DNA of 64,000 bases from contig CAVOXS010000003.1 of NCBI GenBank assembly GCA_963700415.1, forward strand, positions 45,256 through 109,255, given 5' to 3'. How positions within the stretch are numbered: position 1 is the first letter of the stretch; every line of letters starts with the position of its first letter. The translations under genes were made by a program, and so were the position numbers. Origin of the DNA: an uncultured beta proteobacterium. GTDB lineage: Bacteria; Pseudomonadota; Gammaproteobacteria; Burkholderiales; Casimicrobiaceae. Of the stretch, positions 1-64,000 are shown in pieces. Below the pieces are notes generated by a model. That model ran no database searches and was not told the DNA's origin. It was given only the letters and a program-made list of their open reading frames with translations.

Positions 1-824
1 ATCGGGATGCCCAGCATCTGGTTGAAATCGCAATCGTGGAGGTAGCCGAGATAATCGACCGAGACCAGCGAGCGGCACATGACGCCGTCGAGGTTGTCCG
101 GGTTGTGCGCGCCGCGCAGCAGACGCATGTAATTGGCGAACTTGCCCTGCGAGACCAGCGTCGAGCCGAAACGCGCGATCGGCATGTTGGCGAGCGTGTA
201 GAGGTGGTTGAACACGATCCCAAAATGCTCGGCGAGCTCGCGCTTGTAGTCGGCTTCGAGCCGATCCTGCGCCGGCGGCAGGCTCGGCCCCAGCGGGTTG
301 TAGACGAGGTTCAGCACCAGACCGGTGTCGGGACGCCCGTAGCCGAGCGCGTTGAGCTTCTGCAGCGCAAGAATCGACGACTCGAACACGTGGTCGCCGC
401 GCTGCCTGTCGACGTTGTCCTTGGTGTAGCACGGCAGCGAAGCGACGATCTCGACGCCCTCGCTCGCCAGGAAGTCGGCGAGGTCCTCGAAGCCCGGCTC
501 GTTGACGATCGTCAGGTTGCAGCGGTCGATCACGCGCACGCCCGCGGCCCGCGCGCTGCGGACGAGATGCCGGAAATGCGGGTTCAGCTCCGGCGCGCCG
601 CCGGTGACGTCGAGGGCGCCGATGCCACGCGCCGCCAGCACGGCGAGAATCTGGTCGATCGTCTCCTTCGCCATCATCTCCTTGCGGTCAGGACTCGCGT
701 TGACGTGGCAATGGAGGCAGGCCTGGTTGCACCTGTAGCCGAGGTTGACCTGCAGCGTGTCGAGCGTTCGGCGCGTCACCGGCGGAAAGTCGGTTTCCTT
801 GAGCAGGGGGAGGGTCGCGTGCAT
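1..824 (-). CDS. arsS: radical SAM/Cys-rich protein of the ArsS (arsenosugar-biosynthesis rSAM) family; C-terminus lies beyond the left window edge
   Basis: The minus-strand frame is open from ATG 824-822 to position 1. It is absent from the ORF track because it has no stop in the window. Hand translation: MHATLPLLKETDFPPVTRRTLDTLQVNLGYRCNQACLHCHVNASPDRKEMM...VASLPCYTKDNVDRQRG...VDYLGYLHDCDFNQMLGIP. It has the CxxxCxxC radical-SAM motif and a family-typical pattern. Confidence 0.75.
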   Translation of the reverse strand, partial: MHATLPLLKETDFPPVTRRTLDTLQVNLGYRCNQACLHCHVNASPDRKEMMAKETIDQILAVLAARGIGALDVTGGAPELNPHFRHLVRSARAAGVRVIDRCNLTIVNEPGFEDLADFLASEGVEIVASLPCYTKDNVDRQRGDHVFESSILALQKLNALGYGRPDTGLVLNLVYNPLGPSLPPAQDRLEADYKRELAEHFGIVFNHLYTLANMPIARFGSTLVSQGKFANYMRLLRGAHNPDNLDGVMCRSLVSVDYLGYLHDCDFNQMLGIP

Positions 825-838
825 GGCTTGACGGTATC

Positions 839-1675
839 CTAGGTCGTAATGGTGGTCGGCAGGGGGAAGCGCGCAGCGACGCCGCGCTCGGCCGGTGGCA
901 GGATGGCCGCGCAGGTGGTCCAGACGCCCTGTTCCAGCGACTGGGCGAACGCCTCCGGCAGGCCCTCGGAGCGCATGGCCGTGGCAACCGGCGCAGCGTC
1001 GTAGTCGAGGCGAACGAGCGCAGGGCGCGGCACGTTTCCTTCGATCGGGAAATCGAGCCGCGCATAGGTCACGCTGCGCGCGCCGTCGTGGGGCGGCCGG
1101 CCCAGCACGCCCACGTTGCACCAGAAGCCGCGTGCGGTCGCGCGAATCCAGGGCAGGCCTGAATGCGTCGCACAGATGCCCTGGACGCCGTGGCCCGCCA
1201 GCCATGCGTCGATGGTGGCATCGTCGGTTTCGCTTTCCCAGACGAATTCGTTCACGCGGTCTGGGCTGCCGTGGCACAACAGCACTTTCGCCCCGCGCCA
1301 GCGAAGCTCGACGAGATCCGGAAGCTCCCGCAGCCACGCCTTGTGGTACGCGCTGGTGCGCGCCGCCGTGTAGTCGTACGCGATCTGCGCGTACTCGCGG
1401 TCGCGAGGGTCGAGGTAGCCGCAGCCGCAATCGCGCTCGTCGAAGCCAACGGCGTGATCGTAGTTGCCCTTGAGGCAGACGAGGTTCGAGGCGCGGACGA
1501 GATCGAGCGTGCGGTCGGGGTGCGGGCCGAGGCCGCCGAAATCGCCGAGGCAGAACCGGTCGGGGATGTTGGCGGTCGCGGCGAGAAACGCCTCCACCGC
1601 GGCGAAATTGCTGTAAGGGCCGCCGCAGAGCGCGACGGTGCCGGCGGTGTCGGCAATTTCGACGGGGCGGATCAT
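839..1675 (-). CDS. metallophosphoesterase (calcineurin-like phosphoesterase family)
   Basis: 278-aa ORF with GDFGGLGPHPD, GNYDH, LLCHGSPD and ATHSG motifs. Its stop is 14 nt upstream of the arsS ATG. Its ATG overlaps the upstream gene stop (ATGA at 1672-1675). Confidence 0.85.
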   Translation of the reverse strand: MIRPVEIADTAGTVALCGGPYSNFAAVEAFLAATANIPDRFCLGDFGGLGPHPDRTLDLVRASNLVCLKGNYDHAVGFDERDCGCGYLDPRDREYAQIAYDYTAARTSAYHKAWLRELPDLVELRWRGAKVLLCHGSPDRVNEFVWESETDDATIDAWLAGHGVQGICATHSGLPWIRATARGFWCNVGVLGRPPHDGARSVTYARLDFPIEGNVPRPALVRLDYDAAPVATAMRSEGLPEAFAQSLEQGVWTTCAAILPPAERGVAARFPLPTTITT

Positions 1676-2397
1676 GCCTTGGCCGCCCGCGCCGCGCGGA
1701 ATTTCTTGACGAATACGGGCACCAGCGCGAAGAGCCCAAGGAGCACGAAGGCGCCGATGGTTTCGGTCGAGACGAGCCCCGACAGCGAGTCGATGCGGCC
1801 GAGCGTCTGGCCGAGATTCACGTAGACGAAGGTCCCGGGAATGATGCCGATGAAGGTTCCCGCCACGTACGTGCGCAGGCTGATTCCCGTGAATGCCGGG
1901 GCGAGATTCACCAGGAAGAACGGAAACAGCGGCACGAGGCGCAGGAAGAGCAGGTAATGCAACGCATTCGCGGCGAATCCGGCGCTGATCTTCTCGCCGA
2001 GCGGACCCAGCCGCCTTCGCGCGGCGTCGGCGAACAGGTAGCGAGCCGCCAGGAACACCAGCGTCGCGCCGAGCGTCGCGGCGAGCACGGCGACCGCGGT
2101 ACCCACCCAGCGACCGAAGAGGAACCCCATGGTCAGCGACAGCACGAGTCCCCCCGGCAGGCTGAACGCGACGGCGCCTGCGTAGGCCAGGAACGCGATC
2201 GCCAGCGCCAGAACGAAATGCTCTTCCGCGAAAGCGAGCAGCGCAGCGCGATTCGACTTGACGGCATCGAGGCTGAGGTACTGCTGGCCGTCCAGCGCGA
2301 AGAAGGCGACGAAGACGACCGCAACGACGGCGAGCAGCACGATCCTTGCCGCAGAGCCGCGCGACGTTGCCTGCCCCGGATCCGGTGACGGGTTCAA
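1672..2397 (-). CDS. TVP38/TMEM64 (DedA-related, VTT domain) family membrane protein
   Basis: 241-aa ORF with multiple hydrophobic helices and family-like segments (FLFGRWVGT, LRLVPLFPFFLVNL, GIIPGTFVYV). The start is TTG at 2397 and is uncertain. Confidence 0.8.
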   Translation of the reverse strand: MNPSPDPGQATSRGSAARIVLLAVVAVVFVAFFALDGQQYLSLDAVKSNRAALLAFAEEHFVLALAIAFLAYAGAVAFSLPGGLVLSLTMGFLFGRWVGTAVAVLAATLGATLVFLAARYLFADAARRRLGPLGEKISAGFAANALHYLLFLRLVPLFPFFLVNLAPAFTGISLRTYVAGTFIGIIPGTFVYVNLGQTLGRIDSLSGLVSTETIGAFVLLGLFALVPVFVKKFRAARAAKA

Positions 2398-2434
2398 CGG
2401 TGTGCCCCCGCGCCTGCGTCCGGCGCCGCGTCGC

Positions 2435-3868
2435 TCATGGACGCGCCCCCATGAGGCCGAAGATCCGCTGGATCCAGATTTTCGCTGTCGGGGTGAGACC
2501 TTCTTTCAGCCGCTGATCGGCGACGCGGCGGTTGATCTGCGCCAGCGTCGGGTAGGTGTGGACAACGCCGGTCAGTTCCTTCGCGTTCATCCCCTTGGCC
2601 ACGGCCAACACGTATTCCGCGATCAGCTCGCCGGCGTGCGGACCGACGATCGCCGCGCCCAGCAGCTTGCCCTTCGGCGTCGTGACGATCTTCGCGAACC
2701 CTTCGGTCTCGCCCTCGGCCCGCGCGCGGTCGATTTCCTCGAACGCGAACCGATAGATGCGGTGCGCGATGCCGTGCTGCTTCGCTTCGGTCTCCGAGAG
2801 CCCGACCCGCGCGAGTTCGGGATCGGTGAACGTGCACCACGGCACCACCGGCGACGGCTTGACCCAGCCCATCCGGAACAGCGCCTGGCGCAGCACGACG
2901 CCTGCATGGTGCTCGGCGAGATGGGTGAACTGGTGGCCGCCGGCGGCGTCGCCGATCACGCGGATCCTGGAATTGGTCGTCACCAGCCCTTCGGCGACGA
3001 TCCGTCCGCTGTCCAGCGCGACGCCGGCGGCGTCGAGGCCGAGTCCGTCGACGTTCGCGACGCGCCCGGCGGCGAGCAACAGGTGCGATCCGACGATTTC
3101 CGCCGGCGTGCCATCCGCGAGGCGCACGCTCGCGCGGACGTCGCCCTTGCGCCCGCTGAACCCCTGCACCGACGCGCCGAGGTGATACCGGATGCCCTCG
3201 GTTTCGAGCGCCTTGAACACGACGGCGGCGAGGTCGGGATCCTCGCGCGGCAGGATCTGCGGCGCGAGATCGATGACCGTGACCTCGCTTCCCAGCCGGC
3301 GGAAGGCCTGCGCCATTTCGCAGCCGATCGGCCCGGCGCCGAGGACGATGAGCGACGGCACCGGCTCGCGCAGGTCGAACACCGTTTCGTTGGTGAGGAA
3401 AGGGGTCGTTTCCAGGCCAGGGAGCCTGGGGACTGCCGGCCGCGAGCCGGTGGCGATGACGAAGGATTTGGCGGTGAGCTTCCGACCGCCGACCTCGAAC
3501 GCATCCGGACCCACGAATCGGCCGTCGCCGAAGATCACCTCGACGCCGAGTCCGCGGAAGCGCTCCGGGCTGTCGTGGGGCTCGATGCCCTTGATCACGC
3601 CGGCGACGCGCTCCATGACCCGCGCGAGATCCGGATGCGGCTCGGCCGGCGTCAGCGCCCAGCGCTCCGCCTGGCGCATCGAATGCGCGACGTGCGCCGA
3701 CTTGAGCAGCGTCTTCGACGGCACGCAGCCGTACCAGAGGCAGTCGCCGCCGAGCTTGTGCTTTTCGACGACGGCGACCTTGGCTCCGAGCGCGGCGCCG
3801 CCGGCGGCAACCACCAGCCCGCCCGCGCCGCCGCCGATCACCACGATGTCGAATTCGGGTTTGGCCAT
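2435..3868 (-). CDS. FAD-dependent pyridine nucleotide-disulfide oxidoreductase (dihydrolipoyl dehydrogenase / mercuric reductase-like)
   Basis: 477-aa ORF. It has the N-terminal FAD fold DIVVIGGGAGG, the redox disulfide GGDCLWYGCVPSK, a second GxGxxG (VLGAGPIGCE) and a C-terminal dimerisation region (HTYPTL). Confidence 0.9.
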   Translation of the reverse strand: MAKPEFDIVVIGGGAGGLVVAAGGAALGAKVAVVEKHKLGGDCLWYGCVPSKTLLKSAHVAHSMRQAERWALTPAEPHPDLARVMERVAGVIKGIEPHDSPERFRGLGVEVIFGDGRFVGPDAFEVGGRKLTAKSFVIATGSRPAVPRLPGLETTPFLTNETVFDLREPVPSLIVLGAGPIGCEMAQAFRRLGSEVTVIDLAPQILPREDPDLAAVVFKALETEGIRYHLGASVQGFSGRKGDVRASVRLADGTPAEIVGSHLLLAAGRVANVDGLGLDAAGVALDSGRIVAEGLVTTNSRIRVIGDAAGGHQFTHLAEHHAGVVLRQALFRMGWVKPSPVVPWCTFTDPELARVGLSETEAKQHGIAHRIYRFAFEEIDRARAEGETEGFAKIVTTPKGKLLGAAIVGPHAGELIAEYVLAVAKGMNAKELTGVVHTYPTLAQINRRVADQRLKEGLTPTAKIWIQRIFGLMGARP

Positions 3869-3953
3869 TCCGTGTCGTCGTCCCAGACAGGCGAATCTTA
3901 CACAGGGTCGGGACCGGGACGCGGAACGAACACCGCGGCGCGAGCGGAACCTG

Positions 3954-4838
3954 CTACGCGGTCAGTGCGCTGCCGACGTGGCGCGCGACCTGCTCGTGCG
4001 TCGCGAACCAGACGTCGCCCCGCGCCTGCATGTGGGCGATCAGCTCTTCCAGGATGAACAGGCGGGAACGATAGCCGATGACGTGCGGGTGCATCGTCAG
4101 CAGGAACAGCCCTCCGCTGGCGGCCGCGCCGTCGAATTCGCGCCGGAATATCTCGAGCACGGCCGCCGGCGGCGTATAGGGTCGCAGCGCGGTGAAGCGG
4201 TTCATGTTGAAGTAGACTGCATCGTCGCGAATCCATTCCACGGGCAGCTCGATCACGCCGGTGGGCTCGCCGTTCTCCAGCAGCTCGTAGGGGTCGTCGT
4301 CGGCCATCAGCGACGAGTCGTAGAGCAACCCGAGCTCGCGCTGGATCGCGAGCGTCGCCGGGGAAAAATCCCACGACGGCGTGCGCATGCCGACGGGACG
4401 CACGCCCGTGATCTTCTCGAGCGCGTCGCTGGCGCGAAAATGCAGGTCGCGCTCGCTCGCGGCCGGCAGCATCGAATTCACCTCGTGGATCCAGCCGTGC
4501 AGGCCGATCTCGTGGCCCGCCGCCAGCACCGCGCACTGCTCCTGCGGGTGCAGCATCGCGGAGACCGCCGGGACGAAGAACGTCGCCGCGATCCCGCTGC
4601 GCTCGAGCAGCGCGAGTATCCGCGGCACGCCGACGCGACTGCCGTACTCGCCCCAGGACATCCGCCCGATCGACTGGCCACCGTCGCGCAGCTCGTTGGT
4701 CTCGTGGTCGCTGTCGAACGACAAGGCCACCGCGCAGCGCTTGCCGCCCGGCCAGGCATCGGGCTTGAGCGAGCGGCCGGCCCGAACCTGATCGACGCGC
4801 TTGCGCCATTCCGCTTCCGGCCATTGCCATGGTTCCAT
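3954..4838 (-). CDS. polysaccharide deacetylase (NodB homology) family protein
   Basis: The real start is ATG at 4838 (MEPWQWPEAEW), preceded by GGAGG. The longer ORF 3954..5222 is an upstream run-on. Motifs: ALSFDSDHE, HGWIHE, LLTMHPH. Confidence 0.85.
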   Translation of the reverse strand: MEPWQWPEAEWRKRVDQVRAGRSLKPDAWPGGKRCAVALSFDSDHETNELRDGGQSIGRMSWGEYGSRVGVPRILALLERSGIAATFFVPAVSAMLHPQEQCAVLAAGHEIGLHGWIHEVNSMLPAASERDLHFRASDALEKITGVRPVGMRTPSWDFSPATLAIQRELGLLYDSSLMADDDPYELLENGEPTGVIELPVEWIRDDAVYFNMNRFTALRPYTPPAAVLEIFRREFDGAAASGGLFLLTMHPHVIGYRSRLFILEELIAHMQARGDVWFATHEQVARHVGSALTA

Positions 4839-4860
4839 CCGGGTTACCTCCACGGTTGCG

Positions 4861-5879
4861 TCATCGGGTCGCGCCAGTGCCGGTGGCGCCGATCGGAAAA
4901 TGGCAGGCGATGGTTCGCCCGCCGCCGATTTCGTCGTAGCTCGGCGGGTCCCGGCGGCAGCGTTCCTGCGCATCGGGGCAGCGCTGATGAAAGTGACATC
5001 CCGGCGGCGGCGACAACGGAGAGGGAATCTCCCCCTGGATCGCCTTGAACTCAACCAGCGTATCGGAGTCCAGGACCAGCTTGGGGACGCTTTCGAGCAA
5101 CGCCCGCGTGTAAGGATGATACGGGCGCCGGTAGACCTCGTCGGCGGTGCCTGTCTCGACGATCCGGCCGAGGTACATGATGGCCACCCGGTCCGACAGA
5201 TGCCGGACGACGCCCAGATCATGGCTGATGAACAGCATCGTCAGACCGAGGTCGCGGCGCAGCTTGAGAAACAGGTTGATGATCTGCGCCTGGATCGAGA
5301 TGTCGAGCGAGGCAACCGGTTCGTCGCAGATCAGCACCTCGGGCTGCATCGCGAGCGCGCGGGCGACGGCGATGCGCTGGCGCTGCCCGCCCGAGAACTG
5401 GTGCGGGTAACGGGAGGCGAACTGCGGTTCCAGCCCGACGGCGTCGAGCCACCGGCCTACGTAGGCGTTCGCACCGCCGGAAGCGACGAGCCCATGGGCG
5501 ACCGGGCCTTCGGCGATGACCTCGCCGATCTTCATCCGCGGATCGAGCGACGCGAACGGATCCTGGAACACCATCTGCACTCGAGTGGTGCTCTTCACCG
5601 GCCGGCTGCCGGCGGACATGACCGGTTTGCCCTCGAGCATGGCCTGACCCGAGGTCGGAGGCAGGATGCCCGCCAGCATGCGGGCCAGCGTGGACTTGCC
5701 GCAGCCGGATTCGCCCACCAGCCCCAGCACCTGACCGCGCGCGATCGACAGCGACACGTCGTCGACCGCCCGCAGCGACCGGGTCTCGATCGGGCTCCCG
5801 AGCCTGGCGGCGATCTTCTCGCCGAGGCTGAGCCGCGGCCTGAAATGGCGCGACAACCCGATGGCCTGCAACAGCGCGC

Positions 5880-5883
<4 letters not shown>
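4861..5883 (-). CDS. peptide ABC transporter ATP-binding protein (DppF/OppF-like)
   Basis: Starts MSALLQAIGLSRHF. It has Walker A GESGCGKST, the signature FSGGQRQR, Walker B LICDEP, and the C-terminal oligopeptide-type extension (HPYTRALL, CHFHQRCP). ATGA overlap with the upstream ATPase gene. Confidence 0.9.
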
Positions 5884-6856
<973 letters not shown>

Positions 6857-6860
<4 letters not shown>

Positions 6861-7736
6861 CGCCGCAGCCGCGGGTTGATCTGGTCGCGGATCTGATCGC
6901 CCACCAGGTTGATCGCGACAATCAGCGCGATCAGGGCGATTCCCGGATAGATCGATATCCAGTACCGGCCGGAGAGCAGGTATTCGAAGCCGTTGGCGAT
7001 CAGCGAGCCCATCGACGGCTCGGTCGGCGGCAGGCCCAGGCCGAGGAACGACAGCGTGGCCTCCAGCGCGATCGAATTGGCGACCTGCACGGTCGCCACG
7101 ACGATCAGCGGCGGCAGGCAGTTGGGGAGAATGTGGCGGAAGATCACGCGCGCCGCCGACAGCGGCGTGGACAGCGCCGCCTCGACATAGTCCTTGCCGC
7201 GCTCGACGGTGGCCGCGCCGTGCGCGGTGCGCGCGAAATACGCGTATTGCGCCGCCACCAGCGCGGCGATCAGCTGGGGCATGCCCTTGCCCAGCACCGC
7301 CGAAATCATCAGCGCCAGCAGGATCGCGGGAAACGACAGCTGCAGGTCGATGATGCGCATGATGAGGGCCTCGGTCCGGCCGCCGACGAAGGCGGCGGTG
7401 GCACCCATGGTCACGCCAAGCGCGAAGGCCACCGCTCCGGCAAGCACGCCGACCTGGATGGAGATCCGGAGGCCGTAGACGATCGCCGACAGCAGGTCGC
7501 GACCCTGCGCGTCGGTGCCGAGGTGATAGACCATCCCGCCGGCGCCGACATATCCCGGCGGGCGCCGCGCGTCGCCCAGCACGAGATTGGCCAGGTCGTA
7601 CGGATTCTGCGGCACGAGCCACGGCGCGAACAGCGCGGCAAGCGGCGATCAGCAGCACGGTCGCCAGCGCGATCACCGCCACCCGGCTCTGCCGGAACTC
7701 GAACCAGAACAACGCCAGCGGGCTCGAGCGATCCAT
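6857..7736 (-). pseudogene. peptide ABC transporter permease (DppC-like), frame interrupted by one extra base near 7643 (possibly an assembly error)
   Basis: The N-terminal TM segment MDRSSPLALFWFEFRQSRVAVIALATVLLIAA is in the frame of ORF 5880..8231. The remainder (LAALFAPWLVPQNPYDL...DQINPRLRR) is in the frame of ORF 6857..7615. The span is 880 nt (3n+1). Confidence 0.8.
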
Positions 7737-8707
7737 CAGGCGCGACGCAGCCGGATCCGCGGGTCGAGCGCGGCGTTGGCGAGATCGACCAGCAGGTTGA
7801 TCATGATGAACAGGAACGCGACCAGCATCAGGTACGCGACCATCACCGGCCGGTCGAGCGCGTTGATCGAGTCGATGATCAGCTTGCCCACGCCGGGCCA
7901 GGAGAAGATCGTCTCGGTCACCACCGCGAACGCCAGCGTGGAGCCGAGCTCCAGGCCGAACACGGTGACCAGCGGGATCGAGATCAGGCGCAGCGCGTGG
8001 CGGCGCAGCACGGTCGCTTCCGACTGGCCGGTGGCGCGTGCGAATTTCACCGTGTCGGTCATCATCACTTCGCCGGTGCCCGCGCGCGCCAGGCGGATCA
8101 TCAACGCCATCTTGAACAGCGACAGGTTCACCGCCGGCAACAGCAGGTGGGCAATCCCGTTGCCGGTGACGAAACTCCACTGCACGCCGAACAGCGTTGC
8201 GGTCTGTCCCCGGCCGCCGGCCGGCAGCCACCCCAGCGACACGGCGAAGCAGTAGATCAGCACCAGGCCGACCCAGAAGGTCGGCACCGAGAACCCGAGC
8301 GTCGAGATCGCCATGATGGTCCGCGCGGCGACCGTGTCCGGTCGATAGCCGGCGTACATGCCCAGCGGAACGCCGATCAGCGTCGCGCCGAGGACGGCGG
8401 CCAGCGTCAGCTCCACCGTCGCCGGCAGCCGCTGGAAGATCAGCTCGAGGACCGGCATGTTGAACACGAACGAACGACCGAAGTCGCCGCTCACGAGGCG
8501 CCCGAGAAAGCGACCGTACTGCTGCCAGAGCGGAAGATCGAGCCCGTAGGCACGGATCGCCTGCTCGCGAATCTCCTGGGTCGCATCGGGCGAGAGCAAT
8601 ACGTCGATCGGGTTGCCGATCGCGTAGACGCCGACGAACACCAGCCCGGAAATCACCAGCATCACCAGCATCGCCTGGAGCAGGCGCTGAATCAGGAAGC
8701 CCAGCAT
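7736..8707 (-). CDS. peptide ABC transporter permease (DppB-like)
   Basis: 323-aa ORF. It begins MLGFLIQRLLQAMLVMLVIS and ends DPRIRLRRA, with six hydrophobic segments. TGATG junction with the next permease gene. Confidence 0.9.
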   Translation of the reverse strand: MLGFLIQRLLQAMLVMLVISGLVFVGVYAIGNPIDVLLSPDATQEIREQAIRAYGLDLPLWQQYGRFLGRLVSGDFGRSFVFNMPVLELIFQRLPATVELTLAAVLGATLIGVPLGMYAGYRPDTVAARTIMAISTLGFSVPTFWVGLVLIYCFAVSLGWLPAGGRGQTATLFGVQWSFVTGNGIAHLLLPAVNLSLFKMALMIRLARAGTGEVMMTDTVKFARATGQSEATVLRRHALRLISIPLVTVFGLELGSTLAFAVVTETIFSWPGVGKLIIDSINALDRPVMVAYLMLVAFLFIMINLLVDLANAALDPRIRLRRA

Positions 8708-8753
8708 TCTTCGGTTCGCGGAACGCGCGGCGGGGCAGGGGTCCCGACGGCCT

Positions 8754-9455
8754 TCAGGCCCAGTCGTCGGCGATCACCGACCGCGTCTCCTCGACGGCGA
8801 CCTGCCACAGGGCGAGCATGTCCTCGTCGCTGCGCTGATAGGCGCCGCCGAAATTGCCGTCGCCGAGCATTTCCTTCTTCGCCCCCGGATCGAGGCGCTG
8901 GTAGCGGGCAAGGTCGATCATCGCCTTGCGCTCGCCGGGCATGTCGACGCCCGCCGGCCGGGTCCACGGGAAGTTCTCCATCCACGATGCGTGCGACGCC
9001 AGCTCGTCGATCGCCTTGACCTTGGCCCAGGTCCGCGGCGCGTTCCACCAGTTGTGCCATTTCACCTGGACGCCGCGGTTCGCGTCCAGCCATTGCAGCA
9101 CCGCGCCGTGCGCCGGCGCGTTGCCGCCGTGGCCGTTGACGATGACGATTCTGCGGTAGCCGCTGCGCACGATGCCGTCGAGCACGTCGGTCACCAGCGC
9201 GCACAGGGTCGACAGGCGCAGCGTGACGGTGCCCGGAAAATCGACGAAGCTCGGCGTCAGGCCGTAGTTGAGCACGGGAAACACCGGCACGTTCAGCGGC
9301 TGCGCGGCATCGACGGCGACCCGCTCCGACAGGATCGCGTCGACGCACAGCGACAGGTAGGCGTGCTGCTCGGTGGAGCCGATCGGCAGCACGGCGGTGC
9401 CGTGGTGCAGCGCGTGGTCGCGCACCTGCATCCAGTTCATTTCGCTGATCCGCAT
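8754..9455 (-). CDS. creatininase (creatinine amidohydrolase) family protein
   Basis: 233-aa ORF with PIGSTEQH, IVNGHGGN and HASWMEN-type metal-site motifs. It is the first gene of the minus-strand transporter operon. Confidence 0.85.
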   Translation of the reverse strand: MRISEMNWMQVRDHALHHGTAVLPIGSTEQHAYLSLCVDAILSERVAVDAAQPLNVPVFPVLNYGLTPSFVDFPGTVTLRLSTLCALVTDVLDGIVRSGYRRIVIVNGHGGNAPAHGAVLQWLDANRGVQVKWHNWWNAPRTWAKVKAIDELASHASWMENFPWTRPAGVDMPGERKAMIDLARYQRLDPGAKKEMLGDGNFGGAYQRSDEDMLALWQVAVEETRSVIADDWA

Positions 9456-9690
9456 CGCCCCCCGCGCGCTGCACGGGAACCGCCCGCCTGCCGCCGGATC
9501 AGTTCCCTATAGTTCCGAACGGAACAATTGCTGGTGCATCGCGCCGATGTTGACATTGCGATCGCACCGCGTCAACATCCATTTGGAACCAATTCACCCG
9601 CCTCCTCGCCCTCGCCAGCGCATGCTGCAACGGAAGACCTCGCCGGACAGCGAAACGCGCGCGCCGCCTGCCGCCGCGCAAGGTCCGGCC

Positions 9691-10192
9691 ATGCCCGCGG
9701 TGCCGGAAGGCATGAATCCGATGATCGGGGTCAAGCTCTGGCACAATCCCTGCCGCCTGTCGTTTCGGGTGAATTTCATCGCCCACCATTTCAACCAGCC
9801 GATCTACGACTGGATCGCGCGCAACCACCAGCTCACCGAACCCGAGCACGTGGTGCTGTACGCGATCGGACTGCGCGAGGGGATCACCGCCGAGGACGTG
9901 GCGGCGTCGTCTTCGCGTCCGCGCAATACCCTGAGCCGGGCGGTCAATCGTCTGCTGGGCCGCAAGCTGATCCATCGCAAGCAGGACGCCGGCGATCGCC
10001 GCCGGCGCCAGCTGTACCTGACCGGATCCGGTCGCGCGGATTCTCGACGAAACCGTGCCGCTGCTGGTGGCGCGGGAGGAAGCGCTGACCGGGTCCCTGA
10101 GCGCGGAAGAACGCGAAACGCTCAACTACCTGATGACGAAAGTCATCCTCAACCAGGCCGCATGGCCGACGCGAATCGACAGGAGGGACTGA
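9691..10192 (+). pseudogene. MarR family transcriptional regulator, frame interrupted by one extra base near 10036-10039
   Basis: MPAVPEGMNPMIGVKLWHN...TLSRAVNRLLGRKLIHRKQDAGDRRRRQLYLTGSGRA reads in one frame. ILDETVPLLVAREEALTGSLSAEERETLNYLMTKVILNQ...RRD* reads in the +1 frame. The span is 502 nt (3n+1). The choice of start codon (9691, 9712 or 9721) is uncertain. Confidence 0.75.
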
Positions 10193-10195
10193 CCC

Positions 10196-11791
10196 ATGAC
10201 CACCGGTGCAACGCTCAAGCGCTTTGCGGCAGGCACGCTGCTGTTCGCCGCTTCAATCGGTCTGGCTGCCGCGCAGACGCTGACCATCGGCGTGCGCGGC
10301 GGACCGGATTCGATGGATCCGCACTTCACCGCGACCGGCACGCATGCCGAGGCTCTGAAGCACGTCTTCGACACGCTGACCTGGTCGGGCAACGGGCTCG
10401 AAGTGCAGCCGCGGCTGGCGCTCTCCTGGAAGCCGATCAACCCGACGACCTGGGAGTTCAAGCTCCGGCCGGGGGTGAAGTTCCACGACGGATCGGATTT
10501 CACCGCCGAGGACGTCAAGTTCTCGATCGAGCGCATCCCGATGGTCGCGGGACCCAACCCGACCACGATCTACGTGCGTCGCGTTTCCGGCACGAAGATC
10601 ATCGATCCGCACACGATTCACATCATGACCGACGGCCCGGCGCCGGTGCTGCCGAACGACTTCATCCGGCTGTTCATCGTGTCGTCGAAGGCGGCGGCGG
10701 GCCTGACCAAGGAAAACGCGAACGAAGCGTTCAACTCGGGCAAGGCGGCGATCGGCACCGGCCCCTACAAGCTCGTCTCCTGGACGCCGAAGGGCGATTT
10801 CGTGCTCGACCGCTTCGACGGGTACTGGGGCGGCAAGCAGCCGTGGGCACGCGTCGTGCGCAAGGACATTCCGAACGACGCGGCCCGCGTCGCGCAGCTC
10901 AAGGCGGGACAGCTCGATTTGATCTCGCGGGTGCCGGCCGCGGACGTGGCGGCGCTGAAGCGCGATCCCAAGCTGCGCGTGGAGATCGTCGACACCGTGT
11001 ACGTGTTCAACATGGAGCTGGATCAGCGCGCGACGCCGCCGGCCGGACAGATCACCGCCAAGGACGGTTCGGCACTGCCGAAGAATCCGTTGCAGGACAT
11101 CCGCGTGCGCGAGGCGATCGACCTCGCGATCGATCGCAAGACGCTGGCCGAGATCTCGATGGAAGGCCTGGGCAAGCCGTCGAGCCAGATGGTGACGCCG
11201 TCGATCTTCGGCTACAACAAGTCCCTCGGCGAGCGCAAGTACGACGTGGCGGCGGCGAAGAAGCTGATGGCCGATGCGGGGTACCCCAACGGCTTCAAGA
11301 TCCAGTTCGCCTTCACCCAGGATCGCCTGCCGGGAGATCGCCAGGTGGGAACCTCGGTCGCGCAGATGCTCGCGGCGATCGGCATCGAGGTCGCGGCCAA
11401 TGCCCAGCCTGCCCCGGTGTTCTTCCCGGCCCGCACCCGCGGCGATTTCTCGATGTCGATGTCCGGCTGGGGCACGCTGACCGGCGAAGCGCATTACACG
11501 CTGTCCTCGCTCGCGCACTCGAACGACAAGGAAAAGAAGATGGGTGCGTTCAACGTGCTCGGCTACAAGAACGACGCGATGGACAAGGTGCTGCAGGATG
11601 CGGCGGTCGAGATGGACGACGGCAAGCGGCGCGCGCTTCTCGAGCAGGCCAACGCGCTGGTGCTGAAGGACCGCCAGCGCCTGCCGCTGGTGTCGGTCGG
11701 CTCGGCCTGGGCGATGCAGAAGGACAAGGTCACGATCACGCCGCGCGTCGACGAGGACACGCTGGCGATGGACATCCGGCCGGCGAAATAG
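10196..11791 (+). CDS. ABC transporter substrate-binding protein, family 5 (DppA/OppA-like)
   Basis: 531-aa ORF with a signal-like N-terminus (LLFAASIGLAAAQ) and family-5 SBP pattern (KFHDGSDFTAEDVKFS, GTGPYKLVSW). Confidence 0.9.
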   Translation: MTTGATLKRFAAGTLLFAASIGLAAAQTLTIGVRGGPDSMDPHFTATGTHAEALKHVFDTLTWSGNGLEVQPRLALSWKPINPTTWEFKLRPGVKFHDGSDFTAEDVKFSIERIPMVAGPNPTTIYVRRVSGTKIIDPHTIHIMTDGPAPVLPNDFIRLFIVSSKAAAGLTKENANEAFNSGKAAIGTGPYKLVSWTPKGDFVLDRFDGYWGGKQPWARVVRKDIPNDAARVAQLKAGQLDLISRVPAADVAALKRDPKLRVEIVDTVYVFNMELDQRATPPAGQITAKDGSALPKNPLQDIRVREAIDLAIDRKTLAEISMEGLGKPSSQMVTPSIFGYNKSLGERKYDVAAAKKLMADAGYPNGFKIQFAFTQDRLPGDRQVGTSVAQMLAAIGIEVAANAQPAPVFFPARTRGDFSMSMSGWGTLTGEAHYTLSSLAHSNDKEKKMGAFNVLGYKNDAMDKVLQDAAVEMDDGKRRALLEQANALVLKDRQRLPLVSVGSAWAMQKDKVTITPRVDEDTLAMDIRPAK

Positions 11792-11878
11792 CCGGATGAT
11801 AGCCATTCAGCGGCAGCGGGCCGGCGCAGGAAGCGCGGTGGTCACCATTCGCCGGCACCGGGCCGGTAACAGGTCCTC

Positions 11879-12832
11879 GTGATTGCGATCGGCATCCACG
11901 GCGGCTGCGGCACGCTGCCTGTGGAAATGATGAGCGCGGCGCAGTGGGACGAGGCGCGCGCTCATCTCGCCGACGCGCTGCGCGCGGGCTGGGCGCTGCT
12001 GGCGCGCGGCGAAGCGGCGCTGGATGCCGTCGAAGCCGCGGTGGTGGTGATGGAGGACAGCCCGTACTTCAACGCCGGCTACAGCGCCGCGCTGAACACC
12101 GATGGCGAGCACGAGCTCGATGCGTCGATCATGGACGGCGCGGCCTTGCGCGCCGGCGCCGTGTGCGCGGTGCGTCGCATCCGCAATCCCGTGCGCGCGG
12201 CACGCGCGGTGCTCGATCACGGTGCCAGCGTGCTGCTCGCCGGACCGGCGGCGGATGCGTTCGCGCAGGCACGGGGGATCGCGATGGTGGAGCCGGGCTA
12301 CTTCACCACCGAGCGTCAGGTCGTGGCTCTCGCGCGCCTCAAGGCGCGGGCCGAGGACGGGACCATCGCGATGGCCGGCGAGGCCGAGAAGCACGGCACG
12401 GTGGGCGCGGTGGCGCTCGACGGGCAAGGCAATCTCGCCGCGGCAACGTCGACCGGCGGATTCAACAACAAGCCCGCGGGCCGGGTCGGCGACACTCCGG
12501 TCGTCGGCGCGGGGATCTATGCGCGCAACGGCGTCTGCGCGGTCTCGGGCACCGGGCAGGGCGAAGTGTTCATCCGGCTGGTGGCCTCCTACGACGTCGC
12601 CGCGCGCATGATGTACGCCGGCCAGTCGCTCGAAAGCGCGGCGAACGCCGTGGTCCACGACGCGCTGTCCGCGCACAGGATCGGCGCCGGGATGATCGCG
12701 ATCGATGCGGCCGGGAAGGTGGTCGCGCCGTTCAACACGATCGGGATGTACCGCGGCTGGGTGACGACCGAGGGCGAGCTGACGGTGGCGAGCCACAAGG
12801 AGGAGCGCCGGCTCGGCCGGCTCCCCCGCTGA
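11879..12832 (+). CDS. isoaspartyl peptidase / L-asparaginase (Ntn hydrolase)
   Basis: 317-aa ORF with a GTG start. It has IAIGIHGGCG, the autoprocessing site HGTVGAVALD, and GTGQGEVFIR. Confidence 0.85.
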   Translation: MIAIGIHGGCGTLPVEMMSAAQWDEARAHLADALRAGWALLARGEAALDAVEAAVVVMEDSPYFNAGYSAALNTDGEHELDASIMDGAALRAGAVCAVRRIRNPVRAARAVLDHGASVLLAGPAADAFAQARGIAMVEPGYFTTERQVVALARLKARAEDGTIAMAGEAEKHGTVGAVALDGQGNLAAATSTGGFNNKPAGRVGDTPVVGAGIYARNGVCAVSGTGQGEVFIRLVASYDVAARMMYAGQSLESAANAVVHDALSAHRIGAGMIAIDAAGKVVAPFNTIGMYRGWVTTEGELTVASHKEERRLGRLPR

Positions 12833-12834
12833 CC

Positions 12835-13911
12835 GTGGCGCATCCCGACACACCCGCCGCGCCGGATGCGGCCGATCCCATCCTGATCTGGGGCGCGGGC
12901 GCCATCGGCGGCACGCTCGGCGCGTACTGGGCCCGCGCGGGCATTCCGGTGCTGATGGTCGATGTCGTCGAAGAGCACGTGCGAGCGTGCCGAAGCAGCG
13001 GCCTGTCGATCACGGGCCCGGTGGAGGCGTTCAAGGTGATCGTGCCCGCCGTCACCGCCGGCGAGCTCCCGCCGGGCCGCCGCTACTCGCGCGTCGTGCT
13101 GGCGGTGAAGGCGCTTGCCACCGAGAGTGCGGTCGCGCAGCTGGCGCCGTTCCTCGCCGAGGATGGCTACGTCCTGTCGGCCCAGAACGGCCTGAACGAA
13201 ATCGCGATTGCCGCGCGCGTCGGCAGCGAGCGGACCATGGGCTGTTTCGTCAACTTCGGCGCCGATTGGCACGGTCCGGGCGAAATCCTCTATGGCAACC
13301 GCGGCGCGGTGGTGGTCGGCGAGATCGACGGTTCGATCCGGCCGCGCACGCGCGATATGCATTCGCTGCTCCGCGTGTTCGAGCCCGACGCGGTGCTGAC
13401 GGACAACATCTATGGCTACCTGTGGGGCAAGCTCGCCTACGGGGCGATGCTGATCGCCACGGCGCTGACGCCCGACTCGATGGCGGAGAACTTCGCCGAT
13501 CCGCGGCGGCGCGTGGTGTTCGAGCGTCTCGGCTGCGAGGTGATGGCGGCGGCGCAAGCGCGCCGCGTCGATCCGGTCGGTTTTGGCGATTTCGATCCCC
13601 GCGCTTTCCTGCCCGCGGGATCGGCAGCGCAAAGAACGCGGGTGCTGGACTGGCTCGCCGACTACACCGGCCGGACCGCCAAGACGCACTCGGGCATCTG
13701 GCGCGACCTCGCGGTGCGCAAGCGCAAGACCGAAGTCGAGACCCAGATCGGCATCGTGACCACGCTCGCCGGCGAAGTCGGCGTGGGCACGCCGGCACTG
13801 GCCCGGCTGGTCGCGCTGATCCGCGATATCGAGGACGGCCGGCGCGAGCAGTCCTTCGCCACCTTTCAGCTGCTGATCGACGCATGCCGGGCGGATTCGA
13901 GCAACGGATAG
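12835..13911 (+). CDS. 2-dehydropantoate 2-reductase (ApbA/PanE) family oxidoreductase
   Basis: Tail of ORF 11944..13911. The probable GTG start at 12835 lies just after the upstream stop. It has the Rossmann motif ILIWGAGAIGG and a family-like C-terminal domain (YLWGKLAYG). Confidence 0.75.
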   Translation: MAHPDTPAAPDAADPILIWGAGAIGGTLGAYWARAGIPVLMVDVVEEHVRACRSSGLSITGPVEAFKVIVPAVTAGELPPGRRYSRVVLAVKALATESAVAQLAPFLAEDGYVLSAQNGLNEIAIAARVGSERTMGCFVNFGADWHGPGEILYGNRGAVVVGEIDGSIRPRTRDMHSLLRVFEPDAVLTDNIYGYLWGKLAYGAMLIATALTPDSMAENFADPRRRVVFERLGCEVMAAAQARRVDPVGFGDFDPRAFLPAGSAAQRTRVLDWLADYTGRTAKTHSGIWRDLAVRKRKTEVETQIGIVTTLAGEVGVGTPALARLVALIRDIEDGRREQSFATFQLLIDACRADSSNG

Positions 13912-14633
13912 CGCTCGTCACCGGCGCCGCACAGGGCATCGGAGCGGCGATCGCACGGGCGCTCGCGGCGGAGGGTGCCTGCGCGCACCTGGTCGACATC
14001 GCCGACATTCCGGAGTCGAACCGGCCACGGGGCGCGACGGCGCACCGCTGCGATCTTTCGCGGCGCGCGGAGGTGCAGGACCTCGTCGGCGGCATCGAAT
14101 CGCGCGGCGGGCCGATCGACATCCTGGTCAACGCGGCGGGCGGGGTGTGCGGCCAGCAGGGTCAGCCGATCGAGTCGGTGAGCGAAGATGGCTGGCGGGC
14201 GCTGTTTGCGGCGAACGTCGACAGCGCGTTCTGGCTGGCGCAGGCGGTCGCGCCGTCGATGCGGCGGCGTGGCCGCGGCAGGATCGTGTTCATCGCTTCC
14301 GGTGCCGGCCTGCGCCCGAGCCTCACCGGGATCCAGGCCTATACCGCGGCCAAGCACGCGCTGGTGGGCCTGACCCGGCAGCTGTCGCAGGACCTGGGAC
14401 GATACGGCATCACCTGCAACGCGGTCGCGCCGGGTTTCGTGCGCTCCAACCCGGCCACCGAGCGCCAGTGGGAGAGCTACGGCGAGGAAGGACAGAGGCG
14501 CCTGGTCGAAAACATCCACGTGCGCCGCCTGGGCACCGCCGACGACATTGCGAATGCGGTGCTGTTTCTTGCCGGCGACAAGGCGTCCTGGATCTCGGGT
14601 CAGGTCCTGTCGGTCGACGGCGGGCGATCGTAG
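13884..14633 (+). CDS. SDR family oxidoreductase (FabG-like)
   Basis: ATG at 13884. Motifs: TGAAQGIG, NAAG, the catalytic YTAAK, and a C-terminal SGQVLSVDGG. It overlaps the previous gene by 28 nt. Confidence 0.85.
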   Translation: MPGGFEQRIALVTGAAQGIGAAIARALAAEGACAHLVDIADIPESNRPRGATAHRCDLSRRAEVQDLVGGIESRGGPIDILVNAAGGVCGQQGQPIESVSEDGWRALFAANVDSAFWLAQAVAPSMRRRGRGRIVFIASGAGLRPSLTGIQAYTAAKHALVGLTRQLSQDLGRYGITCNAVAPGFVRSNPATERQWESYGEEGQRRLVENIHVRRLGTADDIANAVLFLAGDKASWISGQVLSVDGGRS

Positions 14634-14748
14634 CGGGGCCGGTTCGATGTTGATCTGCCCCGCGCGCGCGGCGGATCGCGCGGGTCCGGGCAGGTCCCGG
14701 TCGACATGGAAGTTGCCGCTGCGCGCATGATGTCCGGCCGCGTTCCGG

Positions 14749-17700
14749 TCAGTGAAAATCCCGCGACCGGGTTTGCAGATCGCCCAGCAGCGCAGAGAGG
14801 TCCGCGAGCCGTCCGGCGAGGACGTGGACGACCTGCCCCTCGCGCTCCACCTTGCCGAAGACCGCGAGCAGCTTCGCGCCGAGCAGTTCGCGGCGCTGGC
14901 GCTCGCCGACGTCGCGCCAGACGATCACGTTGGTGGCGCCGGTTTCGTCTTCGAGCGTGACGAAGACCACGCCGCTCGCGGTGTCGGGCCGCTGCCGGCC
15001 GATGACGATTCCCGCGGTGCGGACGATCCGGCCCGGCGGCGCCCGCGCGATCTCGGCCGCCGTGGCGAGCCGCCGCCGCTGCAGCTTGTCGCGCAGGAGA
15101 GCCAGCGGGTGCCGCCGCAGCGTGAGCGACAGCGTGCGGTAGTCGGCGACGATGTCCTGTCCTTCGGTCGGCGGCGGCAGCACGGGATCCGCGGTGTCGA
15201 AAACGCTGCCTGCGAGCAATGCCGGCAGCCGCTCGACGCCGGCGACCCCCCACGCCGCGTCGTGCCGATGACCGGCGAGCGCCGCGAGCGCGTCGGCCTC
15301 GGCCAGGCAGGCGAGGTCGCGGCGGTCGAGCCGCGCGCGGTGCGCGAGGTCGGCGACACTCGCGAAGGGCTGCGCGCTCCGGGCTTCGACGATCCTGCGC
15401 GCGCCGGATTCGGAGAGTCCGGCGACGAGACGCAGACCCAGGCGCAGCGCGGGAGAAAGCAGGATCGGGGTCGGACACGAATCTTCATTCCGGCCGATCG
15501 CAGGAGGAAGGCCTTGCCGAAGATTCGCATCCGACCCCGATTCCGCCGGCCGAATTTCTTCCAGCGTGCAGTCCCACTCGCTCGTCGTCACGTCCGCGGG
15601 GCGCACCTCGACGCCATGCCGGCGAGCATCCTGCACGAGCTGCGAGGGCCCGTAGAAGCCCATCGGCAGCGAGTTGAGCAGCGCGGCGCAGAACGCGGCG
15701 GGCTCGTAGCGCTTCAGCCACGCCGACACGTAGACGAGCAGCGCGAAGGAGGCCGAGTGCGATTCCGGAAAGCCGTACTCGCCGAAGCCCAGGATCTGCT
15801 GGTAGATCTGCCGCGCGAAGCCTTCGGCGTAGCCGCGCGCGCCCATGCCGTCGATCAGTTGCTGCTCGAATTTCTCGAGGCCGCCCTTGCGCCTCCAGGC
15901 GGCCATCGAGCGCCGCAGATGGTCCGCCTCGCCCGGCGTGAATCCCGCCGCGACGATCGCGAGCTGCATCACCTGCTCCTGGAAGATCGGCACGCCGAGC
16001 GTGCGCGCGAGCACGCTCTGCACCGCTTCGCTCGGATAGGTGACGGGCTCCAGACCTTGCCGGCGGCGCAGGTACGGATGCACCATGCCGCCCTGGATCG
16101 GGCCGGGGCGCACGATGGCGACCTCGATCACGAGGTCGTAGAAGCACGCGGGCTTGAGCCGCGGCAGCATCGCCTGCTGCGCGCGCGACTCGATCTGGAA
16201 CACGCCGATGGTATCGGCGCGCTGGCACATCGCGTAGACCTCCGGGTCCTCGGCCGGAATGTCCTGGAGGGTCAGCGGCGCCAATGGGGTCAGAGTCGAT
16301 ATGCCGGCGCGCGATTCATGATCGCTGCGCGGTGGATGGAAATTCGACTCTGACCCCATTCCGGAGCGCCGCCATTGCGGGGAAATGTGACCTGACCCCA
16401 ATTTCGACACCATGTCGAGGCAGCGCCGGATCGCCGACAGCATGCCGAGCGCGAGGCAATCGACCTTCAGCAGGCCCAGCGCGTCGAGATCGTCCTTGTC
16501 CCACTGGAGGACGGTGCGCTCCGCCATCGCCGCATTCTCGACCGGCACCATCCGCTCCAGCAGGTCGCGCGCGATGACGAACCCGCCGACGTGCTGCGAC
16601 AGGTGGCGCGGGAAGCCCATCAGCTCGCCCGTCAGCTTGACGAGACGGACGAACATCGGGTTGTCGGGCTCGAACCCCGCCTCGCGGACACGCTCGGGCC
16701 TGACCTCGCGGCCGTCCCACCACGCGAACATGCCGGCGAGCCGGTCCACCTGCGCAAGGTCGAGGCCCAGCGCCCGGCCGACATCGCGCACGGCGCTCTT
16801 CGGCCGGTAGGTGATGAGCGTCGCGGCGAGCGCCGCGCGGTCGCGGCCGTATTTCGCGTAGATGTACTGGATGACTTCCTCGCGCCGCTGGTGCTCGAAA
16901 TCGACGTCGATGTCGGGCGGCTCGTTGCGCTCCTTCGAGATGAACCGCTCGAACAGCATGTTCATGCGCGCGGGATCGACCTCGGTGATGCCGAGCGCGT
17001 AGCAGACCGCCGAGTTGGCCGCCGAGCCGCGGCCCTGGCAGAGAATGCCCTGCGCGCGCGCGAAGGCGACGATGTCGTGGACGGTGAGGAAATACGGCTC
17101 GTACTTCAGTTCCGCGATCAGCGCGAGCTCGTGCTCGATCAGCGCCCGGACGTCGGGAGGGCAGATCGCATCCGCGGGGACAGACCCCGATGCCACGCGG
17201 GGAATCGGGGTCTGTCCCCGAATGCCGCGCGGGAAGCCGTGGCCGGTCCCCGCATACCGCCGCGCCAGTCCCGCTTCGACCAGTGCGCGCAGATGCGAGG
17301 CCGGCGTCTGCCCCGGCGGGACGATTTCCTCCGGATACTCGTAGCGCAATTCGTCCAGCGAAAACGCGCAGCGCCGCGCGATGGCGACAGTCTCGGCGAG
17401 CAGCTCGGGCGGGTAGATCGTCGCGAGTCGTGCGCGCGAGCGCAGATGCCGCTCGCCATTCGGATGGAGCGCGTAGCCGCATTCGGCGAGCGGCTTCCTG
17501 ACGCGGATCGCCGTGAGCGTGTCCTGCAGCGCGCGCCGGGCGCGCACGTGCATGTGAACGTCGCCGGCGGCGACCTGCGGCAGGCCTGTCTGCCGTGCCA
17601 GCGCCGCGCAGCGCGCAAGCCGGGCGCGGTCGCCGGCACGGGCGAAGAGTTCGACCGCGAGCCACGCGCGGCCGGGAAAGACGGCGGCAACCCAGCGCGC

Positions 17701-18234
17701 GATGGCGAGGGTCTCGCCATCGCGGGGAACGGGAATCGGATACGGGCCGATCGGGGTCGGATGCGAATCCTCATCAGAACCGTCCCCCTGTGTGCGGCCG
17801 GAATGGGAATTCGTATCCGCCCCCGATCCCGACTCCGATCGCCTCGCCGGCTCCGGCGGCACCCACAGCGCGAGGAGCCCGTCCGCGAACGTCGCGACGT
17901 CGTCGCGGGACAGCGCGTAGCGGCCCTTCTGCGCGCTGCGCCGCCCGCGCGTGATCAATTGCGCGAGGTTGCCGTAGCTCGCGCGGTCGGTGGCGAGCAG
18001 CACGAGCTTCACCCCGTCGATGAGCGCGACCTCGCTGCCGATGACGAGCGGAAGGCCCGCGTGCTTCGCTGCGAGATGCGCGCGGACGATGCCCGAGAAC
18101 GAGCACTCGTCGGTGATCGCGAGCGCCGCGTAGCCCTGTGCCCGGGCGCGCTCGACCAGTTCCTCCGGGTGCGACGCGCCGCGGAGGAACGAGAAATTCG
18201 ACAGGCAGTGCAGTTCGGCGTAGGCGGGGAGCAT
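14749..18234 (-). CDS. dnaE2: error-prone DNA polymerase DnaE2 (ImuC), intact but carrying four in-frame repeat insertions
   Basis: ATG at 18234 ([24 protein letters not shown] domain). Further motifs: [28 protein letters not shown], and the C-terminal OB fold [18 protein letters not shown]. The gene has 1161 codons. The 51-codon upstream extension in the ORF track covers the operator region and is rejected. Confidence 0.92.
15464..15541. repeat. 78-nt palindromic repeat unit (copy E1) inside dnaE2
   Basis: atcggggtcggacacgaatcttc...gaagattcgcatccgaccccgat. The terminal inverted repeats match at 21/23. The unit is exactly 26 codons and is translated as [26 protein letters not shown]. Confidence 0.85.
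16283..16360. repeat. 78-nt palindromic repeat unit (copy E2) inside dnaE2
   Basis: aatggggtcagagtcga...tcgactctgaccccatt with perfect 17-bp terminal inverted repeats. It is 78 nt long. The left-arm pattern GGGGTCrGAnnCGAATyTyCAT is shared with E1/E4. Confidence 0.85.
16381..16403. repeat. solo right-arm copy of the same repeat
   Basis: ggaaatgtgacctgaccccaatt versus the E2 right arm ggaaattcgactctgaccccatt, about 18/23 identical. It lies 20 nt after E2 and is also translated within dnaE2. Confidence 0.6.
17176..17251. repeat. GGGGACAGACC/GGTCTGTCCCC-type palindromic repeat (copy E3) inside dnaE2
   Basis: A perfect 16-bp inverted repeat ggggacagaccccgat / atcggggtctgtcccc is separated by 12 nt. 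It is followed by a gggaagcc-containing arm shared with the lexA and imuA leader copies. The outer boundaries are approximate. Confidence 0.75.
17750..17827. repeat. 78-nt palindromic repeat unit (copy E4) inside dnaE2, inverted relative to E1
   Basis: Its reverse complement aligns without gaps to E1 at 62/78 positions by hand count. It has the same ATCGGGG...CCCCGAT ends, the same 78-nt length and the same codon phase. Confidence 0.85.
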
Positions 18235-18286
18235 CGGGATCGCCGCAACGGGGTGCCAGGCACAAGGGTCGCGCGCGCGGAGATAG

Positions 18287-18302
18287 CCGTGTAAATATAC
18301 GG
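18287..18302 (-). promoter_or_regulatory. candidate LexA operator (CCGT-N8-ACGG), proximal to dnaE2
   Basis: ccgtgtaaatatacgg, which reads CCGTATATTTACACGG on the dnaE2 strand. It lies 53 nt upstream of the dnaE2 ATG. The same palindrome type sits in the lexA promoter. Confidence 0.6.
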
Positions 18303-18315
18303 TATTCGACAATGA

Positions 18316-18331
18316 CCGTATGAATAGACGG
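18316..18331 (-). promoter_or_regulatory. candidate LexA operator (CCGT-N8-ACGG), distal to dnaE2
   Basis: ccgtatgaatagacgg, which reads CCGTCTATTCATACGG on the dnaE2 strand. It starts 29 nt from the start of the proximal box. Confidence 0.55.
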
Positions 18332-18426
18332 TCGGCATGGCGGGGAAGAGGCGGCGAGGAAGGGCCCTGTCGCGGTCCGCCGGCCATCGCCGCGCAAAGG
18401 CCGGTAAGATGCCGGCTCCGCCGTGC

Positions 18427-18467
18427 GGGGACAGACCACGGCTTCCGCGGAACTCGGGTCTGTCCCC
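18427..18467. repeat. short GGGGACAGACC/GGTCTGTCCCC hairpin repeat in the dnaE2 / M14 peptidase intergenic region
   Basis: ggggacagaccacggcttccgcggaactcgggtctgtcccc, ending 21 nt before the peptidase ATG. Confidence 0.8.
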
Positions 18468-18488
18468 AAGCGACAGGAAAGCCACGCC

Positions 18489-20176
18489 ATGCCCGCCATC
18501 GCCTTCGACCGTTTCTACCGCTACGCCGACCTCACCGCGATCCTCCAGGCCTTCGCGGCCGAGCATCCGGGCCTCGTGTCGATCGAATCGATCGGCAAGA
18601 GCCACGAGGGCCGCGACGTCTGGGTGCTGACCGTCACCAGCGCTCGCCACGGGCCCCGCGGCCGAGAAGCCGGCGTTCTGGGTGGACGGCAACATCCACT
18701 CGACCGAGGTCGCGGCATCGGCGGCGAACCTTTACTTCCTGCACACGCTTGGTCACCGGGTACGGCAGCGATCCCGACGTGACCCGGGCGCTCGACACCC
18801 GCGCGTTCTACGTCTGTCCGCGGATCAACCCGGACGGCGCCGAATGGGCGCTCGCGGACAAGCCGAAATGGGTCCGCTCGAGCACCCGCCCGTATCCGTG
18901 GGACGAAGAGGAGATCGACGGGCTCACCGTCGAGGACGTCGACGGCGACGGCCGGATCCTCCAGATGCGCATGCCCGATCCCAACGGACTCTGGAAGGAC
19001 CACCCCGAGCAACCGGGCCTGATGATCCGGCGCGACCCCGTCGAAACCGGCGGCAGCTATTACCGGATACTTCCCGAAGGCACGATCGAGGGTTGGGATG
19101 GCTTCACGTTACGAGTGAAGAAAAATAAGCAGGGACTTGATCTGAATAGAAATTTCCCGGCGAACTGGCGCCAGGAGTTCGAGCAGCTCGGTGCCGGGCC
19201 GTTTCCAACCTCGGAGCCCGAGGTCCGCGCGGTCGTGGAGTTCGTCGCCGGCCATCCGAACATCACCGGGGGCGTCGCCTTTCACACCTGGAGCGGCGTG
19301 CTGCTGCGTCCGTTCGACCATCAGTCCGACGCGGAGATGCACGCCGAGGACCTCTGGCACTACCGGAAGGCCGGGGCGAAGGGGACCGAGCTGACCGGCT
19401 ATCCGGCGATCTCGGTCTACGAGGAATTCCGCTATCACCCCAAGCAGGTCATCGGCGGCGCGTTCGACTGGATCTACGAGCACCTCGGGATGTTCAGCTG
19501 GGTGGTCGAGATCTGGAGCCCGATGCACGAGGCCGGCATCAGGAACTACAAATACATCGACTGGTTCCGCGACCATCCGATCGAGGACGACCTCAAGCTC
19601 TATCGCTGGAACGTCGAGCAGCTCGGCGGGGCCGCGCACATCCCGTGGCGGCCGTTCGACCATCCGCAGCTGGGCCGCATCGAGATCGGCGGCTGGAACC
19701 GCTTCCACGCGTTCGGCAACCCGCCGCCGGCGTTCCTCGAGCGCGAGATCGCGCGCTTCCCGAAGTGGCTCCTCTGGCAGGCGCTGACGTCGCCGAAGAT
19801 GGAGCTGGTGGCGGCCGCAGCCGACCCGCTGGGCGACGACCATTGGCGCGTCCGGCTCGTCGTCCAGAACACCGGCTGGCTGCCGAGCTACGTCTCGAAG
19901 CGGGCGCTGGAGCGCAAGGTCGTGCGCGGAGTCATCGCCGAGATCGCGCTGCCCGCCGGCGCCGATCTCGTCCACGGCAAGCGGCGCGAGGACCTGGGCC
20001 AGCTCGAAGGCAAGTGGGGCAAGCACACCGGCGTGTCCTTCTGGCCCGACTACAACGTGACCGACGATCGCGCGAAGATCGAGTGGGTCGTGCGGGGGCG
20101 CAAAGGCGACCGGATCGACCTCGTCGCGCGACACGAGCGCGCCGGCACGGTGCGCGCCGCGGTGACGCTTGGCTGA
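18489..20176 (+). pseudogene. M14 family zinc carboxypeptidase, two +1 frame breaks near 18650 and 18750
   Basis: Three frames carry successive parts. [50 protein letters not shown] is in frame 0. PAAEKPAFWVDGNIHSTEVAASAANLYFLHTL is in frame 1. VTGYGSDPDVTRALDTRAFYVCPRINPDG...NRNFP...FHTWSG is in frame 2. The span is 1688 nt (3n+2). Confidence 0.8.
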
Positions 20177-20221
20177 TCGCCCGTTGGGAGCGGCCATGGC
20201 GATGCGGTTCGGCGCAGGCGA

Positions 20222-20993
20222 GTGCAGAGCCGTCGTCCCGGCCTTCGGCGGCTCGCCGCGCGCCTGCTGGTCGCTGCGGCGGCCGGGCTCGCGGCCATTG
20301 GCGGTGCCGCGCAGGAACCGCGCGGAAGGGGCGGCTCGAAGCATCGAGCACATCATCGTCATCTACGCCGAGAACCGCAGCTTCGATCATCTCTACGGCC
20401 TGTTCCCCGGCGCCAACGGCATTGCGCAGGCGACCCCGGCCGAGTACACGCAGGTCGATCGCGACGGCGCGCCGCTCGCCGAGTTGCCGCCCGCATGGCG
20501 CGGCAGAGACGCCGACCCGGTCTTTCCGCACCGGCTGCCGAACCGGCCGTTCCGCCTCGACGCGCCGCCGTTCGACCTGCCGCTGTCGCAGCGCGTGCGC
20601 AGTGCGGTGCACCGGTATTACCAGAATCGCGAGCAGATCAACGGCGGGCGCAACGACCGCTTCGCGGCAGTGTCCGATGCCGGCGGCTTCGTGATGGCGC
20701 ACTACGACGGCTCGAAGCTGCCGATGTGGCAATGGGCGCGCGACTACGTGCTCGCCGACAATTTCTTCATGGCGGCCCACGGCGACTCGTACCTCAATCA
20801 CCAGTGGCTGATCTGCGCGTGCACGCCGCGCGACGAGAACGCGCCGGCCAATCTGCGCGCGCAGGTCGACGGGCGCGGCTGGCTGAAGCGCCGTCCCGGC
20901 TCGCCCGCCTCGGCGGGCGACGGCAACCTGCTGCTGTTCGATGGCAGCGTGACCCCCGATGGCTACGTCGTCAACTCGGGTTACGCGCCGTAA
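20222..20993 (+). pseudogene. phosphoesterase (phospholipase C / acid phosphatase AcpA family), 5' half only, plus a +1 frame break near 20312-20340
   Basis: The signal-like MQSRRPGLRRLAARLLVAAAAGLAAIGGAAQ is in one frame. IEHIIVIYAENRSFDHLYGLFPGANG...NGGRNDRF...SYLNHQWLICACTP is in the next. The ORF stops at ...DGYVVNSGYAP, roughly half the usual family length. Confidence 0.65.
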
Positions 20994-21049
20994 GTTTCTG
21001 CGCGTAGCCCTCCCCGACGAACGGCGCGCCGGCCTGCCGGCGGAGGCCC

Positions 21050-22011
21050 TTGCGCTCGTCGAGCAGGACGGTGGACGAGACCGGTGAACTCGAAGTGCTC
21101 CACTTCGACCACGCCGATCCGGCCGACGATTTCTATCTTCATTTTCTGCGCACGCCCAAGGGCAGGTTCTCGCTCCATTTCGCGGGCAGGGTGCCCGACG
21201 CAGCCGCCGGCAAGAGGGTCCGTGTCCGTGGCGTCAAGCTGCGAGCAGGCCATCGTTCTGGCCAACGCCGGCGACATCACCACGGCTCACGGCCATCGCC
21301 GATCGGGGCGGCGCTGCCGGGCACGCTGGGCGCGCAGAGGACGCTGGCGATCCTGGTCAACTTCCGTGACGCGCCGACGCAGCCGTTCTCTGTCGCGTAC
21401 GCGCAGGGTCTGATGTTCGGCACGACCAGCAACTACGACTACGAGACCTCGTACCAGCAAACGTCGCTGACCGGCGATGTCGCGGGCTGGTTCACGATCG
21501 CGGAATCGAGCGGCGCGTGCAATTACGGCAATATCGCGGCACAGGCGCGACAGGCCGCTACGGCGGCGGGCTACGCGCTCGCGAATTACGCGCGGTACGT
21601 CTACGTGTTCCCTGCCAACACCTGCGCCTGGTGGGGGCTGGGTTCCGTCGGCGGCAACCCTTCGCAGGCGTGGATCCACGCCAAGTGGGGCTTCACGCTG
21701 CCGGTGGTCGGGCATGAAATGGGTCACAACTTCGGTCTCTATCACTCGCATTCGCTCGACTGCGGCGCGGTTTCCATCGCGGCTGGCGGCTGTGCGTGCC
21801 TCCGACTACGGCGACATCTTCGACATGATGGGCAGTTCCAACACCACGCCCCACTACAACGCCTTCCAGAAAGAACGCCTCGGATGGCTCAATTCCGGGG
21901 TGTCGCCGCCGATCACCACCGCTATCCGCGGTGCCGGGAACGACCAGCCACACGATCGCGCCGATCGAGGATGCCCGAAACGGCGTGCCGCGGGCACTCA
22001 AGATTCCGCGC
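21050..22011 (+). pseudogene. zinc metallopeptidase core (HEMGHNFGLYH; gametolysin/M11-like), lacking N- and C-terminal parts, with frame breaks near 21797 and 21928
   Basis: ELEVLHFDHADPADDFYLHF...TLGAQRTLAILVNFRDAP...WWGLGSVGG...VVGHEMGHNFGLYHSHSLDCG is followed by SDYGDIFDMMG...AFQKERLGWL (+1 frame) and then AVPGTTSHTIAPIEDARNGVPRALKIPRG (+1 again). There is no signal peptide or credible start. The M11 family assignment is tentative. Confidence 0.6.
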
Positions 22012-22762
22012 GGAATCGGCGCGGCGGGAACGCTCTTCGTCGCAGGTTGCGAGCGGCTGTCCAACAGCGACTGGTTTCCGAAGGTCCTGAGCGCCGGCGA
22101 GACGGCAAGCGCCGCGGCGGCGCGCGCAGTGACCTCGCGCAAGTCGATGGCGCAGGAGTTCACCGATGCCGATCGCTCGCCGACCTTTCGCAGCAATGGA
22201 ACCGCGGAGCCGGACAGCGATGCCTATCGGCTGCTCGCGGCGAACGGGTTTGCCGACTACCGCCTGGAGGTCGGCGGGCTCGTCGCGCAGCCGGCCAGCC
22301 TTTCGCTGGCGGACCTGCGCGCGCTGCCGAGCCGGACGCAGATCACGCGGCACGATTGCGTCGAAGGCTGGAGCGCCATCGCGAAGTGGAAGGGCGCACG
22401 GCTCTCAGCGCTGCTCGAGGCGGTGCGACCGGGGCCCCGTGCGCGGTTCGTCGTGTTCCATTGCGCCGATCCCATGGAAGCCGGCGGCGCCAGTCCCTGT
22501 TACGAGAGCATCGATCTCGAGGATGCGTTCATCCGCAGGACTATCCTGGCCTACGAAATGAACGACGCGGTGTTGCCCGTCGCCAACGGCGCTCCGGTCC
22601 GATTGCGCGTCGAACGGCAGCTGGGCTACAAGCACGCGAAGTACGTGATGCGCATCGAACTGGTCGAAAGCTTCGCCGGGATCGCGGGCGGGAAGGGCGG
22701 TTACTGGGAGGCACCAGGGCTATCAGTGGCCCCGGTCACGCATTCCCGAATACGCCGTGTAA
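22012..22762 (+). pseudogene. molybdopterin-dependent oxidoreductase (sulfite oxidase / YedY-like fold), missing its own start and fused in frame to the peptidase remnant; probable +1 break near 22711
   Basis: GIGAAGTLFVAGCERLSNSDWFPKVL looks like the end of a Tat/lipoprotein signal. Further motifs: FRSNGTAEP, SRTQITRHDCVEGWSAIAKWKGARL, APVRLRVERQLGYKHAKYV. The expected C-terminal GGYWE-HQGYQW continues in the +1 frame to TAA at 22760-22762. Confidence 0.65.
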
Positions 22763-22975
22763 AAACCACTCGCCGTCGTCGATCCCGTAGCGGTGATCGC
22801 GATAGATCCACACGGTCTCGCCGCGCGGGTTCTCGGCGACGAAGTAATCGCGGCGCACGTCGCGGCCGTCCCACCATCCCGACTCGATCCGCTCCGGCCC
22901 GTCGCGCAGCACCCACGGTTGCGCTTCGAGCCGGTGACCGAGCGGCTCCGGCTCGGCGAGCAGCCAGACCGGGCG

Positions 22976-23060
22976 GGGGACAGGCCACGGTTTTCGAAGC
23001 GGTCGTTCGGCTGTTCCCGTGAAATCGCGTGGCCTGTCTCGGACAAGTCGATTCTGACCC
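22976..23060. repeat. composite palindromic repeat inside imuB (GGGGACAGGCCACG...CGTGGCCTGTC unit plus a GTCGATTCTGACCC half arm)
   Basis: gggggacaggccacgg...cgcgtggcctgtctc followed by ggacaagtcgattctgaccc. If it begins at 22975 its length is 86 nt (3n+2), which equals the frame change seen across it. Confidence 0.75.
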
Positions 23061-23760
23061 TGCTTTCGCGCCACGCGCGCTCGGGCCGGTGCTCGGCGTG
23101 CGGCGCGACGAGCGTCACCGCATCTTCGCCCAGCCGTGCGCGCAAGCGGTCGAGCAGCGGAACGGTCGCGAGCTGCCTCGTCCCCGGGGAAGAGGCCGAG
23201 GTTGCGGCTGGCCAGAGGGGCGGTCGCCTTGCTCGCGAGCGTGATCGCCTCGACCGGCGCCGGCAGCACGATGCGCGCGAGCCGCTCGCGCAGCACGGCG
23301 ACGAGATGCGCGGGCTCGCGCGCCGGCGCGGCGAGCGCGAAGCCGACGATGGTGGCGGGCACGCCGGTCGCAACACGGACGTAACGCTCGTGCGCGAGCA
23401 CGAGCGACATTTCGACGACACCGAGCCCGCGGCCCGTGAGCCATCCCGCCAACTCGAGCACGAGCCGGTTCACCGCGAACGCGAGCGCGTCGACGCTTGC
23501 CACCGGCGCCGGCAGGTCGAGTTTTCCCGTATAGCCCGGCGGCGGCACGAACGGCGGTCGCGGCTCCGGGACGAGCCCGCGCACGCGATCGAGAATGGCG
23601 ACGAAATCCGCGCCCACGCGCCGTGCCAGCGCGGCGCGCGGCAGCGCGCACGCCTGCCCGAAGGTCGTGATGCCGGCCGCGGCGAGCGTCGCGACGGCGG
23701 CGGGATCGGCTTCGGTGAGAGAGAGCGGCAACGGGAGAAGCGCGTCGAGCCAGGACATGC

Positions 23761-23840
23761 GGGCGAATCAGGCGCGGACGTTTGCTCGATCGCTCCCGGT
23801 CTTGCTCGCGAGAGCTGCCGGAAAAGCGGGATCTGACCCC
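23761..23840. repeat. degenerate ~80-nt copy of the GGGGTCAGA-type repeat inside imuB, carrying the in-frame stop
   Basis: The right arm ccggaaaagcgggatctgacccc resembles the E2 arm. The degenerate left arm is gggcgaatcaggcgcgg. The TGA at 23768-23770 falls in the TCAG core of the left arm. Confidence 0.55.
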
Positions 23841-24341
23841 GCCGTTGCCGCGCGCGCGAACAGCAGGGCCGCGGCGGGCGTGGGCGCGAGCGCGAGCCGC
23901 GTGGCGTAGCCAAGGTCGTGCGCGCCCCGGGAAAGCCTTGCGCTCAGCTGCGGCAGGCCGCCGAAGAGCCGCAGGCTGCCGCCGATCTCCGCGAGCACCG
24001 CGTCGGGCGGCGCGAGCGCGACAGCCGGCGTGAACTGCGTTGCCCAGGACGCCACGGCTTCGAGCGCGGCGGACTCGGCATCGGGTCGCGGTCGCGCAGC
24101 ACGAGGTCGGGCGCGAGCGCGAGCGACGCCGAGACGAGCTGTCCCGGGCGGATCCCGGCGTCGCGCGCGCCGGCATTCGCGTCGACGATGCGCGGCGTGC
24201 GCCCGCCGCTGCCCACCGCGAACGGCTTTGCCGCCTCAGCGGGCGAGGCCGCCCGCGCGAAGACGTCGAGGGGCAGCGAGGGCAGAAGCAGGCACGCCCA
24301 GAGCATGGCGGATGGCGGCAACGCGCGCGGGCCTGTTCACG

Positions 24342-25052
24342 CTACGTCGGCAAGACGTGTGGCGGGCGCAAACGGCCGGACGCGAGCGCACGGCCCGCGC
24401 TGGTGCGAGGATCGAGGAGCGGCGGGACGCCGCCGGCGGCATCCACGTCGAGGCATACCGGCTGCGCGAGCTCGCCGCCGCGGCGCTTCAGCACGTGCAC
24501 CGCGAGCCGGCCCTCCCGCGGGGCGAGTGCCAGCCGCAACGACGCGGTGGCGGCGATCGCGCGCTGGCCGGGACGCCGCCACAGCACGCCCCAGGTGCGA
24601 CCCTCGCGCGCGGCGACCGCGAGCCTGCGCATCGTGCGGTCGTCGTGCGGGCCGAGCCACGCGAACGCGGCGCCGCATCCGGGCGCACGCAGCGCCTGCT
24701 CGTAGGCCCACAGCTGATCCGCCGGGTTGCGGCAATGGACGACCAGCAGCCGCGCGAGATCGAGCCCCGCGGCAGCGAGCGCCGGCGCGTACGGCACATG
24801 GGGCGGCGCGATCCAGACGACGTCACGGCCCTGTGCCTGCAACCGCGCGAGCGCCGGCAGCGTGAGACGGATCTCGCCGATGCCCTCGCGTTCGAGCACG
24901 ATCTCGGTCAACGCGGCTCCCGGCCAGCCGCGACCGGGCAGCACGGCATCGAGCGCGGGAAAACCCGACGGCAACGCGGCGGGCTCGGGCGCGCAGTCGC
25001 CGCCGCGCCAGATGGCGGGGTTGGACAGCACGGCGGCGAGGGCGGGATTCAT
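24342..25052 (-). CDS. imuA: ImuA (RecA/SulA-like SOS mutagenesis protein)
   Basis: MNPALAAVLSNPAIWRGGDCAPEPAALPSGFPALDAVLPGRGWPGAALTEIVLEREGIGEIRL..., 236 aa. It forms the lower part of ORF 24342..26207 and lies directly upstream of imuB. Confidence 0.85.
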   Translation of the reverse strand: MNPALAAVLSNPAIWRGGDCAPEPAALPSGFPALDAVLPGRGWPGAALTEIVLEREGIGEIRLTLPALARLQAQGRDVVWIAPPHVPYAPALAAAGLDLARLLVVHCRNPADQLWAYEQALRAPGCGAAFAWLGPHDDRTMRRLAVAAREGRTWGVLWRRPGQRAIAATASLRLALAPREGRLAVHVLKRRGGELAQPVCLDVDAAGGVPPLLDPRTSAGRALASGRLRPPHVLPT

Positions 25053-25120
25053 GGGGACAGACCATGCTCTTCCGGCAGGCTTCGCACGGGCAATGTCGGG
25101 GACAACGCGGTCTGTCTCCC
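25053..25120. repeat. GGGGACAGACC/GGTCTGTC-type palindromic repeat filling the VOC-imuA intergenic gap
   Basis: ggggacagaccatgctcttccggcaggcttcgcacgggcaatgtcggggacaacgcggtctgtctccc. It abuts the imuA ATG (25052) and overlaps the VOC stop codon (25120-25122) by 1 nt. It is about 80% identical by hand alignment to the lexA leader copy. Confidence 0.85.
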
Positions 25121-25579
25121 TATGCTCCCATCGCCTTCGCCGCGCGTTTTTCGAGCTCGTCCGGCGGAACGTCTTCGACGTGAGTGGCGAGATACCAGTG
25201 ATAGCCGAACGGATCGTCGACGCCACCGGTGCGATCGCCGTAGAACTGGTTCGCGACCGGCCGGGTGAGCGTAGCACCGGCGGCGACGGCCTGCGCGACC
25301 GCGCGTCGACATCCTCGACATAGACCATCAGCGAGATCGGCGAGCCGCCGAGGGTGCGTGCGCTCTTCGCGCCCATCTCGGGGATTCGTCGGCGAGCATG
25401 ATCGGCGAATCGCCGATCCGGATCTCGGCGTGGCCGATCTTGCCGCCGGGAGCCGGCATGCGCAGCAGCTCGACGGCGCCGAACGCTTTCCGGTAGAACT
25501 CGAGAGCGCGCGTGGCATCGTCGAGGATGAGGTAGGGGGTGACCGAGTGGTAGCCCTCGGGAATCGGTTTCACGGCCAT
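25120..25579 (-). pseudogene. VOC family protein (glyoxalase/PhnB-like), two -1 frame breaks near 25384 and 25303
   Basis: MAVKPIPEGYHSVTPYLILDDATRALEFYRKAFGAVELLRMPAPGGKIGHAEIRIGDSPIMLADE is followed by PEMGAKSARTLGGSPISLMVYVEDVDA, then AQAVAAGATLTRPVANQFYGDRTGGVDDPFGYHWYLATHVEDV..., in three frames. The span is 460 nt (3n-2). AGGAGG lies before the ATG. Confidence 0.8.
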
Positions 25580-25672
25580 GGGTTGCCTCCTGCAAGGTTG
25601 TGACGAGGGTCGGGCGAGCGTGGCGCCGGCGTCGATGCAACGACCGTCGGCATCCCGCTTCGCGCCGGTGCT

Positions 25673-26305
25673 TCAACCGGCCGGCCAGTGCTGCGCGAAC
25701 ACCGGCGCGACCTTGGGTTGTGCTTCGATGCGCAGCAGCGTTTCGTGGAACGCCGGACGCGCCTGCTGCAGATGCGCCCGGGATCCCGACCATTTCGACA
25801 CGACGGCGGCGAGGATGTCGAGCGCGCCGATCTTCTCGCCGCCAAGGTATGGCCGCGCCGGAAAGAGATCGGCGAACATTTCCCAGTGCCGGTGCAATCG
25901 CGCGCGCGAGCCCACCCGGATGCGCTCCTGCATCGCCTCGTCCGCGTTCTCGCACCAGCGCCCGGGAAAATCGATGATGCTGATCGCGGCGTAGCAGTTC
26001 GCCGCGATGAACACCAATCCCCGGATCGCCTGCGCCCGCGCCGAGGCGTCGCGCGGCAGGAGCCCGCTGTCCGGGTGCACGCTGCCGAGATGGATGAGGA
26101 TCGCCGCGCTTTCGGAGAGCACGCTGCCGTCGGGCAGCACGAGGGTCGGAATCTGGCCCAGCGGATTCAGTTGCAACAGCTCGGCGAACGCATCGTTGGG
26201 TTCCCACGATGCGGTCTCGACGACGCGATACGGGGCGCCGATGATTTCCAGCGCGGCCTGCGTCGACGCCGAGCCTGAGCCTTTCTTGCCATAGAGCGTG
26301 TACAT
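25673..26305 (-). CDS. glutathione S-transferase family protein
   Basis: MYTLYGKKGSGSASTQAALEIIGAPYRVVE...NPLGQIPTLVLPDGSVLSESAAILIHL, 210 aa. The RBS is GGAAAAGGAGG. It starts 26 nt after the lexA stop. Confidence 0.85.
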   Translation of the reverse strand: MYTLYGKKGSGSASTQAALEIIGAPYRVVETASWEPNDAFAELLQLNPLGQIPTLVLPDGSVLSESAAILIHLGSVHPDSGLLPRDASARAQAIRGLVFIAANCYAAISIIDFPGRWCENADEAMQERIRVGSRARLHRHWEMFADLFPARPYLGGEKIGALDILAAVVSKWSGSRAHLQQARPAFHETLLRIEAQPKVAPVFAQHWPAG

Positions 26306-26331
26306 GACGCCTCCTTTTCCTGCTTTTCCGC

Positions 26332-26964
26332 TCACCAGCCCTTGCCCTGGCGCACGAGCCCGACGGCCACGCCCTCGATCGTCAGCGGAGCCTTCTTCGG
26401 GTCGACGACGATCGGCTCGAAAGCGGGGTTTTCGGCGACGAGCAGAATCTGCCCGCCGCGGCGCTTCAGGCGCTTCACCGTGACCTCGTCGCCGCCCCGT
26501 CCGGGGAGCCGCGCGACGACGATCTGTCCCGAGCGGGCGTCGGCGGTGCGGTGCACGGCGAGAAGATCGCCGTCGAGGATGCCGGCGTCCTTCATGCTCT
26601 GGCCGCGCACGCGCAGCAGGTAATCGGCGCGCGGCGCGAACAGCGCGGGGTCGAGCCGCACGTGCGCCTCGATGTGCTCGGTCGCGAGGATCGGGCTGCC
26701 GGCGGCGACGCGCCCCACCAGCGGCAGGCCCGTGCCGGGGAGATCCGGCGTCTCTTTCAACCGCAGTCCGCGCGACGCGCCGGGCGTGAGTTCGAGCGCG
26801 CCTTTGCGGGCGAGCGCGCGCAGGTGGTCTTCGGCCGAGCTCGCCGTGCTGAAGCCCAGGCCCGCGGCGATTTCGGCGCGCGTGGGCGGCATGCCCGTGG
26901 ACTCCAGGTGCCGGCGGATCCAGTCGAGGACCTTCTGCTGACGGGCGGTGAGCGGGATCGACAT
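26332..26964 (-). CDS. lexA: LexA repressor
   Basis: [39 protein letters not shown] (winged HTH). It has the cleavage site VAAGSPILA and the Ser/Lys dyad region [12 protein letters not shown]...VTVKRL. ATG at 26964. The longer ORF-track start reads through the repeat. Confidence 0.9.
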
Positions 26965-27035
26965 GGGGGACAGACCACCTTCTTTCGGGAAGCCTCGCAC
27001 GAGCGGTGTCGGGGACAAGAACGGGGTCTGTCCCC
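26965..27035. repeat. GGGGACAGACC/GGTCTGTCCCC-type palindromic repeat forming the whole lexA 5' leader
   Basis: gggggacagaccaccttctttcgggaagcctcgcacgagcggtgtcggggacaagaacggggtctgtcccc. It sits directly between the operator/promoter and the lexA ATG. Confidence 0.85.
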
Positions 27036-27048
27036 TCTTTTTGCATAG

Positions 27049-27064
27049 CCGTATGGATATACGG
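27049..27064 (-). promoter_or_regulatory. candidate LexA operator (CCGT-N8-ACGG) in the lexA promoter
   Basis: ccgtatggatatacgg, which reads CCGTATATCCATACGG on the lexA strand. It lies 7 nt downstream of the -10 hexamer. Confidence 0.65.
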
Positions 27065-27071
27065 TAAGTGA

Positions 27072-27099
27072 ATTATAGACGGCCGGAGGCCAACGTCAA
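27072..27099 (-). promoter_or_regulatory. sigma70-type promoter of lexA (TTGACG-N16-TATAAT)
   Basis: Read on the minus strand: TTGACG (27099-27094), a 16-nt spacer, then TATAAT (27077-27072). Confidence 0.6.
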
Positions 27100-27272
27100 C
27101 TCCCCGGTGCACGGGCATCCGCCGCCGCGTTGACCGCCATCAACATCGGGCCACGGCGTGCTGCTAGCGATGCATTTTCACTGGGCATGGGTGATCGCAA
27201 CCGGACGGCGCCAAGCGCGAGGCTCGTCCGCCAGCCGGGCGAACACCGGAGCCGGAGCGCGAAGGTACTCCA

Positions 27273-28274
27273 ATGAACGCGACGATGCAGGCGATGGTGT
27301 GCGAAGGCGCGGGGCGGCCGCTCGCGCTGCGCACGCTGCCGCGACCCGAACCCGACCCGGGAGAGGTGCAGATTGCCGTGCGCGCCTGCGGCGTCTGCCG
27401 CACCGATCTCCATCTCGTCGACGGCGAGCTGCCGGACCCGAAGATCCCCGTCATCCCCGGCCACGAGATCGTCGGCACGATCACCGCGCACGGACCCGGC
27501 GTCACCGCCCCCGCCATCGGCTCGCGGGTCGGCGTGCCATGGCTGGGCGGCAGCTGCGGGCATTGCGGCTATTGCGCGACGGGGCGCGAGAATCTCTGCG
27601 GGGACGCGCGCTTCACCGGTTATCAACGCGATGGCGGTTATGCGGAATACGCGGTGGCCGATGCCCGCTACGTCTTGCCGCTGCCCGACCGTTACGACGA
27701 CGTTCACGCCGCGCCCCTGCTGTGCGCCGGGCTGATCGGCTATCGCGCCTACGCGCTGGCGGGCGAGGCGCGCACGCTCGGACTCTACGGCTTCGGCGCG
27801 GCGGCGCATCTGATCGCGCAGGTCGCGCTCGCGCAGGGGCGCACGGTGTTCGCCTTCACGCGCCCCGGCGACAGCCCCGCGCAGGCGTTCGCGCGGAAAG
27901 TCGGCGTGCACTGGGCCGGCGCCAGCGACGCCACGGCGCCGGCACCGCTCGACGCCGCGCTGATCTTCGCTCCGGTCGGCGCGTTGATCCCCGCCGCGCT
28001 GGCGGCGACGGCGCGTGGCGGCACCGTCGTCTGCGCCGGCATCCACATGAGCGACGTTCCGGCATTTGCCTACCGGCTGCTCTGGGGCGAGCGCTGCGTG
28101 CGTTCGGTTGCCAATCTCACCCGACGCGACGGCGAGGCGTTTCTCGCACTCGCGGCGACGATTCCCCTGTCGGTGCACGTCGAGCCCTACCCGCTCGAAC
28201 GTGCCAACGACGCGCTCGCGCAGCTGCGCGCCGGTGCCGTGGCGGGCGCCGCCGTGTTGACGCCGGACGGCTGA
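27273..28274 (+). CDS. zinc-dependent alcohol dehydrogenase family protein
   Basis: 333-aa ORF with GVCRTDLH, GHEIVG, structural zinc cysteines CGHCGYCATGRENLC, and LYGFGAAAH. Confidence 0.9.
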   Translation: MNATMQAMVCEGAGRPLALRTLPRPEPDPGEVQIAVRACGVCRTDLHLVDGELPDPKIPVIPGHEIVGTITAHGPGVTAPAIGSRVGVPWLGGSCGHCGYCATGRENLCGDARFTGYQRDGGYAEYAVADARYVLPLPDRYDDVHAAPLLCAGLIGYRAYALAGEARTLGLYGFGAAAHLIAQVALAQGRTVFAFTRPGDSPAQAFARKVGVHWAGASDATAPAPLDAALIFAPVGALIPAALAATARGGTVVCAGIHMSDVPAFAYRLLWGERCVRSVANLTRRDGEAFLALAATIPLSVHVEPYPLERANDALAQLRAGAVAGAAVLTPDG

Positions 28275-28396
28275 AGGCGTCGAATGAGGCAGATGACTCG
28301 ATTTCCACCGCCATTCGCCGCACGAGCAGGACCGCTGCAGCGGCCCGGATGACGGCGACCCGTGCGTCGTCCCACCCTCAACCCACCACAGGAGCA

Positions 28397-29068
28397 ATGA
28401 GCATGGCCACGAAGTCCGCACCGAAGTCCGCCCCCAAGCCCGCAGCCACCACCAAGCCGGCCCGCAAGAAAGCGAAACGGGCGACGAAGCGCGCCCCGAA
28501 AGCGATTCCGAAATCCGCCGCGAAGGCCCCCGATATGTTCGCGCTGCCCGATGCGACGCAGCTCGCCGAGTACGCGAAGACGCTGACGCCCGAGCAGGCG
28601 TTCGAGCTCTACCGCGCGAATGCGAAGCTCGCCCTCGATGTGATCGACGCCGCGATCGAAAGCACCGCCAAGATGCGCCGACTGCAGTTCGAGGGCGAGG
28701 AGTCCGCCCGCACGATGCAGAAGAAGGCGGCGCGCCGCGCGGCCGAAGCGGGCGACGTTCCGGCGCTGATGGCCGCCGGGCAAAGCGTATCGCAGGAAGC
28801 GATCGAGCGATCGATGGCCTACTGGGGCCAGATGTTCGACCTGATCGTGGAGATGCAGAAGCGTCTGTTCGCGCTGATGGAGAACCAGATGTCCGACGTG
28901 CCGGGCGTGAAGCAGGCCAAGGCGGCGATGGGCATGATGCCCGACATGACGCAGATGCAGAACGTCGTTTCGGCGATGCAGGGCGTGATGTCCTCGGGCG
29001 GGTCGGCGTTCGAGTCCATGCAGAAGGTGATGGGAGACTTCGCGCGGATGTCCGGAATGAAACGCTGA
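28397..29068 (+). CDS. phasin-like protein with an N-terminal Lys/Ala/Pro-rich (histone H1-like) tail
   Basis: ATG at 28397 after AGGAG. The tail reads MSMATKSAPKSAPKPAATTKPARKKAKRATKRAPKAIPKSAAKAP. A helical phasin-like body follows (LTPEQAFELYRANAKLALDVIDAAIESTAKMRRLQFE...). This is the tail of ORF 27158..29068. The family call is from pattern only. Confidence 0.6.
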   Translation: MSMATKSAPKSAPKPAATTKPARKKAKRATKRAPKAIPKSAAKAPDMFALPDATQLAEYAKTLTPEQAFELYRANAKLALDVIDAAIESTAKMRRLQFEGEESARTMQKKAARRAAEAGDVPALMAAGQSVSQEAIERSMAYWGQMFDLIVEMQKRLFALMENQMSDVPGVKQAKAAMGMMPDMTQMQNVVSAMQGVMSSGGSAFESMQKVMGDFARMSGMKR

Positions 29069-29276
29069 CAGCCCGAAAGGCTGTCGCGTGCGCGGGCGGT
29101 GAACCGCTCGCGCCGAGAACATCGGCGCCGGTCCCGCTCGCGCTCGGCGCGGGACCCGATCGAAACGGATCGGCGCGCTTGAAGACGTGGGTCAAAAACC
29201 GGCGTCCGCCGTCCGCGCGTCGCACCGCGCTGTAGTGCACGTTTCGCCGGCGCTCCGGCCCCGGATGGCAGGGTCC

Positions 29277-29408
29277 ATCCGTCGTTGATCCGTGCTGCGG
29301 CGCGCCCTCGCGCGCAAGCGGCCGAACTTCAACGCGCATCGTCGCGTCGATGCGCCAGCGAGTGGCCGAACTTCAACGTGCATCGTCGCGTTGATGCGCC
29401 AGCGCGTG
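29277..29408. repeat. 44-nt tandem repeat, two good copies plus a degenerate third, each with an internal hairpin
   Basis: Copies at 29321-29364 and 29365-29408 are 41/44 identical (gccgaacttcaacgYgcatcgtcgcgtYgatgcgccagcgMgtg). Each contains GCGCATCG-N6-CGATGCGC. There is a degenerate copy at about 29277-29320. Confidence 0.8.
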
Positions 29409-29552
29409 TCCGGTCGCACCCTCCGCCCGGTCGTAGTCTACACAGCGCCACCGCCCGGCGGACTTGCGAATCCGATGGCATGGGACTTGCAGTAGCAGTG
29501 GCACGTAGCCGCGACGGCAAGCTTCCGTCGCCCGGGCAGCGTTGCCACCATC

Positions 29553-30098
29553 ATGAAGCCATTCTTCCACATCGCGTGTTGCCACACCTGCGCCATGCCG
29601 GCCGGGCAACAGCTGTCGAGCCCGCGGCGACGCGCGCGATCCGGCGCCGATGGTCAGCGCGCAATGACGCTCGTGGAGCTGGTGCTGATCGTCGCGATCG
29701 TCGGCGTCCTGACGACACTGGCGCTGACCACCTATGGGAGCTACCGCGAGCGCGCGAAAGTCGATCAGGCGGTGAGCGACGTCATGGTGATCTCGCTGTC
29801 GATCACGGAATTCAAGAACGATTACAGCCGGCTTCCCGTCGACCTCGCCGAGATCGGCAAGAGCGCGATGGTCGATCCGTGGGGACATCCGTACCAGTAC
29901 GTCAATCACGCGACCGCCCCGCCTGGCCAGTTTCGCAAGGACAAGAACATCGTCCCGATCAACTCGGACTTCGATCTCTACAGCAAGGGCAAGGACGGCG
30001 CCAGCGCGGCGCCGCTCACGGCCGGGCACAGCCGCGACGACATCATTCGCGCCAACGACGGGGCGTTCATCGGGCTCGCCTCCGTTTACGACCCATGA
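29553..30098 (+). CDS. GspG-like pseudopilin (prepilin-type N-terminal cleavage/methylation domain)
   Basis: It has the hydrophobic N-terminus MTLVELVLIVAIVGVLTTLAL with Glu at +5, plus DPWGHPYQY and FDLYSKGKDG signatures typical of GspG. The start codon (29553 or 29595) is uncertain. Confidence 0.75.
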   Translation: MKPFFHIACCHTCAMPAGQQLSSPRRRARSGADGQRAMTLVELVLIVAIVGVLTTLALTTYGSYRERAKVDQAVSDVMVISLSITEFKNDYSRLPVDLAEIGKSAMVDPWGHPYQYVNHATAPPGQFRKDKNIVPINSDFDLYSKGKDGASAAPLTAGHSRDDIIRANDGAFIGLASVYDP

Positions 30099-32958
30099 GG
30101 ATCGAGGGCGCCTTCCTGCGCAGCCGGGTCGCGCGACGCATCGTCTGGTTCTTCGTGCTGTCGGCGCTGATTCCGATCGCCGCCACTGCGCTGCTGTCGC
30201 TCGGCCAGGTGCAGGACCTCCTGACCGACCAGGGCCACGCCCGGCTGGCCCAGACGAGCGAAGGCTACGCGGCATCGCTCTACGACCGGCTGCTCGCCGC
30301 CGAGCAGCAGGTGCGCAGTGTTTCCGCGCGCGCCGGTTCGGAGGCCGCGATGGCCGCGACGGAGCGGGAGGCGCTGCAACGGCAGTTCAGGGCCATCGCC
30401 GTCGCCGGCACGGCTGTCCGGTTCCGGCCGTTGTTCGGGAACCCTGCAGCGGTTCCCACGCCGGACGCCGAGCAGGCAGTCCATCTGGCCGAAGGCGTCG
30501 TCGTGCTGACTCAGGGAACCGGCGGCGGGGATCGGAACAGGATTTTTCTCATGTACGCGCTGAACGCGGCCCATCCGCTCGAGGCGATGATGGTCGCCGA
30601 AATCAATCCCGGCTATCTCTGGGGAGAGGCGACGGCATTGCCGGCGATGACCGGCCTGTGCGTGATCGGGGAAAGGAGTGTCCCGCTGTTCTGCTCGGAT
30701 GACGCGGGTGCGGCCGCGGCTTCGTCACTTGCGGGGCAATCGCGCGGAGCCGCGACCGGGCGCCTTGCCTTCGAGTTCGCCGGCAAGTCCTATCTCGCCG
30801 ACTACCGCGAGCTCTTTCTCAAACCCAGGTTCGGCACCCGGGCGTGGACCGTGGTCGCCACCAAGCTGGAGTCGGATGTTTTCGCGCCGGTCGCCGCGTT
30901 CAAGGCGATCTTCCTTCCGGTGACCGGCCTCGCGCTGCTGGTGGTGGCGCTGCTCTCCGTCACGCAGGTGCGGCGCACGCTGGGGCCGCTCGAAAAGCTG
31001 ATCGACGGCACGCGTCGCGCCGGCGATCGGGATTTCTCGGCGCGGGTCGACGTTGCCTCCGGCGACGAGTTCGGCGAGCTGGCCTCGTCCTTCAACTCGA
31101 TGGCGACGCGCCTCGGCAGCCAGTTCACCGCGTTGCTCACGCTCTCGGACATCGACCAGGCGATCCTGTCCCGGCTCGATCTCGATCGCGTCATCGAGAC
31201 GGTGGTCACGCGCATGCGCGACATCGTGCCGGCCGACTTCGTCAGCATCGCGATCGTCGATCGCAATGCACCGGAGATGCTGCGCATCTACACCCGCGAT
31301 CCGGGCACCGGACAACGGGCTCCAGCTCGAGCGCTGCGCCTGCTCGACCGACGACGTAAGCGTGCTGCTCGCCTATCCCGACGGACTTTGGCTCGACGGC
31401 GCCCAGGCCGTGACGCCCTATCTGGCGCCGGCGGCGAAGCTCGGCGCGAAGTCGCTGCTCGTGCTGCCGATCATCTGGCAGAACGCCGTCGTGGGGGCGG
31501 TCGTGCTGGGCTTCGCGACTGCGGCGATGCTCACCGACGAGGAGCGCGCGCGGGCGAGGAGCCTCGGCGACCGCGTCGGCGTCGCCTTCGCGACGGCGGC
31601 AAAGGACGAGCAGCTCTACTACCAGGCGAACTACGATGCGCTGACGGCGCTCCCGAACCGCCTGTACTTCAAGGATCAGCTCGCTCGCCGGTACGCGCAG
31701 GCGCAGCGGGAACCGCAGCCGTTCGCGCTGCTGTTCATCGATCTCGACAATTTCAAGACGATCAACGACAGCCTCGGCCACGCGGCGGGCGACGAGGTGC
31801 TGCGGCAGACCGCGGAACGTCTGAAGCAGTGCGTGCGGGAGACCGACACGGTGACGCGCCTCGGCGGCGACGAGTTCACGATCATCCTGTCCCAGATCCG
31901 CGCGACCCGCGATCCGGAATCGGTCGCCGAGCACGTGCTGCAGTCACTGGCGAGCCCGTTCACCATTGCCGGCAACGAGCATTTCCTGACCGCGAGCATC
32001 GGTATCGCGCTCTACCCGGAGGACGGCGGGTCGGCGGAAGACCTGCTGCGCAATGCCGACACGGCGATGTACCGGGCGAAGGAGGGTGGGCGCGGGCGGT
32101 TCGTGTACTTCGAGGAACGGATGAACGTGGCGGCAGTCGCGCGCGTCAACCTGGAGCGCGATCTGCGCCGGGCGATCGACCGCAACGAGTTCAGCCTCCG
32201 GTATCAGCCGCAGCTCGACTTGCGCACCGGGCGCGTCTCCGGGGTCGAGGCGCTGCTGCGCTGGGAGAGCCCGGACCACGGCGAGCGCCAGCCGGCCGAA
32301 TTCATCGCCCTGGCCGAAGAGACGGGGCTCATCGAGCCGATCGGCGAATGGGTGCTGCGCGAGGCGTGCCGCCAGTACGTCGCGTGGCAGGCGGCAGGGC
32401 GTCCTGCTGCCGCATCTCGCCGTCAACGTTTCGGCGCGTCAGTTCAGGCAGAAGGAATTCGTGGCGAAAGTCCGGTCAATCGTGCGGGAGACGGGAATCG
32501 CGCCGCAATGCCTCGAGCTGGAGATTACCGAAAGCCTGCTGATCGAGGCGAACGGCGGCGTCGCGGCGATGTTCGACGAAATCCATGCGCTGGGCATAAC
32601 CCTCGGTCTCGACGATTTCGGCACGGGTTACTCGTCGCTCGCCTATCTCAAGCGCTTTCCGATGCGCACCGTCAAGATCGACCGCACGTTCGTCACCGAT
32701 CTCAGCGTCGACGGTGGCGCGGGGGCCATCGCGTCCGCCATCATCGCCATGGCGCACGCGCTGCAGCGGCGGGTCGTCGCGGAAGGGGTGGAGACAGAAA
32801 GGCAGGCGGCGATTCTCGCCCGTCTCGGTTGCGATCACATCCAGGGGTATTACTACAGCCATCCGCTGACCGCGCCGATGCTCGCCGAGTTCGTTCTTCA
32901 AGCGGCGAGCGCGGGTCCCCGGCCGATGGCTTCGCGCAAGCTTGCCGCTCGGCGATAA
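30095..32958 (+). pseudogene. membrane sensor diguanylate cyclase/phosphodiesterase (2 TM, HAMP, GAF-like, GGDEF, EAL), two +1 frame breaks near 31310 and 32399
   Basis: MRIEGAFLRSRVARRIVWFFVLSALIPIAATALL...second TM FKAIFLPVTGLALLVVALL, HAMP...IYTRDPG. Then DNGLQLERC...ALPNRLYF...RLGGDEFTI...VEALLRWESP...YVAWQAAG. Then VLLPHLAVNVSARQF...ELEITES...DDFGTGYSSLAYL...KIDRTFV. The span is 2864 nt (3n+2). ATGA overlap with the pseudopilin stop. Confidence 0.85.
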
Positions 32959-32985
32959 CGACTCGCGCGGGCTCGACCGGAAGTG

Positions 32986-33076
32986 TGGTGCCCAGGGCCG
33001 GACTCGAACCGGCACGGCGCGGTGAAGCGCCCGCGGATTTTAAGTCCGCTGTGTCTACCAGTTTCACCACCCGGGC
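32986..33076 (-). tRNA. tRNA-Leu (anticodon TAA)
   Basis: The reverse complement reads GCCCGGGTGGTGAAACTGGTAGACACAGCGGACTTAAAATCCGCGGGCGCTTCACCGCGCCGTGCCGGTTCGAGTCCGGCCCTGGGCACCA. It has a 7-bp acceptor stem, a long variable arm, a GTTCGAGTC T-loop and an encoded CCA. Confidence 0.9.
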
Positions 33077-33253
33077 ATGCGTGCTCGAGCCCCGCGCCGC
33101 ACCCATGAAGCGTCGGTCGGGGCGCGGAAGAGGGCGCGCAACGCTCGCGCATGTTAACAAACTCGCTCTGGCATGGTGTTTGCTCGCTGCTCTTCTACGG
33201 GGGCCGATTTCATTCGTGGTCGCGTTCCCGACCGGATTCCGAAGCGAGGCAAA

Positions 33254-33676
33254 ATGTCGATCCACACTCCCGGCGCCAAGCGCCGCAGAAGGTACAACCT
33301 GCAACAGACCCGGCTGGTCACCGACGAGTCGGCTTCCTCGAAAACGGCGTTCGCTGACGCGCCGGCGTCGCCGGAAGCGAAATTGCGACGGCGCAACGTG
33401 CTCGAGGTCAACCGGCTGCTGTCCTCGACGATCGATTGGCTCGCGAGCCTGCCGCTGCAGGTGCGGCCGCTGGCGCTGGCGACGCAGTTTCCGCGGGTCG
33501 CCAACCGGATCGCGCAGGAGTGGAAGGAGCCGAGCGCCTGCCGCCGGGATTTCGAGGATCTTGTGTACGACAATCGCGGGAATCGCGAGGGATTCCCGCC
33601 CGACGTGCTGGTCGAGCTCCTGGCCCTCCGGGACCACTACTACGGCTACGACCTGATGCTGGCGAAGGAAGCCTGA
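33254..33676 (+). CDS. hypothetical protein (conserved-looking, no assignable function)
   Basis: ATG at 33254 after GAGG (MSIHTPGAKRRRRYNLQQ...LPLQVRPLALATQFPRVANRIAQEWKEPSACRRDFEDLVYDNRGNREGFPPDVLVELLALRDHYY). It has a high-GC third position. The start could alternatively be 33173. Confidence 0.55.
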   Translation: MSIHTPGAKRRRRYNLQQTRLVTDESASSKTAFADAPASPEAKLRRRNVLEVNRLLSSTIDWLASLPLQVRPLALATQFPRVANRIAQEWKEPSACRRDFEDLVYDNRGNREGFPPDVLVELLALRDHYYGYDLMLAKEA

Positions 33677-33688
33677 GGGCCGACGTCG

Positions 33689-34517
33689 TCACAGCGGCAG
33701 GAACACGGCGGTCGCGAGCCCCTGACTGAAGCGCCGGATCGTGCGGTTCGTGCGTTGCGCCATCACCAGGGCCAGCGTGTCCTGATACGCCACGAGCTTG
33801 CCGATCTCGCGCTCGAACGACAGATTCGGCGCGCCGGCCGAAATCTCGTTGCTGAGGAGCAGCAGCTCGCCATTGGGGCCGCGCGCGCTGGCGAGTTTCC
33901 ACGCGGCGATCTCGATGTTGCGCGCGGCGTTGTACAGGCGCTGCGCGTCCAGGCTGTCGGTCACGTAGAATTTCGCCTTGTCGTTGTACGCGCTGGCGAT
34001 CATGCTGCCAAGACCGACGCCGAACGCCAGGACGCGGTCGCCTGCGAAGTCGGGCCGGAACGCGGTCTGCAGGGCTTCGATGCCCCGCTGATTCGACAGC
34101 TCCGCAAAACGCCACTCGTAACGCGGATCGAACGCGCGCGCCACCCCGGCTTCCGGCGGTCGGCAGGGCGCTCTTGCGCAGCTCGCGCGGATTGCGCCGG
34201 TAGAGTTTTTCCATCAGCAGCTTCGCCGAAGCGATGCTTTCGTGCAGGTGCACCTCGGCGACGGAGTCGATGTCGGACTTGGCGAGGTCGCTCAGCTTGA
34301 ACGCCGCTTCGGTCGGCGGAGGCCTGCGACCGGTCGTCGGCGCCGTGGGCGGGGAGGTCGACACCGACGTGCAGGCGGCGAGCAGGCAGGCGGCGAGCGC
34401 CCACGCCGAGTGGCGCCTGCAGGCGTCGCTGGTGCCGGGTGCCCTGGCATGGCCGGGAGCCGTCACGTCAGCGATCAGGCGTGGTGCGCATTCGTCGGAC
34501 GCTAACGCATCACCCAT
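33689..34517 (-). pseudogene. putative lipoprotein of unknown function, +1 frame break near 34145
   Basis: The lipobox-like ALAACLLAACTS and ...DSVAEVHLHESIASAKLLMEKLYRRNPRELRKSALPTAG are in one frame. ARAFDPRYEWRFAELSNQRGIEALQ...RRFSQGLATAVFLPL* is in the next. The start codon is uncertain. Confidence 0.55.
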
Positions 34518-34603
34518 TGGAACGTCAATCGGGATGCGACGCGCTCATGCCGGGCCACACTCCATGGCGCAGCCGGAGGAAGATGGCCTGCCGATCCCGC
34601 CAT

Positions 34604-34930
34604 TCAATGCAATGTCGTCGTCTCGGGTTCCGAGCGCAGGCCGATGTTCAGCAGGGAAACGGTGTCGGCCACCATGACGATGCTTCCCTTGTGCCGGCTG
34701 TCGCCCGTGTCACTGTACTCGAATCCGTAGACCCGCTTCAGCCGGACACGGCCGTCGCCGTTGCGCACCGGCCGGACCGATTCCAGTGCGACGGTGTCAT
34801 CGAGAAACAGCAGTCCTTCGGCCTTGCAGGCACCACGCATCGCCGCATTGGCCGCTTCGCGCGCTTTCAGGCTGTCCCACACGAACCAGACGCCGCCCGC
34901 GAGTACCAGCAGGCCAATGAGTTCCGACAT
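34604..34930 (-). CDS. DUF3301 domain-containing small membrane-anchored protein
   Basis: 108-aa ORF: MSELIGLLVLAGGVWFVWDSLKAREAANAAMRGACKAEGLLFLDDTVALESVRPVRNGDGRVRLKRVYGFEYSDTGDSRHKG. The pattern is recalled from that family. Confidence 0.65.
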   Translation of the reverse strand: MSELIGLLVLAGGVWFVWDSLKAREAANAAMRGACKAEGLLFLDDTVALESVRPVRNGDGRVRLKRVYGFEYSDTGDSRHKGSIVMVADTVSLLNIGLRSEPETTTLH

Positions 34931-35304
34931 CGAATGAATCCCGTTTGCGCGACAGCCTCATGTGCCGATCGTGCCGACCGCCCGGCGGTGGCGGCCGAGT
35001 CTCCGCAAGGTGAAGCCTCCGGCGCCAGTTTCAAGTCGCCGTTCAGAGCAATACGAACGCCGCACCCGTCCCCGGCCATTGTGCAACATTGCCGGAATCC
35101 CTGCGCGAGGCGGCACTCAAGGTTGACTGTCGGAGATGGCGGTCGGATACGCTCCCGCTGGAACGGCAGCCCGGCCTGCGAGATCGTGCCCCGTGCCCCG
35201 TTCTGCGCCGGGACCGCGCTATCATCTCGGCATGCCCGACGACGACGCAATTGCGATCGCGTGCGGGGAAGACCGGATGCCCGCGACGAAGACCGCGTCG
35301 AAGG

Positions 35305-35868
35305 ATGGCTGACGTGAGCGCATATCCGAAGGAAAGGACGTTCGATCTGGTGCTGCTGATCGCCGTTGCCGCGATGTCGCTGCCGGCGTCAGGCGGGGAC
35401 GTCTACAAGTGTCAGGACGCTGCCGGCAAGATCGAGTTCCGCGACCGTCCTTGCGACGCCGCGCAAAAAGCGCAGAAGGTCGACGTCACGCCCAACAGCG
35501 TCGGGACGATGACGCTCGAAGAAGTGCGCGCCAAGAGCGCCGAGTTGAAGGCGAGGCAGCAGGCCCGCCAGGACGCCGAGAACGAGGCCAATGCGGACGC
35601 GTACGCTGCGCAGGAACGGGCGTGGCGGCAGGAGCGTGCACTCCAGGATGCGATCGACCTGCAGCAGGCTCTCCGCGACAGCGAGGCGAATGCCCGGCAG
35701 GACCAGTATTACGGCGGCTACTACTATGGCGGGAAACCACCGCGGCCTCCGGTGAAACCGTCGCCGCCCCCGCGGCCACCCAAGGCTTCGGCCACGTCGA
35801 CTCCACCACCGCCACCCAGGGCGCCCGCAATGCCGGCTCCACCGCCGAGGCCGCCCGGCAGCGGGTAG
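35305..35868 (+). CDS. DUF4124 domain-containing protein with a Pro-rich C-terminus
   Basis: ATG at 35305. It has a signal-like LVLLIAVAAMSLPASG, then the VYKCQDAAGKIEFRDRPC motif, a coiled-coil-like middle and a PPRPPVKPSPPPRPP tail. Confidence 0.65.
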   Translation: MADVSAYPKERTFDLVLLIAVAAMSLPASGGDVYKCQDAAGKIEFRDRPCDAAQKAQKVDVTPNSVGTMTLEEVRAKSAELKARQQARQDAENEANADAYAAQERAWRQERALQDAIDLQQALRDSEANARQDQYYGGYYYGGKPPRPPVKPSPPPRPPKASATSTPPPPPRAPAMPAPPPRPPGSG

Positions 35869-35986
35869 ACGAATGCTGTCGCGACGGCCGGCAGATTCGC
35901 GGGAAGCCTGCCGGACCAATCGCGGATGGCGGACACCTTGCGCCTGACGCGCGAACGGTCGATCATCGGTCCAGAGGGTCAGGCAG

Positions 35987-36181
35987 ATGCTCGATTCCCC
36001 GTTCGCGTACTGCAGGGTCTGTCGCGGCTATGTCCTTCTGGACCAGACGCATCGGGAGTGCATGCTGGAACACGGCTGCAAGGACGTCTCCAAATGCGAG
36101 CTGCGCGAGCTGTTCAGCGGCATTGAATTTGGTGCGAAGAAACGCGAGGCCCGGACGGATTCGGGGCCGCACCGCGATTAG
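35987..36181 (+). CDS. small Cys-rich hypothetical protein (64 aa)
   Basis: MLDSPFAYCRVCRGYVLLDQTHRECMLEHGCKDVSKCELRELF..., with CxxC plus later Cys/His residues and mostly G/C third positions. There is no recognisable family. Confidence 0.4.
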   Translation: MLDSPFAYCRVCRGYVLLDQTHRECMLEHGCKDVSKCELRELFSGIEFGAKKREARTDSGPHRD

Positions 36182-36452
36182 GCCTTGAGGCGCCAACGGC
36201 TGCCTGCCGCGTCCTGCGCCGCAGGGCCTGCGGCAGGACCGGTGTATCTCCTGTTGTCGCTGCCGCAGAGCGTCAGCCCCTGTCGCAGCCGCGCGACGCG
36301 TTTCATGCCCGGGCGTCCTCCCAATTCGTGAATCGAATGCCTGCCGGGCCGGGCCGGACCGGTCCGTTTCCGGTCGTGGTCTCCTGGCGTGGCATCTCCG
36401 CCGGTCCCCGGCTGCCGGGCGGAACTGGCATTCTTCTTGCGGCCCGGGAGGC

Positions 36453-36857
36453 ATGAGCATCGGACAGGGCCGACCATTCGCCACTGCAGCCGGTTGGGGG
36501 CAGGAGTGGCAGCGGTTGGGCTGGACCGCGGTGAACCGTGCGATGAGGCACTACCTGCGCGGTTGCGCCGACGTCGTCATGGCGGGCACGCCAAGGGAAG
36601 CATGGGCGGCGCTGCACAGAACGCAGACCAGCCTGCTCAGGCATTCGGTGGAAACGCTCGCGCAGGCCGCCGGACTGTGGCGCAGGCAGAACACCGATCT
36701 GCGCGTCATCCGGACCGAACACGCGCCAGGATCCCGGGGAACCGACCGCCGAACCGACAGCGCCAGGATTTCGGTCCGGATGCGTCGTTGGCGAGGAGCG
36801 AGGAACTCCAGGACGTTCGCGCACCCGGATTACCTCCAGGCGCGTCGCGCGCATTAG
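36453..36857 (+). CDS. hypothetical protein (possibly phasin-like); weak call
   Basis: 134-aa ORF with high GC3 over the first ~80 codons (WGQEWQRLGWTAVNRAMRHYLRGCADVVMAGTPREAWAALHRTQTSLLRHSVETLAQAAGLW). The C-terminal third looks out of frame and the RBS spacing is poor. The opposite-strand ORF looks like a shadow. Confidence 0.3.
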   Translation: MSIGQGRPFATAAGWGQEWQRLGWTAVNRAMRHYLRGCADVVMAGTPREAWAALHRTQTSLLRHSVETLAQAAGLWRRQNTDLRVIRTEHAPGSRGTDRRTDSARISVRMRRWRGARNSRTFAHPDYLQARRAH

Positions 36858-36943
36858 TCTGCGGGTTCATGTGCAGAACCGGCCTGTGACCGACACCCAA
36901 AGATGGAGTCGATCTACGAACGGAAGCGCGCCGCGTTACACGC

Positions 36944-36970
36944 AGAAAAAAACCCGCGCGAGGCGGGTTT
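36944..36970 (-). terminator. Rho-independent terminator after tRNA-Cys
   Basis: On the minus strand: AAACCCGC-loop-GCGGGTTT followed by a T run (TTTTTTTCTGCG). Confidence 0.7.
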
Positions 36971-36982
36971 CATAGTGACTGT

Positions 36983-37056
36983 TGGAGGCGGGGGTCGGAA
37001 TCGAACCGGCGTAGACGGCTTTGCAGGCCGCTGCATGACCACTCTGCCACCCCGCC
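36983..37056 (-). tRNA. tRNA-Cys (anticodon GCA)
   Basis: The reverse complement reads GGCGGGGTGGCAGAGTGGTCATGCAGCGGCCTGCAAAGCCGTCTACGCCGGTTCGATTCCGACCCCCGCCTCCA (74 nt, clover-leaf consistent). Confidence 0.9.
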
Positions 37057-37090
37057 CGGGGGAGCGACCCGCGCGTCTGCGAAGGGTCGG

Positions 37091-37122
37091 GCAAACGAAA
37101 AGGGAGAGCCTGGCGCTCTCCC
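37091..37122 (-). terminator. terminator-like hairpin between tRNA-Gly and tRNA-Cys
   Basis: On the minus strand: GGGAGAGC-gccag-GCTCTCCC followed by TTTTCGTTTGC. Confidence 0.55.
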
Positions 37123-37131
37123 TCGGGAAAC

Positions 37132-37207
37132 TGGAGCGGGAAAGGAGTCTCGAACTCCCGACCTCAACCTTGGCAAGGTTGCGCTCTACCAACTGAGCTA
37201 TTCCCGC
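37132..37207 (-). tRNA. tRNA-Gly (anticodon GCC)
   Basis: The reverse complement reads GCGGGAATAGCTCAGTTGGTAGAGCGCAACCTTGCCAAGGTTGAGGTCGGGAGTTCGAGACTCCTTTCCCGCTCCA (76 nt). Confidence 0.9.
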
Positions 37208-37329
37208 GCTGGGTAATTCGTAATTATAGCGGAAAGCCGCCCGCTGTCAAAACGCGCAGCGCAGCGATCGATCGCCGCGGACGGGGCCACATACCCGGCG
37301 CATCCGGTTGTCCGGGGCGCCGCCGATCC

Positions 37330-38547
37330 TCAGCGCAGGACGTTCGCCACCGCCGCCGCAATGTCGTCGACGTTGCGCGAGTTGAGCGCCGCGACGCAGA
37401 CGCGTCCGGTCTCGATCGCGTAGATGGAGAACTCCTCGCGCAGCGTCTGCACCTGCTCCTTGGTCAGGTTGGAATAGGAGAACATCCCGCGCTGCGCCAG
37501 GATGAAGCGGAAGTCGGCGCCGGGAATGCGCTCGTGCAGCCGCTCGACGAGCGTCGCCCGCATCAGCTTGATGCGGTCGCGCATCGTGGCGAGCTCCGCC
37601 TCCCACAGCGCACGGAGCTCCGGCGAGCACAGCACGGTGCTGACGATCTGCGCGCCGTGCGTCGGCGGGTTCGAATAATTGGCGCGGATGAGCCGCTTCA
37701 GCTGCGACAGCACGCGCGCGGACTCGTCCTTGTCCGCGGTGACCATCGACAGTGCGCCGACGCGCTCGCCGTAAAGGGAGAACGACTTGGAGAACGAGCT
37801 CGTCACGAGGACCGGGCCGGGCGTCGCGGCGAAGCTGCGCACGACGGCGGCGTCGGCGTCGATGCCTTCGCCGAAACCCTGGTAGGCGAGGTCGAGAATA
37901 GGCACGAGCCCGCGCGCGCGGACCACGCCGATGATGCGCTTCCACTGCGCGGGCGTCGGATCGACGCCCGTCGGATTGTGGCAGCACGCGTGCAGCACGA
38001 CGATGGATCCCGGCGCGAGGCCCTCGAGCGCGGCGATCATGCCGGCGAAGTCGAGGCCGCGGGTCCCCGCGTCGTAATAGGGGTAGGTGCCGACGGCAAA
38101 CCCCGCGCCTTCGAACAGCGCGCGATGGTTCTCCCAGCTCGGATCGCTGATCCACACCTGCGCGCCGGGCGCGAAGCGGCGCAGGAAGTCGGCGCCGACC
38201 TTGAGCGCGCCGGTGCCGCCCAGCGTCTGCACGGTCACCACGCGGCCCTCGGCGATCGCCGCGGCGCTGGCGCCGAAGATCAGCGCGCGCGCCTCGCGGT
38301 CGTACGCCGGAATGCCGTCGATCGGCAGGTACGAGCGAGGCGAGGCGAGCTCGGTCAGCTCGCGCTCGGCGCGCTTCACGCACTCGAGCAGCGGTACCTT
38401 GCCGGACTCGTCGCAGTAGACGCCGACGCCGAGGTTGACCTTGCGCGGGTTCGGGTCGGCGTTGTAGGCCTCGGTGATGCCGAGTATGGGGTCGCGCGGG
38501 GCGAGCTCGACCGCGGACAGGAGCGAAGCGGGGACGGGAGCGTTCAT
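37330..38547 (-). CDS. aspartate/aromatic amino acid aminotransferase (class I, AspC/TyrB family)
   Basis: 405-aa ORF with PILGITEAYNADPNPRKVNLGVGVY, HACCHNPTG, the PLP lysine motif SSFSKSFSLYGERVG, and NYSNPP. Confidence 0.9.
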   Translation of the reverse strand: MNAPVPASLLSAVELAPRDPILGITEAYNADPNPRKVNLGVGVYCDESGKVPLLECVKRAERELTELASPRSYLPIDGIPAYDREARALIFGASAAAIAEGRVVTVQTLGGTGALKVGADFLRRFAPGAQVWISDPSWENHRALFEGAGFAVGTYPYYDAGTRGLDFAGMIAALEGLAPGSIVVLHACCHNPTGVDPTPAQWKRIIGVVRARGLVPILDLAYQGFGEGIDADAAVVRSFAATPGPVLVTSSFSKSFSLYGERVGALSMVTADKDESARVLSQLKRLIRANYSNPPTHGAQIVSTVLCSPELRALWEAELATMRDRIKLMRATLVERLHERIPGADFRFILAQRGMFSYSNLTKEQVQTLREEFSIYAIETGRVCVAALNSRNVDDIAAAVANVLR

Positions 38548-38702
38548 GGGCGTAGGTTCGTGGCAGTCGGCGGCGGGAATGGCGAATATTGTACCTTGCG
38601 CCGGCGTGCGCCGGCGCTATCGACAAGGCTCGCCACGCGGGCTAACGTGCGGCCTCCACCCGCGCGCCGCCTCCGCGCCGCGCATCGATCCGACCCGCCG
38701 CC

Positions 38703-40505
38703 ATGACTCCGGAAGCCGTTTCGCCGATTCCACCCGTCACCGCGCTGAAGACGCTCGCCCGTGTCGCCGTTTTCGTTCGACCGTACCGGCGGCAGCTGAT
38801 CTACGCGGCCGTCGCGCTCGTCGTCGCGGCGGCCGCCGTGCTTGCGGTCGGGCAGGGACTGAAGGGTGTCGTCGACCGCGGGTTCGGCACCGGCGATGCC
38901 GGCGAGCTCAACCGCACGCTGGCGCTGATGCTCGGCGTGGTCGTCGTGATGGCCGGCGCGACGTACACCCGGTTCTACTTCGTCTCCTGGATCGGGGAGC
39001 GGGTCACCGCCGATCTGCGGCGCGCGGTGTTCGACCATCTGCTCGGGCTGCCTCCGGGCTTCTTCGAGATGATGCGCACCGGCGACGTGATCTCGCGACT
39101 GATCAACGACACCGCGATGCTGGAGACGGTCATCGGCTCCAGCGCGTCGATGGCGATCCGCAACCTGCTGCTGCTGGCCGGCGGGCTCACGATGCTGGCG
39201 ATCACCAGCGCGAAGCTGACGCTGCTGGTGCTCGCGGGGGTGCCGGTGGTGGTCGTCCCGATCATCCTCTTCGGGCGGCGCGTGCGCCGGCTGGCGCGCG
39301 CGAGCCAGGACCGCGTCGGCGACGTCGGCGCCTACGTGGACGAGGCGCTGCACGAGGTGCGCACGGTCCAGGCGTATGGCCACGAGCCGGAGGACCGGCG
39401 GCGGTTCGGCGCGCGCGTCGAGGCCGCGTTCGCCGCCGGCGTGGCGCGGATCCGGCAGCGCGCGCTGCTGGTGGCGTCGGTGATCCTGCTCGTTTTCGGC
39501 GCGATCGGCGTCATCCTCTGGGTCGGCGGGCACGACGTCGTCGCCGGCACCCTCAGCGCCGGGCAGCTCTCGGCGTTCGTGTTCTACGCGGCGATCGTCG
39601 CCGGCGCGGTCGGCACGATCAGCGAGGTGATCGGCGAGCTCCAGCGCGCCGCGGGGGCCACCGAGCGGCTGTTCGAGCTGCTGGCCGTCGTTCCCGCAAT
39701 TCGTGCGCCGGAGCATCCGGTCGCCTTGCCGGCGCCCGCGCGAGGGACGGTCGCGTTCGACCGCGTGGTCTTCCGCTATCCGTCGCGGCCCGATACCGCG
39801 GCGCTCGACGACTTCACGCTGCAGGTGGCCGCCGGCGAGAACGTGGCGCTGGTCGGCGCGTCGGGCGCGGGCAAGACGACGGTGTTCCAGCTGCTGCTGC
39901 GCTTCTACGATCCGCAGGCGGGCGCGGTGCGCATCGACGGCGTCGACGTGCGCGACGCGGATCCGCGCGACGTGCGCGCCCGTCTCGCGGTCGTGCCGCA
40001 GGACCCCGTCATCTTCGCGACGAGCGTCCTCGAAAACGTCCGCTACGGGCGGCCGGACGCCGGCGAAGCCGAAGTGCGCGCCGCGTGCGAGGCGGCCTTC
40101 GCGGCCGAATTCGTCGCGCGGCTGCCGCAGGGATACGCCAGCAATCTCGGCGAGCGCGGCGTGCGGCTGTCCGGCGGGCAGCGGCAGCGGCTCGCGATCG
40201 CGCGGGCGATCCTCGCCGATCGCCCCATCCTGCTGCTGGACGAGGCGACGAGCGCGCTCGACGCCGAGAGCGAGCGCGTGGTCCAGCTCGCGCTCGAGCG
40301 CCTGATGGCCGGGCGCACCGTGCTGATCATCGCGCATCGACTGGCCACCGTGCGGCACGCGGACCGGATCGCGGTGATGGAGCGCGGCCGCGTCGTGGCC
40401 GTGGGCACGCACGACGAGCTGCTGGTCCGCAGTCCGCTTTATGCGCGGCTGGCCGCGCTGCAGTTCGCAGGGGAGGGGTGGAGCGGACCGCGCGAATCGC
40501 AGTAA
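38703..40505 (+). CDS. ABC exporter, fused permease/ATP-binding protein (ABCB/MsbA-like)
   Basis: 600-aa ORF with six N-terminal TM helices, Walker A GASGAGKTT, signature LSGGQRQR and Walker B LLLDEATSALD. Confidence 0.9.
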   Translation: MTPEAVSPIPPVTALKTLARVAVFVRPYRRQLIYAAVALVVAAAAVLAVGQGLKGVVDRGFGTGDAGELNRTLALMLGVVVVMAGATYTRFYFVSWIGERVTADLRRAVFDHLLGLPPGFFEMMRTGDVISRLINDTAMLETVIGSSASMAIRNLLLLAGGLTMLAITSAKLTLLVLAGVPVVVVPIILFGRRVRRLARASQDRVGDVGAYVDEALHEVRTVQAYGHEPEDRRRFGARVEAAFAAGVARIRQRALLVASVILLVFGAIGVILWVGGHDVVAGTLSAGQLSAFVFYAAIVAGAVGTISEVIGELQRAAGATERLFELLAVVPAIRAPEHPVALPAPARGTVAFDRVVFRYPSRPDTAALDDFTLQVAAGENVALVGASGAGKTTVFQLLLRFYDPQAGAVRIDGVDVRDADPRDVRARLAVVPQDPVIFATSVLENVRYGRPDAGEAEVRAACEAAFAAEFVARLPQGYASNLGERGVRLSGGQRQRLAIARAILADRPILLLDEATSALDAESERVVQLALERLMAGRTVLIIAHRLATVRHADRIAVMERGRVVAVGTHDELLVRSPLYARLAALQFAGEGWSGPRESQ

Positions 40506-40544
40506 AATACACGGTTTCCCCGCGCGTCCCCGGATCCCCTCGCC

Positions 40545-42575
<2,031 letters not shown>

Positions 42576-42659
42576 ACGGGGTCACTGAACGGGGTTCAAC
42601 GTATCTGAACGCAATGGCCGGTTGCGCGATCGCGCGCGGCCGATGATACTCATGCCGTC

Positions 42660-43166
42660 ATGAACGCTGAGCGCACGGTCGAGCCCGCCGCGGCTGTCCT
42701 TTTCGTCTGCCTGGGCAACATATGCCGTTCCCCGACGGCGGAGGGCGTCTTCCGCGTCGCCCTGCAGCGAGCGGGCCTTGCCGATCGCGTCCTGACGGAC
42801 TCTGCCGGACTCGGCGACTGGCACATCGGCGCGCCACCCGATCGCCGCGCCATCCAGGCGGCGCGCCGGCGCGGGTACGACCTCACCGCGTTGCGCGGAC
42901 GGCAGGTCGAGCCGGCCGACTTCACGCGATTCGGCTGGATCCTCGGCATGGACGAATCGAACCTGCGCGGGCTCACCGCGATGAAGCCCCCGGATTTCGG
43001 GGGCCACCTCGGGCTGCTGCTCGAGTTCGCGCCGCAGACGCAATTGCGCGAGATACCGGATCCGTACTACGGCGGCCCCGAGGGCTTCGACCGTGTTCTC
43101 GATCTCATCGAGGCCGCGGCGGCCGGGCTCGTCGCGCGTCTGCAGTCCGCATCCCGGCGCGTCTGA
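42660..43166 (+). CDS. low molecular weight protein-tyrosine phosphatase
   Basis: 168-aa ORF with the active site VCLGNICRSPTAEG and a DPYYG loop. Confidence 0.9.
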   Translation: MNAERTVEPAAAVLFVCLGNICRSPTAEGVFRVALQRAGLADRVLTDSAGLGDWHIGAPPDRRAIQAARRRGYDLTALRGRQVEPADFTRFGWILGMDESNLRGLTAMKPPDFGGHLGLLLEFAPQTQLREIPDPYYGGPEGFDRVLDLIEAAAAGLVARLQSASRRV

Positions 43167-43181
43167 CCGGCGCATGCACGA

Positions 43182-43663
43182 TCAGTAGATGCCGGCGGCG
43201 AGTCCCGCGGCGAGCGTCGCGCCGATCTCGCGGCAGCGGGCCAGCGACGTCCGCGGGAATGGTCGCCGGCTGCGCGGTCCGCCCGCTCTTGTGAGATGAG
43301 CCCCGGATGCACCTTGTGCAGCCGCAGCCCGGTCGCCACGCGGTCGACGTCGCGCATCGCGCCGGTGCCGTCGGTCCCGGCGCAGACGAGCACGGCATAG
43401 GCCCGGCCTTCGAGCCTGCCTTCGCAGGGGTAGTACACGCGCTCGAGGAAGTCCTTGACCATGCCCGCCATGCCGCCGAAATTCTCGGACGTGGCGATGA
43501 GCAGCGCGTTCGCCGCGACAAGATCCGGCACGCCGGCATCCGCGGCGCGCCGGAGCACGGTGTCGACCTCGGCGATCGATCGCGCGCCGGCGCAGGCGGC
43601 CTCGGCCATCTGCGCCGTGCCGCCGAACTGCGTGTGGTAGACGATCAGCAGCCGCTTCATCAC
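43182..43663 (-). pseudogene. flavodoxin-like fold NAD(P)H-dependent oxidoreductase, probably two +1 frame breaks near 43290 and 43245
   Basis: MMKRLLIVYHTQFGGTAQMAEAA...ATSENFGGMAGMVKDFLERVYYP...VLVCAGTDGTGA...GLRLHKVHPGLI is followed by RTAQPATIPADV, then LARCREIGATLAAGLAAGIY*, in successive frames. The span is 482 nt (3n+2). Confidence 0.7.
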
Positions 43664-43742
43664 CGTTCGATCGTAGCATCCGCAGGAAAGCGAAGGCGGG
43701 CACGCGGCCCGCCTTCGTCTTCGGCAACCAGCGGCGCGACGG

Positions 43743-46617
43743 TCAACCCGCCGGCGGCTGCCCTTCCTTGTGCGTCTCGACGATCTGCAGCGGCTCGTCG
43801 GGGATGACGACGCGCGGCGGCCGCACGCGGCGCGGTCCGGCAGGCGGCGCCGGGTCGGGTTCGGGCATGGGCACCGCTTTCGATCGCGTCTCGACGAGCT
43901 CGAGGCCGGAATCGGCGGGGAGCGTCATCGACACGCTCGGCAACGCCTCGATCGGGCGCGGCGGCGGCGCCGCAGGCCGGGCGGCGCAACGGCCTCCGGC
44001 GCGACGGCTGCAGGAGCCGCGACCGGCGCGACCGACACGTTCGACTTCCGCCGGTGCGGTGGCGCGTTCGGTTTCCGCCGGCGCGATGGCGCGTTCGGTT
44101 TCCAGCGGCGCGACGGCGCGCGGCGGTTCGACGGCTTGCAGTGGCGGCACGGGAGCCATCGGCGGCGCGATGTCGGCTTGAGGGGCGTGCGCGACCTCCG
44201 CCACGCGCGCGGGGGCCTCCGGCAGCACCGGTGCCTCGGCGTCATCGACGCGTGCTCCGGTGCCGGCGGTCGCGCGACCTCCGGACGCTCGCCACGGTCG
44301 CCGCGGCGGTGACGGTCACGGCGGCGGCGGTTGCCGTCGCCGCCTTCACGCGGAACGGCAGCCTGATCCAACGGACGCTCCATTCCCGGCTCGGCGGCCT
44401 CGATGGCGGGCAGGGTGGCATCCGCGCTGACAGGCGGCTGCGACGCGGTTCGCGGGGCGGACGAGGCTCGCGCGGCGGCTGACCCTCACGCGGCGGCTGA
44501 CCTCGCGCGGGCTCACGCGGCGGCACGCGGTTCGCGCGGTGGCCGGGCTTCGCGGGGCGGCTGACCATCGCGTGGCGGCTGACCATCGCGCGGCGGTCGC
44601 TGCTCACGCGGCGGACGCGGCTCGCGCGGCGGCTGTCCTTCGCGCGGCGCCTGACCGTCCCGGCGCTGACCCTGCGCGCCCTGCTGCGGACGCGCGTCGC
44701 CGCGACCCGCCGCGATTGTCGCCGACCGTCGCCGCGGCGCTCGTCGCGCCGGCCCTGGCCGCGACCGCGGTCGCGATCTCCGCGGCCGTCCCGGTCGCTG
44801 CGGCCGTCTCGCGCTTCGCGGCGCGGTTCGCGGCCTTCGCGCGGCGCTTCCGCTCGTGGCGGCGGCGCCGGAATGGCCGGCTCGCTGCGGAACCAGCCCA
44901 GGACCCCGGCGAGCCAGCCGGTCGAGTTCCGCGGCGCGCGCGGCGGCGCAACCGGCGCGGGCGTGGGTACCTCCACCGGAACGGGCGCCGGCTCGGCCGG
45001 CGTGATGCCCTTGACCGCCGCCTCCTGCCGCGGCTCCTTCGCTTCCTCCTTCATCTGCTGGACGCGGTCGGGCTCCTCCGGCTGCGTGACGAGGTTGAAG
45101 CTCAGCGGCAGCGGCTCGCTCTGGTTGAGGTCGTCGTGGCGCAGCCGCTCGATCGTGTAGTTCGGCGTCTCCAGATGGCGGTTCGGCACGAGCAGCACGT
45201 TGACCTTGAACCGCGTTTCGATCGACAGCACTTCCGTGCGCTTTTCGTTGAGCAGGAAGGTCGCGACGTCGACCGGCACCTGCGCGACGATCTGCGCGGT
45301 GTTTTCCTTCATCGCCTCTTCCTGCAGGATGCGCAGGATGTGGAGCGCGGTCGATTCGGTGCCGCGGATGTGGCCGATGCCGTGGCAGCGCGGGCAGGGG
45401 ATGTACGCCGACTCGGCGAGCGCCGGGCGCAGCCGCTGGCGCGACAGTTCCATCAGGCCGAAGCGGGAGATCTTGCCCAGCTGGACGCGCGCGCGGTCGT
45501 AGCGCAGCGCTTCCTTGAGGCGATTCTCGACCTCGCGCTGGTTCTTCGCGCTCTCCATGTCGATGAAGTCGATGACGATGAGGCCGCCCAGGTCGCGCAG
45601 GCGCAGCTGGCGGGCGATCTCGTCGGCGGCCTCGAGATTGGTGTTGAACGCGGTCGCCTCGATGTCGCCGCCCTTGGTCGCGCGTGCCGAGTTGACGTCG
45701 ACCGAGACCAGCGCCTCGGTGTGGTCGATGACGATCGCGCCGCCGGAGGGCAGCGGCACCTGCCGCGCGTACGCGGTCTCGATCTGGTGCTCGATCTGGA
45801 AGCGCGAGAACAGCGGCACGTCGTCCTTGTAGAGCTTGACGCGATGCACGTTGGCCGGCATCACGTGGCTCATGAACTGCTGCGCCTGCTCGTAGATCGC
45901 CTCGGTGTCGATCAGGAGCTCGCCGATGTCCGGCTGGAAGTAGTCGCGGATCGCGCGGATGACGAGGCTCGATTCCTGGTAGATCAGGAACGCGCCGGAC
46001 TGCAGCTTCGACGCGTCCTCGATGGCGCGCCACAGCTGCAGCAGGTAGTTCAGGTCCCACTGCAGCTCTTCGCTGCCGCGGCCGATGCCGGCGGTGCGGG
46101 CGATGACGCTCATGCCCGCGGGAACGTCGAGCCCGCCGATGGCGTCGCGCAGCTCGTTGCGCTCCTCGCCTTCGATGCGGCGCGACACGCCGCCGCCGCG
46201 CGGGTTGTTCGGCATCAGCACCAGGTAGCGACCGGCCAGCGAGATGTAGGTCGTGAGCGCCGCGCCCTTGTTGCCGCGCTCGTCCTTGTCGACCTGGACG
46301 ATCAGCTCCATGCCCTCCTTGAGCTGATTCTGGATGCGCCGCGCCCGGCGCCTTCGCCTTCGTCGCCGTCCGGCCACGCCCTTGAGGAACTGGCGCGCGA
46401 TCTCCTTGAACGGCAGGAAGCCGTGGCGCTCGGTGCCGTAGTCGACGAAGCAGGCCTCGAGGCTGGGCTCGACGCGGGTGATGACGGCCTTGTAGATGTT
46501 GCTCTTGCGTTGCTCCTTGCTCGCGGACTCGATGTCGAGGTCGACCAGTTTCTGGCCGTCGACGATCGCCACCCGGAGCTCCTCCGCCTGGGTGGCGTTG
46601 AACAGCATGCGCTTCAT
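43743..46617 (-). pseudogene. rne: ribonuclease E; catalytic N-terminal half intact, Arg/Pro-rich repetitive C-terminal half with several frame changes
   Basis: ATG at 46617 ([24 protein letters not shown]). It has the S1, DNase I-like and Zn-link regions ([65 protein letters not shown]). As it stands the ORF stops at 44242. The family-typical C-terminal end (...SGLELVETR...LQIVETHKEGQPPAG*) is ORF 43743..44228 in another frame. The total span is 2875 nt (3n+1). Confidence 0.85.
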
Positions 46618-47235
46618 AGTTTTTTCCCGGCGCGAATCCGGCCGGGCGTGGGCGGGGTCGAAACGGAGGCCGCGCGCTGCGCGGCCGTACGCTATCGAGC
46701 GGCGGACGCGGGCAAAGTCGACCGCACGGCAGCGGTGGCTGCGGGCGAACGAGAGCGGGGTGGACGCTGCCTGGTGCAGGCTCGCGTCGGCCTCGACAAT
46801 GGCGAGGCGGTACGGTCTCGTCGGTGCGGTGGGCTTCGTGATTGCGTTCAAGCGGTTTGGCTCAGGGCTGTCGGCCGCATCGACGAAGGGTCGCGAACAA
46901 TCGCGAATCGCGAAGCGGGGGACGGCCGAGGCAGAAATAGTCGCTAAGTGCGCCGCGCAATGCGCCGCTTCGAACCGGCCGCATGCCGGGTGCGGAGACT
47001 GCGCTCTTCCTTTAACATCCCTACTTTTCCGGGGCGCAACGCCCGGACGGTCAGTGGATTTAACCGGCGGCCGGTTTACGCAAAATGCCACGGCCGTCTT
47101 TGCCCCACAGCGCGGGGCTGTCGCCTGACCGGCAGGACCCTCGCCATCCTCCGATGATCGAGTGTGCCGCCAAACGGCCGCGATCGTTGGATCGCGCCGG
47201 GATCAAGCGTGCTGCAGGGCATAATTATTAGGCAT
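46618..47235 (-). promoter_or_regulatory. long rne 5' leader / rne-rluC divergent control region
   Basis: A 618-nt gap holds no credible ORF between divergent rne and rluC. RNase E genes are known to have long structured autoregulatory 5' UTRs. No specific structure has been verified here. Confidence 0.4.
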
Positions 47236-48201
47236 ATGAATGATTTAAGCAAGGATGCTGTGAACTGGCTTGCAGTGGGCGAGGACGCGCAGGGTCAGCG
47301 CATCGACAATTTCCTCGTCAAGATCCTCAAGGGCGTCCCCAAGAGCCACATCTACCGGATCCTGCGCAGCGGCGAGGTTCGCGTGAACCGCCGCAAGGTC
47401 GGACCCGATGCGCGGCTGGAGGCCGGCGACCAGCTCCGGATCCCTCCGATCCGGGCTTCGGCGCCTGCGCGCAAGCCCGGACCGGAGGTCATGGGCCGCG
47501 TTGCGGTGCCCCCCATATTGTTCGAGGACGACGCGCTGATCGTGCTCGACAAGCCCGCCGGTCTCGCCGTCCACGGCGGCAGCGGCATTTCGTTCGGCGT
47601 CATCGAGCGGCTGCGGCACGCGCGCCCCGAGGCGCCCTTTCTCGAGCTCGTGCACCGGCTCGACCGCGACACCTCGGGCGCGCTCGTCATCGCGAAGAAG
47701 CGGAGCGCACTGACGGGATTGCACGCGCAGCTGCGCGACGGCGCGATCGACAAGCGCTACTACGTCCTGGTCCGGGGCAAGTGGCGCGACGCGCTGCGCG
47801 CGGTTGAATTGTCGCTTACGAGCCACGTGACCGGCGACGGCGAGCGGCGCGTTCGCGTCGACTCGGGCGGCAGGCTCGCGCGCACCGTCTTCCGGCGCGT
47901 GAAGGTGTGGCCGCAGGCGATGCCGCCCGTTGCCTTGCTCGAAGCCGAGCTCGAGACCGGACGCACGCACCAGATCCGCGTCCACCTGACGCATCTCGGA
48001 TTTCCGCTGGCCGGCGACGACAAGTACGGCGATTTCGCGTGGAACAAGGCGCTGGCGCGACAGGGCCTGAAGCGCATGTTCCTGCACGCGCACCGGATCC
48101 GCTTCACGCACCCGGTCGACGGCCGCGAAGTCGTCGTCGCTGCGCCGCTTGCGCCGGAGCTCGCCGCGTTCGTCGCTCGCCTCGATGCCGCCGATGGCTG
48201 A
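47236..48201 (+). CDS. rluC: 23S rRNA pseudouridine synthase RluC (RluA family with S4 domain)
   Basis: ATG at 47236 (MNDLSKDAVNWLAVGEDAQGQRIDNFL). It has the S4 domain, the catalytic motif HRLDRDTSG, and GRTHQIRVHL. It is divergent from rne, as in many proteobacteria. Confidence 0.85.
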   Translation: MNDLSKDAVNWLAVGEDAQGQRIDNFLVKILKGVPKSHIYRILRSGEVRVNRRKVGPDARLEAGDQLRIPPIRASAPARKPGPEVMGRVAVPPILFEDDALIVLDKPAGLAVHGGSGISFGVIERLRHARPEAPFLELVHRLDRDTSGALVIAKKRSALTGLHAQLRDGAIDKRYYVLVRGKWRDALRAVELSLTSHVTGDGERRVRVDSGGRLARTVFRRVKVWPQAMPPVALLEAELETGRTHQIRVHLTHLGFPLAGDDKYGDFAWNKALARQGLKRMFLHAHRIRFTHPVDGREVVVAAPLAPELAAFVARLDAADG

Positions 48202-48871
48202 CGAGGCGGCGTTCTCGCGGCGCCGGTACCGCTTCGTCGTCTTCGACTGGGACGGCACGCTGGCCGACTCGACGGCGATCATCGCGGGCGCGCTGCAGCA
48301 GGCGTGCCGCGACATCGGCGAGCCGGTGCCCGACGACGTCGACGCACGCTACGTGATCGGGCTCGGGCTCACCGACGCGCTGCGCCACGTGGCGCCGAAC
48401 CTGCCGCGGGAGCGGCACCCGGATCTCGTCGCGCGCTATCGCCATCACTACATGGCGCGCGACGCGGCGATTCCGCTGTTCGCCGGCGTGCGCGAGATGC
48501 TCTGCGAACTGGACGCTGCCGGTGTTGTGCTCGGCGTGGCCACCGGCAAGTCGCGGGCCGGCCTCGACCACGCGCTGGCCCAGCACGGCGTCGGCGGGTT
48601 CTTCGCGGCGACCCGCTGCGCCGACGAAGGGTTTGCGAAGCCGCATCCGGACATGCTGCTGCGGCTGATGGATCAGGTCGGCGCGGTTCCCGGCGACACG
48701 CTGATGATCGGCGACACCACGCACGATCTCCTGCTCGCGCGCAACGCCGGCGTGGCGGGGCTGGCGGTCGGCTACGGCGCGCACGCGCCGGCCGGGCTTG
48801 CGCAACTGCAGCCGCTGGCGACCCTGCATTCGATCCCGGACCTTCGCGCGTGGCTGCGCGGCAACGCCTGA
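48194..48871 (+). CDS. HAD family hydrolase (phosphoglycolate phosphatase-like)
   Basis: ATG at 48194, overlapping the rluC stop. HAD motifs: FDWDGTLADS, GVATGKS, GDTTHD. Confidence 0.85.
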   Translation: MADEAAFSRRRYRFVVFDWDGTLADSTAIIAGALQQACRDIGEPVPDDVDARYVIGLGLTDALRHVAPNLPRERHPDLVARYRHHYMARDAAIPLFAGVREMLCELDAAGVVLGVATGKSRAGLDHALAQHGVGGFFAATRCADEGFAKPHPDMLLRLMDQVGAVPGDTLMIGDTTHDLLLARNAGVAGLAVGYGAHAPAGLAQLQPLATLHSIPDLRAWLRGNA

Positions 48872-48880
48872 CAGCGGCGC

Positions 48881-48913
48881 GGGGACAGACCCGCGAATCG
48901 GGGTCCGTCCCCC
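48881..48913. repeat. short GGGGACAGACC/GGTCCGTCCCC hairpin repeat between convergent genes
   Basis: ggggacagacccgcgaatcggggtccgtccccc lies 9 nt after the HAD stop and 1 nt before the LuxR stop. It is the only copy of the repeat superfamily I found outside 14.7-27.1 kb. Confidence 0.75.
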
Positions 48914-48914
48914 T

Positions 48915-49712
48915 TCAGACCTCCATCCGGACGATTCCCTGCGCGATGCCCTTGGCGATCGCCTCGTGGCGATTCAGAACGCCGAGCTTGGTGACGATAT
49001 TGGCGAAATGATAGGTCACGCCGCGTTCGGTGATGCCGAGCTTGAAGCCTATTTCGGCGCCGGTCATCCCGTGCGCGGCCATCTGCAGGCACTGCCGTTC
49101 GCGCGCGCTCAACGGCTTGCCCTCGAACTGCGGCGCGATGCCCTTCTCGATCACGCCCTTCACGAACAGCTCGTGGAAGTATTGGCCGAGGATCATCATG
49201 TTGCCCAGGTTGGCCGCGATCTGCGCGCGCCGCGCGTCGTCGATGACGGGCACCGGCGAGCTCAGCGAGACCAGCGTCCGTGCCGGGACGCCGGCGTAGA
49301 CGGGAAACGCGACGCCGCTCGCGACGCCGTGGGCGGCTGCGTCCAGAAGGAAGGCGTCGGTCCTTGCGCTCTTCCCGCGTTCGCTGACCTGATCCCACAC
49401 GAGGGGGAGCGCGCTTTCGAACGAGTAGAGGACCCGCGGGTCGCACTCCACGTAGGCCTGCTGGTCGTAGCGCAGGACCCATTCGCGCGGCAGCGTCGTG
49501 AAATAGTAGATGCGCTCGTCGTTGTTGGGGCGAAGGTGGTAGCTCGCAGTCGCGTAGAGGAACCCGTCGAACCCCAGCCAGCGGGCGATCGCGACCAATG
49601 GGGGAACGAGATCGCCGCCCCGTTCCGCCACCTCGATCAGCTCGAGCAGGAAAGGCGGCAGGTACCTCGACCGATCGACCTGGATCGGCGCCAGACGCAG
49701 CGGTGTCAGCAC
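48915..49712 (-). CDS. LuxR family transcriptional regulator with an autoinducer-binding-type N-terminal domain (no luxI nearby)
   Basis: 265-aa ORF. The C-terminal HTH reads LSARERQCLQMAAHGMTGAEIGFKLGITERGVTYHFANIVTKLGVLNRHEAIA. The N-terminal domain has WVLRYDQQAYVECDPRV. Confidence 0.8.
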   Translation of the reverse strand: MLTPLRLAPIQVDRSRYLPPFLLELIEVAERGGDLVPPLVAIARWLGFDGFLYATASYHLRPNNDERIYYFTTLPREWVLRYDQQAYVECDPRVLYSFESALPLVWDQVSERGKSARTDAFLLDAAAHGVASGVAFPVYAGVPARTLVSLSSPVPVIDDARRAQIAANLGNMMILGQYFHELFVKGVIEKGIAPQFEGKPLSARERQCLQMAAHGMTGAEIGFKLGITERGVTYHFANIVTKLGVLNRHEAIAKGIAQGIVRMEV

Positions 49713-49750
49713 GAAAGGCTCCCGTCAGGAGGTCGCCGGATCGGCGCGTC

Positions 49751-50216
49751 TCATCGCTTCGGTGCCGGCAGGCCCGTGACGACGTCGCCGGCCCGGATCC
49801 CGCGCGCGGCGAACCAGCCCTTGCGCATTTCGAGCGCGTAGGGCACCGGTCCCTTCGACCAGTGCGAGGTTCTCGTCGTGCGGCGCCATGTCGTCGATGT
49901 TGACGATGCGGCCATCCTGCGCGATGAAGGCGATCGACAGCGGAATGAACGTGTTCTTCATCCAGAACGCCTGCGGCTCCGCGCGCTCGAACACGAACAA
50001 CATCCCCTGATCGGGCCGGATGCTGAAGCGGTGCATCAGCCCCGTCGAGCGCTGCTCGGGCGTCGCCGCGACCTCGGCGGTGATCGCGTGGCCGTTGATC
50101 GACAGCGGGACCGTGGGCAGCGGGGCGGGCAGCGCGGCGGCGTGGGCGACCGGCGCGATGACGAGCGCGGCGGCGAGCAGGCAGGCGCGGCTGAGCATGG
50201 GGGCAGGCCCTTCCAT
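49751..50216 (-). pseudogene. DUF192 domain-containing protein, +1 frame break near 49862
   Basis: A signal-like MLSRACLLAAALVIAPVAHA and ...AEVAATPEQRSTGLMHRFSIRPDQGMLFVFERAEPQAFWMKNTFIPLSIAFI...DMAPHDENL are in one frame. WSKGPVPYALEMRKGWFAARGIRAGDVVTGLPAPKR* is in the next. Confidence 0.75.
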
Positions 50217-50228
50217 CGCGGCTTCGCC

Positions 50229-51169
50229 TCAGGCGCCTCGGGCTTCGGCGCCGGACAGCGCCGCGTCGACCGTCGCGCGACCGAGCGCCGGGGCAAAGAG
50301 GCGTATGAACTCGTAGCAGTAGCCGCGCAGGAACGTGCCGCGGCGAACGGCGAGGCGCGTCGTCGACGGCGCGAACAGATGCCCGGCGTCGAGTTTCACG
50401 AAGGCGCGGTCGCGCTCCGGGTCGTGGGCCATCTGCGCGACGATGCCCACGCCCATTCCGAGCTCGACGTAGGTCTTGATCACGTCGGAATCGAGCGCGG
50501 TGAGCACGACGTTCGGCACGAGCCCCTCGGCAGTGAACGCGGCGTTGATCTGCGAGCGGCCCGTGAACGCGAAGTCGTAGGTGATGATCGGGATGGCGGG
50601 CGAGCGCCGCGAGCGTCAGCACTTTCACGTCCGCCAGCGGGTGCCCGCGCGGAACGAGCACGCAGCGGTTCCATTGGTAGCAGGGCATCGTCACGAGATC
50701 GGGGAACGAAGCCAGCGCCTCGGTGGCGATCCCGATGTCGGCATCGCCGCGCGCAGTGTGTTCGGCCACCTGGACCGGATTGCCCTGGTGCAGCGCGAGC
50801 TTGACGCGGGGAAAGCGGGCGGCGAAATCGCGGACCACGCGGGGCAGCACGTAGCGCGCCTGCGTGTGCGTGGTGGCAATGGCGAGGGTGCCTTCGTTTT
50901 CATTCTTGAATTCGGCCCCGACGCGCTTCACGTTCTCGACTTCCCGCAGCGCGCGGCGGGCGGTGGCGATCACCGCCTCGCCGGCCGGCGTCACCGACGC
51001 GATGCGCTTGCCGATGCGCACGAAGACCCGGACGCCGAGCTCGTCTTCCAGCTGCCGCACCTGCTTGCTCACGCCGGGCTGCGACGTGAACAAGCGCGGC
51101 CGCGGCGTCCGACACGTTGAGACCGTGGTCGACGATGGCGCAAAGGTAGCGCAATTGCTGAAGGTTCAA
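50229..51169 (-). pseudogene. CysB/Cbl family LysR-type transcriptional regulator, two +1 frame breaks near 51090 and 50591
   Basis: TTG start, MNLQQLRYLCAIVDHGLNVSDAAAAL. Then FTSQPGVSKQVRQLEDELGVRVF...ATTHTQARYVLP...MPCYQWNRCVLVPRGHPL...LARHP. Then IITYDFAFTGRSQINAAF...DSDVIKTYVELGMGVGIV...FLRGYCYEFIRLFAP. It closely parallels E. coli CysB. The span is 941 nt (3n+2). Confidence 0.85.
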
Positions 51170-51259
51170 GGGGCCGGCGCCTGGGCAGGTTAGAATTCGT
51201 CGCAATTATAGAGCCGCGCCTTGGCCTGTTTCGGCGAGCCGCGGTTCGCCACGCCGATC

Positions 51260-51887
51260 ATGGCTCAATTCTTCCAGGTGCACCCCGCCAATCCCCAGCC
51301 GCGTCTCATCCGGCAGGCGGCGGCCATCCTGCGCGCCGGCGGCGTGATCGCCTATCCCACGGACTCGAGCTATGCGCTCGGCTGCCACGTCGGCGACGCG
51401 GCGGCGGCCCGGCGCATCCGGCAGGTCCGCGGCGTCGACGAAGGACACCACCTGACACTCGTGTTGCGGGATCTTTCGGAGATCGGTCATTTCGCCAAGG
51501 CTCGACAACCGGCAATTCCGGATCGTCCGCCAGGGCACCCCGGGCACTTACACCTTCCTGCTGCCGGCAACGCGCGAGGTGCCGCGGCGGCTGCAGCACC
51601 CGAAGCGCAGCACGGTCGGCGTGCGCGTGCCGGATCATGCCGTCGTGCAGGCGCTGCTTGCGGAACTGGGCGAGCCCATCCTGTCGTCGACGCTGATTCT
51701 TCCGGGCGCCGTCGAGCCGCTCAACGACGCCGAGGCGATCCGGGACGCGCTGGGCCGGGTGCTCGATCTGATCATCGACGCCGGGGCCTGCGCCGCGGCG
51801 CCCACGACCGTCGTCGATCTCGCGGTGGAGCCGGCCGTCATCGTGCGGCTCGGCGCCGGCGATCCGGCACGCCTCGGGCTGGAGTGA
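51260..51887 (+). pseudogene. YciO-type Sua5/YrdC/YwlC family protein (threonylcarbamoyl-AMP synthase-like), +1 frame break near 51499
   Basis: MAQFFQVHPANPQPRLIRQAAAILRAGGVIAYPTDSSYALGC...LSEIGHFAK reads in one frame. LDNRQFRIVRQGTPGTYTFLLPATREVPRRLQHPKRSTVGVRVPDH...PTTVVDL reads in the next. The span is 628 nt (3n+1). It is collinear with E. coli YciO from memory. Confidence 0.8.
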
Positions 51888-52020
51888 TCGGGGCCGGAGG
51901 CCGGTACCGACGAGAATGGCTTTCCCGGCGTGGGTGGGCCATGCCGAAATGCCCTCCCGCCGCTTCCCCGATCCCGGTTGCCGGGCGGACCGGGCCGGAC
52001 TCGGGTAAAATGATCGGCCA

Positions 52021-52674
52021 ATGGATTTTTCGCTCGCGACCATCGTGCTCTGGGCGGTGCCGGTGGTCTTCGCGATCACGTTGCACGAAGCCGCGCACGG
52101 CTATGTCGCCAAGCTGTTCGGCGACCAGACGGCCTGGATGCTGGGCCGGGTGACGGCCAATCCGATCAAGCATATCGATTTCGTGGGGACGATCCTGGTT
52201 CCGGGGATGCTGCTGTTGCTCGCCAAGTTCGGCAGCCCGGCATTCATTTTCGGCTGGGCGAAGCCGGTGCCCGTTAATTTCGGCAACCTGCGCAATCCGA
52301 AGCGGGACATGTTCTGGGTCGCCGGTGCGGGTCCGCTCGCCAATTTCGCGATGGCCATCGCCTGGGGCTTCCTGCTCAAGGCGGCCGTGCCGGGCGGTTT
52401 CCTGGCAAGCAGCGGCCTGATGCAGATGGCGAGTGCGGGGATCAAGGTCAATCTGATGTTGATGGCATTGAATCTGCTTCCGATTCTTCCGCTCGACGGC
52501 GGCCGCATCGCGGTCAGCCTGCTGCCGCATTCGATCGCCTCGAGCTATGCACGGCTGGAGCCCTACGGCTTCATGATCGTCATCGTGCTGCTGGCGACGG
52601 GGATTCTGATCGACCTGATGCAGCCGATCCTTCGGCTCGCCGAGATCGTTCTCGGCGCGATCCTCGGCCTGTGA
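52021..52674 (+). CDS. site-2 protease (M50) family membrane metalloprotease
   Basis: 217-aa ORF with HEAAHG (HExxH) in the first TM region, LNLLPILPLDGG, and multiple TM helices. Confidence 0.85.
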   Translation: MDFSLATIVLWAVPVVFAITLHEAAHGYVAKLFGDQTAWMLGRVTANPIKHIDFVGTILVPGMLLLLAKFGSPAFIFGWAKPVPVNFGNLRNPKRDMFWVAGAGPLANFAMAIAWGFLLKAAVPGGFLASSGLMQMASAGIKVNLMLMALNLLPILPLDGGRIAVSLLPHSIASSYARLEPYGFMIVIVLLATGILIDLMQPILRLAEIVLGAILGL

Positions 52675-52701
52675 CCCGCTCGCAACTCCAGGAACCTGAA
52701 C

Positions 52702-53904
52702 ATGTTCGTTGATCGCGTCCTTTCGGGCATGCGTCCCACGGGCCGCTGCCACATCGGCCACTACCACGGCGCGCTCAGGAACTGGGTGAAGCTGCAGGAG
52801 GAGTACGAATGCCTGTACTTCGCCGCGGACTGGCATGCGCTGACCACGCACTACGACAGCAGCGAATCGATCTCGGATAGCGTCTGGGAGATGTTCGTCG
52901 ACTGGCTCGCCGCCGGCATCAACCCGGCGCGGGCGACGATCTTCATCCAGTCGCGCGTGCCCGAGCATGCCGAGCTGGCGCTGCTGCTGGGGATGATCAC
53001 GCCGGTGGGCTGGCTCGAGCGCGTGCCGACCTACAAGGACCAGCAGCAGAAGCTCGCCGATCGCGACCTGTCCAACTACGGTTTCCTCGGCTACCCGGTG
53101 ATGCAGGGGGCCGACATCCTCATCTACCGCGCGAACATGGTGCCGGTGGGCGAGGACCAGGTATCGCACATCGAGCTCGTGCGCGAGCTCGCGCGCCGCT
53201 TCAACTTCATCTACGGCCGCGAGGCGGGGTTCGAGGACAAGGCCAAGGCTGCGGTCAAGAAGCTCGGCGCGAAGAAGGCGCGCCGCTACGGCGAATTGCG
53301 GACGGCATTCCAGGAGCAGGGCGACGACGCCGCGCTCGAGGCGGCCAAGGAGCTGCTGAACGAGACGCAGAATCTTTCGCTCGGCGACCGCGAGCGGCTG
53401 TTCGGCTATCTCGAAGGGGCCCGGCGGATGATCCTGCCGGAGCCGGAGCCGCTGCTGACCGCGACCCCCAAAGTGCCGGGCCTGGACGGCCACAAGATGT
53501 CGAAGTCGACCGGCAACGCGATTCTGATGCGCGAGGAGCCCGCCGAGGTCACGCAGAAGATCCGCACGATGCAGACCGATCCGGCGCGGGTGCGCCGCTC
53601 GGACAAGGGCGATCCGGAACGCTGCCCGGTATGGCCGCTGCACGGCATCTACTCGGACGCGGCGACGCGCGAATGGGTGGTCAAGGGCTGCACGACGGCG
53701 GGCATCGGCTGTCTCGACTGCAAGGAGCCGGTGATCAACGCGATCATCCGCGAGCAGGAGCCTATCCGCGAGCGGGCGCAGCAGTATCTCGATGATCCGC
53801 AGCTCGTGCGCAACATCGTTGCCGACGGCTGCGAGCGCGCCCGCAAGCTGGCCGAGGAGACGATGCGCGACGTTCGCGCCGCCATGGGGCTGGATTACAC
53901 ATGA
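52702..53904 (+). CDS. trpS: tryptophan--tRNA ligase (long form)
   Basis: 400-aa ORF with the class I signatures GRCHIGHYHG (HIGH-like) and KMSKS, and a GEDQVSHIEL motif. Confidence 0.9.
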   Translation: MFVDRVLSGMRPTGRCHIGHYHGALRNWVKLQEEYECLYFAADWHALTTHYDSSESISDSVWEMFVDWLAAGINPARATIFIQSRVPEHAELALLLGMITPVGWLERVPTYKDQQQKLADRDLSNYGFLGYPVMQGADILIYRANMVPVGEDQVSHIELVRELARRFNFIYGREAGFEDKAKAAVKKLGAKKARRYGELRTAFQEQGDDAALEAAKELLNETQNLSLGDRERLFGYLEGARRMILPEPEPLLTATPKVPGLDGHKMSKSTGNAILMREEPAEVTQKIRTMQTDPARVRRSDKGDPERCPVWPLHGIYSDAATREWVVKGCTTAGIGCLDCKEPVINAIIREQEPIRERAQQYLDDPQLVRNIVADGCERARKLAEETMRDVRAAMGLDYT

Positions 53905-54737
53905 GCGTCGTGACGAGCCCCATCGACCTCGTCGCGCAGGGTGGCGGAGCGGTGGCCAAGGTCTACGGCGAGCCGATGCTCGAGCTGCCGCACGACCTCT
54001 ACATTCCGCCGGAGGCGCTCGAGGTCTTCCTCGACACGTTCGAGGGCCCGCTCGATCTGCTCCTCTACCTGATCCGCAGGCAGAACATCAACGTGCTCGA
54101 GATCCCGATGGCGGAGCTCACGCGACAGTACCTCGGGTACGTGGAGATGATGCGGCGCACCCAGCTCGAGCTTGCGGCCGAATACCTGCTGATGGCCGCC
54201 GTCCTCATCGAGATCAAGTCGCGGCTGCTGCTGCCGAAGCCCCCGGCAGCGCCGGGCGCCGAGCCGGAAGATCCCCGCGCGGAGCTGGTCCGCCGGTTGC
54301 TCGAGTACGAGCGGATGAAGAAGGCGGCCCGCGAGATCGACGCGCTGCCGCTCGCCGACCGCGATTTCGCGCTGGTGCGGGTCTGGTTCGATCGGGCCGC
54401 CTCGGCGCGCCTGCCTGACGTCTGCCCCGAGGATCTGCGCGCCGCCTGGGCGGGACTCCTTGCGCGGGCGCGAATCAACCGGCATCATCTCGTCAGCCGC
54501 GAGCGGCTCTCGGTGCGGGCGGAGATGAGCCGCGTCCTGAAGGCGCTGGAGCCCGCGCGCTTCGCCGAGTTCACGACGCTGTTTGCGCAGCACGCCGACG
54601 TGCCGCACCTCATCGTGACGTTTCTCGCGCTGCTCGAGCTCGCCCGGGAACAGCTCGTGAGCATTGCGCAGGCGGAGCCGTATGCGCCGATCTATGCGCA
54701 ACTGACCGGCGGCCCGGCCTTCGCGCTGGCATCCTGA
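53901..54737 (+). CDS. scpA: segregation and condensation protein A
   Basis: 278-aa ORF with FEGPLDLLLYLIRRQNINVLEIPMAELTRQYL. ATGA overlap with trpS. It is followed by scpB. Confidence 0.9.
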   Translation: MSVVTSPIDLVAQGGGAVAKVYGEPMLELPHDLYIPPEALEVFLDTFEGPLDLLLYLIRRQNINVLEIPMAELTRQYLGYVEMMRRTQLELAAEYLLMAAVLIEIKSRLLLPKPPAAPGAEPEDPRAELVRRLLEYERMKKAAREIDALPLADRDFALVRVWFDRAASARLPDVCPEDLRAAWAGLLARARINRHHLVSRERLSVRAEMSRVLKALEPARFAEFTTLFAQHADVPHLIVTFLALLELAREQLVSIAQAEPYAPIYAQLTGGPAFALAS

Positions 54738-54762
54738 CCCGAATCGACACCACGGTAGCACG

Positions 54763-55452
54763 ATGGACGACATGCAGGAAAAGAGGAACATCGTCGAGGC
54801 GGCGCTGCTCGCGGCCGGGGAACCGGTCGCCGCGGGGGCGCTGGCAAAGCTGTTCGATCCCGCTCTCGATACGGGAGCGGTGCACGAGCTCCTGGACGAT
54901 CTTGCCCGAAGCTGGACCGGAAAGAGCGTCGAGCTCGTGCAGGTTGCAACGGGTTGGCGGTTTCAATGCAAGCCCGCCGTCCAGTCCTACCTCGACCGGC
55001 TGACGCCGGAAAAGCCGCCGCGCTACTCGCGTGCGGTGATGGAAACGCTGGCGATCATCGCCTATCAGCAACCCGTGACCCGCGGCGACATCGAAGCCAT
55101 CCGCGGTGTCGCCGTGTCCACCAACATCGTCAAGACGCTGGAGGACCGCCAATGGGTCGAAGTGGTCGGCCACCGCGAGACGCCGGGCCGACCGGCGCTC
55201 TACGCGACCACCAAGACCTTCCTCGACGATCTCGGACTTGCCGCTCTGTCGGAGCTGCCCTCGCTGGCCGAGCTCGACGCTTCCCACCTGCTGGAGAACA
55301 CCGATGCAACCACCCAAGCCGCCGAAGCGCAACTCGCGCTCGCGATCCCGATCGTGGCACCGCCCGCCGACCGGCCCGATGCACCAGCCGAGCCTGGCGC
55401 TGCAGCAGATCACGGAGGGCATGACGCCCCCGCGTCACCGCTCCTCCACTGA
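54763..55452 (+). CDS. scpB: SMC-Scp complex subunit ScpB
   Basis: 229-aa ORF with [42 protein letters not shown], and [18 protein letters not shown]. Confidence 0.9.
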
Positions 55453-57167
55453 CGACATCTTCACCGAGCCGCAGCGCCTGCACAAAGTGCTGGCGTCGTG
55501 CGGCTTCGGCTCGCGCCGCGCAATGGAGGAAATGATCCTCGCCGGCCGCATCACCGTGAACCGCGAGCCCGCCGACGTCGGCCAGAAGGTCGGGCCGGGC
55601 GACGAGGTGCGGATCAACGGCGAACTCGTGAAAGTCCGCTTTGCCGAGCCGCGCGCGCGCATCCTGATGTACCACAAGACCGCCGGCGAGATCGTCACCC
55701 GCGACGATCCCGAGGGACGGCCGACGGTGTTCGAGAAGTTGCCGAACATCGGCCACGGCAAGTGGATCGCGATCGGGCGCCTCGACTTCAACACCGAGGG
55801 GCTGCTGCTGTTCACGAATTCCGGCGATCTCGCGAACAAGATGATGCACCCGCGCTACGAGGTCGAGCGCGAGTACGCGGTCCGCGTGATGGGCCTGTTG
55901 ACGCCCGAGCAGCAGCAGGCGCTGCTGACGGGCATCGAGCTCGAGGACGGACCGGGCAAGGTCGAGAAGATCGAGGACGGAGGCGGCGAGGGCTCCAACC
56001 ACTGGTATCACGTGGTGCTGAAGGAAGGGCGCAATCGCGAAGTGCGGCGCCTGTTCGAGGCGCTCGGCCTCACCGTGAGCCGACTCATTCGCACGCGCTA
56101 CGGGCCCGTGGCCATGCCCTCGCGCGTGAAGCGCGGGCAGGTCCTCGAGCTGACGCCGGACGAGGTGGGTGCCGTGCTGGTGACGGCCGGCATGCGCTTC
56201 ACCGGGCCCTCGCCGCACAAGCAGGGACAGGGCGGGCGCGGGCAGGGCAAGGGTCCGCGGCAGCCGGGTCGGGGTCAGCGGGAAGGCGCAGTCGATGGAC
56301 CGAGGCGCGAGCCCGACCCGCAAGCGGACTTGTCGGCGGATCCTGATTCTGCCGTCGAGTTCGAAGGGATCGAGCCGGGCAACAGCGTCCATGGCCTGCC
56401 CACGCACGGCAATACGCCCGTCGGCAAGTTCTTCAGCAAGACCCACGGCAAGCCACACGGGCGACCGCAGGGGCAGGGCTGGCCACGGCGCTCCGGGCCC
56501 GGCCAGGGCCACGGGGCACGCCCCTACGGGCAACATGGGCGGCCGCAGGGCGGCAAACCGCGGCACGGCGAAACGCGCGGCGGATACGGTTCGGCGTCGC
56601 CCTATGTCATGACGACGCTCACGGTTCCGGGCGCCGTGCCGGAGGGGCTGCCGGGAACGGGAGCCCCGCGACCGCAGGGAGCCGGTCGCGGCCACGGTCC
56701 CAAGGGTCAGGGTCGGGGCCATGGACCCGGCGGGCAAGCCCGCGGCAACGGCCCCGGCGGGCCGGGTCGAGGCAAGGGACCGGGCGCGCCGGGGTACGGC
56801 AACGGACCCCAACCGACCGGGCAGCGGCAACGGGCCCGGCGTGCCGGTCGCAGGTCAGGGCAAGAAGCGCAGCCGTGGCAAACGGAATCGGCGCGGACCC
56901 GATTCGGAAGCGCTGCCGGGGAACGTTGCCCCGCGCGTGGAGCGGCCGGCGGACATCGACGACGATATCGGCAATCGCCAGCCGCGAGCGCCGAGGAGCG
57001 ACACCATGCCGCGCCCCGACGCGCCGCGTGCCGCGGTTCCGGCCGGCGTCGACGACGACTTCGGCAATCGCAAGGCACGCGAACCGAAGCAGCAGTCGAA
57101 TGCGGGCAACGAGGCGCCGCGAGCGGACCGGCCCGCCGTCATCGACGACGATTTCGGCAATCGCTGA
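55421..57167 (+). pseudogene. rluB: 23S rRNA pseudouridine(2605) synthase RluB with a long Gly/Arg/Pro-rich tail, +1 frame break around 56790-56840
   Basis: It has the S4 domain ([30 protein letters not shown]), the catalytic [18 protein letters not shown], and [10 protein letters not shown]. The tail continues in the +1 frame to TGA at 57165-57167 with three DDD[IF]GNR motifs. The start is uncertain (ATG at 55304, 55379 or 55421). Confidence 0.8.
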
Positions 57168-57243
57168 TTGCGAGGGCGGCGAGGGTCGGCGCCCCGTTCG
57201 CACCGCAAGGGCGGGGCGGGCACCGGCCCCGCTCGCAACCGGA

Positions 57244-58452
57244 TTACTCGCGCGGCCCGTTCCGGGGCTCCGGGTTCCGGAACGGGCTTGCGGCCTCGAG
57301 TTCGTGGATGGCATGCGCGACGTCGACACGTTCGCGTGCGCAGAAGGCCTCGATCGCGCGCGCGAATTCGGCGTCCGCGATCGCGTGCGCCGACCACGTC
57401 GGCACGGGCACGAGGCCCCGAGCCAGCTTGTGCACGCCCTGCGCGCCGCCTTCGAAGCGCGCGATCTTGCGCTCGATGCAGAAGTCGATCGCCTGGTAGT
57501 AACAGGCTTCGAAGTGCAGACCGGACACCTGTTCGGTCGTCCCCCAGTACCGGCCCCAGAGCGTCTGCTGATCGAAGATGTCGAGCGCGGCGCAGATCGC
57601 GGCGTCGCCGCGGTGACCGAGCGCCAGCATGACGTTGTCGGGCATGGTGGCGCCGATGCGCTCGAAGAACGCGAGGTTCAGGTACGGCGTCGAGTGATGT
57701 TCGCGGTACGTATTCTCGTAGCAGCGGTAGAAGAACGCCCAGTCCGCGGCGGTAATCTCGGCGCCGACCTTGCGCGTGAACGCCACGCCGGCGCCGGCGA
57801 CCCTGCGCCGTTCCTGTTTCACCTTCTTGCGCTTGTCGTGGTTGAACGTCGCCAGAAAATCGGCGAAGTCGCGATAGCCCGGATTTTCCCAGCGGAACTG
57901 GACGCCGTGGCGGACGGTCATGCCGGCCGCCGCGCACGCGCGGGCCTCGGCCGCCGTGGGGAACAGCACATGCAACGACGAGAACGGCGGATCGCCGCTG
58001 CCCGGCGCCGGCTGCAATCGCGCGCGCGCCGCCTGCAGCAGCGCGGCGCTCGCCGCATCGTCGGAGGTCAACAGCCGGCGCCCCGGCGCCGGGGTGAACG
58101 GAATCGCGGCCAGCAGCTTCGGGTAGTAGCGGCGCCCGTATCGGCGGTAGGCATCGGCCCAGGCCCAGTCGAACACGTACTCGCCGTACGAGTGCGCCTT
58201 GGCGTAGAGAGGCAGGGCCCCGACGAGCGCGTCCGCGCGCCAGGCGGTGAGATAGCACGGCGACCACCCCGCGGCCGGCGCGGCGCAGCCGGTCTCGTGC
58301 AGCGCGGAAAGGAACGCGTGGCAGACGAGAGGCGTCCCCCCGGTCAGGGCGTCCCAGGCGGCGGGCGCGATCGACGCGATGCCGACGTCGTCACGGATGG
58401 TCAGCAGGCTGGCGGGCGTCGTGCGGGAAGTGGAGGAACGGTCGGCGTCCAT
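57244..58452 (-). CDS. GNAT family N-acetyltransferase (FemAB-like / former DUF482)
   Basis: The ORF is 416 aa. The likely start is the second Met (MDADRSS) at 58452. Family-like segments: [78 protein letters not shown]. Confidence 0.75.
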
Positions 58453-58588
58453 GCGCAGACAGTCGATTCTCGCGTGCGCCGGGACCGGCGGCAAGGACGG
58501 TGTGGCGAAGGCAAGCGCCGGGGCGCGGGCGGCACGGCGGAGCGCAGGCCGTGCATGCTAGTATTTTCGTCGTGCACATTGGCCTGCC

Positions 58589-60203
58589 ATGCAGATCGCG
58601 ATCGCGCAGCTGAACCAGGTCCTGGGGGATCTGCGCGGCAACGCTGCGGCGATACTGGCTGCGACGGGCGAGGCCAGCGCGCGCGGGCGCGCACCTCGTC
58701 GTGACGCCGGAACTTTCGCTTTGCGGGTATCCGCCCGAAGATCTGTTGCTGCGCCCGGCGTTTCTCGACGCCTGTGCCCGCGAGCTCGCCGCGTTGGCCG
58801 AGGGCGTGCGACACACGCCGGTCATCGTCGGCTTTCCCGAACGGGAGGACGGAAGCTGCTACAACGCACTCGCGCTGCTGGCCGACGGTCGCGTGACGTC
58901 CGTTTACCGCAAGCAGCAGCTGCCGAACTACACCGTGTTCGACGAGGAGCGCTATTTCGAGCCGGGACGCGCCCCGTGCGTCGTCACCGTCGATGGCACG
59001 ACCTTCGGGCTCCTGGTTTGCGAGGACGTCTGGTACGCCGGGCCGGCGCGACAGGCGAAGGAGGCGGGTGCGCAGGTGGTCGTCGTCGCCAACGGGTCGC
59101 CCTACCACACGCGACAGCACGATGCCCGGCGCGAGCAGGTCGGCGCCCGGGCGCGCGAGACCGGCCTGCCCTTCGTCTATGCCAACCGCGTCGGAGGACA
59201 GGACGAGCTGGTGTTCGACGGCGCGTCCTTCGTCATGGATGCGCGGGGTGACGTCGTGCAGCAGCTGCCGGCCTGGCACGAGACCGTCGCGCTCTCGACG
59301 TTCGACCACGGCGCGCCGCGACCGGTGCGCGGCTCGCTGGATCCGCGGCTCGAATGCCACGTCTACGAAGCGCTGGTGATGGGGGTCCGCGATTACGTCA
59401 CGAAGAACGGGTTTCCCGGCGTGTTGCTGGGCCTGTCCGGCGGGGTGGATTCGGCACTCGTGCTCGCCGTTGCCGTCGATGCGCTGGGGCGCGAGCGCGT
59501 GCGCGCGGTGATGATGCCGTCGCCGTACACGCGCGCGATCAGTCTTGAAGACGCGCGGGCGATGGCCGAGATCGTCGGCGTCCGCTACACCGAGCTTCCG
59601 ATCGAGCCGATGTTCGCGGCGTTCCGCCATGCGCTGGCGGACGAGTTCACGGGCCTGGCTCCCGATGCCGCGGAGGAGAACATCCAGGCGCGCGTCCGGG
59701 GGACGCTGCTGATGGCGCTGTCCAACAAGTTCGGCTCCATCGTCCTCACGACCGGCAACAAGTCGGAGATGGCTGTCGGCTACGCAACGCTCTACGGAGA
59801 CATGGCGGGGGGCTTCGGCGTGCTGAAGGACATCAGCAAGACGCTGGTCTACCGGCTTTGCGCCTACCGCAACGCGCTGGGCCGCGTGATCCCGGAACGG
59901 ATCATCACCCGCGCGCCGTCCGCGGAATTGCGCCCCGACCAGGTCGACCAGGACTCGCTGCCGCCCTACGACGCCCTCGACGGCATCCTGGAAGCCTACG
60001 TCGAGCAGGACAGGAGCCCGGGTGACATCGTGGCGATGGGCTTCGCGCCCGAGCACGTGCGCCGCGTGGTCCGGCTCATCAAGATCAACGAATACAAGCG
60101 GCGGCAGGCGGCGGTGGGCATCCGGATCACGCCGCGCGGGTTCGGCCGGGATTGGCGCTATCCGATCACTTCGGCGTGGCACGAATGGGAGGACGTCGTG
60201 TAA
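58589..60203 (+). pseudogene. nadE: glutamine-dependent NAD+ synthetase, +1 frame break near 58687
   Basis: MQIAIAQLNQVLGDLRGNAAAILAATGEASARG reads in one frame. AHLVVTPELSLCGYPPEDLLLRP...CEDVW...LSGGVDSALV...TTGNKSEMAVGYATLYGDM...[11 protein letters not shown] reads in the next. The span is 1615 nt (3n+1). Confidence 0.9.
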
Positions 60204-60208
60204 GCTAG

Positions 60209-60586
<378 letters not shown>

Positions 60587-60663
60587 CCGGATCCGCGCCG
60601 GGCGCGCGGCCGGCGGGGCCGTGGCGGCCAAGGCAGTTCGTCATCATCCAGGGAGAATGCGCC

Positions 60664-61098
60664 ATGTCTTTCGCAACCGAGTTTCGCGAGTTCGCGGTCA
60701 AGGGCAACGTGATGGATCTCGCGGTCGGCGTGATCATCGGCGCCGCGTTCGGCAAGATCGTCGATTCTCTGGTGAAGGACCTGATCATGCCGATCGTCGG
60801 CAGGATCTTCGGGGGCCTCGATTTTTCCAACTGGTACATCATGCTGGCCAGTCCGCCGGCGGGCTACAGCGGGCCCATGACCTACGACGCGCTGACCAAG
60901 GCGGGCGTGCCGCTGTTCGCCTACGGCAACTTCATCACCGTCGCGATCAATTTCATCATCCTCGCGCTCGTGATCTTCCTCATGATCCGCCAGGTCAACC
61001 GGCTGAAGCGGCAGTCGCCGCCGCCGCCGCCACCGGCGCCGTCCACGCCCGAGGACGTGGTCCTGCTGCGCGAGATCCGGGACGCGCTGCGCAAATAG
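60664..61098 (+). CDS. mscL: large-conductance mechanosensitive channel
   Basis: ATG at 60664: [43 protein letters not shown]...[26 protein letters not shown]. Confidence 0.9.
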
Positions 61099-61335
61099 GC
61101 GGCGCCTGCCGGCCCGGCCCTGACGCCTTGGGGCCGCCGCCGGACGGCGGCCTCGGGGCGACAACGCCGCTTTCCTTGTCGGAGATCAAGGGCAGGCATT
61201 GACCGCCCGGGGGGCGCTTGCAAGAATCGATCGGGTTTGGCTGCGGCTGCCCCGGACGCCTGGCCGGAGCGGCCGAGGTCCGTGGCGAAGGCCCGAGGTT
61301 ATCCCTACAATCAACGAGGCTCTGGAGGAATCGAA

Positions 61336-62500
61336 ATGAACGACCGCAAACTGTTGCCCAAGCTCGTCGGGGCTCTCGCCGTTGCCGCCGCCGGTTTCGC
61401 GCTTTCCGCGCAAGCCGACATCAATGTCGGTGTCACGCTTTCGGCCACCGGTCCCGCCGCGTCGCTGGGCATTCCGGAAAAGAACACCATTGAACTCCTG
61501 CCCACGACGATCGGCGGCCAGAAGATCAACTGGATCGTGCTCGACGACGGCTCGGACACCACGAAGGCGGTCACCAACACCAAGAAGCTGATTTCCGAGG
61601 ACAAGGTCGACGTCATCGTCGGCTCGACGATCACGCCGAATTCGCTGGCGATGATCGACGTGGTCGCCGAAGCCGAAACGCCGATGATCTCGATGGCCGC
61701 GTCGGCGCGCATCGTGGATCCCGCGAACCCGAAGACGAAGTGGGTGTTCAAGACGCCGCAGAACGACGCGCTGATGGCCGACGCGATCGCCGTCCACATG
61801 AAGGCCACCGGGTTGAAGACGATGGCGCTACATCGGCTTCAACGACGCGTACGGTGAAGGCTGGCTGGGCGAGATGAGGCGCTCGGCGCAGACCGCGGGC
61901 ATCAAGATCGTCGCCGAGGAGAAGTACAACCGCAACGACGCGTCGGTGACCGGCCAGGTCCTGAAGATCGTCGCGGCGAATCCCGACGCCGTGCTCATCG
62001 GCGCGGCGGGCACGCCGGGCGCCACGCCGCAGAAGGAGCTGGTGGCGCGCAACTACAAGGGCAAGATCTACCAGACGCACGGCGTCGGCAACAACGACTT
62101 CCTGCGCGTCGTGGGCAAGGACGGCAACGGCACGATCCTGCCGATCGGGCCGATGCTCGTCTACGAGCAGCTGCCCGACTCGAACCCGCTGAAGAAGTCG
62201 GCGGCCGAATACATCGGCAAGTACGAGGCGAAGTACGGCAAGGGCTCGCGCTCGACCTTCGGCGGCCACGCCTGGGATTCGTACCTGCTGCTGTCGGCGG
62301 CGATCCCCGAGGCGCTGAAGAAGGCGAAGCCCGGCACCAAGGAATTCCGCGCCGCGCTGCGCGACGCGCTCGAGAACACCAAGGAGCTGGTCGCCTCGCA
62401 CGGGGTGTACACGATGTCGCCGACGGAGCACAACGGCCTCGACAACCGGGCCCGGACGATGGTCAAGATCGACAACGGCAAATGGGTTCTCGCGAAGTGA
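61336..62500 (+). pseudogene. branched-chain amino acid ABC transporter substrate-binding protein (LivK/LivJ-like), +1 frame break near 61828
   Basis: GGAGG lies before the ATG at 61336. A signal peptide (LVGALAVAAAGFALSAQA) and ...DVIVGSTITPNSLAM...HMKATGLKTMA read in one frame. YIGFNDAYGEGWLGEMRRSAQTAGIKIV...DNGKWVLAK* reads in the next. The span is 1165 nt (3n+1). Confidence 0.85.
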
Positions 62501-62583
62501 CCCGGCGCTGAGGCGAGGCCGGCTGCGGGCGCCGCGGCCGGCCTTTTTCTTGCGCGGCCCGCCGTTCCGGCGCACTCGCCCCG

Positions 62584-63621
62584 ATGGACCTCCAGATCTT
62601 CGCGTTGCTGACGCAGGATGGCATCACCAACGGTGCCGTCTACGCTCTGCTCGCGCTGGCGCTGGTGCTGGTCTTCACCGTCACGCGCGTGATCTGGATT
62701 CCGTCGGGCGAGTTCGTCGCGTACGGCACGCTGACGCTCGCCGGGCTCCAGCTCGGCAAGCCCCCGGGGACCGTCGGCCTGCTCGTGGGCATGGCCGTGG
62801 TGGCGGGCGCCATGGAGGTGGTCGCCTGCGCGCGGCGAGGGGAGCCGGAACGGATTCCGCGGCAGCTTGCGCTCTGGGCGGGCATCCCGATCGCGACCGC
62901 CGGGCTCGCCTGGTGGCTCGCGACGCCCTCGCTTCCGTTCTGGGCGCAGATTCTCGTGACGCTGGCGCTCGTCACCGCAATGGGTCCGCTGCTGTACCGG
63001 ATCGCCTACCAGCCGTTGGCGGAGGCGAGCGTACTGGTCCTGCTGATCGTCTCGGTGGCGGTTCACCTGACGCTCACGGGGCTCGGACTCTGGTTTTTCG
63101 GTGCCGAAGGTTCGCGCACGCCGGCCTTCGCGTCCGGTTCGTTCGACCTGGGCGGGGTCACTATCAGCATCCAGAGCCTGCTCGTCGTGGGGACGAGCGT
63201 CGCGATGATCGCCGCGCTCTATTTCTTCTTCGGGCGCACGCTCTACGGCAAGGCGCTGCGCGCGACGGCGTTGAACCGGATTGGCGCGCGGCTCGTCGGA
63301 ATTGCGCCCAATCTGGCAGGCTCGCTGACGTTTGCGCTCGCTACGCTGCTGTGCGCGTTCTCGGGCGTCCTGATCGGTCCGTTCACGACGGTCTATTACG
63401 ATTCGGGCTTCCTCGTCAGCCTGAAGGGATTCGTCGGTGCGATCATCGGCGGCCTGGTCAGCTACCCGCTGGCCGCGGCCGGTGCACTGCTCGTCGGCCT
63501 CATCGAGGCGTTCGCCTCCTACTGGGCCAGCGGCTTCAAGGAGGTGATCGTCTTCACGCTGATCATTCCCGTGCTGCTGTGGCGCAGCCTCACCACGCAC
63601 CAGCATGAGGAGGACGAGTGA
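62584..63621 (+). CDS. branched-chain amino acid ABC transporter permease (LivH-like)
   Basis: 345-aa ORF, hydrophobic throughout. Family motifs: [15 protein letters not shown], and [10 protein letters not shown] near the C-terminus. Confidence 0.85.
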
Positions 63622-64000
63622 GCGGGGCGCGCCGGCTGCCGGTCGGCAAACTCCGCTTCGTCGTCTTCGTCGCGCTGTTGGTCGGCGTGCCGCTCTTCGC
63701 GCCGGAATTCTGGGTGACGCTCGGCAATTACATCGGGCTCTACAGCATCGTGGCGCTGGGCCTGGTGTTGCTCACCGGCGTGGCCGGGCAGACCTCGTTC
63801 GGACAGGCCGCCTTCGTCGGCATCGGCGCCTACACGACGGCGATCCTCTCCACGCAATACGGGATGTCGCCATGGCTCAACCTGTGCGTCGGGCTGGCGC
63901 TGACGCTGGCGCTGGCGTTGTGCCTCGGCTTCATCACGTTGCGCATGAAGGGGCACTATCTCCCGCTCGCGACGATCGCCTGGGGCATCAGCCTTTTCTT
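63618..64000 (+). CDS. branched-chain amino acid ABC transporter permease (LivM-like), 3' end beyond the right window edge
   Basis: GTG at 63618 overlaps the livH-like stop (GTGA). The frame is open to the window end: [27 protein letters not shown]...[23 protein letters not shown]. Confidence 0.75.

Follow-up and report, generated by a model that had tools for sequence, protein, structure and literature searches.

The question raised by this locus is how the gene of a damage-induced, error-prone DNA polymerase, dnaE2, from an uncultured high-GC betaproteobacterium came to encode a protein far longer than that of its closest relative, and why palindromic repeats cluster in it and in neighboring genes. 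The whole 64-kb stretch of DNA that was analysed is referred to below as the window, and all positions are counted within it. The host gene and its extra segments are as follows.

14749-18234, minus strand: dnaE2 (error-prone DNA polymerase III alpha), stop-free translation of 1161 aa; host gene
17750-17829, minus strand: insert in loop 1 (PHP domain, aa ~136-162), a more decayed copy of a type-2 palindromic element
17173-17250, minus strand: insert in loop 2 (N-terminal palm, aa 329-354), type 1 with GGGGACAGACC ends
16283-16360, minus strand: insert in loop 3 (palm/fingers junction), 78-nt type-2 element with 17-nt perfect terminal inverted repeats
~16376-16403, minus strand: separate second insertion in loop 3, solo end GGGGTCAGGTCACATTTCCCC, from a three-way DNA alignment
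15462-15541, minus strand: insert in loop 4 (beta-hairpin tip directly before the helix-hairpin-helix domain, aa ~899-924), type 2

The dnaE2 gene and its extra segments

The dnaE2 reading frame had been described in an earlier note on this DNA as intact over 1161 codons, and this was confirmed. The product scored 1469.5 bits against the NCBIfam model NF004225 "error-prone DNA polymerase" (cutoff 939) and showed the DnaE2 architecture of Pfam domains (PHP, Pol3-alpha, finger, HhH, and OB). No frameshift or stop was found across 3.5 kb, and the catalytic Asp columns are invariant in the orthologue alignment. Comparison with dnaE2 of the closest relative yielded a dN/dS of 0.19 at a dS of 0.27; purifying selection on dnaE2 outside the inserts is indicated.

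The closest orthologue (L001, P0003), which is 1027 aa long, 91% identical over aligned columns and located in the same gene order, lacks all four inserts. The net gains at the four sites relative to the closest relatives are about +34-37, +26, +37, and +27-34 aa, and the total of 134 aa (1161 versus 1027) replaces the earlier estimate of roughly 120 inserted residues. In a second relative (L002) the same four loops are occupied by different repeats, that of loop 1 being a different type-2 element. The extra sequence at these loops in other orthologues likewise consists of different, non-homologous repeats from several families, and one element family occupies different dnaE2 loops in different genomes. 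Among 120 orthologues, loop occupancy requires at least 20, 21, 11, and 27 gains or losses at the four sites, and inserts recur across many independent assemblies. The four stretches are thus lineage-specific, as the earlier note had expected from such an alignment, and homologous sequence was not found at these positions in the orthologues. Inteins and introns were considered and ruled out as the identity of the inserts, given the insert length of 26 aa, the lack of motifs typical of either, and the in-frame reading in many orthologues.

All four stretches proved to be palindromic, as claimed previously, with arms of 28 nt (15459-15546), 17 nt without mismatch (16283-16360), and 23 nt (17175-17220); the segment 17749-17828 is palindromic too. 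These palindromes are among the strongest local inverted repeats of the whole window. The predicted mRNA folds of the four inserts reach -59, -44.3, -57.2, and -43.8 kcal/mol (z-scores -8.7 to -3.4). The insert of loop 2 comprises a 46-nt perfect-type hairpin (17175-17220) and a degenerate extra end. It had been placed at 17176-17251, a span of 76 nt; the insertion itself stands, whereas its extent is corrected to 17173-17250, a net gain of exactly 26 codons compared with relatives. Similarly, the stretch 16283-16403 is inserted but is not a single unit, since the 78-nt element at 16283-16360 is accompanied by the solo end GGGGTCAGGTCACATTTCCCC at ~16376-16403, with a few original loop codons between them. 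This solo end resembles the end of the loop-3 element of L002 and alone gave no significant RNA fold. The segments 15462-15541 and 17750-17829 are 80% complementary over 80 nt and therefore represent the same element in opposite orientations.

Three of the insert units are 78 nt (26 codons) long, so the downstream frame cannot shift and only a stop-free phase of entry is required. All three type-2 copies in dnaE2 are entered in the same open phase, giving "GS(D/E)...(L/P)TP", and because the ends are symmetric, this phase is independent of orientation. The stop-free reading of all inserts that had been proposed agrees with these open phases and with the 1161-aa frame. The GC content per codon position is flat in the inserts (0.66/0.64/0.67) as opposed to 0.75/0.48/0.91 in the dnaE2 core. 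Judged from the reading frame, the inserts are probably translated as extra, disordered loop peptides.

In an alignment of 78 DnaE2 sequences from many orders, 1024 core columns are shared, and the length varies at core index ~130, 283, 542, and 786. These correspond to the four insertion points and vary in length also where palindromes are absent; tolerance at sites that vary in length across all DnaE2 explains where inserts survive. Mapping to solved Pol III alpha structures placed the four sites in a PHP loop, a palm loop (E. coli ~305-323), a junction at E. coli 577-584 and the tip of a beta-hairpin at Taq 881-886, so that all four insertion points fall in loops, as anticipated in the earlier note. 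The search of the PDB with the loop-4 context alone returned no match, and a longer query matched. In an AlphaFold model all four inserts lie in coil with pLDDT below 50; this model, built from a shallow alignment of 67 sequences, is poor overall (mean pLDDT 63.6, pTM 0.45) and lends weak support only, and the structural argument therefore rests mainly on the sequence mapping. Taken together, the four extra segments probably arose as separate, evolutionarily recent insertions, in frame, of small non-autonomous palindromic repeats from two families into surface loops of a functional dnaE2.

Repeat families and comparison with known elements

By their sequence, the dnaE2 inserts fall into two related families of ~72-78 nt with the ends GGGG(A/T)C(A/G)GA. 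The type-2 family, which comprises three of the four inserts, follows the pattern GGGGTCRGAnnCGA...TCGnnTCYGACCCC (~72-78 nt). Since decayed copies escape a strict search for GGGG...CCCC palindromes, an nhmmer profile was used. Within the 64-kb window, GGGGACAGACC (at most one mismatch) has 12 matches versus 1.2 expected, and GGGGTCRGANNCGA has 9 matches versus 1.6 expected, six of them within dnaE2. Element units measure 72-80 nt, with inverted arms of 14-28 nt, and composite or tandem copies were seen among them. Besides the loop-2 insert, type 1 is represented by five further copies in the window:

18427-18467, no strand assigned: type-1 hairpin in the intergenic DNA that separates dnaE2 from a divergently oriented M14 peptidase gene (motif match, fold)
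22977-23061, minus strand: type-1-like element and type-2 fragment in the imuB linker region, directly before the conserved C-terminal domain (motif, profile)
25053-25119, minus strand: type-1 element exactly filling the gap from the stop codon of the upstream gene to the imuA ATG (motif, fold)
26966-27035, minus strand: type-1 element in the 5' leader of lexA, flanked by the presumed operator (27048-27065) on one side and the ATG on the other (motif, fold)
48881-48912, no strand assigned: type-1 hairpin between convergent HAD-hydrolase and LuxR-type genes, the sole type-1 element outside SOS genes in the window

No complete non-coding type-2 copy is present in the 64-kb window; a match at 36991 sits within tRNA-Cys. 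Consequently, the proposal that all four stretches copy non-coding palindromes of the window holds for the 17176 stretch, which shares the GGGGACAGACC ends, but not for the other three, which are type 2. The pattern scan of metagenomes revealed the type-2 family in at least 120 stretches, so further copies of these units do exist.

The phenomenon itself has been published, and dnaE2 of the window is an extreme case of it. Palindromic repeats inside dnaE2 were listed for Opitutus terrae, Sphingomonas wittichii, Rhodopseudomonas palustris, and Erythrobacter litoralis (Di Nocera, De Gregorio and Rocco, 2013, BMC Genomics 14:522; PMC3733652), and intragenic REPs were reported there to be biased toward replication and repair genes. 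Because repeats in dnaE2 and repair genes were catalogued in 2013, the case is less novel than the earlier note assumed. As in those intragenic REPs, short palindromic interspersed repeats lie in frame within otherwise normal genes, and by residue number the insert of the R. palustris dnaE2 (aa 128-157) corresponds to loop 1. The elements found here also belong to interspersed families (type 1 and type 2 as counted above), are absent from orthologues and leave the host frame stop-free. The published repeats are tagged with GTAG or CGTC and occupy one site per dnaE2 (PMC3733652). In contrast, the present ones have GGGG...CCCC ends and neither tag, occupy four loops at once with two families, extend to imuB and to the lexA and imuA leaders, and have undergone dozens of independent gains and losses in the clade. 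The ends match terminal repeats with the consensus GGGGWSAS that adjoin genes for tyrosine transposases termed TIRYT (PMC3733652). This consensus is fitted by GGGGTCAG (at 16286 and in loops 1 and 3 of L002) and by GGGGACAG (in all type-1 copies), and GGGGTCGG (15467 and 17753) is one position off.

Three further groups were compared. Rickettsia palindromic elements (RPE), as summarized in PMC10969869 and PMC3733652 after Ogata et al. (2000, 2002), are selfish palindromes that have entered functional protein genes without breaking the frame and whose products are predicted to lie on the protein surface. The comparison with RPE made in the earlier note is apt as an analogy, in that palindromic repeats lie in frame in surface loops of a functional protein gene, but membership does not apply. 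By their description in these sources, RPE are a different family of ~100-150 bp found in many unrelated genes of AT-rich, obligate intracellular alphaproteobacteria; compared on that basis, the ends here are GGGG(T/A)C...G(A/T)CCCC and lack the terminal CGTC that tags RPE-4/6. The elements also resemble REPINs and other RAYT-mobilised REP doublets, which are hairpin-forming inverted-end doublets of tens of nucleotides with many, mostly non-coding copies and no target duplication. However, no GTAG occurs at the ends of any copy, no RAYT was found in the window or close-clade loci, and REPINs are described as essentially extragenic. Finally, bacterial MITEs such as ERIC, Nezha, the Anabaena MITEs, and the Coxiella QMITE make in-frame fusions (reviewed in PMC10969869). 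Like these, the present elements are small and non-autonomous, have terminal inverted repeats and a size in the MITE range, and occasionally extend an ORF, whereas they are shorter than most, and neither a target-site duplication nor a parent insertion sequence was identified for them.

A mechanism may be proposed for the insertions. Single-strand transposition by a hairpin-recognizing tyrosine transposase of the RAYT or TIRYT type could have placed the elements in dnaE2 and would leave no target duplication. Copies landing elsewhere in coding sequence would be purged, so that only loop insertions persist, and existing copies might attract new ones or be replaced by them, which could produce the composite or tandem arrangements and the rapid turnover in the clade. 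When the window and all loci were searched by motif for RAYT- or TIRYT-like proteins, only one was detected, an unrelated and GTAG-flanked RAYT beside dnaE2 in a Nitrosospira locus. Divergence of the loops prevented the definition of an empty-site junction or a target-site duplication; the flanks of the elements extend the palindrome (AAT...ATT, GATC...GATC) and are not direct repeats.

Location of the elements in SOS genes

The genes lexA, an imuA-like gene and an imuB-like gene are located 4.5 kb from dnaE2, and a candidate regulatory site was found upstream of dnaE2:

18287-18332, minus strand: two ACCGT-N8-ACGG palindromes upstream of dnaE2, presumed variant LexA operators

The same box was also present upstream of lexA here, and upstream of both dnaE2 and lexA in L001 and L002. 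In this clade, ACCGT-N8-ACGG appears to serve as the putative LexA operator; the canonical CTGT-N8-ACAG box did not occur above chance.

The elements might be targeted and not just tolerated, preferring LexA-regulated mutagenesis genes (the lexA leader, the imuA leader, the imuB linker, and dnaE2). This could come about if transposition depends on single-stranded DNA and takes place during the SOS response, a time of strong transcription of these genes, or if elements home to pre-existing copies at SOS genes. Ten of the 11 window elements lie in the lexA-imuAB-dnaE2 genes, i.e., in 8.2 kb or 13% of the window, with non-coding positions included. In eight close-clade loci (227 kb), dnaE2, the DNA directly 3' of it, the linker of imuB and the leader of imuA account for all type-2 matches, and the only two matches in 80 further dnaE2 loci (1.39 Mb) are both inside dnaE2. 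The nhmmer profile found no type-2 element in other intergenic DNA within ~1.6 Mb around dnaE2 from 88 genomes. Moreover, three of the six genuine coding hosts among the 122 metagenome copies listed are DnaE2, UvrA, and a UvrD/PD-(D/E)XK helicase-nuclease, and the same bias was reported, and left unexplained, for other repeat families (PMC3733652). Loop tolerance alone does not explain why type 2 was confined, in the sampled loci, to dnaE2 with its flank, imuB, and the leader of imuA.

Nevertheless, the element counts are not independent, because the sampling was centered on dnaE2 and many matches are related by descent. Among the metagenome matches listed, most copies are in unrelated non-coding contexts, and a minority are in frame in real genes; a host-protein profile search with the translated element as a doubled query gave only two, uninformative matches (E-values 0.06 and 3.8). 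Retention is also favored by the low expression of these genes and by the unusual permissiveness of ImuB linkers and DnaE2 loops, and neither a mechanism nor a transposase was found. Targeting is regarded as a possible but rather unlikely cause.

It is quite improbable that the hairpins are instead kept as useful, very stable mRNA structures in the coding region and in the lexA and imuA leaders, where they would dampen, or set the timing of, the production of a polymerase system that is mutagenic and costly. The predicted stabilities of -44 to -59 kcal/mol inside the mRNA would suit such a role, as would the lexA-leader element, which ends 4 nt before the ATG and overlaps the likely ribosome-binding site with its 3' arm, and L001 retains orthologous copies of both the lexA-leader and the imuA-leader elements. 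However, the lexA-leader stem of L001 has decayed without compensatory changes, the presence of the elements is patchy, with none in dnaE2 of the closest relative, and different families and orientations stand in for one another. The Rfam scan of 14-28 kb yielded no family above noise. The scan of imuA and lexA leaders over all loci found leader elements only in the window and L001, and a deeply conserved leader structure is thus rejected. A specific tie of the elements to the LexA-controlled mutagenesis module (the lexA and imuA leaders, the imuB linker, and the loops and flanks of dnaE2), in place of random scatter followed by selective filtering, whether through transposition coupled to SOS and single-stranded DNA or through recruitment to restrain mutasome expression, is considered unlikely.

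State of the host gene and significance of the insertions

The inserts might be tolerated only because dnaE2 is decaying in a mutasome rendered defunct by a broken imuB, or they might be artefacts of assembly. The imuB of the window indeed contains a stop and requires at least three frame changes to be read, compared with intact genes of 492-507 aa in relatives; these frame changes may be long-read indel errors. Against decay stand the uninterrupted dnaE2 frame, the conserved catalytic residues and the low dN/dS, and relatives with an intact imuB also carry inserts in dnaE2 as well as in-frame type-2 elements at the same imuB linker. Recurrence of inserts in independent assemblies argues against an artefact, and both readings are very improbable. 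An origin of the segments as ancestral variable DnaE2 linkers, to which the length variation of the four positions in distant DnaE2 and the extra residues of many relatives might point, is contradicted already by the evidence, namely by non-homologous sequences between relatives, recognizable interspersed palindromes of several families, the same family at different loops in different genomes, the absence of coding GC periodicity and the closest relative without inserts, and is given next to no weight.

In-frame insertion of palindromic repeats into dnaE2 thus remains the preferred reading. Only rarely does new protein sequence arise through in-frame colonization of bacterial genes by selfish palindromes, and such cases reveal the parts of a protein that accept insertions; with four insertions in the well-studied Pol III alpha fold and ~80 independent gain or loss events in relatives, the dnaE2 genes of this clade provide a map of permissive sites. 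The association with SOS genes sharpens the question, raised in 2013, of why repeats favor repair genes, and tolerance, targeting and regulatory use could be separated in this clade. If the tie to the mutagenesis module is true, this clade, in which a single gene has undergone dozens of independent events, would lend itself naturally to explaining the long-noted excess of palindromic repeats in bacterial DNA-repair genes.

Insertions in an intact dnaE2 gene

The dnaE2 gene (14749-18234, minus strand) is a stop-free ORF whose translation yields 1161 aa, and its product matches the NCBIfam model NF004225 ("error-prone DNA polymerase") at 1469.5 bits, above the cutoff of 939, confirming the intact ORF described in the earlier note. 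Pfam domains PHP, Pol3-alpha, finger, HhH and OB were found, and aligning the product with 66 relatives shows no variation in the catalytic aspartate columns. The nearest database relatives are DnaE2 of 1026-1220 aa from uncultured Casimicrobiaceae/Burkholderiales genomes; aligning 78 DnaE2 from many orders gives some 1024 core columns as the typical length. Purifying selection acts on the core (dN/dS 0.19 at dS 0.27, against the related locus L001). We infer that the inserts are translated and that DnaE2 is active.

All four segments are absent from the closest orthologue, P0003 of L001 (1027 aa, 91% identity over aligned columns, matching gene order), which bears out their description as lineage-specific. 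P0002 (1160 aa), from locus L002 of the same assembly as L001, has additional DNA at all four of these loops, made of different elements:

Loop 1: another type 2 element
Loop 2: GGGTCGGGCTTCAGCCTGACA-type repeats, three in tandem
Loop 3: type 2 element with different ends
Loop 4: GTCCGGCTGAAGCCGGAC-type repeats

An ancestral DnaE2 linker was therefore rejected. No target duplication was found at the inserts in the alignment with L001 and L002. Translated elements, such as KVGSDSTF...EKSSLTLLS, occupy at least one of the four loops in many of the best 120 homologues, some as partial tandems. When loops with at least 14 aa above baseline were scored as occupied, a neighbour-joining tree of 1004 core columns required at least 20, 21, 11 and 27 occupancy changes at the four sites. 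GC content by codon position is flat in the inserts (0.66/0.64/0.67, versus 0.75/0.48/0.91 in the core), as expected for recently captured non-coding DNA. Judged by these alignments, the four stretches are best described as insertions, not ancestral linkers.

Two repeat families

The four stretches rank among the strongest local inverted repeats of the whole 64-kb window, with mRNA folding energies of -59, -44.3, -57.2 and -43.8 kcal/mol (z-scores -8.7 to -3.4). They split into two families. Type 1 ends (GGGGACAGACC) have 12 matches in the window with at most one mismatch, versus 1.2 expected; type 2 ends (GGGGTCRGAnnCGA ... TCGnnTCYGACCCC) have nine versus 1.6 expected, six of them in dnaE2.

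Repeat copies in the window
17175-17220, type 1, inside dnaE2
18427-18467, type 1, divergent spacer between dnaE2 and the M14 peptidase gene
22977-23040, type 1, imuB linker region
25053-25119, type 1, filling the stop-to-ATG gap 5' of imuA
26966-27035, type 1, lexA leader
48881-48912, type 1
15464-15541, type 2, inside dnaE2
16283-16360, type 2, inside dnaE2
17750-17827, type 2, inside dnaE2

Copies 15464-15541 and 17750-17827 belong to a single subfamily and lie in opposite orientations, with 80% complementarity along 80 nt. Stretch 16283-16403 is a composite in which a few codons of the original loop separate a 78-nt element from a solo end. A type 2 end match at 36991 falls within tRNA-Cys. 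Because there are two families and the 64-kb window holds no complete type 2 copy outside dnaE2, only one of the four stretches (type 1) matches non-coding repeats; the earlier proposal that all four do so fails for the three of type 2. Tandem direct repeats within long GC-rich ORFs at 44444-44676 (units 18 or 36 nt apart) and 56917-57177 (three units, 93-nt spacing) resemble repetitive protein segments.

The lexA and imuA leader copies are common to the window and L001, where the stem of the lexA copy has decayed, and are absent in more distant relatives. The lexA-leader hairpin (26966-27035) holds a likely Shine-Dalgarno sequence, GAAGGTGG, in its 3' arm and closes 4 nt before the ATG, so it could limit LexA translation.

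Scanning metagenome contigs with a two-ended pattern yielded at least 120 type 2 stretches, the further copies that the earlier note had proposed to look for. Among the matches listed (122 copies), the majority lie outside convincing coding frames and six are in frame in real genes:

DnaE2, at loop 1
UvrA (L141 354-5846, minus strand)
UvrD-helicase/PD-(D/E)XK nuclease (L161 4615-8256, plus strand)
Hybrid histidine kinase
PCP_red repeat protein
BlaR1-type peptidase

The UvrA and UvrD/PD-(D/E)XK hosts echo the published repair-gene bias of palindromic repeats.

Insertion sites in the polymerase

Among 78 DnaE2, the main length-variable positions are the same four core indices (~130, 283, 542 and 786), also where a lineage's extra residues are non-palindromic. 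Mapping to solved Pol III alpha structures placed the inserts at loop or hairpin-tip sites, in line with the anticipated surface loops:

PHP domain, between E. coli residues ~130 and ~160
Palm loop, E. coli ~305-323
Palm/fingers junction, E. coli 577-584
Beta-hairpin tip, Taq 881-886, directly before the helix-hairpin-helix domain

In an AlphaFold model of poor overall quality (pLDDT 63.6), all four inserts are low-confidence coil amid ordered elements. Three units cause no frame shift because the unit is 78 nt. In gene orientation a stop closes one of three phases of each type 2 copy, and all three dnaE2 copies are read in the same open phase, GS(D/E)...(L/P)TP. Loop tolerance explains where within proteins copies persist, but not the emptiness of the surrounding intergenic DNA.

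SOS mutagenesis genes and known repeat systems

Ten of the 11 window elements (both families, non-coding sites included) lie in lexA-imuA-imuB and dnaE2, 13% of the sequence; since such counts are not independent, some matches sharing ancestry and sampling being centred on dnaE2, this bias is treated as a lead and not as a result. When an nhmmer profile built from the type 2 element was run on the window and seven close-clade loci (227 kb), it matched only in dnaE2, the ImuB linker, one imuA leader and directly 3' of dnaE2. In 80 further dnaE2 loci (1.39 Mb) it gave two matches, both within dnaE2. Three genomes whose imuB is intact carry ImuB-linker elements (aa ~390-420) in frame, e.g. ESRVRLDFS...KIESDPIS, and these elements use the other open phase, GVR...ESDP:

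L203 3104-3177
L205 114-171
L206 7679-7748

The type 2 family has thus colonised a second mutasome protein, ImuB. The near-exclusive location in SOS genes possibly reflects SOS-coupled targeting, homing to copies already there, horizontal movement of the cassette, or selection for expression-damping hairpins.

The window imuB (22700-24306, minus strand) lacks a single open frame: reading it through takes at least three frame changes, and one in-frame stop lies near 23770. Its residues 1-75 and ~78-350, the conserved LRARLG...HRPE motif and the C-terminal domain alternate between frames, while in L203, L205 and L206 the gene is intact and encodes 492-507 aa. The motif segment that falls out of frame is common to the window and L001. 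Real decay to a pseudogene or (systematic) indel errors of long-read sequencing could explain this; with a dN/dS of 0.2-0.4, the in-frame parts are compatible with either.

Plus-strand genes (~4.5 kb), including the divergent M14 peptidase gene, part dnaE2 from lexA-imuA-imuB (18234-24342), and dnaE2 has operator-like boxes of its own. In L002 and L204, imuAB is absent within 10 kb of dnaE2. Presumed SOS operators ACCGT-N8-ACGG with AT-rich centres lie at:

18287-18303
18315-18332
27048-27065

Such boxes also occur 5' of dnaE2 in L001 and L002; more distant relatives carry CTGT-N8-ACAG, the usual beta/gammaproteobacterial form, and in the 64-kb window no canonical LexA box was found above chance. 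This suggests a clade-specific LexA-box variant, ACCGT-N8-ACGG, in the predicted operators.

That small palindromic or MITE-type repeats form in-frame fusions is established, the Rickettsia RPEs being the paradigm (PMC10969869). The window repeats were rejected as RPE and as GTAG or CGTC REP. Their GGGGTCAG and GGGGACAG fit GGGGWSAS, the consensus of terminal repeats flanking tyrosine transposase genes (PMC3733652); a motif search of the window and compared loci found no transposase for them. In a Nitrosospira MAG, a RAYT-type tyrosine transposase gene with GTAG-type REP flanks (L049 6294-6842) lies immediately 3' of dnaE2; it is unrelated to the window repeats. Di Nocera et al. (2013) catalogued intragenic REPs, many in replication and repair genes, including dnaE2 of O. 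terrae (aa 934-971), S. wittichii (aa 166-246), R. palustris (aa 128-157) and E. litoralis (aa 175-203) (PMC3733652). The four dnaE2 inserts are thus an extreme case of an already known phenomenon.

Follow-up and report, generated by a model that had tools for sequence, protein, structure and literature searches.

Introduction

Rickettsia palindromic elements are reportedly hairpin-forming mobile repeats of about 100 nt, which are inserted in frame at surface-exposed positions of genes that stay functional (Ogata et al. 2000). REP stem-loops of the E. coli malE-malF type lie between the cistrons of operons. Intragenic REPs, often dimers which encode 20-30 or more amino acids in frame, were found disproportionately in DNA synthesis and repair genes, including dnaE2 of O. 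terrae and S. wittichii, with the cause being left unexplained (Di Nocera, De Gregorio & Rocco 2013, BMC Genomics 14:522, PMC3733652). The same study reported REP-tagged DnaE2 proteins in unrelated phyla and a REP at about residues 853-861 of Rickettsia dnaE, a position which, judged without an alignment, is possibly near hot spot 4 of the DnaE2 described below (PMC3733652). REPINs, which are mobilised by RAYTs, are almost entirely extragenic and occur in tens to hundreds of copies per genome (Bertels & Rainey 2011, PMC3116915). MITEs that make in-frame insertions or affect neighbouring genes are known, for example, from Coxiella (PMC5896051; reviewed in PMC10969869).

The locus analysed here shares with the REPs of the 2013 study palindromic repeats lying in frame in repair genes, dnaE2 and imuB being the only coding sequences struck in 180 kb. 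The elements do not carry the GTAG or CGTC end tags of those REPs. The imuB gene and the leaders of lexA and imuA, all three occupied here, are not listed in the supplement of that study. Whereas single cases per genome and no control protein were considered there, four recurrent hot spots and the turnover of families were followed here in more than 100 orthologues. The enrichment of repeats in SOS genes is real, but it is an instance of a pattern which has been known since 2013 and is still unexplained.

Results

The window, i.e., the whole 64-kb stretch of DNA that was analysed, contains about ten hairpin elements of at least four families within 14.7-27.1 kb, while the remaining 51 kb hold one element and one half-site (10 of 12 copies inside 19% of the window; binomial p = 3e-6). 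The motif GGGGACAGAC has nine exact matches versus 0.14 expected, a number that none of 100 shuffles reached; GGGGTCAGA and GGGGTCGGA match three and four times, respectively. A chance origin of the repeats was rejected by these shuffle and binomial statistics. All copies which a sequence-only reading of this DNA had listed (in dnaE2, upstream of dnaE2, two in imuB, at the VOC/imuA junction and in the lexA leader) were recovered, the second imuB copy being weak and degenerate. The shared core ATCGGGGTC was found as described there, and its term superfamily is a reasonable description of what are at least four distinct families. The single copy that it had placed in the other ~51 kb is also present, in addition to a solitary arm:

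48881..48912, no strand assigned: A3, the sole A-type hairpin outside the SOS region, between convergent HAD-hydrolase and LuxR-type genes
8201..8212, no strand assigned: solitary A-type arm GGTCTGTCCCCG within an ABC permease ORF, partner arm absent

The setting of A3 between convergent genes is a typical REP position. A match at 36991 was rejected as a repeat copy, as it is tRNA-Cys.

With a length of 33-90 nt, the repeats resemble REP/REPIN or MITE elements in being small, non-autonomous and hairpin-forming. Their hairpins are strong (z from -3.6 to -6.5, the whole range of folds being -2.2 to -6.5), their TIR-like arms are 17-25 nt long, changes in one arm are mirrored in the other when copies are compared, and multi-copy families are common to several sites and several genomes. 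Two inverted GGGGACAGACC(C) units make up each of E3 and A1-A3, and the A-type unit corresponds to a hairpin repeat found widely in Beta- and Gammaproteobacteria. As in REPINs, two inverted short palindromes (GGGGACAGACCCC) thereby make a longer hairpin in the A-type copies, and related hairpins are present in several copies in other Burkholderiales genomes. REPINs are, however, almost entirely extragenic and carry a conserved GTAG tag, whereas terminal GTAG/CTAC or CGTC/GACG is absent from every copy here (two CGTC matches and one GACG match are all internal), the flanks are nearly empty, and neither a transposase nor a RAYT was seen among the Pfam-annotated ORFs, a subset of the ORFs of the window. 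The elements are similar to MITEs in length (70-90 nt), in having terminal inverted repeats around a variable centre and in being inserted in frame into coding sequence on occasion. MITEs have a target-site duplication and a parent insertion sequence, neither of which was identifiable here: comparison of filled and empty sites yielded no clean duplication and no definable common target sequence, and no parent insertion sequence was seen. Like Rickettsia palindromic elements, the intragenic repeats are in-frame hairpins that add peptide segments to apparently working genes; unlike here, those elements are spread over many unrelated genes and not over one pathway, and their sequence families and host lineage are unrelated to the present ones. 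Integron attC sites were rejected as no copy contains RYYYAAC / GTTRRRY core sites, and an Rfam search of 14-28 kb gave sub-threshold chance matches only. The host is an uncultured soil betaproteobacterium, and repeats are also present in the SOS genes of its relatives.

In dnaE2 and its upstream region the following features were identified:

14749..18234, minus strand: dnaE2, error-prone DNA polymerase, intact 1161-aa ORF with four in-frame insert sites (translation; alignment with L122 and L121)
15459..15546, minus strand: E1, family D hairpin of ~88 nt (inverted repeat), in frame at hot spot 4 after CTLE
16283-16360, minus strand: E2, family S hairpin of 78 nt with 17-nt perfect arms, hot spot 3
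16380-16405, minus strand: older relic of family T, arm AAATTGGGGTCAGGTCACATTTCCCC, nested beside E2 in hot spot 3
17170..17254, minus strand: E3, A-type REPIN-like hairpin including the core 17175-17220, hot spot 2
17232-17254, minus strand: relic A half-element beside E3 (A1 matches 17254-17232 at 91%)
17745..17830, minus strand: E4, hairpin of family D placed in frame behind LALWVP (hot spot 1)
18287..18332, no strand assigned: two LexA-box-like palindromes (ACCGT-N8-ACGG) in the divergent region of dnaE2 and an M14 peptidase gene
18427..18467, no strand assigned: A1, hairpin of the A type, 21 nt ahead of the ATG of the M14 peptidase gene, ~95 nt past the dnaE2 LexA boxes

The window DnaE2 is 100% identical to protein P0001, and all matches have the Pfam architecture PHP/DNA_pol3_alpha/finger/HHH_6. 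Its ORF stays open through all four inserts, all of which are stop-free, with E1 folding at -62.3 kcal/mol (z = -6.5) and E3 at -45.2 kcal/mol (z = -4.8). The sequence-only reading had called for a comparison of these loci in relatives, and the insertions turned out to differ between genomes. The DnaE2 of the close relative L122 (1027 aa) lacks the four elements at ~90% identity of the flanking residues: E3 and E1, which is related to E4, are missing, and a solo arm CCGACCCCGATC is all that is left at the E4 site. In L121 these four sites are filled by other families, among them an intact T element at the E2 site, and family S is common to the window, L121, L126 and L127. One of the LexA-like boxes is conserved in L122 and L121, and A1 is missing at the orthologous place in both.

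Compared with P0003, whose DnaE2 has no insert at all, 119 of 120 orthologues contain at least 10 extra residues in total, nearly all of them at these four hot spots. Inserts occupy the individual hot spots in 57, 60, 16 and 88 of these orthologues, versus at most 3 of 120 with a large insert at any other internal site. At the hot spots the alignment with E. coli Pol III alpha is broken, and no columns other than these vary in length. Differing repeat families often occupy them across orthologues, a recurrent 87-nt (29-codon) module encodes EKVGSDSTF..EKSSLTLLS, nested or relic copies are present at three of them, and decayed, unrecognisable inserts are common. Because the same hot spots in relatives hold other families as well as nested or decayed copies, this occupancy indicates that insertion and turnover occurred repeatedly. 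Outside the inserts DnaE2 identity equals that of neighbouring genes. The four DnaE2 inserts resemble Rickettsia palindromic elements in that the frame is kept and a peptide is added to a conserved, apparently functional protein.

The remaining elements of the region lie in imuB and in front of imuA and lexA:

22736..24306, minus strand: imuB, broken in the assembly by 1-nt indels and one TGA
22977-23040, minus strand: leader-type element (A arms and long loop) in an ImuB linker, hot spot B, ~aa 385-430
23041-23060, minus strand: S-family arm relic adjoining the leader-type element in hot spot B
23760..23850, minus strand: variable ImuB insert, a degenerate weak copy with GGGGTCAGA core, hot spot A after LLFARA
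24342..25052, minus strand: imuA (translation), with 92% identity to the gene that L122 has between VOC and imuB
25053..25122, minus strand: A4, 70-nt leader-type hairpin taking up the whole VOC-imuA spacer as far as the imuA ATG
26332..26964, minus strand: lexA, 94% identical to L122 LexA, in which LexA_DNA_bind and Peptidase_S24 are present
26966..27035, minus strand: A2, leader-type hairpin of 70 nt within the lexA 5' UTR, 3' arm stopping 1 nt short of the ATG
27049..27099, minus strand: lexA promoter-like site TTGACG-16-TATAAT (27099..27072) and LexA box (27065..27049), conserved in L122-L125

In hot spot B an orthologous element is present in L122 (7662-7721) and S elements in L126 (7675-7744) and L127 (3104-3173). 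The insert in hot spot A contains an in-frame TGA (23767-23769), is 31 aa longer than in L126 and exhibits no clear hairpin; ImuB inserts read in the other stop-free frame. A4 (-36.1 kcal/mol, z = -4.3) has orthologous copies in L122, L123 and L125, and A2 (-35.6 kcal/mol, z = -3.6) in L122, L123, L124 and L125.

Of 21 family clusters in six genomes, 19 fall inside SOS units, which make up 18% of 180 kb (p = 1e-12), and intergenic sites are occupied at 6 of 25 in SOS units versus 1 of 133 elsewhere (Fisher p = 6e-5). The sequence covered was the 64-kb window plus five 23-kb loci, with only ~150 kb of flanks as background. The family queries were derived from the SOS genes themselves; an unbiased inverted-repeat scan agrees with the result. 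Enrichment is seen in coding as well as in non-coding parts of LexA-controlled units, the ~150 kb of flanks contain one copy, and at least half of all copies are intragenic, every one of them in dnaE2 or imuB. Element-encoded peptides are present in 30 of 120 DnaE2 and in none of 120 RNase E orthologues (p = 2e-10; RNase E set partly from the same genomes), and the long disordered RNase E tail contains no such inserts in these 120 proteins. RNase E is essential and highly expressed, and selection against hairpins there could differ. The uvrB gene of the window contains neither a repeat nor a LexA box, and as it lacks the latter it is not informative on an SOS bias.

Discussion

In coding sequence the elements survive only in frame and stop-free, at four putative inter-domain loops of DnaE2 and two ImuB linkers, and outside coding sequence they occupy the transcribed leaders of lexA and imuA. 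Hairpin repeats have colonised the LexA-controlled mutagenesis units of this lineage in place, somewhat more probably than not by a combination of biased insertion and selection for in-frame copies in loops. The elements would probably move via single-stranded hairpin intermediates with the help of a Y1 (RAYT/IS200-like) transposase whose gene lies in another part of the genome, at times when DNA damage exposes single strands. Insertion would be biased to SOS-induced units, which are strongly transcribed at that time and, according to GC skew, in the head-on direction relative to replication. Further copies may be attracted by hairpins already in place, and purifying selection on the well-conserved, functional DnaE2 would purge copies that are out of frame or outside the permissive loops. 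The enrichment of coding and non-coding parts of LexA units is consistent with the targeting or mobilisation linked to SOS that the sequence-only reading had suggested, which we infer from this pattern rather than demonstrate. At each of the six loci the C-rich strand serves as coding strand of dnaE2; the head-on orientation is read solely from this skew and is shared by synteny, and the six loci are therefore not independent evidence for it.

It is possible, if rather unlikely, that insertion was random and that copies simply persisted in permissive loops of the conditionally expressed DnaE2 and ImuB, with neither bias nor function. All intragenic copies indeed lie at a handful of length-variable, apparently inter-domain positions, AlphaFold predicts all four DnaE2 inserts as coil with pLDDT <50 (in a model that is poor overall, pLDDT 60), decayed inserts are common, and the REP-tagged DnaE2 proteins of unrelated phyla and the REP in Rickettsia dnaE (PMC3733652) would fit as well. 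Random insertion should, however, fill neutral intergenic DNA first, yet the flanks hold a single copy, and the leaders of SOS units are enriched too. To this extent the tolerance in conditionally dispensable genes proposed earlier would account for the positions within proteins, but tolerance alone is insufficient, because purifying selection acts on DnaE2 as strongly as on its neighbours, the RNase E tail is free of inserts and the flanking intergenic DNA is almost empty. Neighbouring genes have constant lengths between genomes, which also speaks against simple tolerance.

A regulatory role, also considered in the sequence-only reading, is conceivable only for the leader copies that abut start codons. 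If the hairpins were domesticated, they would be kept to restrain the mutasome, with leader copies hiding the lexA and imuA starts or protecting upstream mRNA and intragenic copies acting as RNA-level brakes or through their peptides. The leader-type hairpins end 0-2 nt ahead of both start codons, pair the -1..-20 region at about -36 kcal/mol and all have one orientation relative to transcription; both sites are occupied in four genomes, with an extra copy before GST in L125, and the spacer upstream of imuA holds three different hairpin families in three lineages. Like the intercistronic REPs of the malE-malF type, copies between cistrons of the lexA-[GST-VOC]-imuA operon could make the upstream mRNA more stable and reduce expression downstream; unlike there, the 3' arm adjoins the start codon of the downstream gene, and one copy is placed in the 5' UTR of the operon's first gene. 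Domestication nevertheless appears improbable, as the leaders of the window are 86% and 80% identical to those of L122, not above third-codon-position identity (86-93%), i.e., conservation is no higher than at synonymous sites. Covariation is almost absent, the lexA leader element is absent in L126, families turn over between close relatives, no Rfam match was obtained for 14-28 kb and P0003 manages without any DnaE2 insert. Judged from their sequence, the leader hairpins probably damp or uncouple lexA and imuA translation, which looks more like a by-product than a function.

Horizontal acquisition of the whole cassette from a repeat-rich donor genome, another earlier proposal, is very improbable. 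Although imuA-imuB-dnaE2 cassettes are reportedly mobile across bacteria (Erill et al. 2006), the gene orders M14-dnaE2-PyrRedox-VTT and lexA-GST-VOC-imuA-imuB are conserved in relatives (the cassette is syntenic in L122, L126 and L127), and its G+C content matches that of the flanks. This origin is already contradicted by insertions that differ between genomes at ~90% identity of the flanking coding sequence, with one relative having none; they therefore arose in place. Chance or an artefact of long-read metagenome assembly is hardly credible: the window and several related loci do resemble long-read assemblies with frequent 1-nt indels, but the shuffle and binomial statistics stand against it, the same inserts and leaders recur in independent JGI contigs and proteins, and it is already contradicted by an ORF that stays open through four insertions.

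Repeat copies in the SOS mutagenesis genes

Palindromic repeats of a mobile type have repeatedly inserted, in place and in frame, at a small number of permissive sites in DnaE2 and ImuB, as well as in the leaders of the SOS units, i.e., the LexA-controlled lexA-imuA-imuB region and dnaE2. The genes concerned lie in the window as follows.

18234 to 14749, minus strand: dnaE2, an intact ORF of 1161 aa, identical to the database protein P0001
About 24306 to 22736, minus strand: imuB, interrupted in the assembly
25052 to 24342, minus strand: imuA
25120-25579: VOC gene between imuA and GST, frameshifted
Between VOC and lexA: GST gene
26964 to 26332, minus strand: lexA

At a G+C content of about 69% across the whole window, GGGGACAGAC had nine matches against 0.14 expected, a count that was reached in none of 100 shuffles, and GGGGTCAGA and GGGGTCGGA occurred three and four times, respectively. 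Inverted-repeat and BLAST searches resolved the core-motif matches as discrete hairpin elements; the segments 15450-15555 and 17165-17230 gave predicted folds of -62.3 kcal/mol (z = -6.5) and -45.2 kcal/mol (z = -4.8 versus shuffled controls). As proposed in the sequence-only reading, the repeats are concentrated in the SOS mutagenesis genes, with 10 of 12 copies within 19% of the window (p = 3e-6). The copies listed there were recovered at four sites of dnaE2 (two of them compound), upstream of dnaE2 (one hairpin), at the VOC/imuA junction (one) and in the lexA leader (one). One of the two copies assigned to imuB is solid; the other (around 23832) is weak and, as it has only the 9-mer core in common and no convincing hairpin, is treated as a probable degenerate remnant at a variable linker. 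Beyond 14.7-27.1 kb, the window has only the copy at 48881-48912 and, at 8201-8212, a solitary arm. A GGGGTCGGA match at 36991 was rejected as a repeat copy, as it belongs to tRNA-Cys. The enrichment in this region is strong and recurs in the genomes of the related loci.

Element families and class

The hairpin elements in dnaE2 (E1-E4, at sites 4, 3, 2 and 1) and the A- or leader-type copies outside it (A1-A4) fall into the following families. At three hot spots in the window, copies from two families are nested or lie side by side.

Family D (E1 and E4): about 88 nt
Family S (E2): consensus GAAAnnGGGTCAGACTCGACTTTTC, about 32 nt, GAAAAGTCGAGTCTGACCCnnTTTC
Family T: relic arm at 16380-16405; an intact element in the related locus L121
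Family A (E3, A1, A3 and a relic at 17232-17254): short hairpin of two inverted GGGGACAGACC(C) units
Leader-type (before lexA, before imuA and inside imuB): 70-nt variant with A arms and a conserved 30-nt loop

The A-type form aaatcGGGGACAGACC(A/C)CG(A/T)TTT - loop - AAACGTGGTCTGTCCCCgattt is found in many Beta- and Gammaproteobacteria, sometimes several times per genome, and this hairpin is a generic, widespread REP/REPIN-like repeat. A genome collection was scanned with the pattern GGGGACAGAC-N(12-42)-GTCTGTCCCC, and the matches listed included Collinsella, Acidobacteria and others; as this palindrome is generic, the scan informs only on the spread of the A-type, and none of the 120 matches listed had SOS-gene neighbours. 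The GTAG and CGTC end tags of two large REP superfamilies and attC core sites are absent from every copy in the window. The repeats had no match in Rfam, none of the 30 window ORFs scanned with Pfam was a transposase, and the S family had no copies in viral contigs or PLSDB plasmids. A profile search of 5.8e9 sequences with the doubled 29-aa element-encoded module, a short query with poor E-values, returned two irrelevant matches. Two orthologous S elements in imuB (L126 7675-7744 and L127 3104-3173) have two positions at which both arms differ (TCAG/CTGA versus CCGG/CCGG). As the differences are matched on both arms the hairpin is preserved, which could be due to compensatory evolution, arm homogenisation or replacement by a copy of another subfamily.

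Recurrent in-frame insertion in DnaE2

Apart from the inserts DnaE2 is well conserved, and its relatives are found in uncultured Casimicrobiaceae and Burkholderiales. Related dnaE2 loci were compared for presence or absence of the repeats, as had been suggested from the sequence. The 1027-aa DnaE2 of L122, a syntenic close relative, lacks all four inserts, retaining at site 1 a solo D-type arm alone, and its flanking residues are about 90% identical to those of the window. DnaE2 of L121 (1160 aa) has elements of other families at the same four positions:

Site 1: S element
Site 2, 10961-11076: in-frame 42-nt unit (PWVGLQPDIPPQEK) repeated 2.8 times, each unit with a small GTCGGGCTTCAGCCTGAC hairpin
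Site 3: intact T element
Site 4: hairpin with 23-nt arms

Among 120 orthologues DnaE2 ranges from 1026 to 1220 aa, and 119 of them contain at least 10 extra residues in total relative to P0003, the insert-free reference of the L122 type. All recurrent insertions follow residues 126, 292, 548-552 and 792-794 of P0003, with extra segments of at least 10 aa in 57, 60, 16 and 88 of the 120 orthologues, respectively; the exception is an extension of about 30 residues after position 870, seen in three orthologues. A frequent module comprises exactly 29 codons (EKVGSDSTF-x11-EKSSLTLLS). The four sites, which are located in a PHP loop, at the PHP/palm junction, at the palm/fingers junction and in a late fingers loop, correspond to breaks or extra residues when DnaE2 is aligned with E. 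coli Pol III alpha. AlphaFold predicted coil with a pLDDT below 50 at all four inserts, in a model from a shallow 60-sequence alignment that is poor as a whole (pLDDT 60).

In ImuB, the S element is read in a different stop-free frame from that in DnaE2 (SRVRLDF..RKIESDP), the third frame holding a TGA. A clear element was present in only one of 150 diverse ImuB representatives, at the same linker (GTDPIF..NGVCPHF), and this scarcity implies that the phenomenon follows lineages with active repeats. Differences in the length of DnaE2 and ImuB among soil Burkholderiales mostly reflect selfish DNA and are not to be taken as domain gain.

Specificity of the concentration

The window and five orthologous loci of 23 kb were scanned for inverted repeats in an unbiased way, and the hairpins with arms of at least 17 nt were all located inside dnaE2 or imuB (the S elements of L126 and L127 are examples in imuB). 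A family BLAST over the same 180 kb assigned 19 of 21 clusters to dnaE2, imuB or the regions upstream of lexA, imuA and dnaE2 (p = 1e-12), where these stretches account for about 18% of the sequence and the queries were themselves taken from those genes. Intergenic sites were occupied in six of 25 cases within SOS units versus one of 133 elsewhere (p = 6e-5). The neighbouring proteins are constant in length across genomes (Pyr_redox 474-478 aa, VTT 235-243 aa), and DnaE2 lengths spread over 140 aa.

RNase E (986 aa; 120 orthologues, partly from the same contigs), a protein with a long disordered tail, served as tolerance control; only about 55-75% of it aligns to orthologues in this lineage. 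None of its 120 orthologues contained any of six element-encoded motifs, whereas GS[DE]STF-type and KSSLT-type motifs were present in 30 and 24 of 120 DnaE2 orthologues (p = 2e-10 versus RNase E).

LexA sites and leader elements

The lexA promoter is near-consensus (TTGACG-16-TATAAT) and is followed by the palindrome ACCGTATATCCATACGG. The presumed LexA operator TACCGTATATNNATACGG (CCGT-N8-ACGG) occurs in the window at 27049-27065, 18287-18303 and 18316-18332 and is kept in the related loci L121-L126; the usual LexA box of beta- and gammaproteobacteria is CTGT-N8-ACAG. As two boxes like that of lexA are located upstream of dnaE2 (versus one in relatives), dnaE2 forms a separate LexA-type unit, and an oppositely oriented M14 peptidase gene and other genes lie between it and imuB.

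The 70-nt leader element fills the VOC-imuA spacer and occupies the final 70 nt of the lexA 5′ UTR. As its 3′ arm ends 0-2 nt before the start codon, the region from -1 to -20 is paired in the stem, which has at most about 19 bp; the copies in the window have 13-14 uninterrupted pairs and predicted folds of -35.6 and -36.1 kcal/mol. The element is present at both lexA and imuA in L122, L123 and L125, with a third copy before GST in L125, and a loop-pattern search of a metagenome collection matched only at these lexA and imuA sites. It is absent before lexA in L126; upstream of imuA, L127 has an S element and L126 a short unrelated hairpin. Covariation in the leaders is negligible, the variation being too little to argue for any RNA structure other than the palindrome, and the leaders of the window and L122 are 86% and 80% identical, a level similar to that of third codon positions (86-93%). 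The leader copies are thus ancestral to a small clade and may affect translation; no sign of selection for them was found. In L125 (2200-2290) the imuA leader element apparently replaces the last 27 VOC codons, the VOC alignment ending at residue 126 of 153 and a stop codon lying directly 5′ of the element.

Possible explanations

The explanation we favour, with modest confidence, is a biased insertion combined with a selective filter, as tolerance leaves unexplained why the flanks and the control protein are empty and the SOS leaders occupied. Hairpin repeats of IS200/IS605 and RAYT systems move as single strands (PMC3116915), and by analogy the elements in the window might do so as well. DNA damage gives rise to single strands and stalled forks, and the LexA units are then the most strongly induced genes. 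By GC skew, the coding strand of dnaE2 is the C-rich strand in six of six loci, which suggests that its transcription is head-on to replication. Resident hairpins may draw in further copies, which we propose to account for the nested ones. Where copies survive inside proteins is, we infer, set by tolerance.

Pure tolerance, which was raised from the sequence as preferential survival in conditionally dispensable genes, is rather unlikely to suffice, since flanking intergenic DNA and the disordered RNase E control are empty, whereas insertions are found in the non-coding leaders of the SOS units. It is doubtful that transposition is mechanistically SOS-coupled, with elements 'living' in lexA-imuA-imuB and dnaE2 and leader hairpins constituting an unrecognised post-transcriptional brake on the expression of error-prone polymerases. 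Single-strand-dependent insertion would in that case prefer the LexA-derepressed, head-on transcribed mutasome operons, and the leader hairpins would occlude the start regions of lexA and imuA. Regulatory domestication appears improbable considering the negligible leader covariation, the window-L122 leader identity close to that of third codon positions and the missing lexA leader element in L126. Arrival of the cassette from a repeat-rich donor is rejected as highly improbable given the syntenic L122 locus with its insert-free DnaE2 and closely matching flanks, and so, as even less credible, are chance and assembly artefact. The observation made from the sequence is confirmed, and its interpretation is supported in part.

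Relation to known intragenic repeats

To our knowledge, an excess of intragenic repeats in replication and repair genes, noted in 2013, is still unexplained. The catalogue of intragenic REPs by Di Nocera, De Gregorio and Rocco (2013; PMC3733652) found palindromic repeats to be oddly frequent in such genes, including dnaE2, and in many species these genes were the only REP-tagged coding sequences. Published examples are dnaE2 of Opitutus terrae (aa 934-971) and Sphingomonas wittichii (aa 166-246) and dnaE of Rickettsia conorii (aa 853-861); the authors thought that the pattern was unlikely to have arisen by chance, and they speculated on mutator effects (PMC3733652). No other literature linking dnaE2 or imuB with REPs was found. 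The case described here is a further instance of that phenomenon, not a system of a new kind, and its elements behave like the Rickettsia RPEs. In contrast to the REPs of 2013, the families described here are untagged, and a control protein is included. The locus adds four defined hot spots in one polymerase, with family turnover at the same sites in more than 100 orthologues, two hot spots in its partner ImuB, and hits in operon leaders; the published list includes neither imuB nor the leaders of lexA and imuA (PMC3733652). It also adds an insert-free natural allele (P0003/L122) for comparison. The locus allows tests of whether transposition through single strands targets SOS-induced genes, whether hairpins tune mutasome expression and whether extra loops alter DnaE2-ImuB function.

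Assembly lesions and neighbouring genes

In the window imuB, one nucleotide is missing near 24081, a TGA lies at 23767-23769, and an additional nucleotide near 23172 shifts the conserved LLDRLRARLGEDAV..HRPERAW segment into another frame, which is corrected just past the repeat (about 22965). An independent +1 nt occurs in L122 imuB, about 10 nt from that of the window. VOC and M14 (18489-20176) have two 1-nt frameshifts each, no such lesions were found in dnaE2, lexA, GST, imuA and ADH, and 1-nt indels or a truncated appearance were also seen in LysR, Sua5 and binding-protein fragments of the window. The 'contig_N' names of the ENA assemblies that contain the related loci suggest a long-read origin; the lesions in imuB, VOC and M14 are due either to sequencing errors of long reads or to true decay. 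At 21000-22700, a metallopeptidase-like gene (HEMGHNFG motif) is apparently split over at least two frames, and a GC3 screen yielded no clean ORF there.

The window RNase E gene (44242-47202) is repeat-free, and uvrB (40506-42575) has neither a LexA-type box upstream nor a repeat. GST and VOC are located between lexA and imuA in the window (25123-26305), L122, L125 and L126; in L123 (3136-3220) imuA directly follows lexA. A DinB_2-family gene lies between imuA and imuB in L126 (5901-6497) and L127 (1158-1760). In L122, L126, L127 and L128 Pyr_redox and dnaE2 are adjacent, lacking the about 10.9 kb that separate them in the window (3900-14748) and that contain genes for a polysaccharide deacetylase, a peptide-type ABC transporter, a creatininase and an asparaginase.

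Follow-up and report, generated by a model that had tools for sequence, protein, structure and literature searches.

REPINs are doublets of REP sequences that RAYTs mobilise (Bertels & Rainey 2011, PMC3116915; Nunvar et al.). The TIRYT genes reported by Di Nocera et al. (2013, PMC3733652) are RAYT-like and have GGGGWSAS inverted repeats on both sides, which are found as dimers and clusters. According to the same source REPs lie mostly just downstream of genes, where they often supply the stop codon, and some are located in frame inside DNA-repair genes including dnaE2 (PMC3733652). The element considered here is a RAYT/TIRYT-associated REPIN of this known kind in an uncommon position: it resides in the 5′ UTR of lexA, between divergent genes, in a stretch of 64 kb that was analysed as a whole and is called the window below. 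This common mobile hairpin repeat has entered the SOS operon in a small number of related soil bacteria. Repeated palindromes of other types, such as Correia/NEMIS of Neisseria and ERIC of enterobacteria and Yersinia, are co-transcribed, form hairpins near start codons and alter processing, stability or translation of mRNA. They are about 100–150 nt long, carry TA or other target duplications and have no link to RAYTs, and their effects have been demonstrated experimentally.

The region upstream of lexA in the window contains the following features:
27099..27072, minus strand: lexA promoter TTGACG-16 nt-TATAAT, matching 11 of 12 consensus positions
between the −10 hexamer and the box, minus strand: 7-nt spacer TCACTTA
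27064..27049, minus strand: variant LexA operator CCGTATATCCATACGG (CCGT-N8-ACGG; CCG-N10-CGG)
27048..27036, minus strand: 13-nt spacer CTATGCAAAAAGA from the box to the palindrome
27035..26966, minus strand: leader REPIN of subfamily A, 70 nt, with termini GGGGACAGACC...GGTCTGTCCCC
27035..27025, minus strand: core of its 5′ unit
27018..27011, minus strand: its degenerate inverted interior unit TTGTCCCC
26976..26966, minus strand: core of its 3′ unit
26981..26975, minus strand: Shine-Dalgarno-like AAGGTGG in the 3′ arm, 10 nt before the lexA ATG
26964..26332, minus strand: lexA coding sequence, ATG at 26964..26962

Promoter, box and palindrome follow one another on the minus strand with exactly the spacing given in the preliminary description (TTGACG-16-TATAAT, 7 nt, CCGT-N8-ACGG, 13 nt, palindrome), and the promoter is the sole promoter-like site in the 3.1 kb scanned (24500–27600). 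The palindrome had been described as 71 nt long and flush with the ATG; it does end at the start of lexA, but its length is 70 nt plus one extra nucleotide, a single C that separates it from the ATG. Since both imuB and the M14 peptidase gene of the window carry frameshifts, the assembly probably contains indel errors, and the word “flush” is good only to about 1 nt. The lexA product matches the Pfam families LexA_DNA_bind and Peptidase_S24, and an exact-sequence look-up of the window LexA returned no record. Placement of the element inside a transcribed leader, also proposed earlier, agrees with the comparison of 80 lexA loci (L001–L080) from species-representative genomes, which are Casimicrobiaceae or Burkholderiales MAGs. 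The CCG-N10-CGG box stands right after the −10 hexamer in 76 of the 78 related loci, the promoter is conserved likewise, and a CTGT-N8-ACAG box was found in none of the 78. Based on this conservation one can assume that the leader element is almost certainly transcribed.

The 70-nt palindrome is a REPIN, i.e. two inverted REP-like units with the core GGGGACAGACC. That it is a repeated palindromic element had been recognised before, and the count bears this out: the terminus motif has 12 matches in the window versus 1.22 expected, and none of 100 shuffles reached 12. An exact-pattern scan of metagenome contigs chosen without regard to lexA yielded at least 133 copies in at least 120 loci; those listed share the 11-nt termini, differ in unrelated interiors and come from contigs of 26–77% GC. 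REPIN copies are 32–79 nt long and form doublets capable of hairpin pairing. The flank logo gives the unit consensus AAAA-NN-GGGGACAGACC-MC-NN-TTTT, with A-rich and T-rich flanks and neither a GTAG nor a CGTC tag, and the A-rich 3′ part (AAAAAGA) of the spacer CTATGCAAAAAGA fits the outer AAAA-NN before the core. The palindrome extends past the conserved core into variable flanks that are complementary in REPINs at 4.13 of 6 positions versus 2.76 ± 0.08 in shuffles. A unit is therefore a small palindrome by itself, and two such units in inverted orientation make up the element, as the definition of a REPIN requires; the unit itself is short, imperfectly palindromic, many times repeated and located mostly outside genes, as REPs are. 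The cores GGGGACAG and GGGGTCAG both fit GGGGWSAS, the repeat type of TIRtron/TIRYT systems. Flanks are almost never direct repeats (at least 5 of 6 identical positions in just 1 of 130 listed copies), so that a target-site duplication is lacking. When the core sequence was searched in the full text of the literature, unrelated primer matches were the only result. A separate GTAG-type REP family (AGTAGGGTCAGACTCGAC) occurs in relatives.

Clustering of ORFs near REPIN copies revealed a protein recurring in several loci. Pfam assigns it to Y1_Tnp (E = 3e-11 to 8e-15), and among NCBIfam models REP_Tyr_transpos scores best (E = 5e-19 to 3.5e-22, at 68–79 bits with a cut-off of 80). In four independent contigs, L124, L125, L096 and L205 (the last one is the Burkholderiales MAG GCA_035519135.1), the gene of this RAYT-like protein is flanked by single units of the same family in inverted orientation, for instance:
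L124, positions 5833 and 6665: units flanking the RAYT-like gene
L125, positions 7665 and 8479: units flanking the RAYT-like gene
L205, positions 5924 and 6744: units flanking the RAYT-like gene

The REPIN family is very widespread and associated with RAYT/TIRYT (IS200-like Y1) tyrosine transposases. Its other representatives in the window and the sites near them are:
25119..25053, minus strand: subfamily A REPIN before imuA, 67 nt
23040..22976, minus strand: subfamily B REPIN inside imuB, in the linker before the conserved PRPVWLLAEPEPL motif
17176..17219: 44-nt REPIN in frame inside dnaE2
14749..18234, minus strand: dnaE2 coding sequence
18427..18467: 41-nt REPIN between the divergent genes of DnaE2 and the M14 peptidase, located 22 nt before the peptidase ATG (18490)
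18287–18302 and 18316–18331: two LexA-type boxes at dnaE2
48881..48912: 32-nt REPIN between two convergent gene ends

The 67-nt copy takes up exactly the space between the TAG (25122..25120) of the VOC/glyoxalase-like gene upstream and the imuA ATG (25052), and its orthologs are present in L001, L003 and L004. Its similarity to the lexA copy, estimated previously as about 80% in the same orientation, amounts to 81% over 53 ungapped nt. The conclusion drawn from this pair, that two independent insertions had taken place, is not favoured by the wider sample, because both copies belong to one subfamily, whose interior was found only in this operon in approximately 1.6 Mb of sampled DNA. Local copying accounts for such confinement better than two separate samplings of a genome-wide pool would. 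Sites of subfamily A are the lexA leader (six genomes), the VOC–imuA junction (window, L001, L003, L004) and, in L003, the lexA stop–GST junction, where L001 and L201 have remnants; all copies are oriented with transcription, and in L003 direct copies bracket the GST–VOC pair. In L002 the genes lexA, imuA and imuB are contiguous, without GST–VOC, and a GTAG-type REPIN stands between lexA and imuA.

A strongly preferred target next to start codons had also been suggested, and the family at large behaves differently. None of the 133 listed copies has an ATG with a credible outward ORF 0–2 nt from its edge, and the sole start candidate at this distance is one dubious TTG whose ORF has an atypical codon composition. 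Of 124 start-facing edges of listed copies, 15 at most lie within 10 nt of a possible start, while 40 of 94 stop-facing edges are within about 10 nt of a stop. The median distance of gene-end-facing edges from the stop codon is 13.5 nt among listed copies, and many of these edges are −1 to 5 nt from it. Thus the family favours stop codons over start codons, in agreement with published distributions of REPs, and the contrast is clear even though the gene calls used for edge distances were heuristic (ORF length and GC3). With copies residing near stops rather than starts, a start-codon target preference is not supported; the start-abutting cases at 0–1 nt come exclusively from the lexA and imuA loci. 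The imuA copy follows the usual stop-abutting habit of the family in an operon without spare intergenic space, and it is the lexA copy, between divergent genes, that is unusual. The same data bear on the idea of an IS-derived MITE, bounded by genuine terminal inverted repeats and preferring start codons as targets. Inverted termini and many copies are what such a MITE would have, but target-site duplications are lacking (1 of 130 listed copies), the palindrome runs beyond the conserved core into variable complementary flanks, the associated gene encodes a RAYT-like Y1 transposase flanked by single units, and the expected preference for starts was not seen. We consider this origin extremely improbable.

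Presence of the leader REPIN is restricted to the window, L001, L003, L004, L201 and L202, the last two being short metagenome contigs. It is absent from L002, L007, L203 and L204, whose LexA proteins are 90–96% identical. Leaders of L002 and L007 (about 107 nt) contain a conserved 23-codon uORF with its stop overlapping the lexA start (TGATG), and L203, L204, L014 and others have short lexA leaders without a Shine-Dalgarno sequence. The 3′ part of the element bears a resemblance to the ancestral leader of L005, L006 and L002 (CCGAAAG..., GTGATGCCCCCCGTGTCG); it is too weak for homology to be claimed, yet it hints at replacement, not simple interruption, of the stretch between GCAAAAG and CCCCC-ATG. 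A conserved uORF through the leader REPIN was likewise rejected: the ATG that would open it in the window does not share the lexA frame, and L003 and L004 lack this ATG. In several genomes an in-frame N-terminal extension of LexA is open through the element, which for about 17 stop-free codons at 69% GC is uninformative.

The claim that the element brought its own Shine-Dalgarno sequence could not be upheld, since AAGGTGG is found in only two of the six orthologous leader copies (window and L201). In its place L001 and L003 have AACGTGG, which is the family consensus at this site, L004 has AGCGTGG and L202 AACGGG. To judge from this alignment, AAGGTGG is a derived C-to-G change, i.e. a point mutation acquired later, which the element did not bring with it. 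As for the purine run GAAA(A), every unit has it as its inner stem.

The overlap of the 3′ arm with the ribosome-binding region, pointed out in the preliminary description, is real, and it makes the predicted RNA structure relevant for translation. The leader hairpin of the window has a predicted folding energy of −34.6 kcal/mol (z = −3.9), and for isolated long elements the predictions range from −27 to −39 kcal/mol (z = −3.4 to −7.8). In the minimum-free-energy structure of the full leader the SD-like site is paired, and pairing reaches 1–2 nt before the ATG. The predicted cost of opening the region −20..+13 is 21.7 kcal/mol for the window, 23.9 for L001, 26.5 for L003 and 14.2 for L004; leaders of L005, L006, L008 and L009, which have neither REPIN nor uORF, require 8.6–16 kcal/mol and uORF leaders of L002 and L007 require 16–22 kcal/mol in the same prediction. 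A search against Rfam at the gathering threshold gave tRNAs only and no leader family, matches at E up to 1 on 24900–27200 were at chance level, and a U-tract 3′ of the leader stem is absent. With neither covariation above that of shuffles nor a curated-family match, the lexA leader does not fall among dedicated cis-regulatory leader RNAs. A literature search on effects of REPs on translation gave nothing specific.

Such predictions could be understood as signs of a co-opted translational gate, co-option being one of the two options of the preliminary description. Subfamily A hairpins would then owe their retention to a role in setting how the SOS operon is translated. The imuA start codon, placed at the base of the stem, would be opened only by a ribosome terminating at the abutting upstream stop (translational coupling), and the predicted opening cost of this start drops from 26 to 13.3 kcal/mol once a ribosome occupies the VOC stop codon. 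At lexA the hairpin would limit re-synthesis of LexA, and pairing of the 5′ unit with TTGTCCCC may transiently free the start region. A local hairpin of the 5′ unit with this interior unit is predicted in truncated leader transcripts of all four orthologs tested and represents a possible kinetic alternative fold. A gate would also be consistent with a distance of 0–1 nt between start codon and stem base in either copy, a placement conserved in four to six genomes, with the same orientation of all copies, with the appearance of AAGGTGG within the arm in two genomes, and with the REPIN-less leaders of L002 and L007, which are equally structured and have the uORF stop over the lexA start (TGATG).

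Nevertheless we regard the co-opted gate as unlikely, and several observations speak against it. Pairwise divergence of the element among four MAG orthologs is 6–15% versus 5–11% at four-fold degenerate sites of lexA, so the leader copy appears to diverge at about the synonymous rate. In the 20-pair outer stem 92% of cells are paired over the six orthologs, with 8 wobble and 9 unpaired cells, and covariation is not above that of shuffles (the observed value was equalled or exceeded in 172 of 500). Mismatches in the 11-bp core number three in L202 and two or three in L004; by this comparison the arms of the leader copy are decayed in these two lineages. The SD-like sequence is missing from four of six orthologs, and placement next to a stop, on which the coupling at imuA would depend, is an ordinary habit of the family. 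Genomes are so closely related (four-fold divergence ≤11%) that retention alone is uninformative and does not count for a gate. Single-sided changes in the 5′ arm are mostly A-to-G, which keeps G-U pairs in the sense RNA only, and in the window an A-to-C change of the 5′ arm together with a C-to-G change of the 3′ arm re-registers the stem and does not break it. Taken together these wobble-keeping and re-registering changes are suggestive without being significant.

The uninterrupted stems of 18–20 bp predicted for L001, L003 and L003_6638 also bring to mind processing or stability of RNA. REP hairpins of E. coli stabilise upstream mRNA segments and Correia-element hairpins of Neisseria are substrates of RNase III, so that by analogy with these precedents the stem might be cleaved by RNase III or might shield the transcript from RNase E and exonucleases. 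Cleavage would produce a lexA mRNA with a short leader, and the stability of segments would set the ratio of LexA to ImuA and ImuB. Short SD-less leaders used by L203, L204 and L014 indicate that such a processed leader would be workable. However, stems are interrupted in the window, L004 and L202, and these copies are indistinguishable from ordinary members of the family, which leaves a processing element doubtful, with a small probability.

Of six full copies in the window, five are located in or beside SOS mutasome genes, which span about 9 kb of its 64 kb, and the copy at 48881..48912 is the only one away from them. dnaE2 holds further palindromic inserts besides the 44-nt copy. In L002 a 60-nt ortholog of the imuB copy is in frame and the imuB frame is intact and stop-free over 530 residues, and other members of the bacterial family have a GTAG-type element in the same ImuB linker. 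This clustering is not explained by pure chance. It could mean that REPINs accumulate at SOS loci, whose induction exposes single-stranded DNA, the substrate of Y1 transposases, or that palindromes act there as cruciforms or protein-binding sites. A role of this kind at the DNA level would be in line with the clustering of window copies in lexA, imuA, imuB and dnaE2, with the bias of the second REP family (51 of 56 GTAG-type units across the 80 loci are downstream of the lexA start and 5 upstream) and with the published excess of REPs in DNA-repair genes including dnaE2 (PMC3733652). Yet none of the 120 listed metagenome REPIN loci, which were collected without bias, encodes a homolog of LexA, ImuA, ImuB or DnaE2. 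Many of the operon copies are orthologous, so that independent events are few, and relaxed selection on rarely expressed genes with flexible linkers would explain the tolerance equally well. The SOS clustering is thus real in this lineage and not demonstrated as general, and a DNA-level role or insertion bias seems very unlikely to account for it. A bolder combination, that subfamily A was domesticated as hairpin modules of cistron boundaries with the start codon at the stem base, making imuA accessible by coupling only and throttling LexA re-synthesis, with the LexA regulon perhaps serving as a REPIN hot spot owing to Y1 insertion into SOS-exposed single-stranded DNA, is in our estimation distinctly unlikely.

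Rather probably, the leader REPIN is a tolerated passenger: it is predicted to dampen translation of LexA, and autoregulation would buffer this effect. According to this scheme a REPIN would have entered the interval between operator and start codon in the lexA 5′ UTR in an ancestor of a small Casimicrobiaceae (Burkholderiales) clade, and sister copies of subfamily A would have been placed at further cistron boundaries (lexA stop/GST in L003, VOC stop/imuA). The transcribed hairpin (−27 to −39 kcal/mol predicted), with its 3′ arm over the ribosome-binding region, would make initiation of LexA translation less efficient. Because LexA represses its own promoter, weaker translation would be offset by de-repression. 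Anatomy, family membership, phylogenetic distribution, near-neutral divergence and the lack of a start-codon preference are observed; transcription of the leader, formation of the hairpin in vivo and buffering of the dampened translation in this way are inferred. Tolerance may also have been eased by the ability of several relatives to translate lexA from short SD-less leaders. Some observations do not suit a mere passenger. L002 and L007, being without the element, also bury the lexA start in predicted structure behind a uORF, and a structured lexA start may therefore be selected in the clade; SOS clustering, uniform orientation of subfamily A, the changes that keep wobble pairs or re-register the stem, and the lack of a RAYT hit in the window and the 80 lexA loci count against a passenger as well.

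If the element is indeed a tolerated passenger, it is an ordinary REPIN in an unusual place, and illustrates how a gene under autoregulation can bear a hairpin of about −35 kcal/mol immediately ahead of its start codon. It would also be a caution against taking purine-rich REP arms for Shine-Dalgarno sequences. Every junction of lexA-(GST-VOC)-imuA-imuB has a REP-type palindrome, and others stand in frame within the coding sequences of imuB and dnaE2. This pattern extends the published and unexplained excess of REPs in DNA-repair genes, for which tolerance, targeting and function come into consideration.

In comparison with described systems the family is closest to REPIN/TIRYT. It shares with them inverted doublets forming long hairpins, a high copy number, single inverted units on both sides of one RAYT-like Y1 gene, the lack of target-site duplications, the preference for gene 3′ ends with the stop codon abutted or supplied, the occurrence of some copies in frame within genes including dnaE2, and the core GGGGACAG fitting GGGGWSAS. 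It differs from tagged REPs in having no GTAG or CGTC tag, from classical species-specific REPs in the conservation of the 11-nt core over contigs of 26–77% GC, and from REPIN/RAYT systems in that no match to the RAYT gene was found in the 64-kb window or in the lexA loci L001–L080. The lexA copy itself departs from usual REPs, as it occupies a 5′ UTR between divergent genes, the rarest location of REPs, with the start codon at the stem base. Correia/NEMIS and ERIC resemble it as repeated palindromic elements with hairpins close to start codons, but the present elements are shorter, unrelated in sequence and RAYT-associated, and their effects are predicted. As in RBS-occluding leaders (translational coupling, RNA thermometers, the dinQ-type alternative structures of PMC5066626), the start region is predicted to be buried, and alternative pairing as well as opening by an upstream ribosome may occur; unlike them, the structure comes from a mobile repeat and not from a conserved dedicated leader with covariation support or an Rfam match. 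In-frame inserts in imuB and dnaE2, which add approximately 15–22 residues to tolerant linkers, are similar to Rickettsia palindromic elements and intragenic REPs (PMC3733652), in spite of a different element family and host. Here the same ImuB linker carries one or another REP family across the whole bacterial family.

In the Casimicrobiaceae SOS genes described here, REPINs (inverted doublets of REP-like units) are found within reading frames as well as between genes. The imuB copies, which belong to subfamily B and measure 60-65 nt, lie within coding sequence in a variable linker ahead of PRPVWLLAEPEPL, and were registered at the following places (L-numbers up to L080 denote lexA loci of species-representative assemblies):
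Window, 22976-23040, minus strand, imuB-internal REPIN
L002, 6925-6984, the same element
L003, 10787-10846, the same element
L004, 9928-9987, the same element
Translation of this REPIN gives about 20 residues (GDRPRFPGTAEAACKTWSVP), and in L002, where imuB is intact, it is in frame. In other Casimicrobiaceae the same ImuB linker carries instead a REPIN of the GTAG type, translated as ...LDFS...RKVDSDPT... Two genes of the window are interrupted in their reading frames:
Window, 22736-24321, imuB
Window, 18490-18750, frame break of the M14 peptidase gene
The former is split over at least three different frames, while the start and body of the latter are in different frames. Comparable breaks were found in L001, L003 and L004, but not in L002, and they are probably indel errors of assembly rather than marks of pseudogenes.

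The dnaE2 gene is a single intact ORF and also has such elements in and around it:
Window, 14749-18234, minus strand, dnaE2
Window, 18287-18302 and 18316-18331, two tandem LexA-type boxes (CCGTGTAAATATACGG and CCGTATGAATAGACGG) upstream of dnaE2
Window, 18427-18467, 41-nt REPIN on the opposite side of these boxes from dnaE2
A 44-nt GGGGACAGACC REPIN is located in frame inside the gene (17176-17219), in agreement with the published report that DnaE2 genes are REP-decorated (PMC3733652). The gene also holds an 80-nt inverted-repeat pair (15462-15541 and 17750-17829), 80% complementary and separated by 2.2 kb, which looks like an additional insertion of a palindromic element. The 41-nt REPIN ends 22 nt ahead of the ATG of the divergent M14 peptidase gene (18490).

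The window clade has a pair of GST and VOC/glyoxalase genes between lexA and imuA, which is absent from L002:
Window, 25120-26290, GST-VOC interval
L003, 6638-7974, GST-VOC interval
L002, 4917-5008, counterpart of the interval
Since the pair stands between two direct subfamily A REPINs in L003, insertion by REPIN-mediated recombination or capture is suggested. On the minus strand of the window, between 25023 and 25150, the final codons of VOC and the opening codons of imuA complement each other and add about 15 bp to the REPIN hairpin, giving -62.9 kcal/mol (z = -5.7). The REPIN following the lexA stop codon in the short metagenome contig L201 (760-850) differs from the L003 copy at three positions on both arms, ACAGACCACG being changed to ACCGGCCGTG with matching changes on the other arm, and pairing is retained. 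These changes point either to correction of one arm by the other or to substitution of the copy by a different variant.

The second, GTAG-tagged REP family (unit AGTAGGGTCAGACTCGAC) occupies the lexA-imuA junction of L002 and other sites of the operon:
L002, 4925-5000
L008, about 5800-5890
L001-L080 in general
Of 56 such units across L001-L080, 51 are located downstream of the lexA start and 5 in the equally long upstream flanks. A separate observation concerns the metagenome contig L125 (9.8 kb, 47% GC), where seven near-identical 48-nt REPINs occur together with a RAYT-like gene, an unusually dense cluster within one short contig.

In two relatives the lexA leader contains a conserved 23-codon uORF (MNDPLGRAPGICANYRFAPEAVA and MQNPFSGVFAIIVNLRFGPRGPE):
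L002, about 4190-4300
L007, about 770-880
Its TGA stop overlaps the lexA ATG (TGATG). Folding predictions bury the lexA start in both leaders, at an opening cost of 16-22 kcal/mol. Stop/start overlaps of the GTGA form are present at L005, L006 and L008. Together, the overlaps and the buried start suggest that lexA is translationally coupled to a leader peptide.

The LexA operator of the window has the form characteristic of the family:
Window, 27049-27064, LexA operator
The motif CCG-N10-CGG (consensus TACCGTATATCCATACGGT) was found in 76 of 78 lexA upstream regions of L001-L080, whereas CTGT-N8-ACAG, the usual box of beta- and gammaproteobacteria, was found in none of these 78. Compared with the E. 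coli-type box, the operator is a symmetric T-to-C/A-to-G variant.
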